Source: a virus. Taken from it: a DNA stretch of 35,208 bases. The notes beneath the pieces were generated by a model that was not told the DNA's origin, did no database searches, and worked only from the letters and a program-made list of their open reading frames with translations. The position numbers were made by a program, and so were the translations under genes. The number at the start of each line of letters is the position of its first letter. Position 1 is the first letter of the stretch. The DNA is taken from IMG/VR virus record IMGVR_UViG_3300044712_001045, positions 1-35,208 of that record, one strand, 5' to 3'. This document shows positions 1 through 35,208 of the stretch, in pieces.

Positions 1-127
1 AAGGCCCATCGTCATGGTGTCCGCTGCTTTCGAGGTCGCTGCCGACAGCGGACGCCCCACGTTCTCCTCGATTGAGCGCAGCCAGTCAGGCAGCCCCTTG
101 AGCCTCCGGTTGAGGTCGGGGTACTTC
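1..127. repeat. Terminal overlap: bases 1-127 are identical to 35082-35208, giving a circular unit of 35081 bp
   Basis: Direct base-by-base comparison of both ends. The repeat falls inside an open reading frame, so it looks like a closure overlap rather than physical genome ends. Confidence 0.95.
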
Positions 128-189
128 ACCCCCGGGGCGGTCTTCTCCCAGAACCCCGCCGGCTGCTGTCCACCCATCGTGTCAGGCAT
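1..189 (-). CDS. 5' end (63 codons, ATG at 189) of the wrap-around tape-measure-like/internal virion protein gene, which continues at 35208..33099
   Basis: ATG 189-187 directly abuts the TAG (192-190) of the upstream gene. The frame is open from 189 to 1 and is in phase with the frame open to the window end at 35207. Confidence 0.6.
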   Translation of the reverse strand, partial: MPDTMGGQQPAGFWEKTAPGVKYPDLNRRLKGLPDWLRSIEENVGRPLSAATSKAADTMTMGL

Positions 190-1167
190 CTAAGGCTTCC
201 CTATCAGCGAGTCGAAGTCCTTCAAGGGGTCACGGCCAACCGGCCCGGCCCCGCCCCTGGCGCCGGCCTCGAGCTGGGCCCGGTCGTAGGCCATGCGCCC
301 CTCTTCCTTCAGCCGCGACATCGCCTGCGTGGCGTTATACTCCGCTTGCTGGCGCTCCTCGGCGCTTCGGGCCGTGGCGGCGTCCTTCTCGTACTGCCGC
401 TGGACCGCCGCCATGCGCTCGGCGAAGTCCCTGTCCGTCTGCTTGATGCGCTCCTCGTAGGCCCGGCCCTCGGCGGTCTTCTGCCGCTCGGCCTTGTCCT
501 TCTGCAGCTTCTGCAACACCGTCTCCTGCTGGTTGCCGGTGTAGCCGTAGGCCCCGGCCTGCAGGAGGTGGAGGATGGGGACGCCGAACTTCTTGGCGAG
601 GGCCGCCAGCTTGTCTCCGAACTTGAGGCCCCGCTGCCCCTTGGCGGCGTCGGGGGCCTTTGCGCCCGCCTGCCCGGAGACCCCTTGCAGGAAGGACTCG
701 TCGCCCGACCGGGCGGCCTCGCGGGAGATCTCCGGGTCGGCGGCAACAGCCGTCGCGGAGGGGACCGCCGGGGCCTCGGGGGCCGCGGCGGCGGGCTCGG
801 CGGGGGGCGCGGCCGCGGCGGCATCGGCCCGCTCGTTGATCATGTGCTGGTTCATCGGGGCCCGGGCGGCTGCAGCGGCGGCGGCAGCGTCGGCCTCGAT
901 CTGCGGTGCGTCGGCCCGCTCCTTCTGGAGCTGCTCGTTCATCGGGGCCCGGGCCGCGGCTGCATCGGCGGCCTGCTTCGCCTCTATTTGGGGAGCCTCC
1001 ACCCTCTCCTGAGCCATGAGGGTGTTAATGGGCTCCCGTGCCGCTGCCGGATCGGGTTCTGCGGCGGGGGCCTGGATGGCCCGGTCAAAGTCGGTCACCC
1101 TGTCGGGCATCGCAGTGGGGGTCGGTTTCTGTTCGGCTGCCTCGGCGATCCTGTCAAAGAAGCCCAT
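190..1167 (-). CDS. Hypothetical virion (ejection/internal-like) protein, 325 aa, Ala/Glu-rich with 29-aa tandem repeats
   Basis: ORF with high third-position GC. ATG 1167 overlaps the upstream TGA (TGATG). C-terminal half is a charged coiled-coil-like sequence. The N-terminus MGFFD resembles the MGMFD of the upstream gene. Confidence 0.6.
   Translation of the reverse strand: MGFFDRIAEAAEQKPTPTAMPDRVTDFDRAIQAPAAEPDPAAAREPINTLMAQERVEAPQIEAKQAADAAAARAPMNEQLQKERADAPQIEADAAAAAAAARAPMNQHMINERADAAAAAPPAEPAAAAPEAPAVPSATAVAADPEISREAARSGDESFLQGVSGQAGAKAPDAAKGQRGLKFGDKLAALAKKFGVPILHLLQAGAYGYTGNQQETVLQKLQKDKAERQKTAEGRAYEERIKQTDRDFAERMAAVQRQYEKDAATARSAEERQQAEYNATQAMSRLKEEGRMAYDRAQLEAGARGGAGPVGRDPLKDFDSLIGKP
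808..1038. repeat. About 87-bp tandem repeat, roughly 2.7 copies, inside CDS 190..1167
   Basis: Encodes REPINTLMAQERVEAPQIEAKQAADAAAA / RAPMNEQLQKERADAPQIEADAAAAAAAA / RAPMNQHMINERADAAAAA. DNA units begin with catcggggcccggg. Confidence 0.8.
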
Positions 1168-1979
1168 CAGCCCCTCCCCTTCTCGAGCTCCTGCACCCTG
1201 CGGTAGAGCTTCGCCACCAGGGCCAGGGTCGCCGGGGCCAGCTCCCGTGCGTCGAGGGCCTTGCCGGCGGGGGTGTCCACGACGGCTTCCTTCATCGGGC
1301 CCTTCTCCACGTCCTGGGCGAGCACGCCGATGCGGCCCTCACCGGGCCTGCCCTTGTAGTCGTAGCTCACCGTCCGCAGCTTCCCGAGGGCGGCCTCGAG
1401 GTCGAGGGGGCCCTTGACGTCCTTGGCCCGCTCGTCGGAGAGCATCGAGGCGGCGGCACCGGCGGTGTTGCCGACGGCTCCCCACATCGCCTGCTGCTGG
1501 GCTGCGCCCTGCTGCGCCTGCTGGCTGCCGATGCCCGCTTGGATGCCAGCGGCGTTCAGCCGCCTGCCGGCCATCTCGGCGCCCTGCCCTGCGATCTGCT
1601 GGGTGCCCGCCATGTAGTTGCCAATGCCGGTGTTCATCGCGGCCTGCTGGGTGTTGCCGTAGATGTCGCCCGCCCGCTGGGACCCGGCGAGGGCCGCCTG
1701 CCCCTTGTTGAGCCCCGAGGTGCGGGCCGCCTGCGTGGCCGCCCGGGTGCCCGAGGTCGCCGCGCCGCGGGCCTGCTCGTCGGCAAGCTGGGAGGCGCTT
1801 TGCTGCGCGTTCCGCATGTAGTCGCCCGCGTTGGCCCCGAAGCTCGCCGCGGCGCCGCGGTCGTATGCCTGCCCCAGCGGGGCGGCCTGGGCGCCAACCG
1901 CCGCGGCGGTGTTGCCCGCCCTGTTCTGCTGCTTGTCACCGGACGGCTTGTTGCCGAACATCCCGTCGAACATTCCCAT
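1167..1979 (-). CDS. Gln/Ala/Gly-rich fibre or needle-like protein with a C-terminal intramolecular-chaperone (peptidase S74-like) domain, 270 aa
   Basis: C-terminal LSDERAKDVKG...RTVSYDYKG...RIGVLAQDVEKGPMKEAV...LVAKLYRRVQELE matches the S-D-x-R-x-K / G-x-iAQ-v / LE signature of tail-fibre auto-cleaving chaperone domains. Confidence 0.65.
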   Translation of the reverse strand: MGMFDGMFGNKPSGDKQQNRAGNTAAAVGAQAAPLGQAYDRGAAASFGANAGDYMRNAQQSASQLADEQARGAATSGTRAATQAARTSGLNKGQAALAGSQRAGDIYGNTQQAAMNTGIGNYMAGTQQIAGQGAEMAGRRLNAAGIQAGIGSQQAQQGAAQQQAMWGAVGNTAGAAASMLSDERAKDVKGPLDLEAALGKLRTVSYDYKGRPGEGRIGVLAQDVEKGPMKEAVVDTPAGKALDARELAPATLALVAKLYRRVQELEKGRG

Positions 1980-4900
1980 CTAGAGACTCCTCGCCGCCCG
2001 CGGCGTTGCCACGGCTTCATCGCCCCACTGGACCGACACCTCGGTGATGACCAGCTTGCTGGTCGTCGTCACCGTGATGGACGAGCCCAGGGCCCGCTGC
2101 GTCTTCGGCTGCATCCTGATCCTCGTGTACCCCATGCTGGTCCAGTCAGCCGGGTTGAGGGTCACCGTCTTCACGTTGCTGGCGTACCCGTCCTCATCGA
2201 AGGAGTCGCAGGTCACCGTCACGCTCACCGGGGCCGTCCGGGTGGCGCAGTAGAGCGTCAGGAACCAGTCCGTCGTCACCGCCCGCGTGGCGCCCTTGGG
2301 CCCGTAGTACGGGGACTGCCAGGTCAACGCCACCACCGTCGAGGCCGACAGGGCCACGTAGCTGTATACCCACTTGTAGGTGTCGTTGAGCACCACCACC
2401 CCGTTGACCGTGTCGTAGAGCCGGGTGGAGGTCTGGAGGGCGAGCTTGTTGTTGAGGCTCACCACCTCGTCGCGCACCCAGATGATGGTGTTGGCGGTCT
2501 GGAGGCAGAGGGTGTTGTCGCGCACGCTCCACACCCCGTCGGTGATCACCTCGAGGTCGTTCATCCTCGTGAGCTTGGAGAGCTCCCGGCCGCCGTTGAA
2601 GACGTAGATCGAGTTGTCGAAGGCGGAGAGGAAGAAGATGTTGGTCGGCGAGCTGGCGACGTAGACCATCCCCGTGCACTGGGCAAGCGGGGCACCCTTG
2701 CCGCTGTAGAGCGACCCGTTGAAGGTGGTGAGGTAGATGTCGTTCTCGTCGCAGACGTAGGTCTGCCCGAAGAGGCGGAAGGACTCGAACTGCCCGGGAA
2801 TGTCGTTGCCCAGCTCGTAGCAGAGATAGTCGAAGTTGATGTCCGAGCTGCCCGTCACTCCGACTCCCACGAAGACGGTGTTGAGGTCCGTCTTCATCAC
2901 CGCCGTGGAGAAGGGGTAGCCGATGGCAAAGGGAATCCGTGTGTCGGTGACGTAGAGCACATCCTCCAGATCCACGTTGGCCCTTGCGGCGTTGTACGAC
3001 TTGTAGGTGGTGGAGTAGGTGTCCGCGAGGTAGATGTTCGCCCCGTAGTCCTTGACCGTGCGGTCAACAAAGGAGGGAAGCTCGATCCCGGGGATGATGT
3101 TGGTCACGGTGGAGAAGGTCTGGGTGCTGGACTTGTCGCCGGTGTCGATGGAGTTGGCGTGCCCGCCCTGCATCAGCCCTACAACCTGGGCCGCGGCTCC
3201 GATGGCTCCCGAGGACCGCAGCAGCATCCTGCCGTTGTAGTCGTTGACGCCCAGCGTCATGGTCTTCTCGGCAACGTCCACGGCGTTGATGGGCGATAGG
3301 CAGTTGACCATGTAGACGTTGTCGCCCACCCGCTGGATGGTGTGGGTGGCGTTCTTCTCGATGGTCAGGTGGAAGAGCGTCCCGTTGTAGCGGTAGACGC
3401 ACTGGAGCTTGGTGGTCCCGTTGTCAACGATGTGCGGGACGAAGAACTCGTCGAACTCGCCGACCTGGGTGACCGGCACCCCGAGGCAGTCGATGGGCGA
3501 GGTGCTCGAGGCCCCGACGACCGCCGCCGAGAGCAGGGACGCCCTGCCGCTCACACCCCCCGAGGTGGGGATCATCACAGCCCGCAGCGAACAGGTTGGG
3601 CCCAGCGAGTTGTTGGGGATGTCGGTGAGCTTGCCGTAGCCATTGCAGAGGGTGTGGGTCTGGGACTGCTGGTAGTCGTACCAGGGCCCGCCGCCCGTGT
3701 GTCCCATTACCGGGGCCTGGTAGTAGTAGATGTTGGTGGCGGTGTCAGACCGCGTGAAGGTCGCCTCTGCGTACCCGGGGCCGCTCACGTTGTTGGTGAT
3801 GGTCACAGTCACCGCGGCGAGGGCCACCCCGTAGTAGGTGGGGGTCGCCGAGTAGGTGCCCGCCTGGTTGTAGCCGACCTCGCCGATCCCGGTCAGTAGG
3901 TTCGCGGCGTTCTTCTTCACGTCGAAGGTGATGACCGCACGCGAGTAGGCTGTCCCGCAGAAGGTATCCATCGCCGCCCAGGTGCAGTCGGTGATGGCGG
4001 TCGGCGTTCCCGTCGGGTCGCCGATGCTCCACGACCCCGAGCGCCCCTGGTCGCCAAGGAGGTAGTTGTCGGCGTAGAACTTCCAGCCGAAGGTAATCCC
4101 GTAGTAGGCCGAGGCCCCGTAGGTGGCAGCGTAGCTGGTCCCGCCCTCGCCCACGGCAACGAACTTCGCCAGCTCGGGCGACCAGCAGACGGCGTTCCAG
4201 GTGTTGGCTTCCAGCGTGCCGTAGGACCAGGTGACCCCGTCGGGGGAGGTGGCGGTGTAGTTGGTGGTTCCCCCGCCCACGGCAACGAAGAGCGAGAGCT
4301 GCGGCGACCAGCTCACCGACTTCCAAGCATCCGCGGAGATGGTGCCCACGGTCCACGACGTGCCGTTGGTGGAGGTGGCGACCCTGTCGGTGCCGTCCGA
4401 TGCGACGGCAACAAAGATCTGCTTCTCCTCGGACCAGCAGACGGACTCCCAGGTGCCAGCGGCGAGCGTCCTTGCGCTCCACGACGTTCCGTTCGTAGAG
4501 CTCACGGCGTAGGGCCCGCTGCCGCCTATCGACCCGTCTCCTACGGCAACGAACAGGCGCAGCGAGGGCGACCAGCAGACGGAGTGCCAGTACCCGGCCG
4601 CCATCCCGGCGACGGTCCAGCTCGTTCCGTTCGACGAAATGGCGTAGTTGTTGCCGCCGAGTGCAACGAAGACGGCAAGTTCGGGAGACCAGCAGACGGT
4701 GTCCCATGTTGCGTCGGCCAGCGTCCTGTTTGTCCACGAGGTGCCGTTGGTGGACGATGCCGCGTTGGTGGGGTCTCCGTTGCCGACGGCAACGAACATG
4801 GCAAGCTGCGGCGACCAGGCGACGGCATTCCACGCCCCGGCCGTTATCGTCCTGGTGGTCCACGACGCCCCGTCGGTCGAGGACGCCGCGTAGTTGGTGC

Positions 4901-5570
4901 CCCCGGCGCCGACGGCAACGAAAAGCCCGAGGGTTGGCGCCCAGGCAACGGACTTCCAGGTGTTCCCGGCAAGCGTCTGGGTCGCCCACACCGTGCCGCC
5001 GATGGTGGTCACCGACCCGTCGGACTCCTTGATGAGGTAGGCCGCGGTGTTGTTGGAGGCGATGTACTCCAGGTCGTCGGCAAACGCCATCGAGGGGTAC
5101 TTGATGAGGCAGAGGCTCGTGATAACGACCGCCGGCATGGAGAAGGTGGTGGTCCGCGTGTTCGCCACCGCCCCCGTGGAGGCCGTGATCTCGTCCACCC
5201 GGATGGCGTCACCCACCCGCACGATGGCGATGATGGTCCCCGTGGCGCTCCAGGCAGCATCGGCGTACCCTGCCAGCATCCCGCGCAGGGTCATGGCGTA
5301 GGGACCGACGTTGCCCACCACGGTGTCGTTGATCCGCACGTTGTGCGAGGAGTCCACCTGCAGCAGATCCCCGCTCCTGGTGACCACCGAAGTCCCGGCG
5401 GTGGCGTGGGCCGTCTGCTGCTGGTAGAGGTTGGTCACCCCTCCCCCGCGCTCGATGCCGGTGTTCTGCTCGCACTCCGCCTCGGGGTCACGGAAGTCGT
5501 AGATCGGCGTGCCCGCCGGGGTGTCGGTGCAGAGGGAGGAACGGAGGTTCAGGTCAACGCGGTTCACCAT
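1980..5570 (-). CDS. Large tail protein, 1196 aa (nozzle / tail tubular B-like), with a seven-repeat beta-propeller region
   Basis: ATG 5570 overlaps the upstream TGA (TGATG); the track ORF starts 15 nt further upstream. Seven ~42-46-aa repeats W-x-SV-x-WSP-x-L-x-x-FVAVG...S-x-(D/N)G-x-SWT span 4116..4967. It sits after the capsid and adaptor-like genes. Confidence 0.6.
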   Translation of the reverse strand: MVNRVDLNLRSSLCTDTPAGTPIYDFRDPEAECEQNTGIERGGGVTNLYQQQTAHATAGTSVVTRSGDLLQVDSSHNVRINDTVVGNVGPYAMTLRGMLAGYADAAWSATGTIIAIVRVGDAIRVDEITASTGAVANTRTTTFSMPAVVITSLCLIKYPSMAFADDLEYIASNNTAAYLIKESDGSVTTIGGTVWATQTLAGNTWKSVAWAPTLGLFVAVGAGGTNYAASSTDGASWTTRTITAGAWNAVAWSPQLAMFVAVGNGDPTNAASSTNGTSWTNRTLADATWDTVCWSPELAVFVALGGNNYAISSNGTSWTVAGMAAGYWHSVCWSPSLRLFVAVGDGSIGGSGPYAVSSTNGTSWSARTLAAGTWESVCWSEEKQIFVAVASDGTDRVATSTNGTSWTVGTISADAWKSVSWSPQLSLFVAVGGGTTNYTATSPDGVTWSYGTLEANTWNAVCWSPELAKFVAVGEGGTSYAATYGASAYYGITFGWKFYADNYLLGDQGRSGSWSIGDPTGTPTAITDCTWAAMDTFCGTAYSRAVITFDVKKNAANLLTGIGEVGYNQAGTYSATPTYYGVALAAVTVTITNNVSGPGYAEATFTRSDTATNIYYYQAPVMGHTGGGPWYDYQQSQTHTLCNGYGKLTDIPNNSLGPTCSLRAVMIPTSGGVSGRASLLSAAVVGASSTSPIDCLGVPVTQVGEFDEFFVPHIVDNGTTKLQCVYRYNGTLFHLTIEKNATHTIQRVGDNVYMVNCLSPINAVDVAEKTMTLGVNDYNGRMLLRSSGAIGAAAQVVGLMQGGHANSIDTGDKSSTQTFSTVTNIIPGIELPSFVDRTVKDYGANIYLADTYSTTYKSYNAARANVDLEDVLYVTDTRIPFAIGYPFSTAVMKTDLNTVFVGVGVTGSSDINFDYLCYELGNDIPGQFESFRLFGQTYVCDENDIYLTTFNGSLYSGKGAPLAQCTGMVYVASSPTNIFFLSAFDNSIYVFNGGRELSKLTRMNDLEVITDGVWSVRDNTLCLQTANTIIWVRDEVVSLNNKLALQTSTRLYDTVNGVVVLNDTYKWVYSYVALSASTVVALTWQSPYYGPKGATRAVTTDWFLTLYCATRTAPVSVTVTCDSFDEDGYASNVKTVTLNPADWTSMGYTRIRMQPKTQRALGSSITVTTTSKLVITEVSVQWGDEAVATPRAARSL

Positions 5571-7003
5571 CAGTACCACCCCCACCGGGAGCCGTAGGCG
5601 CTGTTGATGCGGGCGGGGGCGAACTCATCCCGCTTGATGCTGGACCGGAACCGCTCCCAGAGGGCCGCGAGCCGGGCAGCGAGCTTCTCGGTGTCCTTCT
5701 CACCCTTGGCCCGGAAGTCCACCGCGGCCTGGTGGGCCATGATCTCGGGCACCAGGTTGTTGGGGTAGCTGAAGTCGTAGTCCACCGTGGCGTCGAGGGC
5801 CAGCATCTTGAGCTGCGCCCGGGTCAGCATCGGGATCACCCACACCGACGGCGCCGGGACCGCGAGCTGCCCGATGGCCGACACCTCGTTGGAGTCGTCG
5901 TAGACCGCGTGCCCGATGTCACCCACGTCGGTGGCGAGCTGGTCGGTGGCGGTGAGGGCCGGGGTGGCGTTGACCGTCAGCCGGTTGACCACGTAGTCGG
6001 TGCCGAGGGTGTAGAGGTACGTGCCGTCGGTCGTGACCTTGGTTACCCCGCTCGCAACCACGGTCGCAGCGGGGCTCAGGCTCTTCAGCGCCCCCGAGGC
6101 GACGTAGTAGATCACCGCCCCCGCCTTGCAGAGGGAGCTCGCCGCGGTGGTGCTGATGACCGAGGCGCTCCCGCCCGCGAGGGTGCAGCTTTTGATCTCG
6201 GTGGCGGTCGCGTAGTAGATGGTGGCGTCCACGATGTGGAACGCCACGACGCCCACCGTGGTTGCCAGCACCGTCGTCGGGCCGGTGAAGGCCGCCGACA
6301 GGTCGGTGTCCTTGGAGAAGACCCCGCCGCCACGAATCCAGAAGAGGGTCCCCTGGTAGTACTGCAGGTTGGTCACGGTCCCGCTGTCCGTGAACAGGGC
6401 CACCGGGGCACTCACGGTCGAGAGCGTCTGGCTCTCGGCCTTGATCCCGTAGGATGCCCCCATGTAGATCATGGTGCGGTTGTAGGACGCCCAGGCCGGC
6501 ACGGTGAGGGCCCGCTTGTTGGGCGGGGTGTAGCTGGTGCCGTAGTAGTAGGCCGGCTGCGGGAGGGTGATGAGGGCCGGCGGCGGGTAGTAGCCCATGC
6601 GGAGGCTCGTGGCGTTGCTGCCGATGATCCAGAGGTAGTCACCCTTGAGCCGGTAGTAGGGCTCGCCGGGGTTGTGGTCCTTCATCGACAGGGGGAACTT
6701 CTTCACCGGCCACCAGTCGCCATGGGGGCCCTTGTAGTCCAGGTAGCGGATCTGCGCGAAGTCCGCTGGCAGCGGGATCAGGTATTCGTTGGTCGAGCCC
6801 GCGACGGCGTAGGTGCTGCTGATGGTGTAGGTGACCTCGGTCACGTAGTAGTCGTCGTCGGAGTCCTTGAGGGCGGCGTAGATGTCCTTCCAGGCTTCGT
6901 TTAGGGAGTGGATCTCGTCGGCGTGGGTGACGTTGGCCGAGTTGGGCAGCTCGGCGATGCTCCGCGCCCTCTTGATGATCTCGGAGGCTCTCTGCAAGTC
7001 CAT
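5570..7003 (-). CDS. Head-to-tail adaptor / tail tubular A-like protein, 477 aa (assigned by position)
   Basis: First gene after the capsid terminator. Helical N- and C-terminal segments flank a central beta-rich region with repeated YY...G motifs. ATG 7003 is 5 nt downstream of the conserved CTGCCGCCTATAC element. Confidence 0.45.
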   Translation of the reverse strand: MDLQRASEIIKRARSIAELPNSANVTHADEIHSLNEAWKDIYAALKDSDDDYYVTEVTYTISSTYAVAGSTNEYLIPLPADFAQIRYLDYKGPHGDWWPVKKFPLSMKDHNPGEPYYRLKGDYLWIIGSNATSLRMGYYPPPALITLPQPAYYYGTSYTPPNKRALTVPAWASYNRTMIYMGASYGIKAESQTLSTVSAPVALFTDSGTVTNLQYYQGTLFWIRGGGVFSKDTDLSAAFTGPTTVLATTVGVVAFHIVDATIYYATATEIKSCTLAGGSASVISTTAASSLCKAGAVIYYVASGALKSLSPAATVVASGVTKVTTDGTYLYTLGTDYVVNRLTVNATPALTATDQLATDVGDIGHAVYDDSNEVSAIGQLAVPAPSVWVIPMLTRAQLKMLALDATVDYDFSYPNNLVPEIMAHQAAVDFRAKGEKDTEKLAARLAALWERFRSSIKRDEFAPARINSAYGSRWGWY

Positions 7004-7008
7004 CGGTA

Positions 7009-7021
7009 GTATAGGCGGCAG
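7009..7021 (-). promoter_or_regulatory. Conserved element CTGCCGCCTATAC (copy 4), candidate late promoter
   Basis: The exact 12-mer CTGCCGCCTATA is shared with three other sites. It lies between the capsid terminator and ATG 7003. A degenerate inverted copy, CCTATATAGGTCGCCGCAG (minus strand), is at 7037-7055. Confidence 0.5.
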
Positions 7022-7050
7022 TCAGCAACAAACCCTGCGGCGACCTATAT

Positions 7051-7090
7051 AGGAAAAAAGAAGGGCCCCGGGGGAGGCAGCCCGGGGCCC
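7051..7090 (-). terminator. Intrinsic terminator downstream of the major capsid gene
   Basis: Minus strand reads GGGCCCCGGG-ctgcctcc-CCCGGGGCCC followed by TTCTTTTTTCC: a 10-bp GC stem, 8-nt loop and T tract, about 25 nt after the TAA at 7115. Confidence 0.8.
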
Positions 7091-7114
7091 TTGGGGCTGG
7101 AGCAGGTGGGAGGC

Positions 7115-8494
7115 TTAGAACACGACGACCGCGCAGTGGCCCGGCTCGTGGACCACGAAGTTCCCGTAGACGCTCATGGACACCTGGGCCGCGGGGCCCT
7201 CGACGCTGGTCGAGTTGGGGACGACGTTGAGGTAGTCGTCGATGATCATGCGGAAGCTGGTGTCGGGCTCGTTCTGGGCCTCGACGCTGGCGGCGCCGGG
7301 CTCGTTCTCAGCCGGCAGGCCCTCGTCCATCGGGCTCGTGTTGGACAGGGCGGCGAACTCCACCACCTCGCTGTCGATGATGTAGGCCGTGCCCTGCGGG
7401 CAGTAGGGGTCGTCCACCAGCTTGTCGAGCCACGAGGTCGAGAAGGCAAAGGCCATCTTCGACACGCCGCGCACGACCTGGTTGGGGCTGTTCTTGGCGC
7501 CCGCGGTGTTGACCTGCTGCATGTAGGCCGTCTGGGCGTGCAGCTCGCCGATGATGGTCATGTAGTCTTCGTCGTTGACCACGATCATGTCGGGCACACC
7601 GCCACCGCGGCGGGCAAGCTTGATGCCCTGGAGGAGGGCGTCGATCATCAGCTCGCCCGGCTGCCGGCGGTAGAACCACCCCGCGAGGCTGTTGGTGGAC
7701 ACCGACCGGGTCACGCCGTAGAAGGCGGTCCCGATGTAGGTCGTCCAGGTCGCGCCCGAGCGGTTGGCGATGCTGGGAATCCAGCCGGCGAACCCGGTGG
7801 GCATCGAGGCCGCGGGGGTGGCGTCACGCCCGCCCGCAAGCTCGATGATGGAGCCCGCAGCCCAGCCTCCGGCCGTGGCGCCGCCGCCCGTCCAGGTGAT
7901 CGTGTTTCCGTCGATGGCGCTCACGGTGCGGACGGTGGCGTCGTAGAAGGCCGAGGTCGGGGTCGCCCCGTTGGTGACGTAGAACTGGGTGCCGATGTCC
8001 AGCTTGACGATGGTGTCGGCGTTGAGGGTCGCCGTGGTGGCAGCCGCGGCAACCGCCGTCGGCAGGGCCCCGATGTCACCGCAGCCGAAGCCGAAGAGAC
8101 AGGCGGCGAAGGACTTGCGGGTGCCCTCGGTGGCGGCGAACATCTTGTTGACCAGCGGCTTGATGTAGGCGCCCTTGTTCCCGCCCCGGGAGGCGGCGAG
8201 GATTTCCTTCTGGGTCACGGTGAAGACCGTGTGGATGTTGCCGGGGACGACCGCCATCTCCGCGTTGCGGCTGGAGCTCGCGGCGTTGGCAACGGCCACG
8301 GTGTAGTCGCCCGAGGTCGCACCGCCGCGCCCGTAGAGCATGGCGATGTTGTAGGCGCGCCCGCCGACCCGGTTCTTCTGGATCTTCCGCAGTGTCGGCG
8401 AGTTGCGGAACAGAAGCTGCGGGAACCTCTTTTCGGTGTACCACGTCTTGTAGATCGAAACGAGGTTCGTGTCGCTGGTGACCTGCTGGGCCAT
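7115..8494 (-). CDS. Major capsid protein, 459 aa
   Basis: Size, position directly after a scaffold-like gene, GGAGAGAAC RBS, and a strong terminator immediately downstream. No homology search was run. Confidence 0.7.
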   Translation of the reverse strand: MAQQVTSDTNLVSIYKTWYTEKRFPQLLFRNSPTLRKIQKNRVGGRAYNIAMLYGRGGATSGDYTVAVANAASSSRNAEMAVVPGNIHTVFTVTQKEILAASRGGNKGAYIKPLVNKMFAATEGTRKSFAACLFGFGCGDIGALPTAVAAAATTATLNADTIVKLDIGTQFYVTNGATPTSAFYDATVRTVSAIDGNTITWTGGGATAGGWAAGSIIELAGGRDATPAASMPTGFAGWIPSIANRSGATWTTYIGTAFYGVTRSVSTNSLAGWFYRRQPGELMIDALLQGIKLARRGGGVPDMIVVNDEDYMTIIGELHAQTAYMQQVNTAGAKNSPNQVVRGVSKMAFAFSTSWLDKLVDDPYCPQGTAYIIDSEVVEFAALSNTSPMDEGLPAENEPGAASVEAQNEPDTSFRMIIDDYLNVVPNSTSVEGPAAQVSMSVYGNFVVHEPGHCAVVVF

Positions 8495-8503
8495 GTTCTC
8501 TCC

Positions 8504-9055
8504 TTAGTCTCGGGGCTCGCCCAGGATGCCAGGCACCCTGCCGCCCTTGCCTTTCATTGCCTTGATGCGCTGGACGATGGGAGCCGCGGGGTCTTCCTCC
8601 TCCTCGTCCTCTTTCTCGGGAGCCGCGTCCTTGGTGACTTCGACCGACACGGCGGCGGCAGGCTCGCCCTTGACCGCCTTGATCCGCTCGAGCAGATCCG
8701 CGGCGAGGGACTTCACCTTGCCGTCCACTTCCTCGTCAGCCACGCCGTCGAGCTCACCCATGAGGTTTTCCCAGAGGTCGCCCTTGTAGAGCTTCCCGTA
8801 GGCGTCGGCCGAGTCCTTGAAGAGGTCGGCGTACTTGCCCTTGAGGCCCTCGAGCTTCTCGAAGCGGGTGTTCTCTTCGTACAGCTTGGAGACCCCGCCG
8901 ATGAGCTCGTCCATGACGACGCGCTTGAGCTCGGCGAGCTCGCTGGCGAACTGCTGCAGGATCTCGGCCACCGTGCCGAACTTCTCCTCGCAGCCGCCGT
9001 GGTCGCCGCCCATGACTCCGTCCACTGTCGCCCTCTCTTCCGGCGTCAGATCCAC
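8504..9055 (-). CDS. Scaffolding protein, 183 aa
   Basis: Highly acidic, helical and low-complexity (EKEDEEEEDP). Sits immediately upstream of the capsid gene. Confidence 0.6.
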   Translation of the reverse strand: MDLTPEERATVDGVMGGDHGGCEEKFGTVAEILQQFASELAELKRVVMDELIGGVSKLYEENTRFEKLEGLKGKYADLFKDSADAYGKLYKGDLWENLMGELDGVADEEVDGKVKSLAADLLERIKAVKGEPAAAVSVEVTKDAAPEKEDEEEEDPAAPIVQRIKAMKGKGGRVPGILGEPRD

Positions 9056-9065
9056 GCCGCTACTC

Positions 9066-9734
9066 CTAGAACCCGTTCGGCGCCGGGATCTCGGCGAAGA
9101 TGAACGTGGTCCAGTACGTGGTCGAGGTCGCGATGGTCGATCCGAAGTGGATCGACGTGCCCGGGGGCAGGATCAGCTTGCCGTCGAAGTCGAAGTCGAA
9201 CCGGCTGTAGAGCTGCCCCGAGGCCGCGGTCCCTTCCAGGTGGTGGCCGAAGCCGAGGTCCATCAGCCTGGCCGGGTTGGTCGTGTAGGTGCTGACCGCC
9301 GGCGCAAACTTCGTGGTGGCGGCGGTGCCCTTGCCGAGCAGGAGGTTCGTCGGGGCCACGTTGGTCCAGGTGGCGATGGGTAGGCCCGTCGCGACGTTGG
9401 AGCCGGTGGAGGTCAGGTAGCCGAGGGTGAAGCCGTTGAGGATCGGCGTCCCGATGGCCCCGAGGGAGACCTGGATGGCGAGGGGGACGACGATCTTCCC
9501 GCTGTTCGCCGGGTTCCACAGCGACGGCGCGTTGGTGAGGGTCGTCGCGATGGGCACCGCGGCCGCAGCCGCCACGGGGGCGACGAAAACATACCCGCGG
9601 CGGGTGAGCTCGGTGTACTTCCCCCAGAACTGGGAGACTACCGCCTCGCCGTAGTTACCGCCGCGGACCGCACCGAAGCTGCCGTCGTTGCGAACCTGGT
9701 CGCCGGTCTGGCTCGTGTAGTTGATCACGTCCAT
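9066..9734 (-). CDS. Virion-associated hypothetical protein, paralog A, 222 aa
   Basis: Close paralog of 9744..10424; long identical blocks include VAPVAAAAAVPIATTLTNAPSLWNP and TTKFAPAVSTYTTNPARLMDLGFGHHLEGTAASGQLYS. AGGAGA RBS. Confidence 0.7.
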   Translation of the reverse strand: MDVINYTSQTGDQVRNDGSFGAVRGGNYGEAVVSQFWGKYTELTRRGYVFVAPVAAAAAVPIATTLTNAPSLWNPANSGKIVVPLAIQVSLGAIGTPILNGFTLGYLTSTGSNVATGLPIATWTNVAPTNLLLGKGTAATTKFAPAVSTYTTNPARLMDLGFGHHLEGTAASGQLYSRFDFDFDGKLILPPGTSIHFGSTIATSTTYWTTFIFAEIPAPNGF

Positions 9735-9743
9735 GATCTCTCC

Positions 9744-10424
9744 TTAGAACCCGTAGGCCGGCGCGGGGATCTCGGCGAAGATGAAGGTCGACCAGTAGGT
9801 GGTGCTGGTCGCGATGGTCGAGCCGAGGTGGATGCTCGTGCCGGGCGGCAGCATCAGCATCGAGTCGAAGTCGATGCTGAACTGCGAGTAGAGCTGGCCG
9901 CTGGCGGCCGTGCCCTCGAGGTGATGCCCGAAGCCCAGGTCCATGAGGCGGGCCGGGTTGGTGGTGTACGTGCTCACCGCGGGGGCGAACTTGGTCGTTG
10001 CCGTCCCGCCCTTGCCCAGCAGCAGGTTGGTGGGCGCCACGTTCGTCCAGGTGACGATGGGCGCCGCGGTCGCGATGGCCGACCCTGCGTTGGTGAGGTA
10101 GGACAGCGTGAACCCGTTGAGGATCGGGGTGCCGATGGCGCCGAGGGAGATGAGGATCTTCAGCGGCACAACCAGCTTGCCCGAGTCGGCGGGGTTCCAG
10201 AGGCTCGGGGCGTTGGTCAGGGTGGTGGCGATGGGGACCGCGGCGGCTGCGGCGACCGGGGCCACGTAGACGTAGCCGCGGCGCACCAGCTCGCCGTACT
10301 TGCCCCAGAACTGGGACGTGACAAGCTCGCCGTAGCTGCCACCGCGCAGGAGCTCCTGCGAACCGTCGCTCAGGTTGCGGGGCCCGATCTGCTGGGCTCG
10401 AAGGTCTATGCGGTACGAATCCAT
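9744..10424 (-). CDS. Virion-associated hypothetical protein, paralog B, 226 aa
   Basis: Internal ATG at 10424 preceded by AGGAGAAAAC. The N-terminal part of the longer track ORF overlaps 10433..11026 in another frame. Confidence 0.7.
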   Translation of the reverse strand: MDSYRIDLRAQQIGPRNLSDGSQELLRGGSYGELVTSQFWGKYGELVRRGYVYVAPVAAAAAVPIATTLTNAPSLWNPADSGKLVVPLKILISLGAIGTPILNGFTLSYLTNAGSAIATAAPIVTWTNVAPTNLLLGKGGTATTKFAPAVSTYTTNPARLMDLGFGHHLEGTAASGQLYSQFSIDFDSMLMLPPGTSIHLGSTIATSTTYWSTFIFAEIPAPAYGF

Positions 10425-10432
10425 GTTTTCTC

Positions 10433-11026
10433 CTACACCCGGCCCTTTTCGACTTCGGTCCACTCGAGGGTGACCCGAAGCTTCACGACGCCCGAGGCGC
10501 CCATGAGGATGAGGTTGTTGAGCACCAGGCCCTCCTCGGCGCGGAGGATGAGCGGGTGGGTCGAGTCGGTGATCCCGAACACCCAAGAGTTCTGGGTGAT
10601 GGTCGCGAGCGCCGCCGCACCGTAGCCGGCCGCAGCCCGCAGGGGCTGGGCGTCCAGCGTCCTGGTGCCGGCGGTGATGACGTCGGCGTCTCCGATGCGG
10701 ATGTCGGACATCAGCATGGTCGGGTGCAGGGTGTCGTGCTTGCCGTTGTTGGTGGTCAGGACGGCCGCGAGGCCGCCGGTGTCCGCCGCGGTGAACGACC
10801 GGGCGAAGTACAGGCCGTAGGCCAGGTCCTGCGCGGTGCCGAAGGCCGTGGTCGTGATCGCGCTGTAGCTGAAGCCGAACACCACCGCGACGTGGGTGGT
10901 GGAAGTCCAGCGGCACGACCATACGGGTCCGTTGGCTGCGACAGTCGTCAGAGACCCCGAGGGGATCTCCAGGCTGTAGTAGCCGCCCGCGGGGGCGATC
11001 TTCGAATACGGGGTTCTCAACGCCAT
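10433..11026 (-). CDS. Hypothetical virion protein, 197 aa, possibly a distant relative of paralogs A/B
   Basis: First gene after conserved element copy 3, with a GGGAGGGAG RBS. Its C-terminal pattern LILRAEEGLVLNN...LRVTLEWTEV loosely mirrors LILPPGTSIHFGS...TFIFAEI. Confidence 0.55.
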   Translation of the reverse strand: MALRTPYSKIAPAGGYYSLEIPSGSLTTVAANGPVWSCRWTSTTHVAVVFGFSYSAITTTAFGTAQDLAYGLYFARSFTAADTGGLAAVLTTNNGKHDTLHPTMLMSDIRIGDADVITAGTRTLDAQPLRAAAGYGAAALATITQNSWVFGITDSTHPLILRAEEGLVLNNLILMGASGVVKLRVTLEWTEVEKGRV

Positions 11027-11068
11027 TCCGTAACTCCCTCCCCTACTTCGGGGCGAACGTAGTTACAG

Positions 11069-11081
11069 ATATAGGCGGCAG
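11069..11081 (-). promoter_or_regulatory. Conserved element CTGCCGCCTATAT (copy 3), candidate late promoter
   Basis: Exact 12-mer in the 71-nt gap between 11098 (stop) and 11026 (start). Confidence 0.5.
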
Positions 11082-11097
11082 ATCGAGAGGACTTTTT

Positions 11098-11568
11098 CTA
11101 GAGGCTCAGGATTTCCAGCAGCTCGAGCTCCGCGGCCTCGACGGACTTCGTGGCGGCCTCGATGACAGCCTCTTCCTGGGCGGCGGTGAGCTCGGGCGCA
11201 CGGGGCGTCTTGGCCGTCACCTTGTCGATGGCCACGGCAACCTCGCGGGCCATCGTGGCAGGGGCTTCCCGGCGGGCCGTGGAGACCCGGCGCAGGAACT
11301 CGCGGTAGGCAGTGTCGGGGATGCGTATGGGGGCAGGCGGCGGCGTGGGAGCGGGGACAGGCTTTGCCTTCTTGCGCCGCTTCTTCTTCGGGCGGGCCAC
11401 ATCGCGCCAGGGGCCCCAGTCCCTCGTGTAGCCGCCGCTGATGGCGGGCACAAAGACAGGGATGGGAGCCCCCGAGGCGATGTCGAACCCGAAGCTGACG
11501 AACCGGACCCGCTCAGTGGAGTCGAGCCCGGCAGTCAGGGTGGTGGTGGAAAACTCGTCGAGCTTCAC
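11098..11568 (-). CDS. Hypothetical protein, 156 aa, with basic tract KKKRRKKAK
   Basis: GTG start overlaps the upstream TGA (GTGA). Coding-like composition. Confidence 0.55.
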   Translation of the reverse strand: MKLDEFSTTTLTAGLDSTERVRFVSFGFDIASGAPIPVFVPAISGGYTRDWGPWRDVARPKKKRRKKAKPVPAPTPPPAPIRIPDTAYREFLRRVSTARREAPATMAREVAVAIDKVTAKTPRAPELTAAQEEAVIEAATKSVEAAELELLEILSL

Positions 11569-13196
11569 GAGCCGGCCCCGAGCTCCTGGGTGGTGCCGTC
11601 GTCGCTCACCGTCCTGGTCGCAAGCACCGTGGCGCCGTCGGCCTTGTAGGTGAGCTGCTGCGCGGCGGTCTGGCTGTTGCGGTGGTAGAAGCGGCTGAAG
11701 ACCCAGTAGAGGAGGCTCTTCACCGACTTCGTGGCCGACAGGTTGGCAGGCTCGCTGATGGCAGCCTCGAGGGCCGCAGCCGTTGCCGTGGTCACGTCGC
11801 CACTGCTCAGGTCGTTGAGCCCGGTGATGTCCCCCTGGGACGCAGGGGTCGCCGGGAGGTTGTCGGTCTTCAGCTTGATGGCGTCCACCACCGTGTCCAC
11901 CGTCGCAACCGGGGCGTTGAGGTTGTCGCCCAGGATCTTACCCGCGGTCCCGGCGCCGTAGGCTCCCGGGAGGGCCGTGGACCACGGGTCGCCCGCCGTC
12001 CCCGCCGCGGCGAGAGCCGCGCCGGTGCTGCCGGCCCCGGCGTGCCCGGCGAGGGCCTCATCCCACACCGCGTCGGCAATCTCTGCCGATGCATCAGCCG
12101 CCAGGGCGTCGGCGTCGATGGCCCCAGTGGCGATGGCTGCGGCAGTGACTGCCCCGGCACCAAGAGCGGTCACGACTGGGATGGTGCAGTCGTTGGTGGC
12201 GAAGGCGAGGTCGTCGCCACCTGTGCCGCCCCTGGAGAGCATCAGGCCGCTGCTGTTCGCCCCCACGCCCTCGAAGTGGGCCCCGTGGCCGTTGGCCCCG
12301 CCACCCGCCGTGGCGTGGACGCCCTCGCCCGTTCCCGCACCGACGGCGTAGAGCCCGTGGCCGTTGCCCGCCCCGAGGCCCTCGATGCCCTCACCGGCGG
12401 TGGTCGCCACGCCCTTGATGCCCCCCGACTCGGTGGCTCCCTTGCCGACAGCCTGCAGGCCGTAGCAGTCCGCGGAGTTGGCCTCGGCGTAGATCCCGTA
12501 GCCGTTCGCCGTGGCACCGCCGACAGCCGAGATGCCGGCCCCCGAGGCGCCGCCGGTGGCCGCGATGCCCTTGCCGGTCCCGTTGCCGGTCACCACCAGG
12601 CCGCTGCCGTTGCCGCCCGTCGAGGACAGGGTGAGGGCCGACCCGCCCGAGCTGGTGATGGTCGTCGCCGCGTTGGTCCCGGCGATGAACACGCCCCCCG
12701 CCGCCCCGGCCGCAGCCGAGGGCAGGTAGTCGGTCTTGGTCTTGATGGCGTCCAGGTCGAGGCCCCCGGAGTCCGAGATCGGCAGTCCCCCGGCAGCATC
12801 GGCCGCGGCGTTGGGCAAAGCCGTGAGCCCCAGGCGCACGCCGTCGAAGGGGTCGTAGGTGACGAGCTGGATGTAGCAGCCGATGACCACCATGCCGGTG
12901 ACGGTGCCGTGCACGAGGACGCCGGTGGAGCTGGTGGCGCAGGCGGCGTCGGGGAGGTCGAGGCGGTAGTAGCCGTTGCCGATGTGCTTGAAGCCGCCGT
13001 CAGCGTGGGCTGAGTCGAGCCCGGCTAGGTCGGCCTCGGTGATGGCCGTGGAGGTCGCCCCCTCGCGGCGGTACTCAAGGGCGATGCCGCTGGTGTTGTA
13101 GACCACGCCGGTCTCGGGGGTGCCGTCTGTGCTGTCGATGATGCGGATGACCACGGAGACGTCCGTGGTGCCCGCCTTGCGTACCTGGCTGAACAT
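11565..13196 (-). CDS. Glycine-rich fibre protein, 543 aa
   Basis: Central G-x-G/Ala-rich repeats (GNGTGKGIAATGGASGAGISAVGG...). The motif IADAVWDEALAGHAGAGSTGAAL resembles segments I recall from phage fibre proteins. AGGGGG RBS. Confidence 0.65.
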   Translation of the reverse strand: MFSQVRKAGTTDVSVVIRIIDSTDGTPETGVVYNTSGIALEYRREGATSTAITEADLAGLDSAHADGGFKHIGNGYYRLDLPDAACATSSTGVLVHGTVTGMVVIGCYIQLVTYDPFDGVRLGLTALPNAAADAAGGLPISDSGGLDLDAIKTKTDYLPSAAAGAAGGVFIAGTNAATTITSSGGSALTLSSTGGNGSGLVVTGNGTGKGIAATGGASGAGISAVGGATANGYGIYAEANSADCYGLQAVGKGATESGGIKGVATTAGEGIEGLGAGNGHGLYAVGAGTGEGVHATAGGGANGHGAHFEGVGANSSGLMLSRGGTGGDDLAFATNDCTIPVVTALGAGAVTAAAIATGAIDADALAADASAEIADAVWDEALAGHAGAGSTGAALAAAGTAGDPWSTALPGAYGAGTAGKILGDNLNAPVATVDTVVDAIKLKTDNLPATPASQGDITGLNDLSSGDVTTATAAALEAAISEPANLSATKSVKSLLYWVFSRFYHRNSQTAAQQLTYKADGATVLATRTVSDDGTTQELGAGS

Positions 13197-13492
13197 GGCT
13201 ACCCCCTACTCACTGTGAGCCATCATCTGGCGAAGGATCGTCGTACCGCCCGCGGCCACGTACTGGTCGGCCCCGATGTCCCAGGTGCCGGTACGGGCGC
13301 GGTCAGGTGGAAGTCACCGGCGGCGGCGTTCGTGAACGCGAAGGTTTGCGAGGTGCGGTCGTTCGCGCCGCCAGTCGTCGTGCCCTTGTCGCTGCTGTTG
13401 TAGTTGCTCGAGGTCCAGGTGCCGGCGACGGTGTTGGCCGCGTTTGCGAAGATGCAGTCCACGGCGTAGATCGTGCCGCCGACGTAGTAGGC
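13149..13492. repeat. Tandem duplication unit 1 (344 bp), a degenerate copy of 13493..13912
   Basis: 13168-13298 is identical to 13512-13642 (131 nt). 13302-13492 aligns to 13722-13912 with 23 substitutions by hand alignment. It is a net 76 nt shorter than unit 2. Confidence 0.9.
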
Positions 13493-13540
13493 TACGACGC
13501 TGACGTCGGTCGTGCCCGCCTTGCGTACCTGGCTGAACAT
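13223..13540 (-). pseudogene. Chimeric remnant ORF, 105 aa: first 16 codons of the fibre gene fused to a frameshifted copy of the beta-helix gene 3' end
   Basis: MFSQVRKAGTTDVSVV is identical to the start of 11565..13196. YYVGGTIYAVD...AAGDFHLTA then parallels the C-terminus of 13550..14527. After the 76-nt deletion the frame is lost; the parental ending RTGTWDIGADQYVAAGGTTILRQMMAHSE appears only in another frame. Confidence 0.7.
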
Positions 13541-13912
13541 GGCTACCCCCTACTCACTGTGAGCCATCATCTGGCGAAGGATCGTCGTACCGCCCGCGGC
13601 CACGTACTGGTCGGCCCCGATGTCCCAGGTGCCGGTACGGGCCACCCGGTCGATGTCGTCGTCGAACTCACCAGACCCCGGGTCCGCCACCCCGTAGCCC
13701 TTGGCCCCGCCGTCCAGCGCCGTCAGGTGGAAGTCACCGGCGGCGGCGTTCGTGAACGCGAAGGTTTGCGAGGTGCGATCGTGTGCGCCTCCGGTGGTCG
13801 TGCCCTTGTCGCTGCTGTTGTAGTCGGGAGAAGTCCACGTCCCGGCGACGGTGTTGGCGGCGTTGACGAAGATGTTGTCCACGGCATAGATGGTGCCGCC
13901 AACGTAATACGC
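13493..13912. repeat. Tandem duplication unit 2 (420 bp): 3' end of the beta-helix gene, the intergenic RBS and 16 fibre-type codons
   Basis: See unit 1. The junction reads ...DVSVV|AYYVGG on the minus strand. Confidence 0.9.
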
Positions 13913-14527
13913 TGAGTTGTAGCCTCCAGAGAAGGTGCAACTCCAGATGTACATGCCGCCGCCGCCATTGAAGTACAGGCATGAATTGGCGGCGTGAGCA
14001 ACGGTCGTGCTGACGTTCCAGACGACGCAGTTGTACATGTAGACGGGGCGGGTGGTGCTCCCGGTCTCGTGGAAGACCGCACGGTCGCGGTAGGTCGATC
14101 CGCCCGTAGCCTTGAGGATGCAGTGGCGCATCGTGACCCTGGTGTTCGACGCCAGGTCCTGGAAGTATGCCACCACCCTGTAGTTGGCCGAGGGGTTGGT
14201 AACCTCTACCTGCAGGCCATCGACGACGAGGAACTCCTGGCTCATCGTGAGCGCATTCGCGTCGCTGACCTGCAGGAGGTATTTGCCGGTGTCCCACTTG
14301 CCTCCGTGAAACGTCGTGGAAGTGGTGCGGATCTCGATCCAGTGGGTCGAGTTGGTGGTGGACCCGTCAACGGTGACGGCGGTCGTGTCGGTGAAGTTGC
14401 CCGTGATCTCCCACGTTCCGTACTTGTCGCCGGTGACGTAGTCCTGCTGCTCGCCTGCCTCGCAGGCCGACAGCGAGGTATAGTCCGCTCCGCTGCTGGC
14501 GATGGTGGCCTTGTCCTCGGTTGCCAC
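13550..14527 (-). CDS. Right-handed parallel beta-helix protein, 325 aa (tailspike/depolymerase-like)
   Basis: Repetitive beta-rich sequence. The C-terminal DFHLT...G.G.......DIDRVARTGTWDIGADQY is typical of pectate-lyase-fold beta-helix proteins. GTG start shares one base with the upstream TAG. Confidence 0.6.
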   Translation of the reverse strand: MATEDKATIASSGADYTSLSACEAGEQQDYVTGDKYGTWEITGNFTDTTAVTVDGSTTNSTHWIEIRTTSTTFHGGKWDTGKYLLQVSDANALTMSQEFLVVDGLQVEVTNPSANYRVVAYFQDLASNTRVTMRHCILKATGGSTYRDRAVFHETGSTTRPVYMYNCVVWNVSTTVAHAANSCLYFNGGGGMYIWSCTFSGGYNSAYYVGGTIYAVDNIFVNAANTVAGTWTSPDYNSSDKGTTTGGAHDRTSQTFAFTNAAAGDFHLTALDGGAKGYGVADPGSGEFDDDIDRVARTGTWDIGADQYVAAGGTTILRQMMAHSE

Positions 14528-14937
14528 TACAGGGCCTCCGTCTCAGCGAGCCCGGTCTTCTGGTTGATCAGGTACGCCCGCACCTGGGCCCAGGTGTAGT
14601 CCCCCGTTGCCCCGATGGTGAGGACGCCGGTGTTGACGAGCTTGTTGCGGGCGGCGGCCGGCATCGAGGCGATGGCAAACTTCCACACCCGGCGCCGGGA
14701 GCGCACCACCTTCCCGTCGTCATCGCGGGTAGAGTCCTCGATGATGTACTTGAGCACCTTGGAGACCGACACCCCCGGGAGCTTGATGATGTAGAACCGG
14801 GGCAGCCCCTCGCGCGCGCCCCACGGGTGCCCGTCGGGCTGCACCACCACGGGCATCCCGCGCTTGTAGCAGCCCCGCTGGTCCACCGTGGTGTCGGCAT
14901 GGGTGGCGTCGGCGGCCTTGACGAGGATCTCAGCCAA
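14527..14937 (-). CDS. Hypothetical protein, 136 aa
   Basis: High third-position GC. TTG start overlaps the portal stop by 8 nt, so the start is uncertain. Confidence 0.5.
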   Translation of the reverse strand: MAEILVKAADATHADTTVDQRGCYKRGMPVVVQPDGHPWGAREGLPRFYIIKLPGVSVSKVLKYIIEDSTRDDDGKVVRSRRRVWKFAIASMPAAARNKLVNTGVLTIGATGDYTWAQVRAYLINQKTGLAETEAL

Positions 14938-16984
14938 GGGGCACCTCGGGTTCCTGCGTCTGCACCGTCTCCACGATCTGACCCGTCTCGTCCCTCACGA
15001 GCTGCGTCACCGTCTGCCGCGGCGGAGCGGCCTCCTCGGTGGTGATGGTCTTGACGATCTGCCCCGCCTCGTCGCGCACGAGCTGCGTGGTCTTCTTCTT
15101 GGCCGGGGCTGCAGGCTCAGGCGGCAGCGGAGGCTGCGGGTGCGTGATGACGTGCACCTCGATGGGGATGGGAGGCGTCGGCACCGGCGGCGGGGGCGGC
15201 TCCACGGGTGGCGGGGCCGCGGGCGGGGCGGGCGGGGGCGCCATAGCCTCGGGCGGCGGGGGCATGGGCCCCGGCACCGGCTCAGGCGGCATCGGGGGCG
15301 CCATCGTCTGGTTCACCGTGTCCAGCTTGCCTTTGACGATGACGATTAAGTTGACCAGGCGGTCGAGCACCTCGGGGTCTTCTTCGTTGGCGTCCAGGCG
15401 CAGGAGGGTGTTGACCGCCTCCCCGAAGAGCTGCTGGATGTTCACCACCTCGTAGAAGTCGAACTCACCCTTCTCCACCGCCCGCTCGATGATCTTCTGG
15501 CAGTAGTCGTAGGACGAGGAGGTGATGGAGTAGGCGCCCTCGAGGTCGGGGAACTCCAGGATACTGGAGGCCATCGCGGGGTTGATGATCTGCATGTTGA
15601 TGAGCTTCTCCACCTGCTCCATCTTGACCTTGGGGTCTTTGGACAGGGAGCTGCTTGCGGAGAACTGGATTGAGAAGCTCTCGTGCTCGCGCTTGATGTC
15701 GGCCCACTTGATCTGCGCCCGGGACCGCCGGCGGGGAAGCACGTCCTCGCCCTTGGGGAACACCTCGATGGCGATCTTGGCGACCTCCATCAGCAGGCGG
15801 ATGAATGACTGGAGGATGGGGTTGTGGCGCTCGCTCTCCACGTCCTCCACCGTCTGCAGGGCAACGCCCGAGTTGATGCCCGAGGGCTTCTTCGCCTGGG
15901 CGGAAAGCTGGGAGATCCCCAGCATCTCGTAGCCGGTGCGTATCCAGAACTCCAGGAACTTGATGTACGACGGGTCTATGGGCTGCGGGGTTGAGACGAA
16001 CACCCCCGCCTCGGCCCCCGGGACCGGGCGGTACTTGTACACCGCCCCGATCTCGCTGGAGAGAGCAGACGCCTTCACCTCCGACCCCTCGGGCACCCAG
16101 ATGGTGTTGGCAGGCGACAGCTCCAGGGCCAGGTGGATGCGCTCGCAGAGGCTGTCTATCTGGGCCTGCACCGTGTACAGGTCGTCAGCCATCGCCACGC
16201 TGAAGGCACCCTTGAGGGGCTCCTCCCGGTACAGGGTGGCGACTGGGGGGATGGTGTATTCGATGTCGTCCTCGCCGATGAGGCGGGTGTCGGCGAAGGT
16301 GTACTTCTTCCCCTCCAGCAGGTCGAAGTAGATGGCCCGCTCCACCTTGGCTGCAGGGTCTAGGTCGAGGCGTTGCACTAGGGCGTCCTCGCTGTTGTCG
16401 TGCGCCCCGTTCCACTCCTCCAGCCGAGCCTTGAGGGCGATCAACGGGAACTGCTTCTGGATGATGAAACACCGGCTGATGTGCCCGTAGTGGAACTCGG
16501 CAGCGTCGAAGTAGTACTCCCACGGGGCCAGGCGCTTGATGCGGCGGTCCTCGTCGTCCACCCAGAGGTGGCCCACCTCGAACACATCGGCGTAGCGCAC
16601 CGTCTGGATGGCCTTGCGGTAGACGTCCTGGTCCTCGAAGAACTCGTCGAAGTAGATCTGCGCGTTGCGGCAGACCTTGCGGGTCTTGAAGGTACCGACG
16701 ATGGGGTTGAAGAAGGGTCGGACCTTGACCTCGGAGAGCTTGCTGACGTGCGTGTCGATGGCGCTCCTGATGACGTTGATGTTGGGGACGGTGCCCGTGT
16801 CCTCCCCGGCGTTTGTGTCGTGGTAGGACAGGGCGTTGCCGTACTGCTCGCGGATGTCCTCGGAGCGGCGCCCGTTGTTGGCGTAGCGGTTGAAGTTGCG
16901 CCGCCACTTGGGGAACCGCTTCTGCAGGGCGCTGGTGAGGGTCTGCATGTCACGGCGCACGAACTGCTCGCGTTTGGCGTCCAT
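14930..16984 (-). CDS. Portal protein, 684 aa, with a proline-rich C-terminal extension
   Basis: Size and position shortly downstream of the large terminase. The C-terminal ~150 aa is Pro-rich (PPPPEAMAPPPAPPAAPPPVEPPPPPVPTPP) and is followed by a duplicated TQLVRDExGQIVxT motif. Confidence 0.65.
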   Translation of the reverse strand: MDAKREQFVRRDMQTLTSALQKRFPKWRRNFNRYANNGRRSEDIREQYGNALSYHDTNAGEDTGTVPNINVIRSAIDTHVSKLSEVKVRPFFNPIVGTFKTRKVCRNAQIYFDEFFEDQDVYRKAIQTVRYADVFEVGHLWVDDEDRRIKRLAPWEYYFDAAEFHYGHISRCFIIQKQFPLIALKARLEEWNGAHDNSEDALVQRLDLDPAAKVERAIYFDLLEGKKYTFADTRLIGEDDIEYTIPPVATLYREEPLKGAFSVAMADDLYTVQAQIDSLCERIHLALELSPANTIWVPEGSEVKASALSSEIGAVYKYRPVPGAEAGVFVSTPQPIDPSYIKFLEFWIRTGYEMLGISQLSAQAKKPSGINSGVALQTVEDVESERHNPILQSFIRLLMEVAKIAIEVFPKGEDVLPRRRSRAQIKWADIKREHESFSIQFSASSSLSKDPKVKMEQVEKLINMQIINPAMASSILEFPDLEGAYSITSSSYDYCQKIIERAVEKGEFDFYEVVNIQQLFGEAVNTLLRLDANEEDPEVLDRLVNLIVIVKGKLDTVNQTMAPPMPPEPVPGPMPPPPEAMAPPPAPPAAPPPVEPPPPPVPTPPIPIEVHVITHPQPPLPPEPAAPAKKKTTQLVRDEAGQIVKTITTEEAAPPRQTVTQLVRDETGQIVETVQTQEPEVPLG

Positions 16985-17244
16985 CAGTACAGCACCTCTC
17001 CATCGGCGCCGCGGTTGCGGGCCTGTCTGTCCTTGAACCTGTCAAAGGGGTCTTCCCGCCGGATGTCGAAGGCCGTCCCGTCCTTGAACGTGACGTGCAC
17101 CACCACGTCGTGCTGGGCCGTGTTGATGAGGTCGCGGATGATGGTGTAGTTGACCTCGGTCCCCACCAGGGCCTCGTACTGGCGCTTCTTGCGCTCCTGC
17201 TCGCGGATCACCCTGTAGGCAGCCAAAAGCTGGCTCACGATCAC
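16984..17244 (-). CDS. Hypothetical protein, 86 aa
   Basis: GTG 17244 with GAGGGG upstream. Its stop overlaps the portal ATG (TGATG). Confidence 0.5.
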   Translation of the reverse strand: MIVSQLLAAYRVIREQERKKRQYEALVGTEVNYTIIRDLINTAQHDVVVHVTFKDGTAFDIRREDPFDRFKDRQARNRGADGEVLY

Positions 17245-17260
17245 GGTTGAACCCCTCTAT

Positions 17261-17273
17261 GTATAGGCGGCAG
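17261..17273 (-). promoter_or_regulatory. Conserved element CTGCCGCCTATAC (copy 2), candidate late promoter
   Basis: Exact 12-mer starting immediately after the TGA at 17274-17276, 17 nt upstream of GTG 17244. Confidence 0.45.
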
Positions 17274-17579
17274 TCACCTGCCCACGACGTGCAGCCCCGA
17301 GGGCGGCAGGGTGAGGCCGGTGAGCTCGCTCTTGATGGACGCCAGCAGCTCGGCGTCGTCGCAGTCGTGGTACATCAGGATGCCGTGCCACGGGACGTGC
17401 AGGGTCGCCATCTTCCAGGGCGTCTTGTCGGCCCGGACGATCTGGAAGTCCACCTTCCCGCCCTTGCCCTGCACCGGCTGAAGGAAGACGCTCTCCCTCG
17501 CCTCGAATGAAACAGTGGTCTCGGAGACCCGCTCGGTCGCCGAGTACAGCATCAGCCCGCCTGCCAGTTGGTACAGCAC
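17274..17579 (-). CDS. Hypothetical protein, 101 aa
   Basis: GTG start shares one base with the terminase TAG. Confidence 0.5.
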   Translation of the reverse strand: MLYQLAGGLMLYSATERVSETTVSFEARESVFLQPVQGKGGKVDFQIVRADKTPWKMATLHVPWHGILMYHDCDDAELLASIKSELTGLTLPPSGLHVVGR

Positions 17580-19198
17580 TACTCCACTCCCCTTTTTCGT
17601 GTGAACATCCAGATGGGTCTCATCGCGTAGGTGACGGCGTCCATCAGATCCGGGTGGTAGGTCTCATCGTCAACCTCGCGGGTGAGCTCGTCGCGTTCGT
17701 TCCGCAGGAACACCGTCTTCATGCACTCGTCCGCCAGGGCCCCGTCCCTGCGGACCTTGAGGTGCCCGCGGCGGCAGTCGTCCTGCAGCAGCTCCACGGC
17801 CATGTCCTTGTTGGCCTTGTAGGCGTCCTGGATGGGCAGGCCCTTGAGGGACAGGTCGTAGGCGGTCTTCTTCCCGCCGCCCCCGGTGTCTGAGTAGATC
17901 TGGAACTTCCTCGACTCCAGCCTGGCGAACAGGGGCGAGGTCTCCACGTACTGGATGCCCGCCCTGACGGCATCGCAAAGCTCGTCGGTTCCGGTGCGCC
18001 GGGCCTTGTACTCCCACACCACCCAGGACTCGGGGCGCTTGGGGTCGGTGGAGTAGCAGACGATGGCAAACCCGTCAGCGTCCTCGAACCCGAAGTCGAG
18101 CCCCGCCTCGAAGCGGACATCGGTCACCGGCTGGCTGGCGATCCAGGCCGCCAGGTCGTCGTCGGTGAAGTAGTTCGCCTCCGTGAGCCGCAGCACGAGG
18201 GCGTCGTCGTCGTAGGCGATCCGCCCCAGGTACTCCCGCACGTACAGGGGCGAGGTCTCCGACAGGCCCTTCTCCTCGCGGATGCGGGTCAACTCCGTCT
18301 GGTAGTCGGCGATGAACGGGTTTTCGGCGATGCTCCAGTTTAGCCGGTACGCCTTGAACTTGTTGCTGTCCGACCACCGATAGTCCCAGTGGGTGCCCCG
18401 CACCCGCGGCCCCGTCCCGGCCAGGAGCAGGGTGCCCTTTCGGTCGATGAGGGTCGGGTAGATCACGTCCTCGATGAGGTAGGCGAGCTGCCCCTGGGAC
18501 TGGCACTCGTCGATGGCGACCACGTCCCACTGGAACCCGCGCTGCTTCTCCCGCTCCTCGGTGCTGCTGTTGCCGCCGAAGTGGATCTCCGCCCCGTTGT
18601 CCAGCACCAGGCGCCCCTCGACCCGGCTGCGCTCGGCGACCTTGTAGCCCAGCTCCTCGAGCAGGTTGACCACCGGCTGCCACATCAGGTCCATCGCCTT
18701 CGTGATGGTCTTGCCGATGTACAGGCACCGTGCCCGGTCCTTGCGGACGATGGTCTCGCCGAAGTACAGGGCCACGCCCTCGGTCTTGCCCGCCCGCCGC
18801 CCGGCCATGAGCTGGATCTCGCGCTCGTGGCACCACACGAATGCCCGCTGCTGGGCGTGGGCCCGCTGCCAGATGCGGTAGGACTTGAAGTCGGTATCCT
18901 CCCTGTCCTTGCGGGCGAGCACCTTGTCGATCTGGTCAAGGATGTCGTCGCCAAACAGGGTGGAGGCCATCTTCTGGGCCTGCCAGGAGCCCGGCTTGTC
19001 CCTGGCATACTCGGCGAAGGTGCGGACGTAGTCCCTGATGAACGTGGCGTCGTGCAGCAGCTCCCCCACGACGACGTTGCGGAGGTGGGTGACGGACTGC
19101 TCGTTGCGGGGCCGGCCCGGGCTCTTGGGCGCCTGTCCCTTGAGGAAGGGTCTCCCTCGTGGCTTTTTGGGGCTTTCAGCTTGGCTTTTCACGCTCAC
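17579..19198 (-). CDS. terL: Terminase large subunit, 539 aa
   Basis: Walker A-like LMAGRRAGKTEG, typical size, and a portal-sized gene downstream. The start is GTG 19198 or GTG 19192, just downstream of conserved element copy 1. Confidence 0.8.
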   Translation of the reverse strand: MSVKSQAESPKKPRGRPFLKGQAPKSPGRPRNEQSVTHLRNVVVGELLHDATFIRDYVRTFAEYARDKPGSWQAQKMASTLFGDDILDQIDKVLARKDREDTDFKSYRIWQRAHAQQRAFVWCHEREIQLMAGRRAGKTEGVALYFGETIVRKDRARCLYIGKTITKAMDLMWQPVVNLLEELGYKVAERSRVEGRLVLDNGAEIHFGGNSSTEEREKQRGFQWDVVAIDECQSQGQLAYLIEDVIYPTLIDRKGTLLLAGTGPRVRGTHWDYRWSDSNKFKAYRLNWSIAENPFIADYQTELTRIREEKGLSETSPLYVREYLGRIAYDDDALVLRLTEANYFTDDDLAAWIASQPVTDVRFEAGLDFGFEDADGFAIVCYSTDPKRPESWVVWEYKARRTGTDELCDAVRAGIQYVETSPLFARLESRKFQIYSDTGGGGKKTAYDLSLKGLPIQDAYKANKDMAVELLQDDCRRGHLKVRRDGALADECMKTVFLRNERDELTREVDDETYHPDLMDAVTYAMRPIWMFTRKRGVE

Positions 19199-19413
19199 CT
19201 ATATAGGCGGCAGAGGGCGTGCGTCATGCGCTTGGTGGCTGCCCGCAGGCCCTCCCGGTGCTCCCGGTCCCACCGCTGCAGCCACCGCTGCCGCCAGCGG
19301 GGGAAGGGCTGGGTGTACCACGGCGCCCGACGCAGGCGGCGGGCCTGCTTGTCCACCACGCCCTCAATGCGGCGAGCCTCGGCCCGGGCGGCCTTGATCT
19401 TCTTGCCGCTCAT
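19195..19413 (-). CDS. Small basic protein, 72 aa (possible small terminase or regulator)
   Basis: Very high third-position GC. ATGA overlap with the upstream stop and GTGA overlap with the terL start. Arg/Trp-rich. Confidence 0.55.
   Translation of the reverse strand: MSGKKIKAARAEARRIEGVVDKQARRLRRAPWYTQPFPRWRQRWLQRWDREHREGLRAATKRMTHALCRLYR
19201..19213 (-). promoter_or_regulatory. Conserved element CTGCCGCCTATAT (copy 1), candidate late promoter upstream of terL
   Basis: Exact 12-mer embedded in the last codons (ALCRLYR*) of the small basic ORF. TATAT ends 2 nt before GTG 19198 and 8 nt before GTG 19192. Confidence 0.5.
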
Positions 19414-19682
19414 TCCAGCAGCTCCCACCACGTCGGCGAGGTCGCTGGCGGGTTGCCGGCGTTGCCGTCCTGCAGGCTGACGTAGGTGTTGATCCCGGCA
19501 AATGGGACGGGGTAGTCGGCGCTCCTGACGAACGCCTTCTGCCCAGCGGCGAACTCCCAGCGGGCGTCCCAGATCATGAACTCCGGGAACGTCACCGTGA
19601 TGCGGACGTCGCCTGTCGGCGGGTCCACCGGGGCGTAGCAGCCCGCCAGCAGCAGGGCCGCGGCCATGATGAGGCACCTCAT
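19410..19682 (-). CDS. Lipoprotein, 90 aa
   Basis: MRCLIMAAALLLAGC has a canonical lipobox L-A-G-C. ATG 19682 overlaps the TGA of the Zn-ribbon ORF (ATGA). The upstream extension of the track ORF is non-coding-like. Confidence 0.65.
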   Translation of the reverse strand: MRCLIMAAALLLAGCYAPVDPPTGDVRITVTFPEFMIWDARWEFAAGQKAFVRSADYPVPFAGINTYVSLQDGNAGNPPATSPTWWELLE

Positions 19683-19831
19683 TCCTTGAATCCCCCTTCC
19701 CGCAACGGCGGACCTTCGGTCTCGTAGCACTTGTCGCAGAGCCACACCTTCTCGCCCGTCTTGGGCCACACCAGCTCGCGGGTGGCTTCCTGGCGCTTGC
19801 AGCACTCACACCTGGGGCGGCTTGCCATCAT
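19679..19831 (-). CDS. Zn-ribbon protein, 50 aa (below the ORF-track size cut-off)
   Basis: MMASRPRCECCKRQEATRELVWPKTGEKVWLCDKCYETEGPPLREGGFKE has two CxxC pairs. GGGGAGG RBS, high third-position GC, and an ATGA overlap with the lipoprotein gene. Confidence 0.6.
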   Translation of the reverse strand: MMASRPRCECCKRQEATRELVWPKTGEKVWLCDKCYETEGPPLREGGFKE

Positions 19832-19988
19832 CGTCCTCCCCTATCTCGCAGAAGCCTCGAAGCAGCTCTTCGACGACTCCGCTGAAGGTAAGTCGGTGTC
19901 CCGGGGTGCTGTACTCCTTGCACTGCCTCTTCACCTCTGCTACGATGTCCGCATCCAGCGTCATCGAAACCGTTGTCTTGTGCGACAC
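19806..19988 (-). CDS. Ribbon-helix-helix (CopG/Arc-like) DNA-binding protein, 60 aa
   Basis: KTTVSMTLDADIVAEVKRQ...FSGVVEELLRGF fits a strand-helix-helix pattern. GGAGGAGG RBS lies 4 nt before GTG 19988. Third-position GC is about 75 percent by hand count. Confidence 0.65.
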   Translation of the reverse strand: MSHKTTVSMTLDADIVAEVKRQCKEYSTPGHRLTFSGVVEELLRGFCEIGEDDDGKPPQV

Positions 19989-20541
19989 GCAACCTCCTCC
20001 TCGTGAGCTTCCAGACGTACCTCAACTTGACCGCATGGTCGTAGACCCACCGCCTCGAGGCGACCGCCGTGACCGCCGTGATGGCCTTGCGGTAGGTGGT
20101 GCCCCGCACCAGGGCGAGCACGATCTCCTGCCCGCGGTCGTGGTCGTCCACCAGGTCCTGCAGGTAGGTCGATGGATCTCCGTCGCTGCGGGCGCTGACC
20201 ATGGCGGGGATCTCCGGCGACAGGGCCTCGGCCCGGTGGATGAAGCGCCACGTCGGCCTGTCCCCGTCGCCGCCCTCGGTGAAAGCGTGGAGCACCTCCA
20301 GGCGCACCACGGGGGCGAAAGACCGGATGACGTAGCGGTCGTGCCTCAGGTAACGCTCGATGATGCGGGACGCCGAGTCGTGGGCGAGTTGCTCCACGCG
20401 CTCCCGGTCCATCGCCACGCTGGACTGCCGGGCTAGGCACCAGCAGACCGGTCGGGCCATGTCAATGAACCCCTGGTACAACTCCCCAAGGGCTCCCCTG
20501 TCGCCTCGGTGGTAGCGGGCCTGGATGTCGTAGATGTTCAA
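19828..20541 (-). CDS. Sigma-70-family-like protein, 237-aa ORF (candidate late-gene regulator); the last ~54 codons overlap the RHH gene out of frame
   Basis: The N-terminus ARYHRGDRGALGELYQGF...VEQLAHDSASRIIERY resembles sigma region 2. TTYRKAITAVTAVASRRWVYDHAVKLRYVWKL resembles a region 4 HTH. TTG start overlaps the rusA-like stop (TTGA). This is a weak by-eye assignment. Confidence 0.4.
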   Translation of the reverse strand: MNIYDIQARYHRGDRGALGELYQGFIDMARPVCWCLARQSSVAMDRERVEQLAHDSASRIIERYLRHDRYVIRSFAPVVRLEVLHAFTEGGDGDRPTWRFIHRAEALSPEIPAMVSARSDGDPSTYLQDLVDDHDRGQEIVLALVRGTTYRKAITAVTAVASRRWVYDHAVKLRYVWKLTRRRLRVAQDNGFDDAGCGHRSRGEEAVQGVQHPGTPTYLQRSRRRAASRLLRDRGGR

Positions 20542-20915
20542 TCTCCTTTCCCCTCGAGCTCGTAGAGGTGCAGCATGATGGAGTCCTCCTCCCCCTGCTT
20601 GTGCCGCTGATCCGGCAGTAGAGCACGGTGGCGCAGGTTGCGGTCGTTTGCAAGCACCCCGGACCGCTGGATGGCGTCGCAGATGGGCTTGAGGAGGTTC
20701 TGCCCGTCCATCCGAGGGCCGATGGAGAGCTGGGCTATGAGGGACATGGACTCGTAGATCCGCACCCCAGCCTGCCGCCTGGCCTCGGCCATGATGGCGA
20801 GGGCCAGCTCCTCGACGAAAGCCTCGTATTCACGGCTTGCCGACAGGCGCCCGTCCCGCAGGACATGGCGCCGGTTCTCCGAGACCGCCTTACCACGCCA
20901 TGAGACCGTGATCAC
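20538..20915 (-). CDS. rusA: RusA-like Holliday junction resolvase, 125 aa
   Basis: MDGQNLLKPICDAIQRSGVLANDRNL aligns with the RusA core D-x-D-N-L-x-K-x-x-x-D-A-L...G...DD..V. The second Asp is Gln here. GTG 20915 overlaps the upstream TGA (GTGA). Confidence 0.55.
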   Translation of the reverse strand: MITVSWRGKAVSENRRHVLRDGRLSASREYEAFVEELALAIMAEARRQAGVRIYESMSLIAQLSIGPRMDGQNLLKPICDAIQRSGVLANDRNLRHRALLPDQRHKQGEEDSIMLHLYELEGKGD

Positions 20916-21241
20916 GCACGCCTCCAGCCGAGGCGGTTGGCCAGGCGGTCGAGCATGGACAGGCACTCCGCACGCTCATCGTCGCTGATGGTCGGGCCCT
21001 CGAGGCGGTGGGTTACAGGGACAGTCCTGGGCTCCCGGTGCTTCCACACTTCCTCGAGGGCGGCGACGTCGGGCTGCGTCCTGTAGCGCCCGCTGAACTG
21101 CAACAGGGTCGCCTGCCAGAGCTCGTCCAAGTCGCCCGGTCGGTACTGGCCCAGGTAGCCCTCGACGGTCGCCCGCATCACGGGGCGCTCGTACTTGCCG
21201 TAGTAGCCCTCGGTAGCCTTGATGAAATCGGCTACGGTCAT
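20912..21241 (-). CDS. Hypothetical protein, 109 aa
   Basis: ATGA overlap with the upstream gene. Coding-like composition. Confidence 0.55.
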   Translation of the reverse strand: MTVADFIKATEGYYGKYERPVMRATVEGYLGQYRPGDLDELWQATLLQFSGRYRTQPDVAALEEVWKHREPRTVPVTHRLEGPTISDDERAECLSMLDRLANRLGWRRA

Positions 21242-21435
21242 TCGCTGGCCTCCTGCTCACGCTTGCACCTGCTGTGGACTTCGAGCATCCCGCACGTGCA
21301 GACCCCGTACTTGGTCTGCACCTGGAGGCCCATCTCGTCATCGACTCCATCGCTCTCTCCGCAAATCGCGCAAGCGACGAGACCAGTGGCCGGGGACTCA
21401 GTGACCATCAGGTTGCCCAAAACGTCTTGCTTCAT
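21238..21435 (-). CDS. Small Cys-rich (Zn-binding-like) protein, 65 aa
   Basis: CAICG...CTCG...HSRC. AAGGAGG RBS lies 8 nt upstream of ATG 21435. Confidence 0.55.
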   Translation of the reverse strand: MKQDVLGNLMVTESPATGLVACAICGESDGVDDEMGLQVQTKYGVCTCGMLEVHSRCKREQEASE

Positions 21436-21469
21436 TCGCCGGCCTCCTTAGGATCGACGGCGGCGTCGA

Positions 21470-22291
21470 TCATCGTCTCCCCCAGTTGACCACGGCGGCC
21501 ACGGCCACAACCTCAGGGTCCACCTGCTGCTCACGCATCCCCTCGAGGATGTGCTCCCACAAGCTGCAGAGCATCGAGGGCGTGAAGGGCTTGTCGGCCA
21601 GCCAGCCAGCCCCGCGGCGCTCCCAGAAAGACTCCATCGCCGCGGCGAGGAAGTCGCCGGGGGCATCAGGCCACCGGGCCCGGGCGAGGGTCACGAGCCG
21701 GTAGGCGCTGGTCCACTCTTTGGCGTAGTTGGCGAACGGGCCGTGCTTGCTCTCCATGCCCGATATGACAGCCTGGGCGATTTCTTTGTCCTCGGGGTTC
21801 CGTTCCTGCTTGGACCGCGCCGGCGTCTTCGCCGGTAGGGTTCCCTTGGCAGGCTCTTCTCTCTTCTCTTCTTCTCTTCTCTTCTCTTCTCTTTTAGGCA
21901 TAGCAGTCGCTTTGCGTTCGCTATGCGTCCGCTTTGCATCCGCATGGGCTCCCCATCTGGCGTGCGCTGCGGTCGCAGCCTCGGCGCTCTTCGCATCCCT
22001 GGCTTCCATGTCCCGGAGCAGGCGAGGGCTCCAAACGTGCCCGTCGTCGCAGCAGAAAATCCCTATCTGGCAGCAGAAGTCGATCACGACCGGGAGCCCG
22101 TCTGCCCTCATGGAAAAGGCGATGTCATCGATCCTGTCGCGGTCCAGACGGTATCCGTCGGCCTCGCGCATAAGTTCAACAGCCAGCCAGAACAGCCCGT
22201 AGCCTTCCCACCCGTGAGCCCGCAGCAGGGCCATGATGCGCTGGTCGCGTGTCGCTGAGGCATCGTGCTTGAACCAGAAGGCGTCCTTCAT
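21470..22291 (-). CDS. Replication initiation/organizer protein, 273 aa, with a DUF4373-like N-terminal domain
   Basis: N-terminal FWFKHDASATRDQRIMALLRAHGWEGYGLFWLAVELM resembles the Lin1244/DnaD-type phage replication protein N-domain. A charged linker (EEKRREEEKREE) separates two domains. Confidence 0.55.
   Translation of the reverse strand: MKDAFWFKHDASATRDQRIMALLRAHGWEGYGLFWLAVELMREADGYRLDRDRIDDIAFSMRADGLPVVIDFCCQIGIFCCDDGHVWSPRLLRDMEARDAKSAEAATAAHARWGAHADAKRTHSERKATAMPKREEKRREEEKREEPAKGTLPAKTPARSKQERNPEDKEIAQAVISGMESKHGPFANYAKEWTSAYRLVTLARARWPDAPGDFLAAAMESFWERRGAGWLADKPFTPSMLCSLWEHILEGMREQQVDPEVVAVAAVVNWGRR
21854..21895. repeat. 42-nt homopyrimidine tract (homopurine on the coding strand) with (CTTCT)n microsatellite character
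   Basis: Plus strand 21854-21895 contains only C and T. It lies in the interdomain linker of the replication gene. Confidence 0.9.
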
Positions 22292-22415
22292 CGACCATAC
22301 CTCTTGAAAAGTTGCCGCATTCGGGCACCCCTGCGGCGGGGGCTACTTCCCGGCGGCGCAGGCTAATCACACCTGCGCTCACCGGGGGCCCTATCGCGAC
22401 TCCGGCAACGCCGGG

Positions 22416-22685
22416 CTACGCGCTCGGGTTGAAGTGGTTCGGGTCAGGGGCCTGTGCCTGCTCGATGTCCCGCTCCCACTGAGCCACCACTTCGCGGATG
22501 ATAACGTTGGCTTCGTAGAGGCTCACAGCACGGTCGCCGCCGCTGTCCTGCCACGACACCTTGCTCAGCCCCTCGATGATTGTCTCAGCCAGCGTCATCG
22601 GGTCGCCACTACTATCTCGACCCAACCGATCGACAGATACCACCCGCAACAACATCGACCGGCGCCGAACGACGGGCGAGGCCAT
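22416..22685 (-). CDS. Hypothetical protein, 89 aa (possibly 60 aa from ATG 22598)
   Basis: ORF with coding-like C-terminal two thirds. The start is ambiguous. Confidence 0.45.
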   Translation of the reverse strand: MASPVVRRRSMLLRVVSVDRLGRDSSGDPMTLAETIIEGLSKVSWQDSGGDRAVSLYEANVIIREVVAQWERDIEQAQAPDPNHFNPSA

Positions 22686-22731
22686 ACGCTTATCTCGACC
22701 GGTCCAAGTTTGATAACGTCCACGCGCTTTC

Positions 22732-22950
22732 TCACGGCTTCACCTCCCCACAGACCTCGTTGATGATGTCTTCGACCTTGTACGAAGGCACTATGAAGCG
22801 GCCCTCAAGATGATTCCATGCTGCTACCTTGCCGACTCGCTCCAGCAGCTCCACCCTGATGCGCTCACGCTCGACGGCTACGGCGTACTCTGGTGTCTTA
22901 CGCAAGATGTCGCTATTTGTTTCCCATCGGCCCTTCAGGTCGCTGGTCAT
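22732..22950 (-). CDS. Hypothetical protein, 72 aa
   Basis: ATGA overlap with the upstream stop. Confidence 0.5.
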   Translation of the reverse strand: MTSDLKGRWETNSDILRKTPEYAVAVERERIRVELLERVGKVAAWNHLEGRFIVPSYKVEDIINEVCGEVKP

Positions 22951-23291
22951 CTCGTCACCTCCGGGGGCTCGGGCAGGGGCATCCAGTGGGTGATGCCATA
23001 CAGGCCAGCCAGTTTCTTGACATCAGCCCAGTGGCAATCCCACACGCGAAGTCCGTCACTTACCTGCACCCTCATGTCATCGCACCCTTCGCAGTCGACA
23101 GACGGCCTACTGTCGTTAGCCTCAGGCAACCTCTCCCCCACCGGCACCCACGACGCACGGCGCAGGGCGGCGGCGGCAGCACGGCATACGTCCCGGCCGA
23201 GCCGGTCTCCGTCCTTGCGGCCCGCATCGAAGAATGCGTCGTAGACCCTGGCTTCGGTCTCCAGCCACTTCGCCAACGACTCGTTACTCAC
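22947..23291 (-). CDS. DUF551-like phage protein, 114 aa
   Basis: WVPVGERLPE...ITHWMPLPEPP matches the W-x-P-x-x-x-x-LP ... W-x-PLP-x-PP pattern of DUF551. Confidence 0.55.
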   Translation of the reverse strand: MSNESLAKWLETEARVYDAFFDAGRKDGDRLGRDVCRAAAAALRRASWVPVGERLPEANDSRPSVDCEGCDDMRVQVSDGLRVWDCHWADVKKLAGLYGITHWMPLPEPPEVTR

Positions 23292-23859
23292 GGGGGGCCT
23301 CCTTCGGCTTGCCCGGCAACTCGATCCTCATGCCCAGCATCCGGTTGATCGTCGCGTGGGCGATCTCCCGGGCCTTGTCCGCTGAGTGTCCAGACTTGAT
23401 GGCGTCGGCTACGAGTGCATCGAAGGCAGTCATGATCTCGCTCTCGTCAATGCTCATCGCGTTCCTCCTTCGGCTCGACGTCGGCGAGGGCGTCGTCGAT
23501 GACCGACCATCGCGGCACTCTGAGCGAGGGTCTGTCAAATCGCAACTAATCTCGCTGAACAGGTCATGGCACTTGCGGAGAGCCTCCCGCAGCCTGTCGC
23601 GCTGCTCACGCAGGCGGTCGACTTCAGCCAGCGATTCGACTCTCCGCGCAGCCATCGTATCTGCCTCGGCCTCGACCTCATCGACGCGCTGGCGCAGGCG
23701 CTGTACCTCGGCGAGCAGGGCGGCGATGGTTTTGTTAGCAGTGATGCTTTCTCCAAAAGCGAATGCGGTGCCGTTGCTCAAGGAGCACCACCTACCCCCA
23801 ATCCACTTGCACTCGTAAACCGTCCCATCATCGGCACGGATCTCTATGCGGTCGTCCAT
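23284..23859 (-). CDS. Hypothetical coiled-coil protein, 191 aa, with a nested in-frame start (ATG 23457, 57 aa)
   Basis: Single open frame. AAGGAGG lies 6 nt upstream of the internal ATG 23457. Confidence 0.5.
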   Translation of the reverse strand: MDDRIEIRADDGTVYECKWIGGRWCSLSNGTAFAFGESITANKTIAALLAEVQRLRQRVDEVEAEADTMAARRVESLAEVDRLREQRDRLREALRKCHDLFSEISCDLTDPRSECRDGRSSTTPSPTSSRRRNAMSIDESEIMTAFDALVADAIKSGHSADKAREIAHATINRMLGMRIELPGKPKEAPRE

Positions 23860-24185
23860 CAGATCACCACTCCCCCCGCGGCCCGCAGGACACGGGTGAC
23901 GCGCTGGCACTGCTCGGGCGAGGTGAACAGAAGCACCAGGCGCTCGCCCTGCTCCATGATGCTGAAGAGGTCCGCGGCGTCGGAGTCGCGGGCAGCCAGC
24001 CGCCGGGTGAACTTGTACCCGGGCTTGACGCCGCCCTTGCGCTTCGGAAGGCCCAGCCGGCGGGCCAGGTGCCACACGCCGGAGTCGCTCATCCCGGCCT
24101 TCGCGGAGATCTCGCTGGAGGGCACGCCCTCTGCCCACATCTCGCGCACCATCGCCTCGATCTCGGGGGTTGCCTTGCGGGTCAT
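23859..24185 (-). CDS. Helix-turn-helix DNA-binding protein, 108 aa
   Basis: EMWAEGVPSSEISAKAGMSDSGVWHLARRLGL is a typical HTH. ATGA overlap with the upstream stop. Confidence 0.55.
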   Translation of the reverse strand: MTRKATPEIEAMVREMWAEGVPSSEISAKAGMSDSGVWHLARRLGLPKRKGGVKPGYKFTRRLAARDSDAADLFSIMEQGERLVLLFTSPEQCQRVTRVLRAAGGVVI

Positions 24186-24550
24186 CCCACACCTCCCATC
24201 CTGATGATGCGCCCGTCCCTGGGCTCCTCGTGCGCCGTCACCAGCCCCATCGCCCGGGCTGCCAGGTCTGCCGCCCTGCCCCGCATGGTGGCGTTGGCGT
24301 CCTTGAGGGCGACCAGCTCCTGCCGCAGCTCACGCATGGCGACCCTCGCAGCTTCGATGTGCGCCTCGGCAACAACAAGCCGCTGGCGCAGGGCAGGCTC
24401 GGCAGCAGCCGCCCCGCGGTCCCATGCCCGCCGCCGGGCGATGGGGAGCCACACCAGCAGGGCAGCCACGGCAGCGGCGAGCAGGATGCAGGCGGCGACG
24501 AGCCACACGGGCTCGAGGCGCCAGGTGGACTCGAGGATGATGGGGGTCAT
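24182..24550 (-). CDS. Membrane-anchored coiled-coil protein, 122 aa
   Basis: N-terminal TM segment PVWLVAACILLAAAVAALLVWLPI followed by a helical region. ATG 24550 overlaps the helicase-MTase stop (ATGA). Confidence 0.5.
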   Translation of the reverse strand: MTPIILESTWRLEPVWLVAACILLAAAVAALLVWLPIARRRAWDRGAAAAEPALRQRLVVAEAHIEAARVAMRELRQELVALKDANATMRGRAADLAARAMGLVTAHEEPRDGRIIRMGGVG

Positions 24551-26790
24551 ACAGAAGCCTCCGCAAACAGAGGAAGTTCTTCGCGCTCGACGTACTTCTC
24601 GACCGTGCGAAGGTTGGCGCATGCCTGCCGCCAGTAGCTCTCCTTGAGCTCGGCCCCGATAAAGCGCCGCCCCATCTTGAGAGCCTCGTAGCCCTCGCTT
24701 CCGATACCCGTGAAAGGCGAGAAGACCAGATCATCGCTCGCGGTCCAAATCTGGAGTGCCCTGTGGATCACCTGTAGTTGCAGGGGAGCGATGTGCCGCT
24801 CGTCCTTCTCCTCGCGAGCACTCGCCTTTTGCAGTGTGTCACTCGGATTGATATCCATCCATACAGGCGAGGCGTACCGCTGCCAGACATCTATCGAAAA
24901 CCGCCCCTCGCTCTTGAACCCGTCGCCCTCGAAATGATCGAACTCGCCAGCGATAGGCTTGGTGTTCTCGCCGGGCTTACGCATCGTCACGAGGTAGTCT
25001 GGCACTCCCTGCCGCGACATCGACGAGTCCTTGACGATCTGCTTGTGTAGCAAGCCGAGCGCCTTTGTGCGCTGCATAGCCGTCACCGGGTCTTTCCAGA
25101 TCACAACCTCGGAGTGATAAATGAACCCGCGCGCCTCAAATGCTCTGATCAGGTCTCCTCGGAAGTCGCGTAGTCCGATGTAGCCATTGTGAGCCTTGCT
25201 GGTAGGAAGGTTCATGCAGTGGAAAGACACGAGCCGTCCCGAGCGCAAGACGCGGTACAGCTCGTCTACCAGAAACCCGAAGTGCGCCGAAAACTCGTCG
25301 TAGTCCTTGCTGTTGCCCATGTCCTGGGCGAGATCGGTGTAGGTGTACAGCGAGGCAAACGGAGGCGAGAAGATCGAGTAGTCGATGCTCTCGGAAGCGA
25401 GACCGCGCGCGACCTCGACGCAATCTCCAAGGTGAACTGTCCATCCATCACCAGTCGCAACTTCGCGCTTGTACTCGCTCACTTGTTTCCTCTCCATGCC
25501 GCGCACGTTCTCGCGGTTGATGTAGCGCATGTGCCTGAGCATCCCGTCTACCATCGCGGCGGCCTGCTTCTCCTTGCGTTCGATGTTCCGCACCACAGCG
25601 CCCTCGCGGTCGCTCGTCACCACATAGACATCAACTGGCGACTTCTGGCCGAACCTCCAGCAGCGGCGCACGGCTTGGTACAGCGCCTCGAAGGAATCCG
25701 ACAAGCCGACGAAGGCCATGCTGTGGCAGTGCTGCCAGTTCATCCCATGGCCCGCAATTGAAGGCTTTGTCACGAGCACGCGCACGCTGCCGTCGCTGAA
25801 ACCGAGCATCCTGCGCTCTTTGTCCTCAATTGTGTCTGAGCCGCGAATCTCTACGGCACCGTTGATCGCCTCTGCGAGCGCACCACTCTCGTCGTTTAGG
25901 TCGCACCAGATAAGCCACGGCTCAGACGATGCGTTGACGAGATCGGCCACGATAGCCGTGCGCCTGTCTATGGTGTCGCGACGCGCCGAGCGCCTCTCCT
26001 GTAGCGTCTTCGCCTCTGACACAAAAAGCTCATCCGCGCCAGGGGCGCCCTCGACTACCAGTTGGTGCATGTTGAGCGGCGGGAGCTTAAAGTTGCCGTC
26101 ATCGTAGCCGAGGTCCGACGGCATCCTGAGCATGACCGCCCAGGAGCAAAGCCACTGCCAGAAGTCGCTTTCAGCGTGGCCTTTGAGCCGCCATTTCTGA
26201 GTCTCGCCGCCGTCGTGGACAAAAAACATCGACAGCATCTCGGTGTAGGACAGCGCCCCGACAAACTCGGAGTGAGACCCGAGCTCCATGTGATCGTTGG
26301 GCGCAGGCGTGGCGGTGCAAGCAAGCTTGAACCGAGTATGCTTGAAAGAGTCGATGATGTAGTTGCGGTACTTGCGGTCCTTGCCCTTGAGGATGCCAGA
26401 CTCGTCGAGCACGACTCCCGTGTATGACGAAGTGTCGAACCGCTCGAGGCGCTCGTAGTTGGTAATCGTGATCTGGCCCATGCGCTTGCCGTCGAGCGAG
26501 TAGCCGATATCATAGTCGCCAAAGTCGTGCGCGAGTCTGACTGTCTGCTTGGCTACGGCGAGCGGGGCGGAAATCAGCACATCGCCTGGGATGTTGCGCG
26601 CCCATTCGAGCTGCATCATCGTCTTGCCCATGCCAGTGTCAGCGAAGATGCACGCGCGCCCGCGCTTGAGCGCCCACCGGGTGATGTCGCGCTGGAAGTC
26701 GAAAAGCTTAGGCGAAAGGTCTGGAGGATTGTCGAGCCCGGTAGGGCTATCGACAACTGCTTTTGTCTTCAAGAAGTCATTGTATGTCAT
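24547..26790 (-). CDS. Fusion protein, 747 aa: N-terminal SF2/SNF2-like helicase and C-terminal beta-class DNA methyltransferase
   Basis: Helicase motifs: FADTGMGKT (I), VVLDESG (II), CTATP (III), QAVRRCWRFGQ (VI). MTase motifs: motif IV SPPF (25357-25368) lies upstream of motif I VFSPFTGIGSEG, which is the beta-class order. Confidence 0.8.
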   Translation of the reverse strand: MTYNDFLKTKAVVDSPTGLDNPPDLSPKLFDFQRDITRWALKRGRACIFADTGMGKTMMQLEWARNIPGDVLISAPLAVAKQTVRLAHDFGDYDIGYSLDGKRMGQITITNYERLERFDTSSYTGVVLDESGILKGKDRKYRNYIIDSFKHTRFKLACTATPAPNDHMELGSHSEFVGALSYTEMLSMFFVHDGGETQKWRLKGHAESDFWQWLCSWAVMLRMPSDLGYDDGNFKLPPLNMHQLVVEGAPGADELFVSEAKTLQERRSARRDTIDRRTAIVADLVNASSEPWLIWCDLNDESGALAEAINGAVEIRGSDTIEDKERRMLGFSDGSVRVLVTKPSIAGHGMNWQHCHSMAFVGLSDSFEALYQAVRRCWRFGQKSPVDVYVVTSDREGAVVRNIERKEKQAAAMVDGMLRHMRYINRENVRGMERKQVSEYKREVATGDGWTVHLGDCVEVARGLASESIDYSIFSPPFASLYTYTDLAQDMGNSKDYDEFSAHFGFLVDELYRVLRSGRLVSFHCMNLPTSKAHNGYIGLRDFRGDLIRAFEARGFIYHSEVVIWKDPVTAMQRTKALGLLHKQIVKDSSMSRQGVPDYLVTMRKPGENTKPIAGEFDHFEGDGFKSEGRFSIDVWQRYASPVWMDINPSDTLQKASAREEKDERHIAPLQLQVIHRALQIWTASDDLVFSPFTGIGSEGYEALKMGRRFIGAELKESYWRQACANLRTVEKYVEREELPLFAEASV

Positions 26791-27080
26791 ACCGCCACCC
26801 TATCCCTCTCGTGGGCAGCCTCCAGGCGTGCGGTCATCCTGGGGTAGAGCCTCGCGAACTTCTGCTCCCCGTACTGGTGGATCTCGTTGTGGTGCGTGGT
26901 GCAGAGGGCCAACAAGTTGGTGGAGTCGTCGTCCCCCCCGGCGCCCCGGGTGCGGATGTGGTGGGGGGCGTCACTGTGCAGCCCGCAGATTTCGCACCTC
27001 GAATGCCCAATCCAAAACCGGGTGTACTCCTCGCTGTAGCCGTACTTGGCGCAGTGTGCCGTGATGTAGTCGATCATCAT
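26787..27080 (-). CDS. HNH endonuclease, 97 aa
   Basis: CEICG...APHHIRTRGAGGDDDSTNLLALCTTHHNEIH. ATGA overlaps at both ends. Confidence 0.75.
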   Translation of the reverse strand: MMIDYITAHCAKYGYSEEYTRFWIGHSRCEICGLHSDAPHHIRTRGAGGDDDSTNLLALCTTHHNEIHQYGEQKFARLYPRMTARLEAAHERDRVAV

Positions 27081-27400
27081 TTTGCGTCGTCTCCTTCGAT
27101 GAGGTTGATGTCGAGCTCGTCGGCTATCTGGTGCAGCTCCTCGATCAGGTAGCCCGCCTGCTCGGTGTCGATGCGTGTCTGGCTCCAGGGAACGATGATC
27201 CCGCCGGCCCAGATGTCGATGGGGTAGCCCCTCTTGGTGGCCCGCAGCTTGGCGAACTCCACCACCTCGCCTACCTCGTGCCCGGTATGCTCTGCGATCT
27301 GCTGGGCGTGGCCGTGGACGTGGTTGTTCTGGCTGCGGGCCCCGGTGCTGCGCGGGCGCCTGAGCCCCGGCAGCACCTGTCCGCAAGAGGGGCAGCGCAT
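27077..27400 (-). CDS. NinB-like recombination/ssDNA-binding protein, 107 aa, with an N-terminal Zn-ribbon
   Basis: MRCPSCG, then RSQNNHVHGHAQQIAEHTG and SQTRIDTEQAGYLIEELHQIADELDI. These parallel lambda NinB RSLDQNRKLWACLGDVS and STSRMRVGEFAELLELIQAFG. By-eye similarity only. Confidence 0.4.
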   Translation of the reverse strand: MRCPSCGQVLPGLRRPRSTGARSQNNHVHGHAQQIAEHTGHEVGEVVEFAKLRATKRGYPIDIWAGGIIVPWSQTRIDTEQAGYLIEELHQIADELDINLIEGDDAK

Positions 27401-27660
27401 CAGTAGACCCGCTCCTTCTTGGCGAAGAGGGCGTCGTAGCACTCCTCGCTTTCCTTCAGGCGCTTCACCAGGGCCACCTCGAGGTGCGTGGCGTCCCGAA
27501 CGAAGTACCTCCGGCCCTTGCTGTCCTTGCCGTGCACCTCGCCGTCCTCGCTCTCGAGGTAGATGGTGATCTCGTAGCCGCCTTCGAGGTCTTCCACGAG
27601 GTAGCTCGGGTTCTTGGGCGTCTCCGCCTCGCCGCAGCCGATGACTCCGTGGTCGCTCAC
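27400..27660 (-). CDS. Hypothetical protein, 86 aa
   Basis: GTG 27660 overlaps the upstream TGA (GTGA). The longer track ORF N-terminus overlaps the upstream gene. Confidence 0.5.
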   Translation of the reverse strand: MSDHGVIGCGEAETPKNPSYLVEDLEGGYEITIYLESEDGEVHGKDSKGRRYFVRDATHLEVALVKRLKESEECYDALFAKKERVY

Positions 27661-27911
27661 TTGATCCCCCTCGCCCTCTTCACCGCGGCGAGAGCCAGCC
27701 GGGTGTCCCCGCTGGCGGCCATCTCGCCCGCCCATGCCTGCTCGCACTCCGCGTCGATGCGCTCGATCTGCTGCTCCGTGAGTGTGAGGTCCGACTTGCC
27801 GTGCCTGATCACCGTCGAGGACTTTGACCCGCCCGATACCGGGTCGTCGCCGACCCAGTATCGGAGAGTCGCCATCCTGTCGCCGGGGTTGTGCAGGTAT
27901 CCACCCATCAT
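27657..27911 (-). CDS. Hypothetical protein, 84 aa
   Basis: ORF 10 nt downstream of the SSB-like gene stop. Confidence 0.5.
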   Translation of the reverse strand: MMGGYLHNPGDRMATLRYWVGDDPVSGGSKSSTVIRHGKSDLTLTEQQIERIDAECEQAWAGEMAASGDTRLALAAVKRARGIK

Positions 27912-27921
27912 GGCTTGCCCC

Positions 27922-28476
27922 CTAGAACGGGATGTCGTCCTCGAAGTCGTCGGCCGCCTTGCCGCCCGGCTCGCCGGGGAGCCCTTCCTTGACCAGCAGC
28001 TTCTTGATCCAGTCGGGCTGGTAGTCGCGGGGCAGCTCGGGGGTCATCGCCTCGGGCCCGCCTTCCTTGCGCTTGAAGGGGGCCACGGCGGCGATGGTGG
28101 TGGTGATCTTGCCGTCGGGCTTGGTCTTGGCGACGATGTTAAGCCAGCAGTTGGCGCCGATCACCTTCTCGACGTCGAAGGCCTTGAGCTCCGCCTCGGT
28201 GAACTCCCGCCCGCGCCAGGAGACCAGGTCGGCGCGGAGGTTCGCCTTCTCGTTGAGGGAGGCGGTGTAGAACTTGCTGATGGTGAACCGCTTCCCGGCG
28301 AAGTCGCCGGTCTTGATGGTCTCCTCGAGCTCCCAGAGGATCACGAGCTTGTGGGTGATCACGCCCTGGTAGCCCGGCTGCAGGCCGAGGTCGTAGACGT
28401 TCGAGCAGACCGCCTGGTGCATCCCCGGGTCGGGCCGCTGGAAGTCGCCGCCGTTTTCCTTTACGATGATTGCCAT
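27922..28476 (-). CDS. Single-stranded DNA-binding protein, 184 aa (DUF669/gp2.5-like), with an acidic C-terminal tail
   Basis: The C-terminus AADDFEDDIPF matches the SSB-type D-D-(D)-I-P-F interaction tail. Strong GGAGGTG RBS 6 nt upstream of the ATG. Confidence 0.6.
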   Translation of the reverse strand: MAIIVKENGGDFQRPDPGMHQAVCSNVYDLGLQPGYQGVITHKLVILWELEETIKTGDFAGKRFTISKFYTASLNEKANLRADLVSWRGREFTEAELKAFDVEKVIGANCWLNIVAKTKPDGKITTTIAAVAPFKRKEGGPEAMTPELPRDYQPDWIKKLLVKEGLPGEPGGKAADDFEDDIPF

Positions 28477-28490
28477 CTCGCACCTCCGTG

Positions 28491-28542
28491 TCAGAAAAAC
28501 CCGGCCCGGGGGACTTGCTTGCCGGCTGCCCCCGGGTCCGGG
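28491..28542 (-). terminator. Intrinsic terminator between the immediate-early trio and the SSB-like gene
   Basis: Minus strand reads CCCGGaCCCGGGG-18 nt loop-CCCCGGGCCGGG followed by TTTTTCTGA. Confidence 0.65.
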
Positions 28543-28593
28543 GAGGTGCGATCAGAACACCCTTTCGGATGCCCTGACCACACCACACCTCCG

Positions 28594-28749
28594 CTACTGG
28601 TGCCGGGTTGCCGCCCGGCGGGGCCTCCTTTGAGTCCTGACTGAGCTGGCCACTTTTTCGGGCGCCACGGGGTCGCCACCGATGGAGACCAGACCCCAGG
28701 CGCACAAGAACACGAAGACAAGGGCGGCGAGAGCCAGCCAGCCGGTCAT
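28594..28749 (-). CDS. Small membrane protein, 51 aa (below the ORF-track cut-off)
   Basis: MTGWLALAALVFVFLCAWGLVSIGG... has one TM segment followed by a basic tail. ATG overlaps the HNH stop (ATGA). Confidence 0.5.
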   Translation of the reverse strand: MTGWLALAALVFVFLCAWGLVSIGGDPVAPEKVASSVRTQRRPRRAATRHQ

Positions 28750-29030
28750 GCGGACACCCTCTGGTGGATCTCCCGGTGGTGCACCCTGCAGAGCCAGCGC
28801 ACATCCAGCGGGCGGGCGTAGTCGTCGTGGTGGGCGTCGGTGCGGGGGTTGCCGCAGACCTCGCAGGGCTGGCGCTCCATCCTGCCGGCGCGGATCTCCA
28901 CGAAGACGGTGTTGTGGGCCCTCACCTTCTCGGGGTTCATGCCGTAGTAGGCCTGCATCCTCTCGCGGACGTGCTGGCCCCGGCGGCGGTAGTAGGCCCT
29001 GGCCTTCTCGCGGAGGGCTTCCCTGGTCAC
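28746..29030 (-). CDS. HNH endonuclease, 94 aa
   Basis: CEVCGNPRTDAHHDDYARPLDVRWLCRVHHREIH. GTG 29030 overlaps the RHH stop (GTGA). The upstream part of the track ORF overlaps the RHH gene in another frame. Confidence 0.7.
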   Translation of the reverse strand: MTREALREKARAYYRRRGQHVRERMQAYYGMNPEKVRAHNTVFVEIRAGRMERQPCEVCGNPRTDAHHDDYARPLDVRWLCRVHHREIHQRVSA

Positions 29031-29212
29031 CGTGTCCCTTCCTTCCGCTCGCGCTCGAGCCGCGCCAGCCCGTCGTCCACGAGGCGCAGGACGAGCTGCC
29101 GCATGGACTGCCTCTGGGACTTGGCGATGGAGACCATGCGGGCGTGGAGCTTGCGGTCGAAGGGGATGTTGATTTGGACCTTGGGGGCCGTGCTTTCCAG
29201 TACGTGTGCCAT
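29027..29212 (-). CDS. Ribbon-helix-helix (CopG/Arc-like) regulator, 61 aa, first gene of the early operon
   Basis: KVQINIPFDRKLHARMVSIAKSQRQSMRQLVLRLV fits a strand-helix-helix pattern. The ATG lies 7 nt after a TATAAA box. Confidence 0.65.
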   Translation of the reverse strand: MAHVLESTAPKVQINIPFDRKLHARMVSIAKSQRQSMRQLVLRLVDDGLARLERERKEGTR

Positions 29213-29219
29213 ACTTAGG

Positions 29220-29249
29220 TTTATAGCACGGTGAAGTTGCCTTTGTCAA
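29220..29249 (-). promoter_or_regulatory. Sigma70-type early promoter TTGACA-18 nt-TATAAA, predicted to give a leaderless RHH mRNA
   Basis: On the minus strand, TTGACA is at 29249-29244 and TATAAA at 29225-29220, with 7 nt (CCTAAGT) to ATG 29212 and no SD. The local AT-rich island contrasts with the GC-rich genome. Confidence 0.55.
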
Positions 29250-29294
29250 TAGCACCTTAAAAGTTTTCTCCAAGGTTGACAACGGTGCTGCTAT
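29223..29294. promoter_or_regulatory. Candidate operator half-sites ATAGCAC(C/G) overlapping the -10 and -35 boxes, plus an inverted variant
   Basis: Plus-strand ATAGCAC occurs at 29223-29229 and 29249-29255, 26 nt apart. GGTGCTGCTAT is at 29284-29294 in the opposite orientation. Confidence 0.35.
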
Positions 29295-29396
29295 GGCTCT
29301 TTCCTATTGGCGATTCGGGCTTACGGGCAGCATATGATGGCCGGAAGGGCCGTCAGATGCGACTTTTTATGCAAGCATCTGTGTAGTGGTTTGAGC

Positions 29397-29438
29397 ACAA
29401 AAAGCCCCCGGGCGGTCGCCAACGGCGTTCCCGGGGGC
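29397..29438 (-). terminator. Intrinsic terminator ending the late operon
   Basis: Minus strand reads GCCCCCGGG-17 nt loop-CCCGGGGGC followed by TTTTTGT, about 60 nt after the metallophosphoesterase stop. Confidence 0.65.
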
Positions 29439-29497
29439 AAGGAGACGCTGGACCGGGGCACTGGGCCGGCCCCAGGGGCGGCAACCCCTGGTGCGGG

Positions 29498-30349
29498 TCA
29501 GGCCCTCCTCAGGATGTCCCTGGCAAGGGTGATCCTGCCATCATTCTCGACCTTCGGCCTGTAGAGGACGAAAGCGCACCCTTGGCTCTGGGGCTGGTAG
29601 AACCGCTCCCGGGGCCAGTCGGCCACGTATCCCGTCTCCTCGTATCGATCCTCCGACTCTGCCCCGTCGTAGCCCGCCGTGAAGAACGGCAAGACCGTCC
29701 TCATCACGAGGCCCGAGACCTTGTTGATCTCCCGAACCCGCGGCGTGTCTGAAACGTTGGTGTGCTTGTGTCCCAGCCAGTAGACGTCTGCCCTGTTGCC
29801 GGCGATCACCCGGTTGAGGTCGATCATCCCCCTGGTGACGGGTGAAGCCCCACCGGAGCCGTGGTGCCAGTACCAGATCTCGCGCACGGACCGGGTCTTG
29901 CCAGAGGCGAACCGCAGAAGGATGAACCCGGTGTAGCCTCCGTGGCGGATGTGAGGGAGGCTCTTGGCCCGCTTCTCCTGGAGCCTGCAGCGGAGCCTGT
30001 TCACCAGGTCCGTGTAGTCGTACAGGAGGGCCGTCACCTCGTGGTTTCCGAGGCCGATCACGTCGATGTTGTCCCGGTAGGGCATCAACACCTCCGCGGC
30101 CTGGTCAACCAGTTGGTCTATGAGGGCATCGGTTTGCCCGCGGCGGTGAGCTCCACTTGACCTTTTGTCGGATGGCATGATTGCCGTGAACAGGTCGCCG
30201 GCGATGAACATCCTGGCGTTCATCTCGGCGCCGCGGTCCAAGTCGGCAAGCATTGCCTTGCGATCGTGGCTGGGGCTGTCGATGTGGAGGTCGGAGTAGC
30301 ACCCTATCGTCAAGGGCTCGCAGGGGAACTCGAGTTGTACTACCGTCAT
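29498..30349 (-). CDS. Calcineurin-like metallophosphoesterase, 283 aa
   Basis: The full motif set is present: SDLHID, GDLF, GNHE, HHG, GHKH. ATG 30349 overlaps the upstream TGA (ATGA). Confidence 0.75.
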   Translation of the reverse strand: MTVVQLEFPCEPLTIGCYSDLHIDSPSHDRKAMLADLDRGAEMNARMFIAGDLFTAIMPSDKRSSGAHRRGQTDALIDQLVDQAAEVLMPYRDNIDVIGLGNHEVTALLYDYTDLVNRLRCRLQEKRAKSLPHIRHGGYTGFILLRFASGKTRSVREIWYWHHGSGGASPVTRGMIDLNRVIAGNRADVYWLGHKHTNVSDTPRVREINKVSGLVMRTVLPFFTAGYDGAESEDRYEETGYVADWPRERFYQPQSQGCAFVLYRPKVENDGRITLARDILRRA

Positions 30350-30738
30350 CCCCCGAGCACCGCCACGAGGATGGCCGTCAGCCCGGCCCCGACAGCGAGC
30401 CCCAGGCATCCGGCGGTGAGAAGCGAGCCAAGGGCCGGGGGTGGCCGGGTGATGCGTGCCCTGGCCTGCGGCACCTGGATGCGGTATCGCAGCACACCGT
30501 CCACGGAGATCTCCAGTGGCTCGGCGTAGGCTACCGCCTCCGTGTCCGTCACCGCCACCACGATGGTCCCGCCCGTGATGACCGGCACGGCCCGCTCGAT
30601 GGCGTCAAGGGCCAGCACGTCAGCCGCGGCGAGGTCCGGACGCTCCCTGACGTAGGCCGCGGCCTCCTCGGGGGTCAGGGCCGCGAGCCTACCGCAGAGC
30701 AGCGCGGCGGTTGCGAGCGGTATGCACCACCTCAACAC
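30346..30738 (-). CDS. Membrane protein, 130 aa, with an N-terminal signal/anchor and a C-terminal TM segment (spanin-like)
   Basis: IPLATAALLCG at the N-terminus and LGLAVGAGLTAILVAVLGG at the C-terminus. GGGAGGGG RBS. Its start overlaps the previous gene by 50 nt out of frame, as in overlapped spanin pairs. There is no canonical lipobox. Confidence 0.45.
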   Translation of the reverse strand: MLRWCIPLATAALLCGRLAALTPEEAAAYVRERPDLAAADVLALDAIERAVPVITGGTIVVAVTDTEAVAYAEPLEISVDGVLRYRIQVPQARARITRPPPALGSLLTAGCLGLAVGAGLTAILVAVLGG

Positions 30739-31018
30739 TCCACCCCTCCCTCGAGGCCCCGATCGCCCTCAGGTCGTCCGCAGTGATCCCCTCGGGCAGC
30801 TTCACCCGCACCGGGGGCCCGTCGGGCTGCAGCACGTCCACCCGGGCGGGGTCTCCTATCACCCGCAGCCACCCGCGCTTGCGGGCTGGCGACACGAAGT
30901 CCACCACCGCGGCCACCGCCTCGACGACCTGGCGCCGTGCCACGAAGGCAAGCGCCATGAGGCCGGCGATGGTGGCAAGCCAGAGGCCGAGGGTCCGCAC
31001 CCAGCCGGGCAGCCTCAC
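30689..31018 (-). CDS. Type II membrane protein, 109 aa (i-spanin-like)
   Basis: N-terminal TM segment LGLWLATIAGLMALAFV followed by a soluble domain. GTG 31018 overlaps the upstream TGA (GTGA). Confidence 0.45.
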   Translation of the reverse strand: MRLPGWVRTLGLWLATIAGLMALAFVARRQVVEAVAAVVDFVSPARKRGWLRVIGDPARVDVLQPDGPPVRVKLPEGITADDLRAIGASREGWSVEVVHTARNRRAALR

Positions 31019-31203
31019 GTGCGGGTCACCGCTGTCACGCCCAGGACGAGGGTGGCTGAGCCGAGGAACGTGCTCACCATCCCGGTGTCCCTGGTGGTGA
31101 AGGCGATCACCACCGCCACCACCAGGCACCCGCAGGCGTAGAGACGCTTCATCGACCAGTCCCCCGCCTCGTCCTTGAGGAAGGTGACGCCCTTCTCAGG
31201 CAT
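31015..31203 (-). CDS. Small two-TM membrane protein, 62 aa (holin/antiholin-like)
   Basis: Two hydrophobic segments (CGCLVVAVVIAFT, FLGSATLVLGVTAV). Located in the lysis cluster. Confidence 0.5.
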   Translation of the reverse strand: MPEKGVTFLKDEAGDWSMKRLYACGCLVVAVVIAFTTRDTGMVSTFLGSATLVLGVTAVTRT

Positions 31204-31378
31204 CGGGAAGCGTCACCGAGAGGCCGATCACCCCGGCCACCGCGCTGACGATGGTCAGGACCGTGGGAACCCACCCGGGCGCGACGTTGAACGCGAGGGT
31301 GATGATCCCCACGCCGAGGAACAGCACCCCGGTCACGATGAACCCGAGCCCCTTCTTCTGGCGGTCGTTGAGAGCCAT
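31196..31378 (-). CDS. Small two-TM membrane protein, 60 aa (holin-like)
   Basis: GFIVTGVLFLGVGIITLAF and VPTVLTIVSAVAGVIGL. AAGGAGA RBS is embedded in the end of the endolysin gene. Confidence 0.5.
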   Translation of the reverse strand: MALNDRQKKGLGFIVTGVLFLGVGIITLAFNVAPGWVPTVLTIVSAVAGVIGLSVTLPDA

Positions 31379-31379
31379 G

Positions 31380-31952
31380 TCATCTCCTTGGGTAGACGAC
31401 GCCCGTCGGGTGGGCGTTCGCCTTGAACTCGTCGGCGCACAAGCGCCGGTTGAAACCGTTTCCGTCCGGGAACCTCTGGGGCCAGGAGTCCCAGTAGAGC
31501 ACCTCCTCCGTCCCCTCGTCCCACGCCACCGCGGCGATGTAGTGCCCGGGCTCGTGGAGCAGGAGCTGCACCGCTCCGCCCTCCTTGAGGTAGGCTGCTA
31601 GGAGGTCGAGGTTGAGGTCGGCAACCCGCACCGTAACACCGAACACCGAGTAGACCGCCGGGGCGTAGAGGCTCATAACCCGGTTGGGCATGTCGTAGGG
31701 TCCGGTGAAGTGGTCGTTGCGGTAGTCGAAGAACCAGTCGAGAAGCACCTCCTCGGGCTGGGGCTCCCACACCCCGGGGGTGGAGATCCGCACGTCGTGC
31801 CCGAGGGCTGAGAGGCAGTTGACCGCCGCCGTGGGACCGCAGCTCTCCAGCCAGTTGGCCTCCCGGCGCTTGCGGAGGATCTGCTCCGTCGGGTTGTTGG
31901 TCTGGATGGAGTACCTGGTGCGGTCGTCGTAGTGGGCGGCGCCTAGGATCAC
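31380..31952 (-). CDS. Papain-fold (C39-like) cysteine peptidase, 190 aa, putative endolysin
   Basis: Candidate catalytic Cys in ESCGPTAAVNCL and His in EPGHYIAAVAWD. Flanked by small membrane proteins. GTG 31952 overlaps the upstream TGA. Confidence 0.5.
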   Translation of the reverse strand: MILGAAHYDDRTRYSIQTNNPTEQILRKRREANWLESCGPTAAVNCLSALGHDVRISTPGVWEPQPEEVLLDWFFDYRNDHFTGPYDMPNRVMSLYAPAVYSVFGVTVRVADLNLDLLAAYLKEGGAVQLLLHEPGHYIAAVAWDEGTEEVLYWDSWPQRFPDGNGFNRRLCADEFKANAHPTGVVYPRR

Positions 31953-32209
31953 GCAGTCATCCCCAGAGCCTTCATCACGATGGCCGTGAGGGCCGCCGAG
32001 GCGACGGCGGTGAACAGGGGCAACCAGATCAGGGCCTTGCGCTCCTCCACGGGGCAGACCTTGGGGTGCACCTGCATCCAGGCGTCCACCCACTCCTCCA
32101 CCTTGGCGAGTGAGTGGCTCATGCCGTTCTCGAGCTTCCCCTCCATCCTTGCCAGCCGCTGTCCTTGCTCTGACAGTTGCGAGATCACCTGCTGCTCGAA
32201 CTCGTTCAT
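31949..32209 (-). CDS. Protein with a C-terminal TM segment, 86 aa (holin-like or fibre accessory)
   Basis: ATG 32209 is preceded by GAGGGG; the track start GTG 32215 is less likely. TM segment LIWLPLFTAVASAALTAIVM. Confidence 0.45.
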   Translation of the reverse strand: MNEFEQQVISQLSEQGQRLARMEGKLENGMSHSLAKVEEWVDAWMQVHPKVCPVEERKALIWLPLFTAVASAALTAIVMKALGMTA

Positions 32210-32218
32210 GACCACCCC

Positions 32219-32848
32219 TCAGACCGTTTTGATCACCACGTCGGTGTAGATGCTGTCGTAGCCGGAGACCGTTGTCTGGTTGCCTAGACCGTCGGTGTTG
32301 CGCGTGGTCTGACAGCGATGGCGAATCTCCAGAGCGCTGGTCACCGTCAGTGTGATGCGACCGCGCCCGAGACTGCGCGTGACCACGGGGACGGCGCTGT
32401 TGACGAACTCGGTTGTCCCGTCCAAGAGCTTGGCTGCGCCGGTCGTGTCGTAGAGGTGGCTGAAGTGCGCGTTGCAAATTTTCGCTGGGGCGCTCCACTC
32501 GACATCGTATGTGCCGGCCGGCAACACGATCTGGTTGCTCGCCAGCGATGCGCCCGAGATCGTGTTCGTCACCACGGTGTTGAGCACGCGAGTGCGGTCA
32601 GCTCCTGAGGTGAACGTCCCGCCGTCGACGTTGTAGGCCTGCACCTCGCGGACGTGAAGGATGAGCCCCGTGGCGGCAACCTGGGCGCTCAGGGTGGTGA
32701 CCTGGGTGCCAACCGTGGTCACCTGGGAGCTGACGGTGTTGGTCTCACCCACCACCCGGTTGATTTTATCGAGCAGGTCGAGGCTGGCCTTCTTCATGTC
32801 GAGGGCCTCGGCCTTGGCCGGCAGGATGGTCGAGGGAAACTTGGTCAC
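32219..32848 (-). CDS. Tail fibre / receptor-binding protein, 209 aa
   Basis: N-terminal coiled-coil-like repeats (VSSQVTTVGTQVTTLSAQVAA) followed by a beta-rich C-terminal domain (IVLPAGTYDVEWSAP). Located just before the lysis genes. Confidence 0.55.
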   Translation of the reverse strand: MTKFPSTILPAKAEALDMKKASLDLLDKINRVVGETNTVSSQVTTVGTQVTTLSAQVAATGLILHVREVQAYNVDGGTFTSGADRTRVLNTVVTNTISGASLASNQIVLPAGTYDVEWSAPAKICNAHFSHLYDTTGAAKLLDGTTEFVNSAVPVVTRSLGRGRITLTVTSALEIRHRCQTTRNTDGLGNQTTVSGYDSIYTDVVIKTV

Positions 32849-33102
32849 CCCTTCGCCTCCGGGGCTCCCCAGGTACCAGACACGTCGAGGCTCTGGGCCA
32901 CCCCGCCCGCAGCCGGGGGCTTCGGGGGCGTCGGCGGCATCCCCGGGTTGAAGATCCGCTGCGCCTCGGCTGCGATGAAGGGGTCGCCCACGGTCTTCCC
33001 CCGCGGCTTCGGCGGCTCAGGGGGCGGCGGGGGCGCCACGGGCTCGGGGGCCACGGGGGCGGTGCCGAAGGTGTTCTTGAGGATCTCGCCGAAAGGCTTC
33101 AT
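32845..33102 (-). CDS. Proline-rich hypothetical protein, 85 aa
   Basis: ATGA and GTGA overlaps with both neighbours. Confidence 0.45.
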   Translation of the reverse strand: MKPFGEILKNTFGTAPVAPEPVAPPPPPEPPKPRGKTVGDPFIAAEAQRIFNPGMPPTPPKPPAAGGVAQSLDVSGTWGAPEAKG

Positions 33103-35208
33103 GCCACACCCGCCTGGTCCATCAGGTTGAAGGCGACGCCGTAGTCCGCGAGGATCTTGCGGACCTGTTTCTGCTTCTGCGCCGTCGAGAGCTTCTTGTC
33201 GCCCATGATCTTGTTGAGCAGCGAGTAGGCCGTCTCGGCGGCTCCCTGCACCTTCGGGGCCCTGCCCTTCAGCAGCTCCTGCAGGCGCTGGTAGGCGACC
33301 GCCGCCGAGGCTTCGTCCGCGGTGCCGGTCTTGGTCTGCCCGATGAGGTTCCGCTCCCGGCGCTCGGCCAGGGGCACGGCCTCGGAGAGGGTCTTGTGGA
33401 CCTCGAGGGCGTCGAGGAACTTCTTCCGCTCCTCAGGGTCGGCGAACATGATCTGCGCCGTCTTGGAGGGCTCGAACCCGCCCGTCTTCTCGCGGGCGTA
33501 GTTGATGAACTCGTCAAACCGCCCTGGGTAGTACTGCTCCATGCCCGCCCGAACCCAACGCTCGTGCAGGCGCTCGGCGACCTGGTTGCGGTAGGACTTG
33601 GTGTCTCCGCTGCTGATGGCCTCCCCCGCCGCGGCCCCGGTCTCGGCGGCCTTCTGCTCGCCGGGGGTCTGGGGGGCGACCTTCTCTACTGCATCCTGGC
33701 GGATGGCGCCCGCGGCCACCTTCGCACCACCGATGCCCGCGGCCCGGCTCAGGTTGCTGACGCCCGGGGCTAGCTTGGCGATCTCGGGGGCCACCCTGTC
33801 GAGCTTGCCAAGGCCCCTGGTCGCCAGCCGGCCGATGCCCTTCGACGCGACCGCTCCGCCAAGGGCTCCGAGTCCCGCCTTGGCTGCGATCTCTGCGGGG
33901 CTGCCGCCTTCAGAGATGCCCTGGAGCGCACCGGCGGTGCCGAGAGACCCGGAGACGGCAGCAGGCCCTCCGATGTTGCTCAGGAGCTTTGTGACGCCGA
34001 GCTTCTCCGCGGTCGGGCTGTTCATCGCCACGGCCTGCGGGGCCACGGCCTCGCGGATGGCGCCCTTGGCCGCCGGCTGCAGCAGGCCGTACTCATGCTT
34101 GAACTGCTTGAAAGGCATCCCGAGGTCAACGCCGGCCTTCTCTGCCGTGTCGGCCACAACGTCGTCGAGGCGGTTGCGGAGGGTACCGGCGATGTCGCGC
34201 AGGATGGCCCCGGCGTCCTCGTCGGTGGCCTTGAAGCTGGAGTCGATGGCCCGCTGCAGGAGGTCGCGGGTGTTGGCGAGGCCCTGGATCTGACCCGCCT
34301 TCTTCATCATCCCGTTGATGACCTCGGTCGTCTTCTCTGCCCCGTACTTCTTGGTGAGCTCGGCGAGCTCGTCGCCGGTCATCATCCCCTCGAGGAGCTT
34401 GCTCGCCTGGGTGTCGGGGGCCGCAGCCTCGAACGCCTTGTCTATCTCCTTCCACTTCGCCCTCTGCCACTTGGCAACCTCCTCGAGGCTGCCCTCCTGG
34501 TCGAGGTTGTACTTCCGCGTGATACCGGAAAGCTCGCGCACGAGGTCGTCAGCCTCCTCGGCCTGCTTCATGGCGCCCGAACCGGCCCCTGCCTGTTTCC
34601 TGAGGGCGGCCATCGTGTCGCGGGACTTCATGTCGGCAGTCGAGAGGACCGCCTTGGCGGTGCGCTTGGGCAGGCGCTCGAGGAGCCTTGAGAGCTTGTC
34701 GGCTGCCATGCTGCCGAGTCCCCCGCCTGCAGCCCCGAGGCCGACCCCGGCGAGGGTGTTCCCGATGACGCTCCCCTCCTGCTGTCCGGTTGCCGTGCGG
34801 ATTCCCGACTCAAGCCCGCCGATGCCGCCCCCGACGCCGGCCATGATGGCGGCCTTGCCGAAGTCCGCAGCCTTGCGGGTCACGGGGGCCGCGAGCTTAG
34901 CAATCTCGGGCAGGGCCTTGGCCGACAGGGCGGGCACTTTGCCTACGCCACCCATCGCCATGCTGCCGAGGGTGCCGGCCATCTCGCCGGCCTTCGCGAA
35001 CCCCTCGTGCTCGTCCTGCACGCCCTTCGCCAGCCGGCTGTAGGTGTTGGTGCCGGTGAGCTTGTCGATCAGCGGGGCGGCAAGGCCCATCGTCATGGTG
35101 TCCGCTGCTTTCGAGGTCGCTGCCGACAGCGGACGCCCCACGTTCTCCTCGATTGAGCGCAGCCAGTCAGGCAGCCCCTTGAGCCTCCGGTTGAGGTCGG
35201 GGTACTTC
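33099..35208 (-). CDS. Tape-measure-like / internal virion (ejection) protein; 723 aa in the circular molecule, with its 5' end at 189..1
   Basis: The frame is open to the window edge. Contains Gly-rich hydrophobic segments (GVGLGAAGGGLGSMAA, GLGALGGAVASKGIG) and helical charged regions. The track start 35141 is an internal GTG. Confidence 0.6.
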   Translation of the reverse strand, partial: KYPDLNRRLKGLPDWLRSIEENVGRPLSAATSKAADTMTMGLAAPLIDKLTGTNTYSRLAKGVQDEHEGFAKAGEMAGTLGSMAMGGVGKVPALSAKALPEIAKLAAPVTRKAADFGKAAIMAGVGGGIGGLESGIRTATGQQEGSVIGNTLAGVGLGAAGGGLGSMAADKLSRLLERLPKRTAKAVLSTADMKSRDTMAALRKQAGAGSGAMKQAEEADDLVRELSGITRKYNLDQEGSLEEVAKWQRAKWKEIDKAFEAAAPDTQASKLLEGMMTGDELAELTKKYGAEKTTEVINGMMKKAGQIQGLANTRDLLQRAIDSSFKATDEDAGAILRDIAGTLRNRLDDVVADTAEKAGVDLGMPFKQFKHEYGLLQPAAKGAIREAVAPQAVAMNSPTAEKLGVTKLLSNIGGPAAVSGSLGTAGALQGISEGGSPAEIAAKAGLGALGGAVASKGIGRLATRGLGKLDRVAPEIAKLAPGVSNLSRAAGIGGAKVAAGAIRQDAVEKVAPQTPGEQKAAETGAAAGEAISSGDTKSYRNQVAERLHERWVRAGMEQYYPGRFDEFINYAREKTGGFEPSKTAQIMFADPEERKKFLDALEVHKTLSEAVPLAERRERNLIGQTKTGTADEASAAVAYQRLQELLKGRAPKVQGAAETAYSLLNKIMGDKKLSTAQKQKQVRKILADYGVAFNLMDQAGVA
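35082..35208. repeat. Second copy of the 127-bp terminal overlap
   Basis: Identical to 1-127. Confidence 0.95.

Follow-up and report, generated by a model that had tools for sequence, protein, structure and literature searches.

The 12-mer CTGCCGCCTATA is predicted to be the late promoter of this phage, dependent on a divergent sigma-like factor that the phage itself encodes (probability roughly 0.6). The window, that is, the whole 35,208-nucleotide stretch of DNA that was analyzed, represents the closed genome of an uncultivated phage, 35,081 bp long with 66% GC and all genes on the minus strand. An earlier note on this DNA had read the element as a phage-specific late promoter lacking a -35 region, with the sigma-like ORF as its possible reader and with mRNAs that would have no leader at two sites; among the readings considered here, this one fits the new evidence best. 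It is supported by the conservation of the junctions in relatives, by the placement of the copies relative to a terminator and to start codons, and by a sigma-like gene conserved upstream of TerL. From these observations, we infer promoter activity, the transcription start sites, and the role of the sigma-like protein as reader of the 12-mer.

Four exact copies of a 12-mer in the late region

An exact search of the whole genome finds CTGCCGCCTATA exactly four times, always on the minus (coding) strand.

19202 to 19213, minus strand: copy 1, inside a 72-aa ORF, in its last five codons
17262 to 17273, minus strand: copy 2, abutting the TGA stop (17276-17274) of a 101-aa gene
11070 to 11081, minus strand: copy 3, at the head of the three-paralog, scaffold, and capsid block
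7010 to 7021, minus strand: copy 4, between the capsid terminator and ATG 7003

The repeat, its strand, and its positions are direct observations. In 100 dinucleotide-preserving shuffles, matches average 0.01 and no shuffle reaches four, so the copies are not due to chance, as the earlier note had argued from four same-orientation matches; allowing two mismatches adds only three unrelated plus-strand near-matches. The next base is T, C, T, and C in the four copies, so the C or T previously assigned to this position is correct, and no -35-like hexamer is conserved among the window copies, again in agreement with the earlier account. TATA occurs on the coding strand only 11 times in the whole genome, six of them in motif sites or in an element beside copy 4, and the early region of the window contains no motif copies.

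Copies 2, 3, and 4 lie at gene boundaries, as had been claimed for all four, whereas copy 1 falls inside an ORF. Copy 2 stands at the head of the block comprising an 86-aa gene and portal and is followed by a Shine-Dalgarno-like AGAGGGG and, at 17 nt, by GTG 17244. Copy 3 is located 16 nt after a TAG stop (11100-11098) and 43 nt before ATG 11026, with flanks (TAGAAAAAsTCCTCTC...CTATATCTGT) that are common to L004:7405 in a relative. The 477-aa adaptor-like gene begins at ATG 7003, 8 nt past the end of the copy 4 CTA and 6 nt past that of the TATA, a leaderless geometry. Two further features frame copy 1.

19195 to 19413, minus strand: 72-aa ORF, very basic and GC3-rich, ending TGC CGC CTA TAT AGG TGA and carrying copy 1
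17579 to 19198, minus strand: TerL, first gene of the late block, likely start GTG 19192

The 72-aa ORF ends in the residues C R L Y R and a stop codon that overlaps GTG 19198. The CTA of copy 1 ends 5 nt before this GTG and 11 nt before GTG 19192, the TerL start proposed earlier and favored as the likely one by comparison with the N termini of relatives. Copy 1 forces CTA and TAT on the end of the 72-aa ORF, and few codons are rarer in this genome, where CTA accounts for 2.7% of Leu and TAT for 3.9% of Tyr codons. The motif is unchanged whether coding or intergenic; the constraint on copy 1 acts on DNA.

Three neighboring or contrasting DNA elements bear on how the copies are read.

7061 to 7092, minus strand: intrinsic terminator with a 12-bp stem, 10 GC pairs, and a T-run, the only strong one in the genome
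7044 to 7053, minus strand: CCTATATAGG, a second TATA-containing element just past the terminator and ~30 nt upstream of the copy 4 CTA
29220 to 29249, minus strand: early promoter of canonical sigma-70 type (TTGACA, 18 nt, TATAAA), 7 nt before ATG 29212

The terminator closes the capsid transcription unit, and copy 4 follows directly after it. The inverted copy that the earlier note placed at 7037-7055 is in fact at 7053-7035 and is better described as the CCTATATAGG element, which also holds a direct CCTATA; it has equivalents in four relatives (L006, L009, L018, and L013) and could represent either an upstream element or the core of a weak tandem promoter. The canonical TTGACA-N18-TATAAA early promoter shows that the host uses standard bacterial promoters.

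The motif varies among relatives while its positions are kept

Relatives found via TerL (68-72% identity) carry the motif variants CTGACGCCTATAT, CCGCCTATATAGG, and GCGCCTATAGG, and the four junctions are those of the window: before TerL, behind the small gene that follows it, after portal, and after the capsid terminator. The motif thus recurs at the equivalent junctions in related genomes, where the earlier note had suggested looking for it. In L006, four copies of GCGCCTATAGG (0.00 expected) lie before TerL, after a 102-aa gene, after portal, and after the capsid terminator; L004 contains three copies of GACGCCTATAT (0.01 expected), and L005 and L029 share the variant CCGCCTATA. Distant relatives (35-56% GC) have TGACTATAT, CATAACTATATAT, and similar variants, with four copies of TGACTATAT in L013, five of CATAACTATATAT in L035, and an individual nnnnCTATA in each of L039, L015, L019, L024, and L040. 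All copies in relatives are on the gene strand. Conservation and variation are both directly visible in this comparison: across relatives spanning 35 to 66% GC, the nCTATA core stays fixed and each genome has its own 5′ bases. Syntenic counterparts of the window copies are as follows.

Copy 1, before TerL: L004, L005, L006, L029, L013, L035
Copy 2: L004:5112, L005:5355, L006:2012, L013:11696, L035:11590
Copy 3: L004:7405, L006:4266, L013:13504
Copy 4: L006:8329, L009:12767, L013:18338, L018, L024, L040, L015, L028, L035

The window, L004, L005, L006, L013, L019, L023, L024, L035, and L040 have a start codon 6-9 nt past the CTA at the junction of TerL or of the adaptor gene. In some low-GC relatives, the CTA is preceded at 17-18 nt by GTATAC, so that the motif is bipartite. 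The Shine-Dalgarno sequence of L035 begins 4-5 nt after CTATA, a position that fits awkwardly with a start site 6-9 nt downstream.

A conserved two-domain protein is encoded upstream of TerL

Three predicted genes precede copy 1.

19828 to 20541, minus strand: sigma-like ORF, 237 aa, putative late promoter-specificity factor
19806 to 19988, minus strand: RHH (CopG/Arc-like) gene with its own GGAGG Shine-Dalgarno, a real frame within the 3′ end of the sigma-like ORF
19679 to 19831, minus strand: Zn-ribbon protein, 50 aa, CxxC...CxxC, with a weak DUF7685 match

The sigma-like ORF reported earlier stands as a conserved gene with an ECF-like predicted fold, but over its last ~55 codons it overlaps the real RHH gene in a different frame; the conserved core covers about aa 1-183, roughly 19990-20541. 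Searching with an HMM of the 237-aa ORF family, we found this ~183-aa family in 27 genomes, on the same strand and 0-2.2 kb upstream of TerL, so that conservation of the two-domain protein beside the late genes is itself an observation. AlphaFold2 (111 sequences; pLDDT 82) predicts a four-helix domain, a linker, and a domain of four to five helices. In Foldseek searches of PDB and BFVD, the top matches were predominantly sigma factors, of the ECF type and others, including ShbA (probability 0.99), SigH, SigL, AlgU, RpoE, the phiEco32 gp36 complex (9m7y_F), and a phage "Sigma70-ECF" (probability 0.97), at E-values of 0.03-1 and global TM-scores of about 0.3. The family profile has no sequence matches in Pfam, PHROG, NCBIfam, or PDB, an hhalign comparison with an RpoE alignment yields a probability below 2%, and a few family members show faint TIGR02937 or Sigma70_r2 matches. 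These comparisons weakly suggest that the predicted fold is closest to ECF sigma factors, and the protein is probably the reader of the late promoter.

The predicted protein has a sigma-4-like C-terminal domain, yet the window lacks a -35 element, a combination that counts against the main reading.

Motif and gene co-vary, as judged from three genomes inspected that lack the sigma-like gene: L027, L037/L038, and L048 have no CTATA repeat, and their terminators are followed by TTGACA-type promoters. CTATA is absent from the adaptor junction of L061 although the sigma-like gene is present. The RHH gene is conserved in close relatives only, with homologues detected in five loci, and homologues of the RHH and Zn-ribbon proteins were detected in just four to five loci, far fewer than carry the motif. 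Both are therefore poor candidates for the site reader, a role that the earlier note had considered for them.

Proposed organization of late transcription

We propose that the promoter would be a single -10-region element, consisting of the family-wide nCTATA and the seven genome-specific bases directly before it, and would lack a -35 element. Its most likely reader would be the host core RNA polymerase together with the very divergent ECF-like sigma of the phage (gene 20541 to about 19990), which presumably comes on earlier, from the region preceding copy 1. With one copy at the head of each, the structural region would fall into four late units: TerL and the 101-aa gene; the 86-aa gene, portal, and a genome-specific gene block; the three paralogs, scaffold, and capsid, up to the terminator; and the adaptor-like and tail genes. 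If transcription started 6-9 bp after the CTA, as in phages phiEco32 and 7-11, the adaptor-like gene and probably TerL would have leaderless or nearly leaderless mRNAs; the second and third units would have short leaders carrying Shine-Dalgarno sequences.

Alternative readings of the element

A host-read late promoter is possible, if unlikely. Here, the primary sigma would recognize TATAnn as its -10 hexamer, and a phage activator bound to the upstream CTGCCGC would replace the -35 contact; the two-domain protein, whose sigma identity is only predicted, could be this DNA-binding factor, as could the RHH or Zn-ribbon protein. In its favor, TATA makes up the first four bases of TATAAT and the early promoter of the window uses CTATAA/TATAAA; in addition, one L040 site, GCGTCTATACT, has a perfect TTGACA 17 nt upstream. 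However, the T at -7 of the sigma-70 hexamer is missing from three of the four window copies (TATATA, TATACA, TATATC), with TATAnn as hexamer only 4 nt would remain before ATG 7003, leaving no room for a start site at or upstream of this ATG, and the conserved bases abut TATA (about -19 to -13), an unusual position for an activator. The RHH and Zn-ribbon homologues, detected in four to five loci, would also have to account for a motif that is family-wide.

An operator or roadblock appears improbable. A repressor, for instance the RHH DNA-binding protein predicted just upstream, would bind the 12-mer and block or tune late transcription, and the site is indeed asymmetric, in one orientation relative to transcription, and present in several copies at gene boundaries. 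RHH proteins, however, normally bind repeated or symmetric half-sites rather than a single asymmetric 12-mer, and the RHH gene was detected in only five loci while most relatives have the motif. The sites number just four and are confined to the late block, with early promoters free of them; neither an integrase nor an immunity repressor was found in this genome, and a roadblock leaves the fixed 6-9 nt start-codon spacing and the post-terminator placement unexplained.

Less probable still is a signal in the RNA, CUGCCGCCUAUA, serving either RNase processing of a long late transcript or translational enhancement or coupling. The copies do lie on the sense strand at cistron boundaries, two of them overlapping or touching a stop codon. 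Against this, no RNA structure is common to the four sites (fold z-scores of 0 to 1.3, no better than shuffles), an Rfam search returned no matches, and the next start codon is 5 to 43 nt away in the window, which is wrong for a translation signal; this suggestion of the earlier note thus gains no support. Because copy 4 is downstream of the strong terminator, little read-through RNA would carry it, and genome-specific 5′ bases next to a fixed CTATA suggest a co-evolving protein-DNA pair rather than a host RNase site.

A promoter for a T7-like single-subunit or other phage RNA polymerase, with CTATA as melting region and initiation right after it, would resemble T7, SP6, and K11 promoters (…CACTATAG…) and the sites CCTATAGGGGTGA in L006 and AACTATATATAAGGAGA in low-GC relatives, and would retain the L035 Shine-Dalgarno, but is very improbable given that no RNA polymerase is detectable among the ORFs of this genome (the large ones all being TerL, portal, helicase-methylase, repeat-rich tail, or Ala/Gly-rich structural-type proteins), that the early module is not conserved among motif-sharing relatives, and that TATA is followed in the window copies by T, C, T, and C, never G.

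Comparison with known systems

In the T7 promoter, CACTATA|GGGAGA, transcription begins right after TATA. The window element shares with the T7 group a CTATA core behind a specificity region that differs between related phages; it differs in its length (12 nt versus about 23), in a +1 that is not G, and in the lack of an identified phage RNA polymerase gene. A Cluster A mycobacteriophage genome contains about 20-30 stoperators (L5 gp71 sites), which are spread over both arms and bound by the immunity repressor of a temperate phage. Both kinds of site are asymmetric, 12-13 bp long, located at gene boundaries, and oriented one way with respect to transcription, but the copies here number four, are confined to late genes with promoter-like start-codon spacing, and come without a detected repressor or integrase.

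The T4 late promoters read by gp55 (TATAAATA), the analogy drawn in the earlier note, are likewise -10-only, AT-rich, and dependent on a very divergent phage sigma, putative in the present case. T4 further depends on gp33 and on the sliding clamp gp45 as mobile enhancer, none of which was found here; its gp55 corresponds to the sigma-2-like part only, and its motif is 8 nt with no genome-specific extension.

The late promoter of Salmonella phage 7-11, read by gp47, is bipartite (GTAAtg-(16)-aCTA), with starts 6-9 bp downstream (PMC8948821). The GTATAC-(16/17)-nCTA of low-GC relatives resembles it, and the nCTA core and start-codon spacing match. The window, in contrast, has no -35-like element, with seven conserved bases abutting CTATA instead; no sequence similarity between the two proteins can be detected, and neither the phage family nor the host is the same.

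In the case of phiEco32, an E. coli podovirus, the consensus is different from CTGCCGC-CTATA, and the proteins have no detectable sequence homology; no gp79-like co-factor was identified in the present phage, and gp36 is said to lack the sigma-4-like C-terminal domain that is predicted here. The gp36 promoters have one conserved -10-region element, tAATGTAtA, in six copies and no -35 (PMC8948821), and experimentally mapped start sites lie 6-9 bp downstream of the element for phiEco32 gp36 (6-8 bp) and 7-11 gp47 (PMC8948821). As in phiEco32, a single -10-region element with no -35 stands upstream of the middle or late blocks, and the putative sigma is phage-encoded and divergent, with the phiEco32 sigma complex (9m7y_F) among its Foldseek matches. 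The CTGCCGCCTATA element would thus be a new example of an already known strategy, in which a phage sigma-like factor is paired with its own late promoter.

A 12-nt element recurs at four late-gene junctions

The first and last 127 nt of the stretch (1-127 and 35082-35208) are 100% identical, so the window represents a circularly closed assembly of 35,081 bp. The genome is 66% GC, and analysis of GC3 places practically all genes on the minus strand. The late region spans the circle junction, where a 680-aa Ala/Gly-rich ORF (33099-35141) follows a gene at 190-1167 on the minus strand. An exact search of the window identified four copies of the 12-mer CTGCCGCCTATA, all on the minus strand. Chance would give a mean of 0.01 matches, and none of 100 dinucleotide-preserving shuffles reached four, which bears out the claim of an earlier sequence-only note that this exact repeat on one strand is not accidental. 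Allowing two mismatches added only three near-matches in the window, all on the plus strand and unrelated. Every copy falls within 7010-19213 on the coding strand, with none in 19.8-35 kb. TATA itself is scarce, occurring 11 times on the coding strand of the window, and six of these occurrences lie in the motif sites or in an element beside copy 4.

Features of the late region and of the genes upstream of copy 1
19828-20541, 237-aa sigma-like ORF, first in order upstream of copy 1
19806-19988, RHH gene, second upstream of copy 1
19679-19831, 50-aa Zn-ribbon gene, third upstream of copy 1
19410-19682, small lipoprotein gene with an LLAGC lipobox (MRCLIMAAALLLAGC), between the Zn-ribbon gene and the 72-aa ORF
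19195-19413, 72-aa basic ORF upstream of TerL, carrying copy 1
19202-19213, minus strand, copy 1, before TerL
17262-17273, minus strand, copy 2, after the small gene following TerL
11070-11081, minus strand, copy 3, after the portal gene
7010-7021, minus strand, copy 4, after the capsid terminator (adaptor junction)

The earlier note had placed all copies at gene boundaries. Their positions agree with this, but copy 1 is not intergenic: it lies inside the final five codons (TGC CGC CTA TAT AGG TGA) of the 72-aa ORF, which is GC3-rich and whose stop overlaps GTG 19198. In this genome CTA accounts for 2.7% of Leu codons and TAT for 3.9% of Tyr codons; because both are rare, the DNA motif constrains the protein rather than the reverse. 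Comparison of N termini with those of relatives favors GTG 19192 as the TerL start. Copy 2 abuts the preceding stop codon and is followed by a Shine-Dalgarno-like stretch, AGAGGGG, and GTG 17244, and copy 3 lies 43 nt upstream of ATG 11026. Copy 4 sits downstream of the sole strong intrinsic terminator of the genome (7092-7061, a 12-bp stem and a T-run) and ends 6 nt before ATG 7003. The inverted copy described near copy 4 is also present, at 7053-7035, two bases from the position first assigned to it, and begins with the palindrome CCTATATAGG.

Elsewhere in the genome, the early region contains TTGACA (29249-29244), an 18-nt spacer, TATAAA (29225-29220) and, 7 nt further on, ATG 29212 of a 61-aa ORF. 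A consensus scan overlooked this site because position 6 of its hexamer is A. It is probably the early promoter, giving a leaderless mRNA, and so textbook a promoter indicates that the host is a bacterium with ordinary sigma-70 promoters. No relative yielded a tblastn match to the lipoprotein gene, whose role could lie in superinfection exclusion or in lysis. At 24547-26790 a DEAD/ResIII-type helicase is fused to a C-terminal N6/N4 DNA methyltransferase with CcrM-like motifs, in a product of 747 aa. The ORF at 1980-5585, encoding a 1201-aa tail-fiber-like protein, contains seven tandem repeats (4121-5006; 62-80% identical, mostly spaced by 126 nt or 42 aa). Inside one of these, at 4519-4530 on the opposite strand, the motif recurs with a single mismatch, probably by chance.

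Relatives carry variants of the element at the same junctions

Megablast of 20 kb of the genome matched no cultured phage, and the best tblastn matches of TerL to phages, a Halorubrum virus and Rhizobium phages, were below 31% identity. Reference genomes scanned with TerL peptides contained no relative and thus provided neither a prophage nor a clue to the host. Metagenomes held over 200 TerL homologues. The three closest contigs, L004, L005 and L006, encode TerL proteins 72, 72 and 68% identical to that of the window, and in each, versions of the motif occupy the matching junctions; the earlier note had suggested such a search of related genomes. Scanning metagenome contigs with a TerL alignment yielded 80 more loci. 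More distant relatives have repeated CTATA-ending elements of their own, in every case on the gene strand.

Variants of the element in loci found through TerL (locus; GC content for the more distant loci; element; copies and junctions)
L004; GACGCCTATAT; 3 copies, 0.01 expected; before TerL, after a 100-aa gene, after portal
L005; CCGCCTATATAGG; first two junctions
L006; GCGCCTATAGG; 4 copies, 0.00 expected; before TerL, after a 102-aa gene, after portal, after the capsid terminator
L013; 56% GC; TGACTATAT; 4 copies
L035; 35% GC; CATAACTATATAT; 5 copies
L039; 41% GC; GTATACTATA; 4 copies
L015; 40% GC; TACTATATA; 5 copies
L019; 42% GC; ATGACTATATATA; 3 copies
L024; 61% GC; GCTACTATA; 3 copies
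L040; 55% GC; GCGTCTATA; 3 copies
L009; 62% GC; CCTATATAGGTGA; 2 copies
L018; 60% GC; CACCTTATA; 2 copies

In L006 the fourth site stops 7 nt short of the adaptor-like gene's ATG; of the four L013 sites, three precede TerL, portal and the paralog block, respectively, and one follows the capsid gene. The late-block layout of the window recurs in L004, L006, L013 and L035. Because the variants share the CTATA end, the 12-mer of the window resolves into a family-wide core, nCTATA, and seven genome-specific bases; the latter differ among relatives (CTGCCGC, TGACGC, GCGC, TGA, CATAA, GCTA, GCGT). An exact count of nnnnCTATA overlooks variants such as CACCTTATA in L018 and AGCCTATATAGG in L009, and a crude search for enriched intergenic k-mers across all loci could not serve as a statistic because high-GC genomes made it too noisy. 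The repeat is real and not a product of chance, and its position is conserved across an uncultivated phage lineage.

Copy 3 and the L004 site at 7405 have similar flanks (TAGAAAAAsTCCTCTC…CTATATCTGT), and the five genes between portal and copy 3 in the window are extra relative to L004. This block (11098-14937) has no homologous locus in the fetched relatives by tblastn and contains internal duplications (13129-13298/13473-13642 and 13297-13493/13717-13913, 88-91% identity); it looks like a recent insertion into the second late transcription unit. Beyond copy 3, three paralogs of ~200-225 aa each (9066-11026; 9078-9377 and 9759-10058 are 79% identical) precede the scaffold and capsid genes. 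The triplet is kept in L006, with homologues in L004, L009, L013 and L018.

Spacing is conserved and some low-GC relatives have a second element

At the TerL or adaptor junction of at least 10 genomes (the window, L004, L005, L006, L013, L019, L023, L024, L035 and L040), CTA is followed 6-9 nt later by a start codon; at other sites a Shine-Dalgarno sequence lies a few bases further downstream. This spacing is compatible with a fixed transcription start 6-9 bp downstream of the element. In some low-GC relatives the CTA core is also preceded, at a distance of 17-18 nt, by GTATAC or GTATAG (L035 at 9955, 13653 and 15720; L015 at 10926 and 16654; L019 at 6526; L028 at 10217 and 15937), and we read these predicted promoters as bipartite, a -35-like element plus the core. 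The GTATAC-type element is absent from the window and its high-GC relatives, in which no -35 element was found at a fixed distance, in agreement with the earlier remark that a conserved -35-like hexamer is lacking. The high-GC clade has a TATA-rich element ~30 nt upstream, at the post-terminator junction only.

A divergent sigma-like protein is a candidate reader of the element

A profile search of 1.8 billion representative proteins with the 237-aa ORF returned 138 homologues, which are cluster representatives at 50% identity. Most are 180-190 aa long, so the functional protein is likely to be ~183 aa. With an HMM built from 111 homologues, the gene was located in 27 genomes, the window among them; in all of these it shares the strand of TerL and ends 0-2.2 kb upstream of it. 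Over its final ~160 nt the 237-aa ORF is overlapped by the RHH gene in a different frame, and in this stretch the RHH frame is real, as seen from the pattern of GC by codon position, an RHH peptide retained by L004 and L005, and its own GGAGG Shine-Dalgarno sequence. That sequence is encoded by conserved AGG AGG AGG (RRR) codons of the sigma-like ORF, an arrangement also found in L004 and L005, and a +1 frameshift may fuse the two products.

An AlphaFold2 model from the 111-sequence alignment (pLDDT 82) comprises a four-helix domain (residues 1-89), a low-confidence linker and a 4-5-helix domain (123-189). In Foldseek searches of the PDB, sigma factors occupied most top ranks, with ShbA at a probability of 0.99 and a target-normalized TM-score of 0.57, along with SigH and SigL of M. 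tuberculosis, AlgU, RpoE, BldN, the SigE N-domain and the phiEco32 sigma complex. The best matches in BFVD were phage proteins named Sigma70-ECF or RNA polymerase sigma factor (probabilities 0.97 and 0.92). The Foldseek E-values were just 0.03-1, and global TM-scores were low, as is to be expected of a pair of domains modeled in an arbitrary orientation. The window's protein had no match in Pfam, PHROGs or NCBIfam even at E = 10, faint matches to TIGR02937 or Sigma70_r2 appeared in 2-3 of the 111 family members, and the family profile matched no PDB sequence. Comparison by hhalign with RpoE, first alone and then as an alignment of orthologues 86-100% identical, gave a probability below 2%; built from near-identical sequences, the RpoE profile was too narrow for a fair test. 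The sigma-like label of the 183-aa protein, which draws on fold and genomic context, is unproven.

The distribution of the gene among relatives bears on its relation to the motif. It is missing from 12 loci that extend at least 2.5 kb upstream of TerL. In those inspected (L027, L037/L038 and L048), the TerL junction has a terminator and then a TTGACA-type promoter, and CTATA is not repeated. Where gene-bearing genomes cover the adaptor junction, a CTATA- or TTATA-type site is present in 11 of 12, the exception being L061. In this small sample the evidence points the right way for co-variation of motif and gene, and a functional link between them is plausible if still unproven. Homologues of the RHH, Zn-ribbon and 72-aa proteins were detected in 3-5 close relatives only, so none of these can account for a family-wide motif. 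In six more distant relatives (L054, L055, L076, L053, L069 and L070) the profile of the sigma-like protein hits a pair of distinct short ORFs upstream of TerL (E 1e-5 to 1e-13); here the factor may be encoded by two genes or be much reduced.

Alternative readings of the element

Host sigma-A could instead read the element with the help of an activator, with TATA as the beginning of a -10 hexamer, and one L040 site does have a perfect TTGACA 17 nt upstream. We consider this less probable: T at hexamer position 6 is present in just one of the four window copies, and ATG 7003 would be too near. A search of 1-20000 for canonical sigma-70 promoters (TTGACA, 16-18 nt, TATAAT, with A at -11 and T at -7) returned no site, and no -35 is common to the four copies.

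The element could also be a stoperator-like operator. Stoperators number in the tens genome-wide and accompany the immunity repressor of a temperate phage. Here there are four sites only, at late genes only and with promoter-like spacing; domain searches and the large ORFs revealed no integrase, repressor or RNA polymerase, and the RHH gene has a narrow distribution. The operator reading is disfavored. So is an RNA-level signal or structured cis-regulatory RNA, which the earlier note had offered as its alternative: the sites share no structure (fold z-scores 0 to 1.3, with a context that differs from site to site), start-codon distances vary, one site lies downstream of a terminator, and the window contains no Rfam family. 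It has no tRNA either.

A T7-like promoter (~20 nt, +1 G, read by a phage polymerase) fits poorly with a 12-nt element followed by T, C, T and C in the four copies, and is disfavored by the lack of a polymerase gene to read it: none is present among the large ORFs, no DFDGD-type motif was found, and the 680-aa ORF encodes a structural-type protein. An archaeal BRE/TATA promoter, raised by the weak TerL match to a Halorubrum virus, the best one among cultured phages, would place TATA ~25 nt upstream of the transcription start and is ruled out by start codons with conserved N termini 5-9 nt after TATA, the hairpin and T-run terminator, TTGACA-N18-TATAAA and the LLAGC signal peptide.

Discussion

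The late-promoter reading first proposed from the sequence is supported computationally, by conservation at the junctions, the fixed core and the fast-changing specificity bases. The best explanation is a single -10-region element that would be recognized by host core RNAP carrying the phage sigma-like factor. The four copies would drive four late transcription units, two of them starting at the start codon or within a few bases of it and hence leaderless or nearly so.

An unannotated metagenomic phage thereby gains a readable transcription plan, comprising a single canonical early promoter, the sigma-like, RHH and Zn-ribbon genes as a regulatory cassette, four putative late promoters and one terminator. 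This plan appears common to a whole environmental phage lineage, in which motif and factor seem to co-vary. We give slightly less than an even chance to the broader proposal that the 183-aa family, with its 138 representatives, is an unrecognized and extremely divergent sigma branch, specific to one widespread lineage of uncultivated ~35-kb phages with orthogonal sigma/promoter pairs. If so, each phage would have its own nnnn-CTATA variant, the core and four-junction layout staying fixed while the specificity bases change fast. These pairs would be natural and mutually orthogonal, working in hosts of 35 to 66% GC and in both single-element and bipartite (GTATAC-N17-CTA) forms, many of them of use to synthetic biology; sigma-70 family sequence space would grow beyond the reach of current profile libraries, and it would become easier to annotate related viral contigs for late promoters and leaderless genes. 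If the protein is not a sigma factor, the conserved motif-protein pair would still be a new late-gene regulator.

The strategy is known in kind, and three characterized systems come closest. The late promoters of T4, which depend on gp55, are TATAAATA. Phage phiEco32 has six gp36-dependent promoters with a single element, tAATGTAtA, and a start site 6-8 bp downstream, and phage 7-11 has eight gp47-dependent promoters, GTAAtg-(16)-aCTA, with a start site 6-9 bp downstream (PMC8948821). The proteins of 7-11 and phiEco32 have no detectable sequence similarity to the 183-aa protein, and the motif, protein family and phage lineage, which gave no match in library or literature searches, appear undescribed. 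In its nCTA core, its spacing and the GTATAC-(16/17)-nCTA form of the low-GC relatives, the element nevertheless bears a close likeness to the phage 7-11 consensus.

What the first reader, a model, noticed from the sequence alone, without database searches (positions are those of the whole stretch)
24547..26790. SNF2-type helicase fused to a beta-class DNA methyltransferase with an SPPF motif, in a low-GC patch
One 747-aa polypeptide carries a complete SF2 helicase core (GMGKT, DESG, TATP, QxxxRxxRxGQ) and a methyltransferase whose motif IV (SPPF, 25357-25368) precedes motif I (FTGIGSEG).

SPP(Y/F) is the motif IV variant typical of N4-cytosine methyltransferases such as M.PvuII, whereas N6-adenine enzymes usually have D/NPPY. 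The enzyme may therefore write m4C on a very GC-rich genome.

The helicase-plus-MTase architecture recalls the P1 anti-restriction protein DarB. It differs in being small and sitting in the early operon between an HNH nuclease and a membrane protein.

Spot counts of 60-nt lines give about 50-60 percent G+C here, against about 72-78 percent in structural genes. That suggests horizontal acquisition.
Basis: partly seen in the sequence, partly recalled or inferred. Interest (0 to 1): 0.62.

Follow-up and report, generated by a model that had tools for sequence, protein, structure and literature searches.

The report
Phage SNF2 motor–DNA methylase fusion
This uncultivated 35-kb phage really does encode one protein that joins an ATP-driven DNA-tracking motor to a DNA methyltransferase (probably making N4-methylcytosine to hide phage DNA from host restriction enzymes), but it is an ordinary member of a very large, already annotated and still biochemically untested phage protein family.

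Summary
The 747-aa ORF at 24547-26790 (minus strand) carries intact SF2 motifs (GMGKT, DESG, TATP, QAVRRCWRFGQ). It also carries a beta-class amino-methyltransferase in which motif IV (SPPF, 25357-25368) precedes motif I (FTGIGSEG).

An AlphaFold model places the N-terminal half among Swi2/Snf2 ATPases. The C-terminal half lies next to Thermus TTHA0409, a putative N4-cytosine enzyme with SPPY.

The gene is the lowest-GC stretch of its size in the genome, at 59.2% against 66.2%.

The architecture is not new:
- PHROG 16 covers the whole protein.
- 306 GenBank phage records carry full-length relatives, some annotated "DNA helicase/methylase".
- At least 8000 protein clusters and 595 IMG/VR stretches match.
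- This scan has reported the same family several times on other DNA.

Ser-Pro-Pro-Phe is invariant in 219 of 219 relatives that carry the methyltransferase, so m4C is a reasonable prediction. It is untested, and the fold alone does not separate m4C from m6A enzymes.

DarB has the opposite domain order and a different methyltransferase class, so it is only a functional analogue.

The most likely role is translocase-coupled self-methylation against host restriction. Verdict: new member of a known kind, low interest.

The parts
24547..26790 (-). Whole helicase-methyltransferase gene (747 aa)
   Evidence: ORF list. PHROG 16 covers residues 21-743. The N-terminus MTYNDFLKTK matches the family consensus MxYxxFLxxK, so the start codon is right.
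25489..26790 (-). Swi2/Snf2-like ATPase/translocase module, residues 1-434
   Evidence: The top 38 Foldseek PDB hits are Mot1, ISWI, Chd1, CSB, Sth1 and DDM1 (E about 1e-16). Motifs I, II, III and VI are conserved in about 260-270 relatives.
26620..26634 (-). Helicase motif I / Walker A, GMGKT
   Evidence: Translation. G53, G55 and K56 are invariant or nearly so.
26395..26406 (-). Helicase motif II / Walker B, DESG (family consensus DESS)
26305..26316 (-). Helicase motif III, TATP
25645..25677 (-). Helicase motif VI, QAVRRCWRFGQ (Snf2-style QxxxRxxRxGQ)
25501..25611 (-). Long predicted alpha-helix linking the two modules (residues 394-430)
   Evidence: AlphaFold model: helix at 394-430, followed by a low-confidence hinge at 431-437.
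24586..25479 (-). Beta-class N6/N4 DNA amino-methyltransferase module, residues 438-735
   Evidence: Pfam PF01555, E 1.4e-13. A profile search of the PDB finds TTHA0409 over the full domain, E 1.4e-20. Foldseek TMt is 0.81 to TTHA0409.
25357..25368 (-). Catalytic motif IV, SPPF
   Evidence: Translation. S and F are invariant in 219 of 219 relatives that carry the methyltransferase.
24691..24714 (-). AdoMet-binding motif I, FTGIGSEG
   Evidence: F693 and G695 are invariant.
26787..27080 (-). Upstream HNH endonuclease gene. Its stop overlaps the fusion gene's ATG (ATGA).
   Evidence: PHROG HNH families and Pfam DUF968/HNHc_6. Sequence at the junction. It resembles the HNH that precedes the homologous gene in mycobacteriophages Ramsey and Pacc40. 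It is a neighbour only, not a conserved partner.
24182..24550 (-). Downstream gene for a single-pass membrane/coiled-coil protein. Its ATG overlaps the fusion gene's stop (ATGA).
   Evidence: Junction sequence. The translation shows the hydrophobic stretch VWLVAACILLAAAVAALLVWLPI. No family match. Not conserved next to relatives.

Best explanation
The gene encodes an early-expressed, two-module enzyme. The first module is a Swi2/Snf2-type ATPase that tracks along double-stranded DNA. A long helix tethers it to a beta-class S-adenosylmethionine-dependent DNA amino-methyltransferase.

The most likely job is to methylate the phage's own DNA early in infection and during replication, so that host restriction endonucleases cannot cut it. 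The motor would supply scanning or processivity. From the invariant Ser-Pro-Pro-Phe catalytic loop, the base made is predicted to be N4-methylcytosine.

Shown here:
- Both modules are present and intact, and both are under strong conservation.
- The gene lies in the early replication/recombination block.
- The helicase-then-methylase partnership is kept in other phages whether the two are fused or encoded as adjacent genes.

Inferred, not shown:
- ATP-driven translocation.
- Methylation of DNA in vivo.
- The target base and sequence.
- The anti-restriction benefit.
For: Intact and conserved parts:
- Helicase motifs I, II, III and VI and methyltransferase motifs IV and I are conserved across about 220-270 relatives, down to about 35% identity.
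- A further 108-sequence alignment shows many invariant residues throughout both halves, including the region between motifs VIII and X that would contact DNA.

Fold:
- The N-terminal half matches Swi2/Snf2 remodellers.
- The C-terminal half matches beta-class DNA methyltransferases, with TTHA0409 best.
- PADLOC places the C-terminal half with Type II methyltransferases and places the helicase in no defence family.

Partnership:
- The same order, helicase then methylase, is seen fused in S-CBS3 gp40, Flavobacterium FCV phages and Arthrobacter 'DNA helicase/methylase'.
- It is seen split into adjacent genes in Ramsey gp65/gp66, and in Synechococcus phage S-LBS1 and Gordonia phage GMA1.

Context:
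- The gene sits in an ATGA-coupled chain in the early block.
- That block also holds an SSB-like protein and a Lin1244-type replication initiator.
- Close relatives sit beside VRR-NUC, RecT/YqaJ or Lin1244 genes.

m4C:
- Ser in motif IV is the hallmark of N4-cytosine enzymes (PMC6712171). The SPPY enzymes N4CMT and M.DraR1 are experimentally m4C (PMC10406627, PMC6712171).

Anti-restriction as the usual role of orphan phage methylases, and a translocating methylase model for SNF2-methylase dyads, are both published ideas (PMC9957025, PMC5512222).
Against: - No member of this family has been tested biochemically, as far as ten full-text searches could find.
- Helicase-only relatives of about 460 aa at about 50% identity exist (51 of 150 representatives). 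The motor may therefore have a job that does not need the methylase, although some of these will be split genes or fragments.
- This phage has no other recognisable helicase, primase or polymerase, so the motor may serve replication or recombination.
- Structural neighbours after TTHA0409 are a mix of m6A and m4C enzymes.
- TTHA0409 itself is only 'putative'.
- m4C enzymes with DPPY exist (PMC8259958), so motif IV is an imperfect guide.
Confidence: 0.55

Rival explanations
1. Same machine, different base. The methyltransferase writes N6-methyladenine rather than N4-methylcytosine, and Ser in motif IV is a family quirk.
For: - After TTHA0409, the next fold neighbours include the adenine enzymes CcrM, M.BceJIV, RsrI, MboIIA and HpyAVI, at scores similar to the m4C enzymes PvuII and N4CMT.
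- The NCBIfam hits are to adenine-specific models, but only over the AdoMet region and far below their cut-offs.
- Motif IV does not map one-to-one onto the target base (PMC8259958).
- The distant branch of the family has SIPF, which matches no canonical rule.
Against: - Ser is invariant in 219 of 219 relatives.
- Characterised SPPY/F enzymes cited here are m4C (PMC10406627, PMC6712171).
- The only full-domain sequence match in the PDB is an SPPY protein regarded as an N4-cytosine enzyme (PMC5173035).
Confidence: 0.25
2. The SNF2 module is mainly a replication or recombination motor, for example a fork remodeller or annealing helicase working with the SSB-like protein and the Lin1244-type initiator. 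The methyltransferase is a passenger that rides the replisome, so that nascent DNA is methylated as it is made.
For: - The gene lies in the replication/recombination block. Relatives lie beside RecT, YqaJ, VRR-NUC or Lin1244 genes or beside an SSAP and a replication initiator.
- No other helicase, primase or polymerase was found in this genome.
- Helicase-only relatives are common.
- On the helicase tree, methyltransferase presence changes at least 7 times.
- Inteins and homing endonucleases target the gene, as they do essential replication genes.
Against: - Many 'helicase-only' entries may be split genes with the methylase next door, as in Ramsey, or may be fragments.
- The tight fused-or-adjacent partnership argues that the two parts act together.
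- Snf2 enzymes translocate on duplex DNA without unwinding it (PMC5512222), which is not what a replicative helicase does.
Confidence: 0.3
3. The methylation is regulatory, for example timing of late transcription, packaging or replication origin control as with Dam or CcrM, rather than protective.
For: Orphan methylases with regulatory roles exist (PMC13076061, abstract seen). The gene is early and precedes the late switch.
Against: Nothing here points to a regulatory role. The gene is patchily distributed and freely exchanged between unrelated phages spanning 36-68% GC (PMC9957025). That pattern fits an accessory defence-evasion gene better than a hard-wired regulator.
Confidence: 0.05
4. 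The C-terminal domain is not a DNA methyltransferase, and instead has an RNA or protein substrate or is catalytically dead.
For: No activity has been measured.
Against: - Every sequence and structure match is to DNA amino-methyltransferases of PF01555.
- The catalytic and AdoMet motifs are invariant.
- The domain is fused to a DNA translocase.
Confidence: 0.03

Closest known systems
Phage 'DNA helicase/methylase' family (PHROG 16), for example Synechococcus phage S-CBS3 gp40 'DNA methylase', Flavobacterium columnare phages FCV/FCOV, and the split pair gp65/gp66 of Mycobacterium phage Ramsey
   Same: - Full-length homology: 56.6% identity over 98% of the length to S-CBS3 gp40, 44% to FCV phages, and 43% to the Ramsey pair.
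- The same domain order, the same helicase motifs, and the same SPPF and F-x-G-I-G-S motifs.
- An early or replication-module position.
   Different: Nothing fundamental differs. This copy is in a new, otherwise almost unannotatable 35-kb high-GC phage lineage. It is 7 GC points below its genome, and its neighbours are not shared with relatives.
Actinophage and Pseudomonas-phage 'DNA helicase/methylase' branch (Arthrobacter phage Hestia gp69, Mycobacterium phage Pacc40 gp60, Pseudomonas phage YMC/01/01/P52 'DNA methylase N-4/N-6')
   Same: The same architecture, at 29-32% identity over both halves. Pacc40 gp60 is of the same architecture; whether it is the same methylase family as the one studied for inteins and horizontal transfer (PMC9957025, PMC11855218, PMC5050341) was not confirmed, since Pacc40 and Ramsey are not named in PMC9957025.
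   Different: Motif IV is SIPF rather than SPPF. The recognition region has a large extra insertion, and inteins are frequent.
TTHA0409 of Thermus thermophilus HB8 (PDB 2ZIE/2ZIF/2ZIG), a putative beta-class N4-cytosine DNA methyltransferase
   Same: It is the best sequence and structure match for the C-terminal module. The match runs over the whole domain, including the recognition region, with S-P-P-aromatic in motif IV (PMC5173035).
   Different: It is a stand-alone 297-aa protein with no motor. Identity is only about 20%. Its own specificity is not established.
Phage P1 DarB and the methylase-helicase dyad of polyvalent proteins
   Same: The concept is shared: a DNA methylase joined to a Swi2/Snf2-type ATPase in a mobile element, proposed to translocate along and protect incoming DNA from restriction (PMC5512222).
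   Different: In DarB the methylase is EcoKI/TaqI-like, adenine-specific and N-terminal to the helicase. The protein is very large, carries LPD36 and is packaged in the virion (PMC5512222). Here the order is reversed, the methylase is beta-class with SPPF, the protein is 747 aa, and it is made from an early operon.
Type III restriction-modification enzymes (Mod plus Res), including the m4C subgroup
   Same: A beta-class amino-methyltransferase works together with an SF2 ATPase that moves on DNA (PMC7544214, PMC8259958).
   Different: Res carries a PD-(D/E)XK nuclease and is not of the Snf2 type. Mod and Res are separate subunits. No nuclease domain is present here, and Type III Mod structures are only distant fold matches (ranks 43-45).

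Membership tests
Phage DNA helicase/methylase family (PHROG 16) | Full-length homology to annotated members | tested here: met
   phrog_16 E 2.3e-70 over residues 21-743. 306 phage records cover at least 80% of the query.
Phage DNA helicase/methylase family (PHROG 16) | N-terminal SF2 ATPase core with motifs I, II, III and VI, followed by a C-terminal PF01555 domain with motif IV before motif I | tested here: met
Phage DNA helicase/methylase family (PHROG 16) | DNA-dependent ATPase/translocase and DNA methyltransferase activities | not testable with these tools
   No biochemical report was found for any member.
Swi2/Snf2 ATPases | Two RecA-like lobes with Snf2-type structure | tested here: met
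   The top 38 Foldseek PDB hits are all Snf2 remodellers (probability 1.00, E 6e-17 to 7e-15). The model has mean pLDDT 82.
Swi2/Snf2 ATPases | Match to the Pfam SNF2-related domain model (PF00176) above its threshold | tested here: not met
   The query has no PF00176 hit. Relatives give only sub-threshold hits of 22.8-25.4 bits against a cut-off of 24.9, and one precomputed hit. It is therefore a divergent prokaryotic/phage branch, Snf2-like by fold and by motif VI.
N4-cytosine DNA methyltransferases (functional class) | Ser at the first position of motif IV (S-P-P-Y/F) | tested here: met
   SPPF at residues 475-478, invariant in 219 of 219 relatives. The rule is taken from PMC6712171 and PMC10406627. 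The feature is indicative, not strictly defining (PMC8259958).
N4-cytosine DNA methyltransferases (functional class) | m4C demonstrated in the product DNA | not testable with these tools
   This needs SMRT or nanopore kinetics, or LC-MS/MS.
N4-cytosine DNA methyltransferases (functional class) | Closer to characterised m4C enzymes than to m6A enzymes | tested here: inconclusive
   The best match, TTHA0409, is uncharacterised. The next neighbours alternate between m6A (CcrM, BceJIV, RsrI) and m4C (N4CMT, PvuII) enzymes.
DarB-type methylase-helicase dyad (phage P1) | EcoKI/TaqI-like adenine methylase placed N-terminal to the SF2 helicase, with LPD36, in a very large virion protein | tested here: not met
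   The order here is helicase then methylase. The methylase is PF01555 beta-class, and the protein is 747 aa. The family definition is taken from PMC5512222.
Type III R-M (Res/Mod) | SF2 ATPase carrying a PD-(D/E)XK nuclease, with a separate Mod subunit | tested here: not met
   There is no nuclease domain. ResIII is only a weak sub-threshold hit, and PADLOC finds no Res family.

The most novel reading that the evidence does not exclude
The Snf2 motor may turn the SPPF methyltransferase into a processive writer of N4-methylcytosine with low or no sequence specificity. Such an enzyme would 'paint' a GC-rich phage genome in one pass. The unusually conserved DNA-contacting region across the whole family would then reflect a shared, promiscuous target rather than many specificities. 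That would be a mode of anti-restriction not yet demonstrated for any phage. It could also explain why the module has been captured by what looks like a eukaryotic HMG-box chromatin protein (P0165).
Probability: 0.15. Interest if true: 0.65.

Novelty: new member of a known kind. Interest (0 to 1): 0.25.

Why it matters
For this phage the gene matters little beyond annotation. It is the one well-conserved early gene in an otherwise orphan genome, and it was probably acquired horizontally.

The family as a whole is worth one good experiment:
- It is among the most widespread phage methylase architectures, with thousands of clusters in hosts from 36% to 68% GC.
- It has an invariant m4C-type catalytic loop.
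- It keeps a strictly maintained partnership with a Snf2 motor.
- No published activity, target sequence or phenotype was found.

Cultivable carriers exist: mycobacteriophages on M. smegmatis mc2155, the Synechococcus phage S-CBS3, and Flavobacterium phages. The question of what the motor adds to the methylase is therefore directly testable.

Tried and rejected
1. A conserved HNH-helicase-methylase trio. The window's HNH resembles the HNH that precedes the homologous gene in Ramsey and Pacc40 (E 1e-5 and 4e-6), with ATGA overlaps in each case. However, tblastn of the window's HNH found it in none of 80 IMG/VR loci. A motif scan found an HNH upstream in 1 of 69 loci. An HMM of the three HNHs found one weak hit. 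The trio is rejected as a family feature.

2. Conserved synteny in general. None of 17 neighbouring window proteins is conserved beside relatives, apart from three isolated hits.

3. Membership of a defence system such as DISARM DrmD/DrmMI or Zorya. PADLOC gives only generic Type II methylase models and no helicase family.

4. Deciding m4C against m6A from fold neighbours. This was inconclusive.

5. Finding experimental literature on the family. The Paracoccus virome paper does not treat the Pthi1 homologue as a methylase.

6. Near-identical phage genomes in GenBank. None were found.

7. A tree of the helicase domain to count gains and losses of the methylase. It gave 16 changes by parsimony, with at least 7 forced by supported branches. 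Fragments and split genes inflate the count, so it is used only qualitatively.
Full report
**What the window is.** The window is a complete IMG/VR virus record of 35,208 bp with direct terminal repeats. Its GC content is 66.2%. Nearly all genes are on the minus strand. No GenBank phage is similar at the DNA level. Most structural genes match no PHROG family.

**The observation.** The ORF at 24547-26790 (-) encodes 747 aa.
- GMGKT, residues 53-57
- DESG, residues 129-132
- TATP, residues 159-162
- QAVRRCWRFGQ, residues 372-382
- SPPF, residues 475-478 (25357-25368)
- FTGIGSEG, residues 693-700

Pfam finds N6_N4_Mtase at 470-723 (E 1.4e-13), and Helicase_C, DEAD and ResIII just under their cut-offs. 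Motif IV before motif I is the beta-class order (PMC2890505). The start codon is supported by the family-wide N-terminal consensus.

**Neighbours.** Upstream is an HNH nuclease gene. Downstream is a gene for a protein with one hydrophobic helix followed by a coiled-coil-like region. The junctions read GTATGACAT and GTATGACCC, so each stop overlaps the next ATG. The gene before the HNH is coupled in the same way. Four genes therefore form one translationally coupled chain in the early block. That block also holds an SSB-like protein and a Lin1244-type replication initiator.

**Composition.** The gene is 59.2% GC. That is the lowest of all windows of its size in the genome (mean 66.0%, sd 2.1%). 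Its GC3 is 0.77, against 0.90-0.96 in the large structural genes. The two closest relatives, at 82% and 77% identity, are likewise 8 GC points below their flanks. Across 73 related loci, gene GC tracks flank GC (r = 0.92, mean deficit 1.5 points). This sub-lineage therefore looks recently moved between phages, whereas older copies are ameliorated.

**What the two halves are.** An AlphaFold model built on 108 sequences has mean pLDDT 82. Its N-terminal half matches Swi2/Snf2 ATPases exclusively at the top of the PDB list: Mot1, ISWI, Chd1, CSB, Sth1 and DDM1, with E about 1e-16. The motif VI form QxxxRxxRxGQ agrees with this. The Pfam SNF2 model itself is not matched above threshold, so this is a divergent phage branch.

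For the C-terminal half, the only full-domain sequence match in the PDB is Thermus TTHA0409 (E 1.4e-20 with a family profile). It is also the best fold match (TMt 0.81). TTHA0409 carries SPPY and is regarded as a putative N4-cytosine enzyme (PMC5173035), but its specificity is not established. After it, the fold neighbours alternate between adenine enzymes (CcrM, M.BceJIV, RsrI, MboIIA, HpyAVI) and cytosine-N4 enzymes (N4CMT, PvuII).

**How common it is.**
- PHROG 16 spans the whole protein.
- tblastn finds 336 phage records, 306 of them full-length. They include Synechococcus S-CBS3 gp40 (56.6%), 85 Flavobacterium phages, 147 mycobacteriophages, and Arthrobacter phages explicitly annotated 'DNA helicase/methylase'.
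- The exhaustive 50%-representative search gave 7184 hits at E up to 0.001 and 1278 at E up to 1e-30.
- IMG/VR gave at least 595 stretches.
- Earlier reports of this scan describe the same family on other genomes and reached the same verdict. I reached mine from my own searches.

**Family features.**
- In 219 methyltransferase-bearing relatives, motif IV is S (219), P (210), P (216), F (219). Helicase motifs I, II, III and VI are equally conserved.
- A distant branch (Hestia gp69, Pseudomonas P52, Pacc40 gp60) has SIPF instead.
- The helicase-then-methylase order is kept when the two are separate adjacent genes, as in Ramsey gp65/gp66 and others.
- 51 of 150 representatives are helicase-only. 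On the helicase tree, methylase presence changes repeatedly, though fragments and split genes inflate this.
- Inteins and LAGLIDADG endonucleases interrupt both halves in many members. This is already published for actinophage methylases (PMC5050341, PMC9957025, PMC11855218).
- Neighbouring genes are not conserved. Relatives sit in varied replication/recombination modules containing VRR-NUC, MmcB-like, RecT/YqaJ or Lin1244 genes.
- The HNH neighbour recurs only in cluster F mycobacteriophages and not in IMG/VR relatives.

**Mechanism.** The best-supported reading is a Snf2-type duplex-DNA translocase tethered by a long helix (residues 394-430) to a DNA amino-methyltransferase. It would be made early and would modify the phage's own DNA against host restriction.

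The partnership, intactness and placement are shown. Translocation, methylation, target base and benefit are inferred.

Ser in motif IV is the classical N4-cytosine hallmark (PMC6712171, PMC10406627). Given that a methylated base is made, I put m4C at roughly 65-70%. The rule is imperfect, because m4C Type III Mod enzymes have DPPY/F (PMC8259958).

The main rival is that the motor primarily serves replication or recombination, with the methylase riding along. This phage has no other recognisable helicase, primase or polymerase. The two readings are not exclusive.

**Comparison with known systems.** DarB is a functional analogue only. Its methylase is EcoKI/TaqI-like, adenine-specific and N-terminal to the helicase, in a giant virion protein with LPD36 (PMC5512222). 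Type III Res/Mod shares the beta-class methylase plus SF2 ATPase logic, but Res is a nuclease-helicase of another type. The same review already notes that Snf2 ATPases are widely coupled to methylases in phages, in one polypeptide or as neighbours (PMC5512222).

**Verdict.** This is a new member of a known, very common and annotated family that remains untested biochemically. Interest is low for this copy. The family-level question, what the motor adds and whether the product is m4C, is open and easy to test in cultivable phages.

Noticed in passing
P0165 (metagenome protein, 1304 aa; not in the window): A family member, 43% identical over query residues 22-731 and with SPPF intact, carries two C-terminal HMG boxes and Lys-rich NLS-like linkers. 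It looks like a eukaryotic, or eukaryote-virus, capture of the phage Snf2-methylase module. This is reminiscent of the bdelloid N4CMT, a bacterial-type m4C methylase fused to a chromodomain (PMC10406627). It has a single member on a 4.9-kb ENA contig.
   Followed up: partly
window 26787-27080 (-); L003:3591-3953; L090:2743-3105: The window's HNH resembles the HNH that sits immediately upstream, also with a 4-nt overlap, of the homologous helicase/methylase gene in the cluster F mycobacteriophages Ramsey and Pacc40. Those two phages carry different branches of the family at that locus: split SPPF in Ramsey and intein-bearing SIPF in Pacc40. The pairing is absent from 69-80 IMG/VR relatives. It could be chance, or a homing endonuclease that targets this conserved gene.
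   Followed up: yes
window 27077-27442, 26787-27080, 24547-26790, 24182-24550 (all -): Four consecutive early genes are chained by ATGA stop/start overlaps: a 121-aa protein of unknown function, the HNH, the helicase-methylase and the membrane protein.
   Followed up: partly
whole window: Apart from the large terminase, a tail-fibre fragment, the HNHs, a metallophosphoesterase and the helicase-methylase, the large ORFs match no PHROG family at E up to 1e-5. No GenBank phage is similar at the DNA level. The phage belongs to a poorly sampled lineage, with no recognisable polymerase, primase or second helicase.
   Followed up: partly
L090:3102-7127 (Pacc40 gp60); Mycobacterium phage Squirty gp68: Intein-bearing members of this family are annotated in GenBank/RefSeq as 'anaerobic ribonucleoside reductase large subunit'. 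This is probably an annotation error carried over from the intein or homing-endonuclease part.
   Followed up: no
P0121, P0123, P0194, P0213, P0217 (relatives): Inteins (Hint, Intein_splicing) and LAGLIDADG homing endonucleases are inserted in both the helicase and the methyltransferase halves of many family members.
   Followed up: partly
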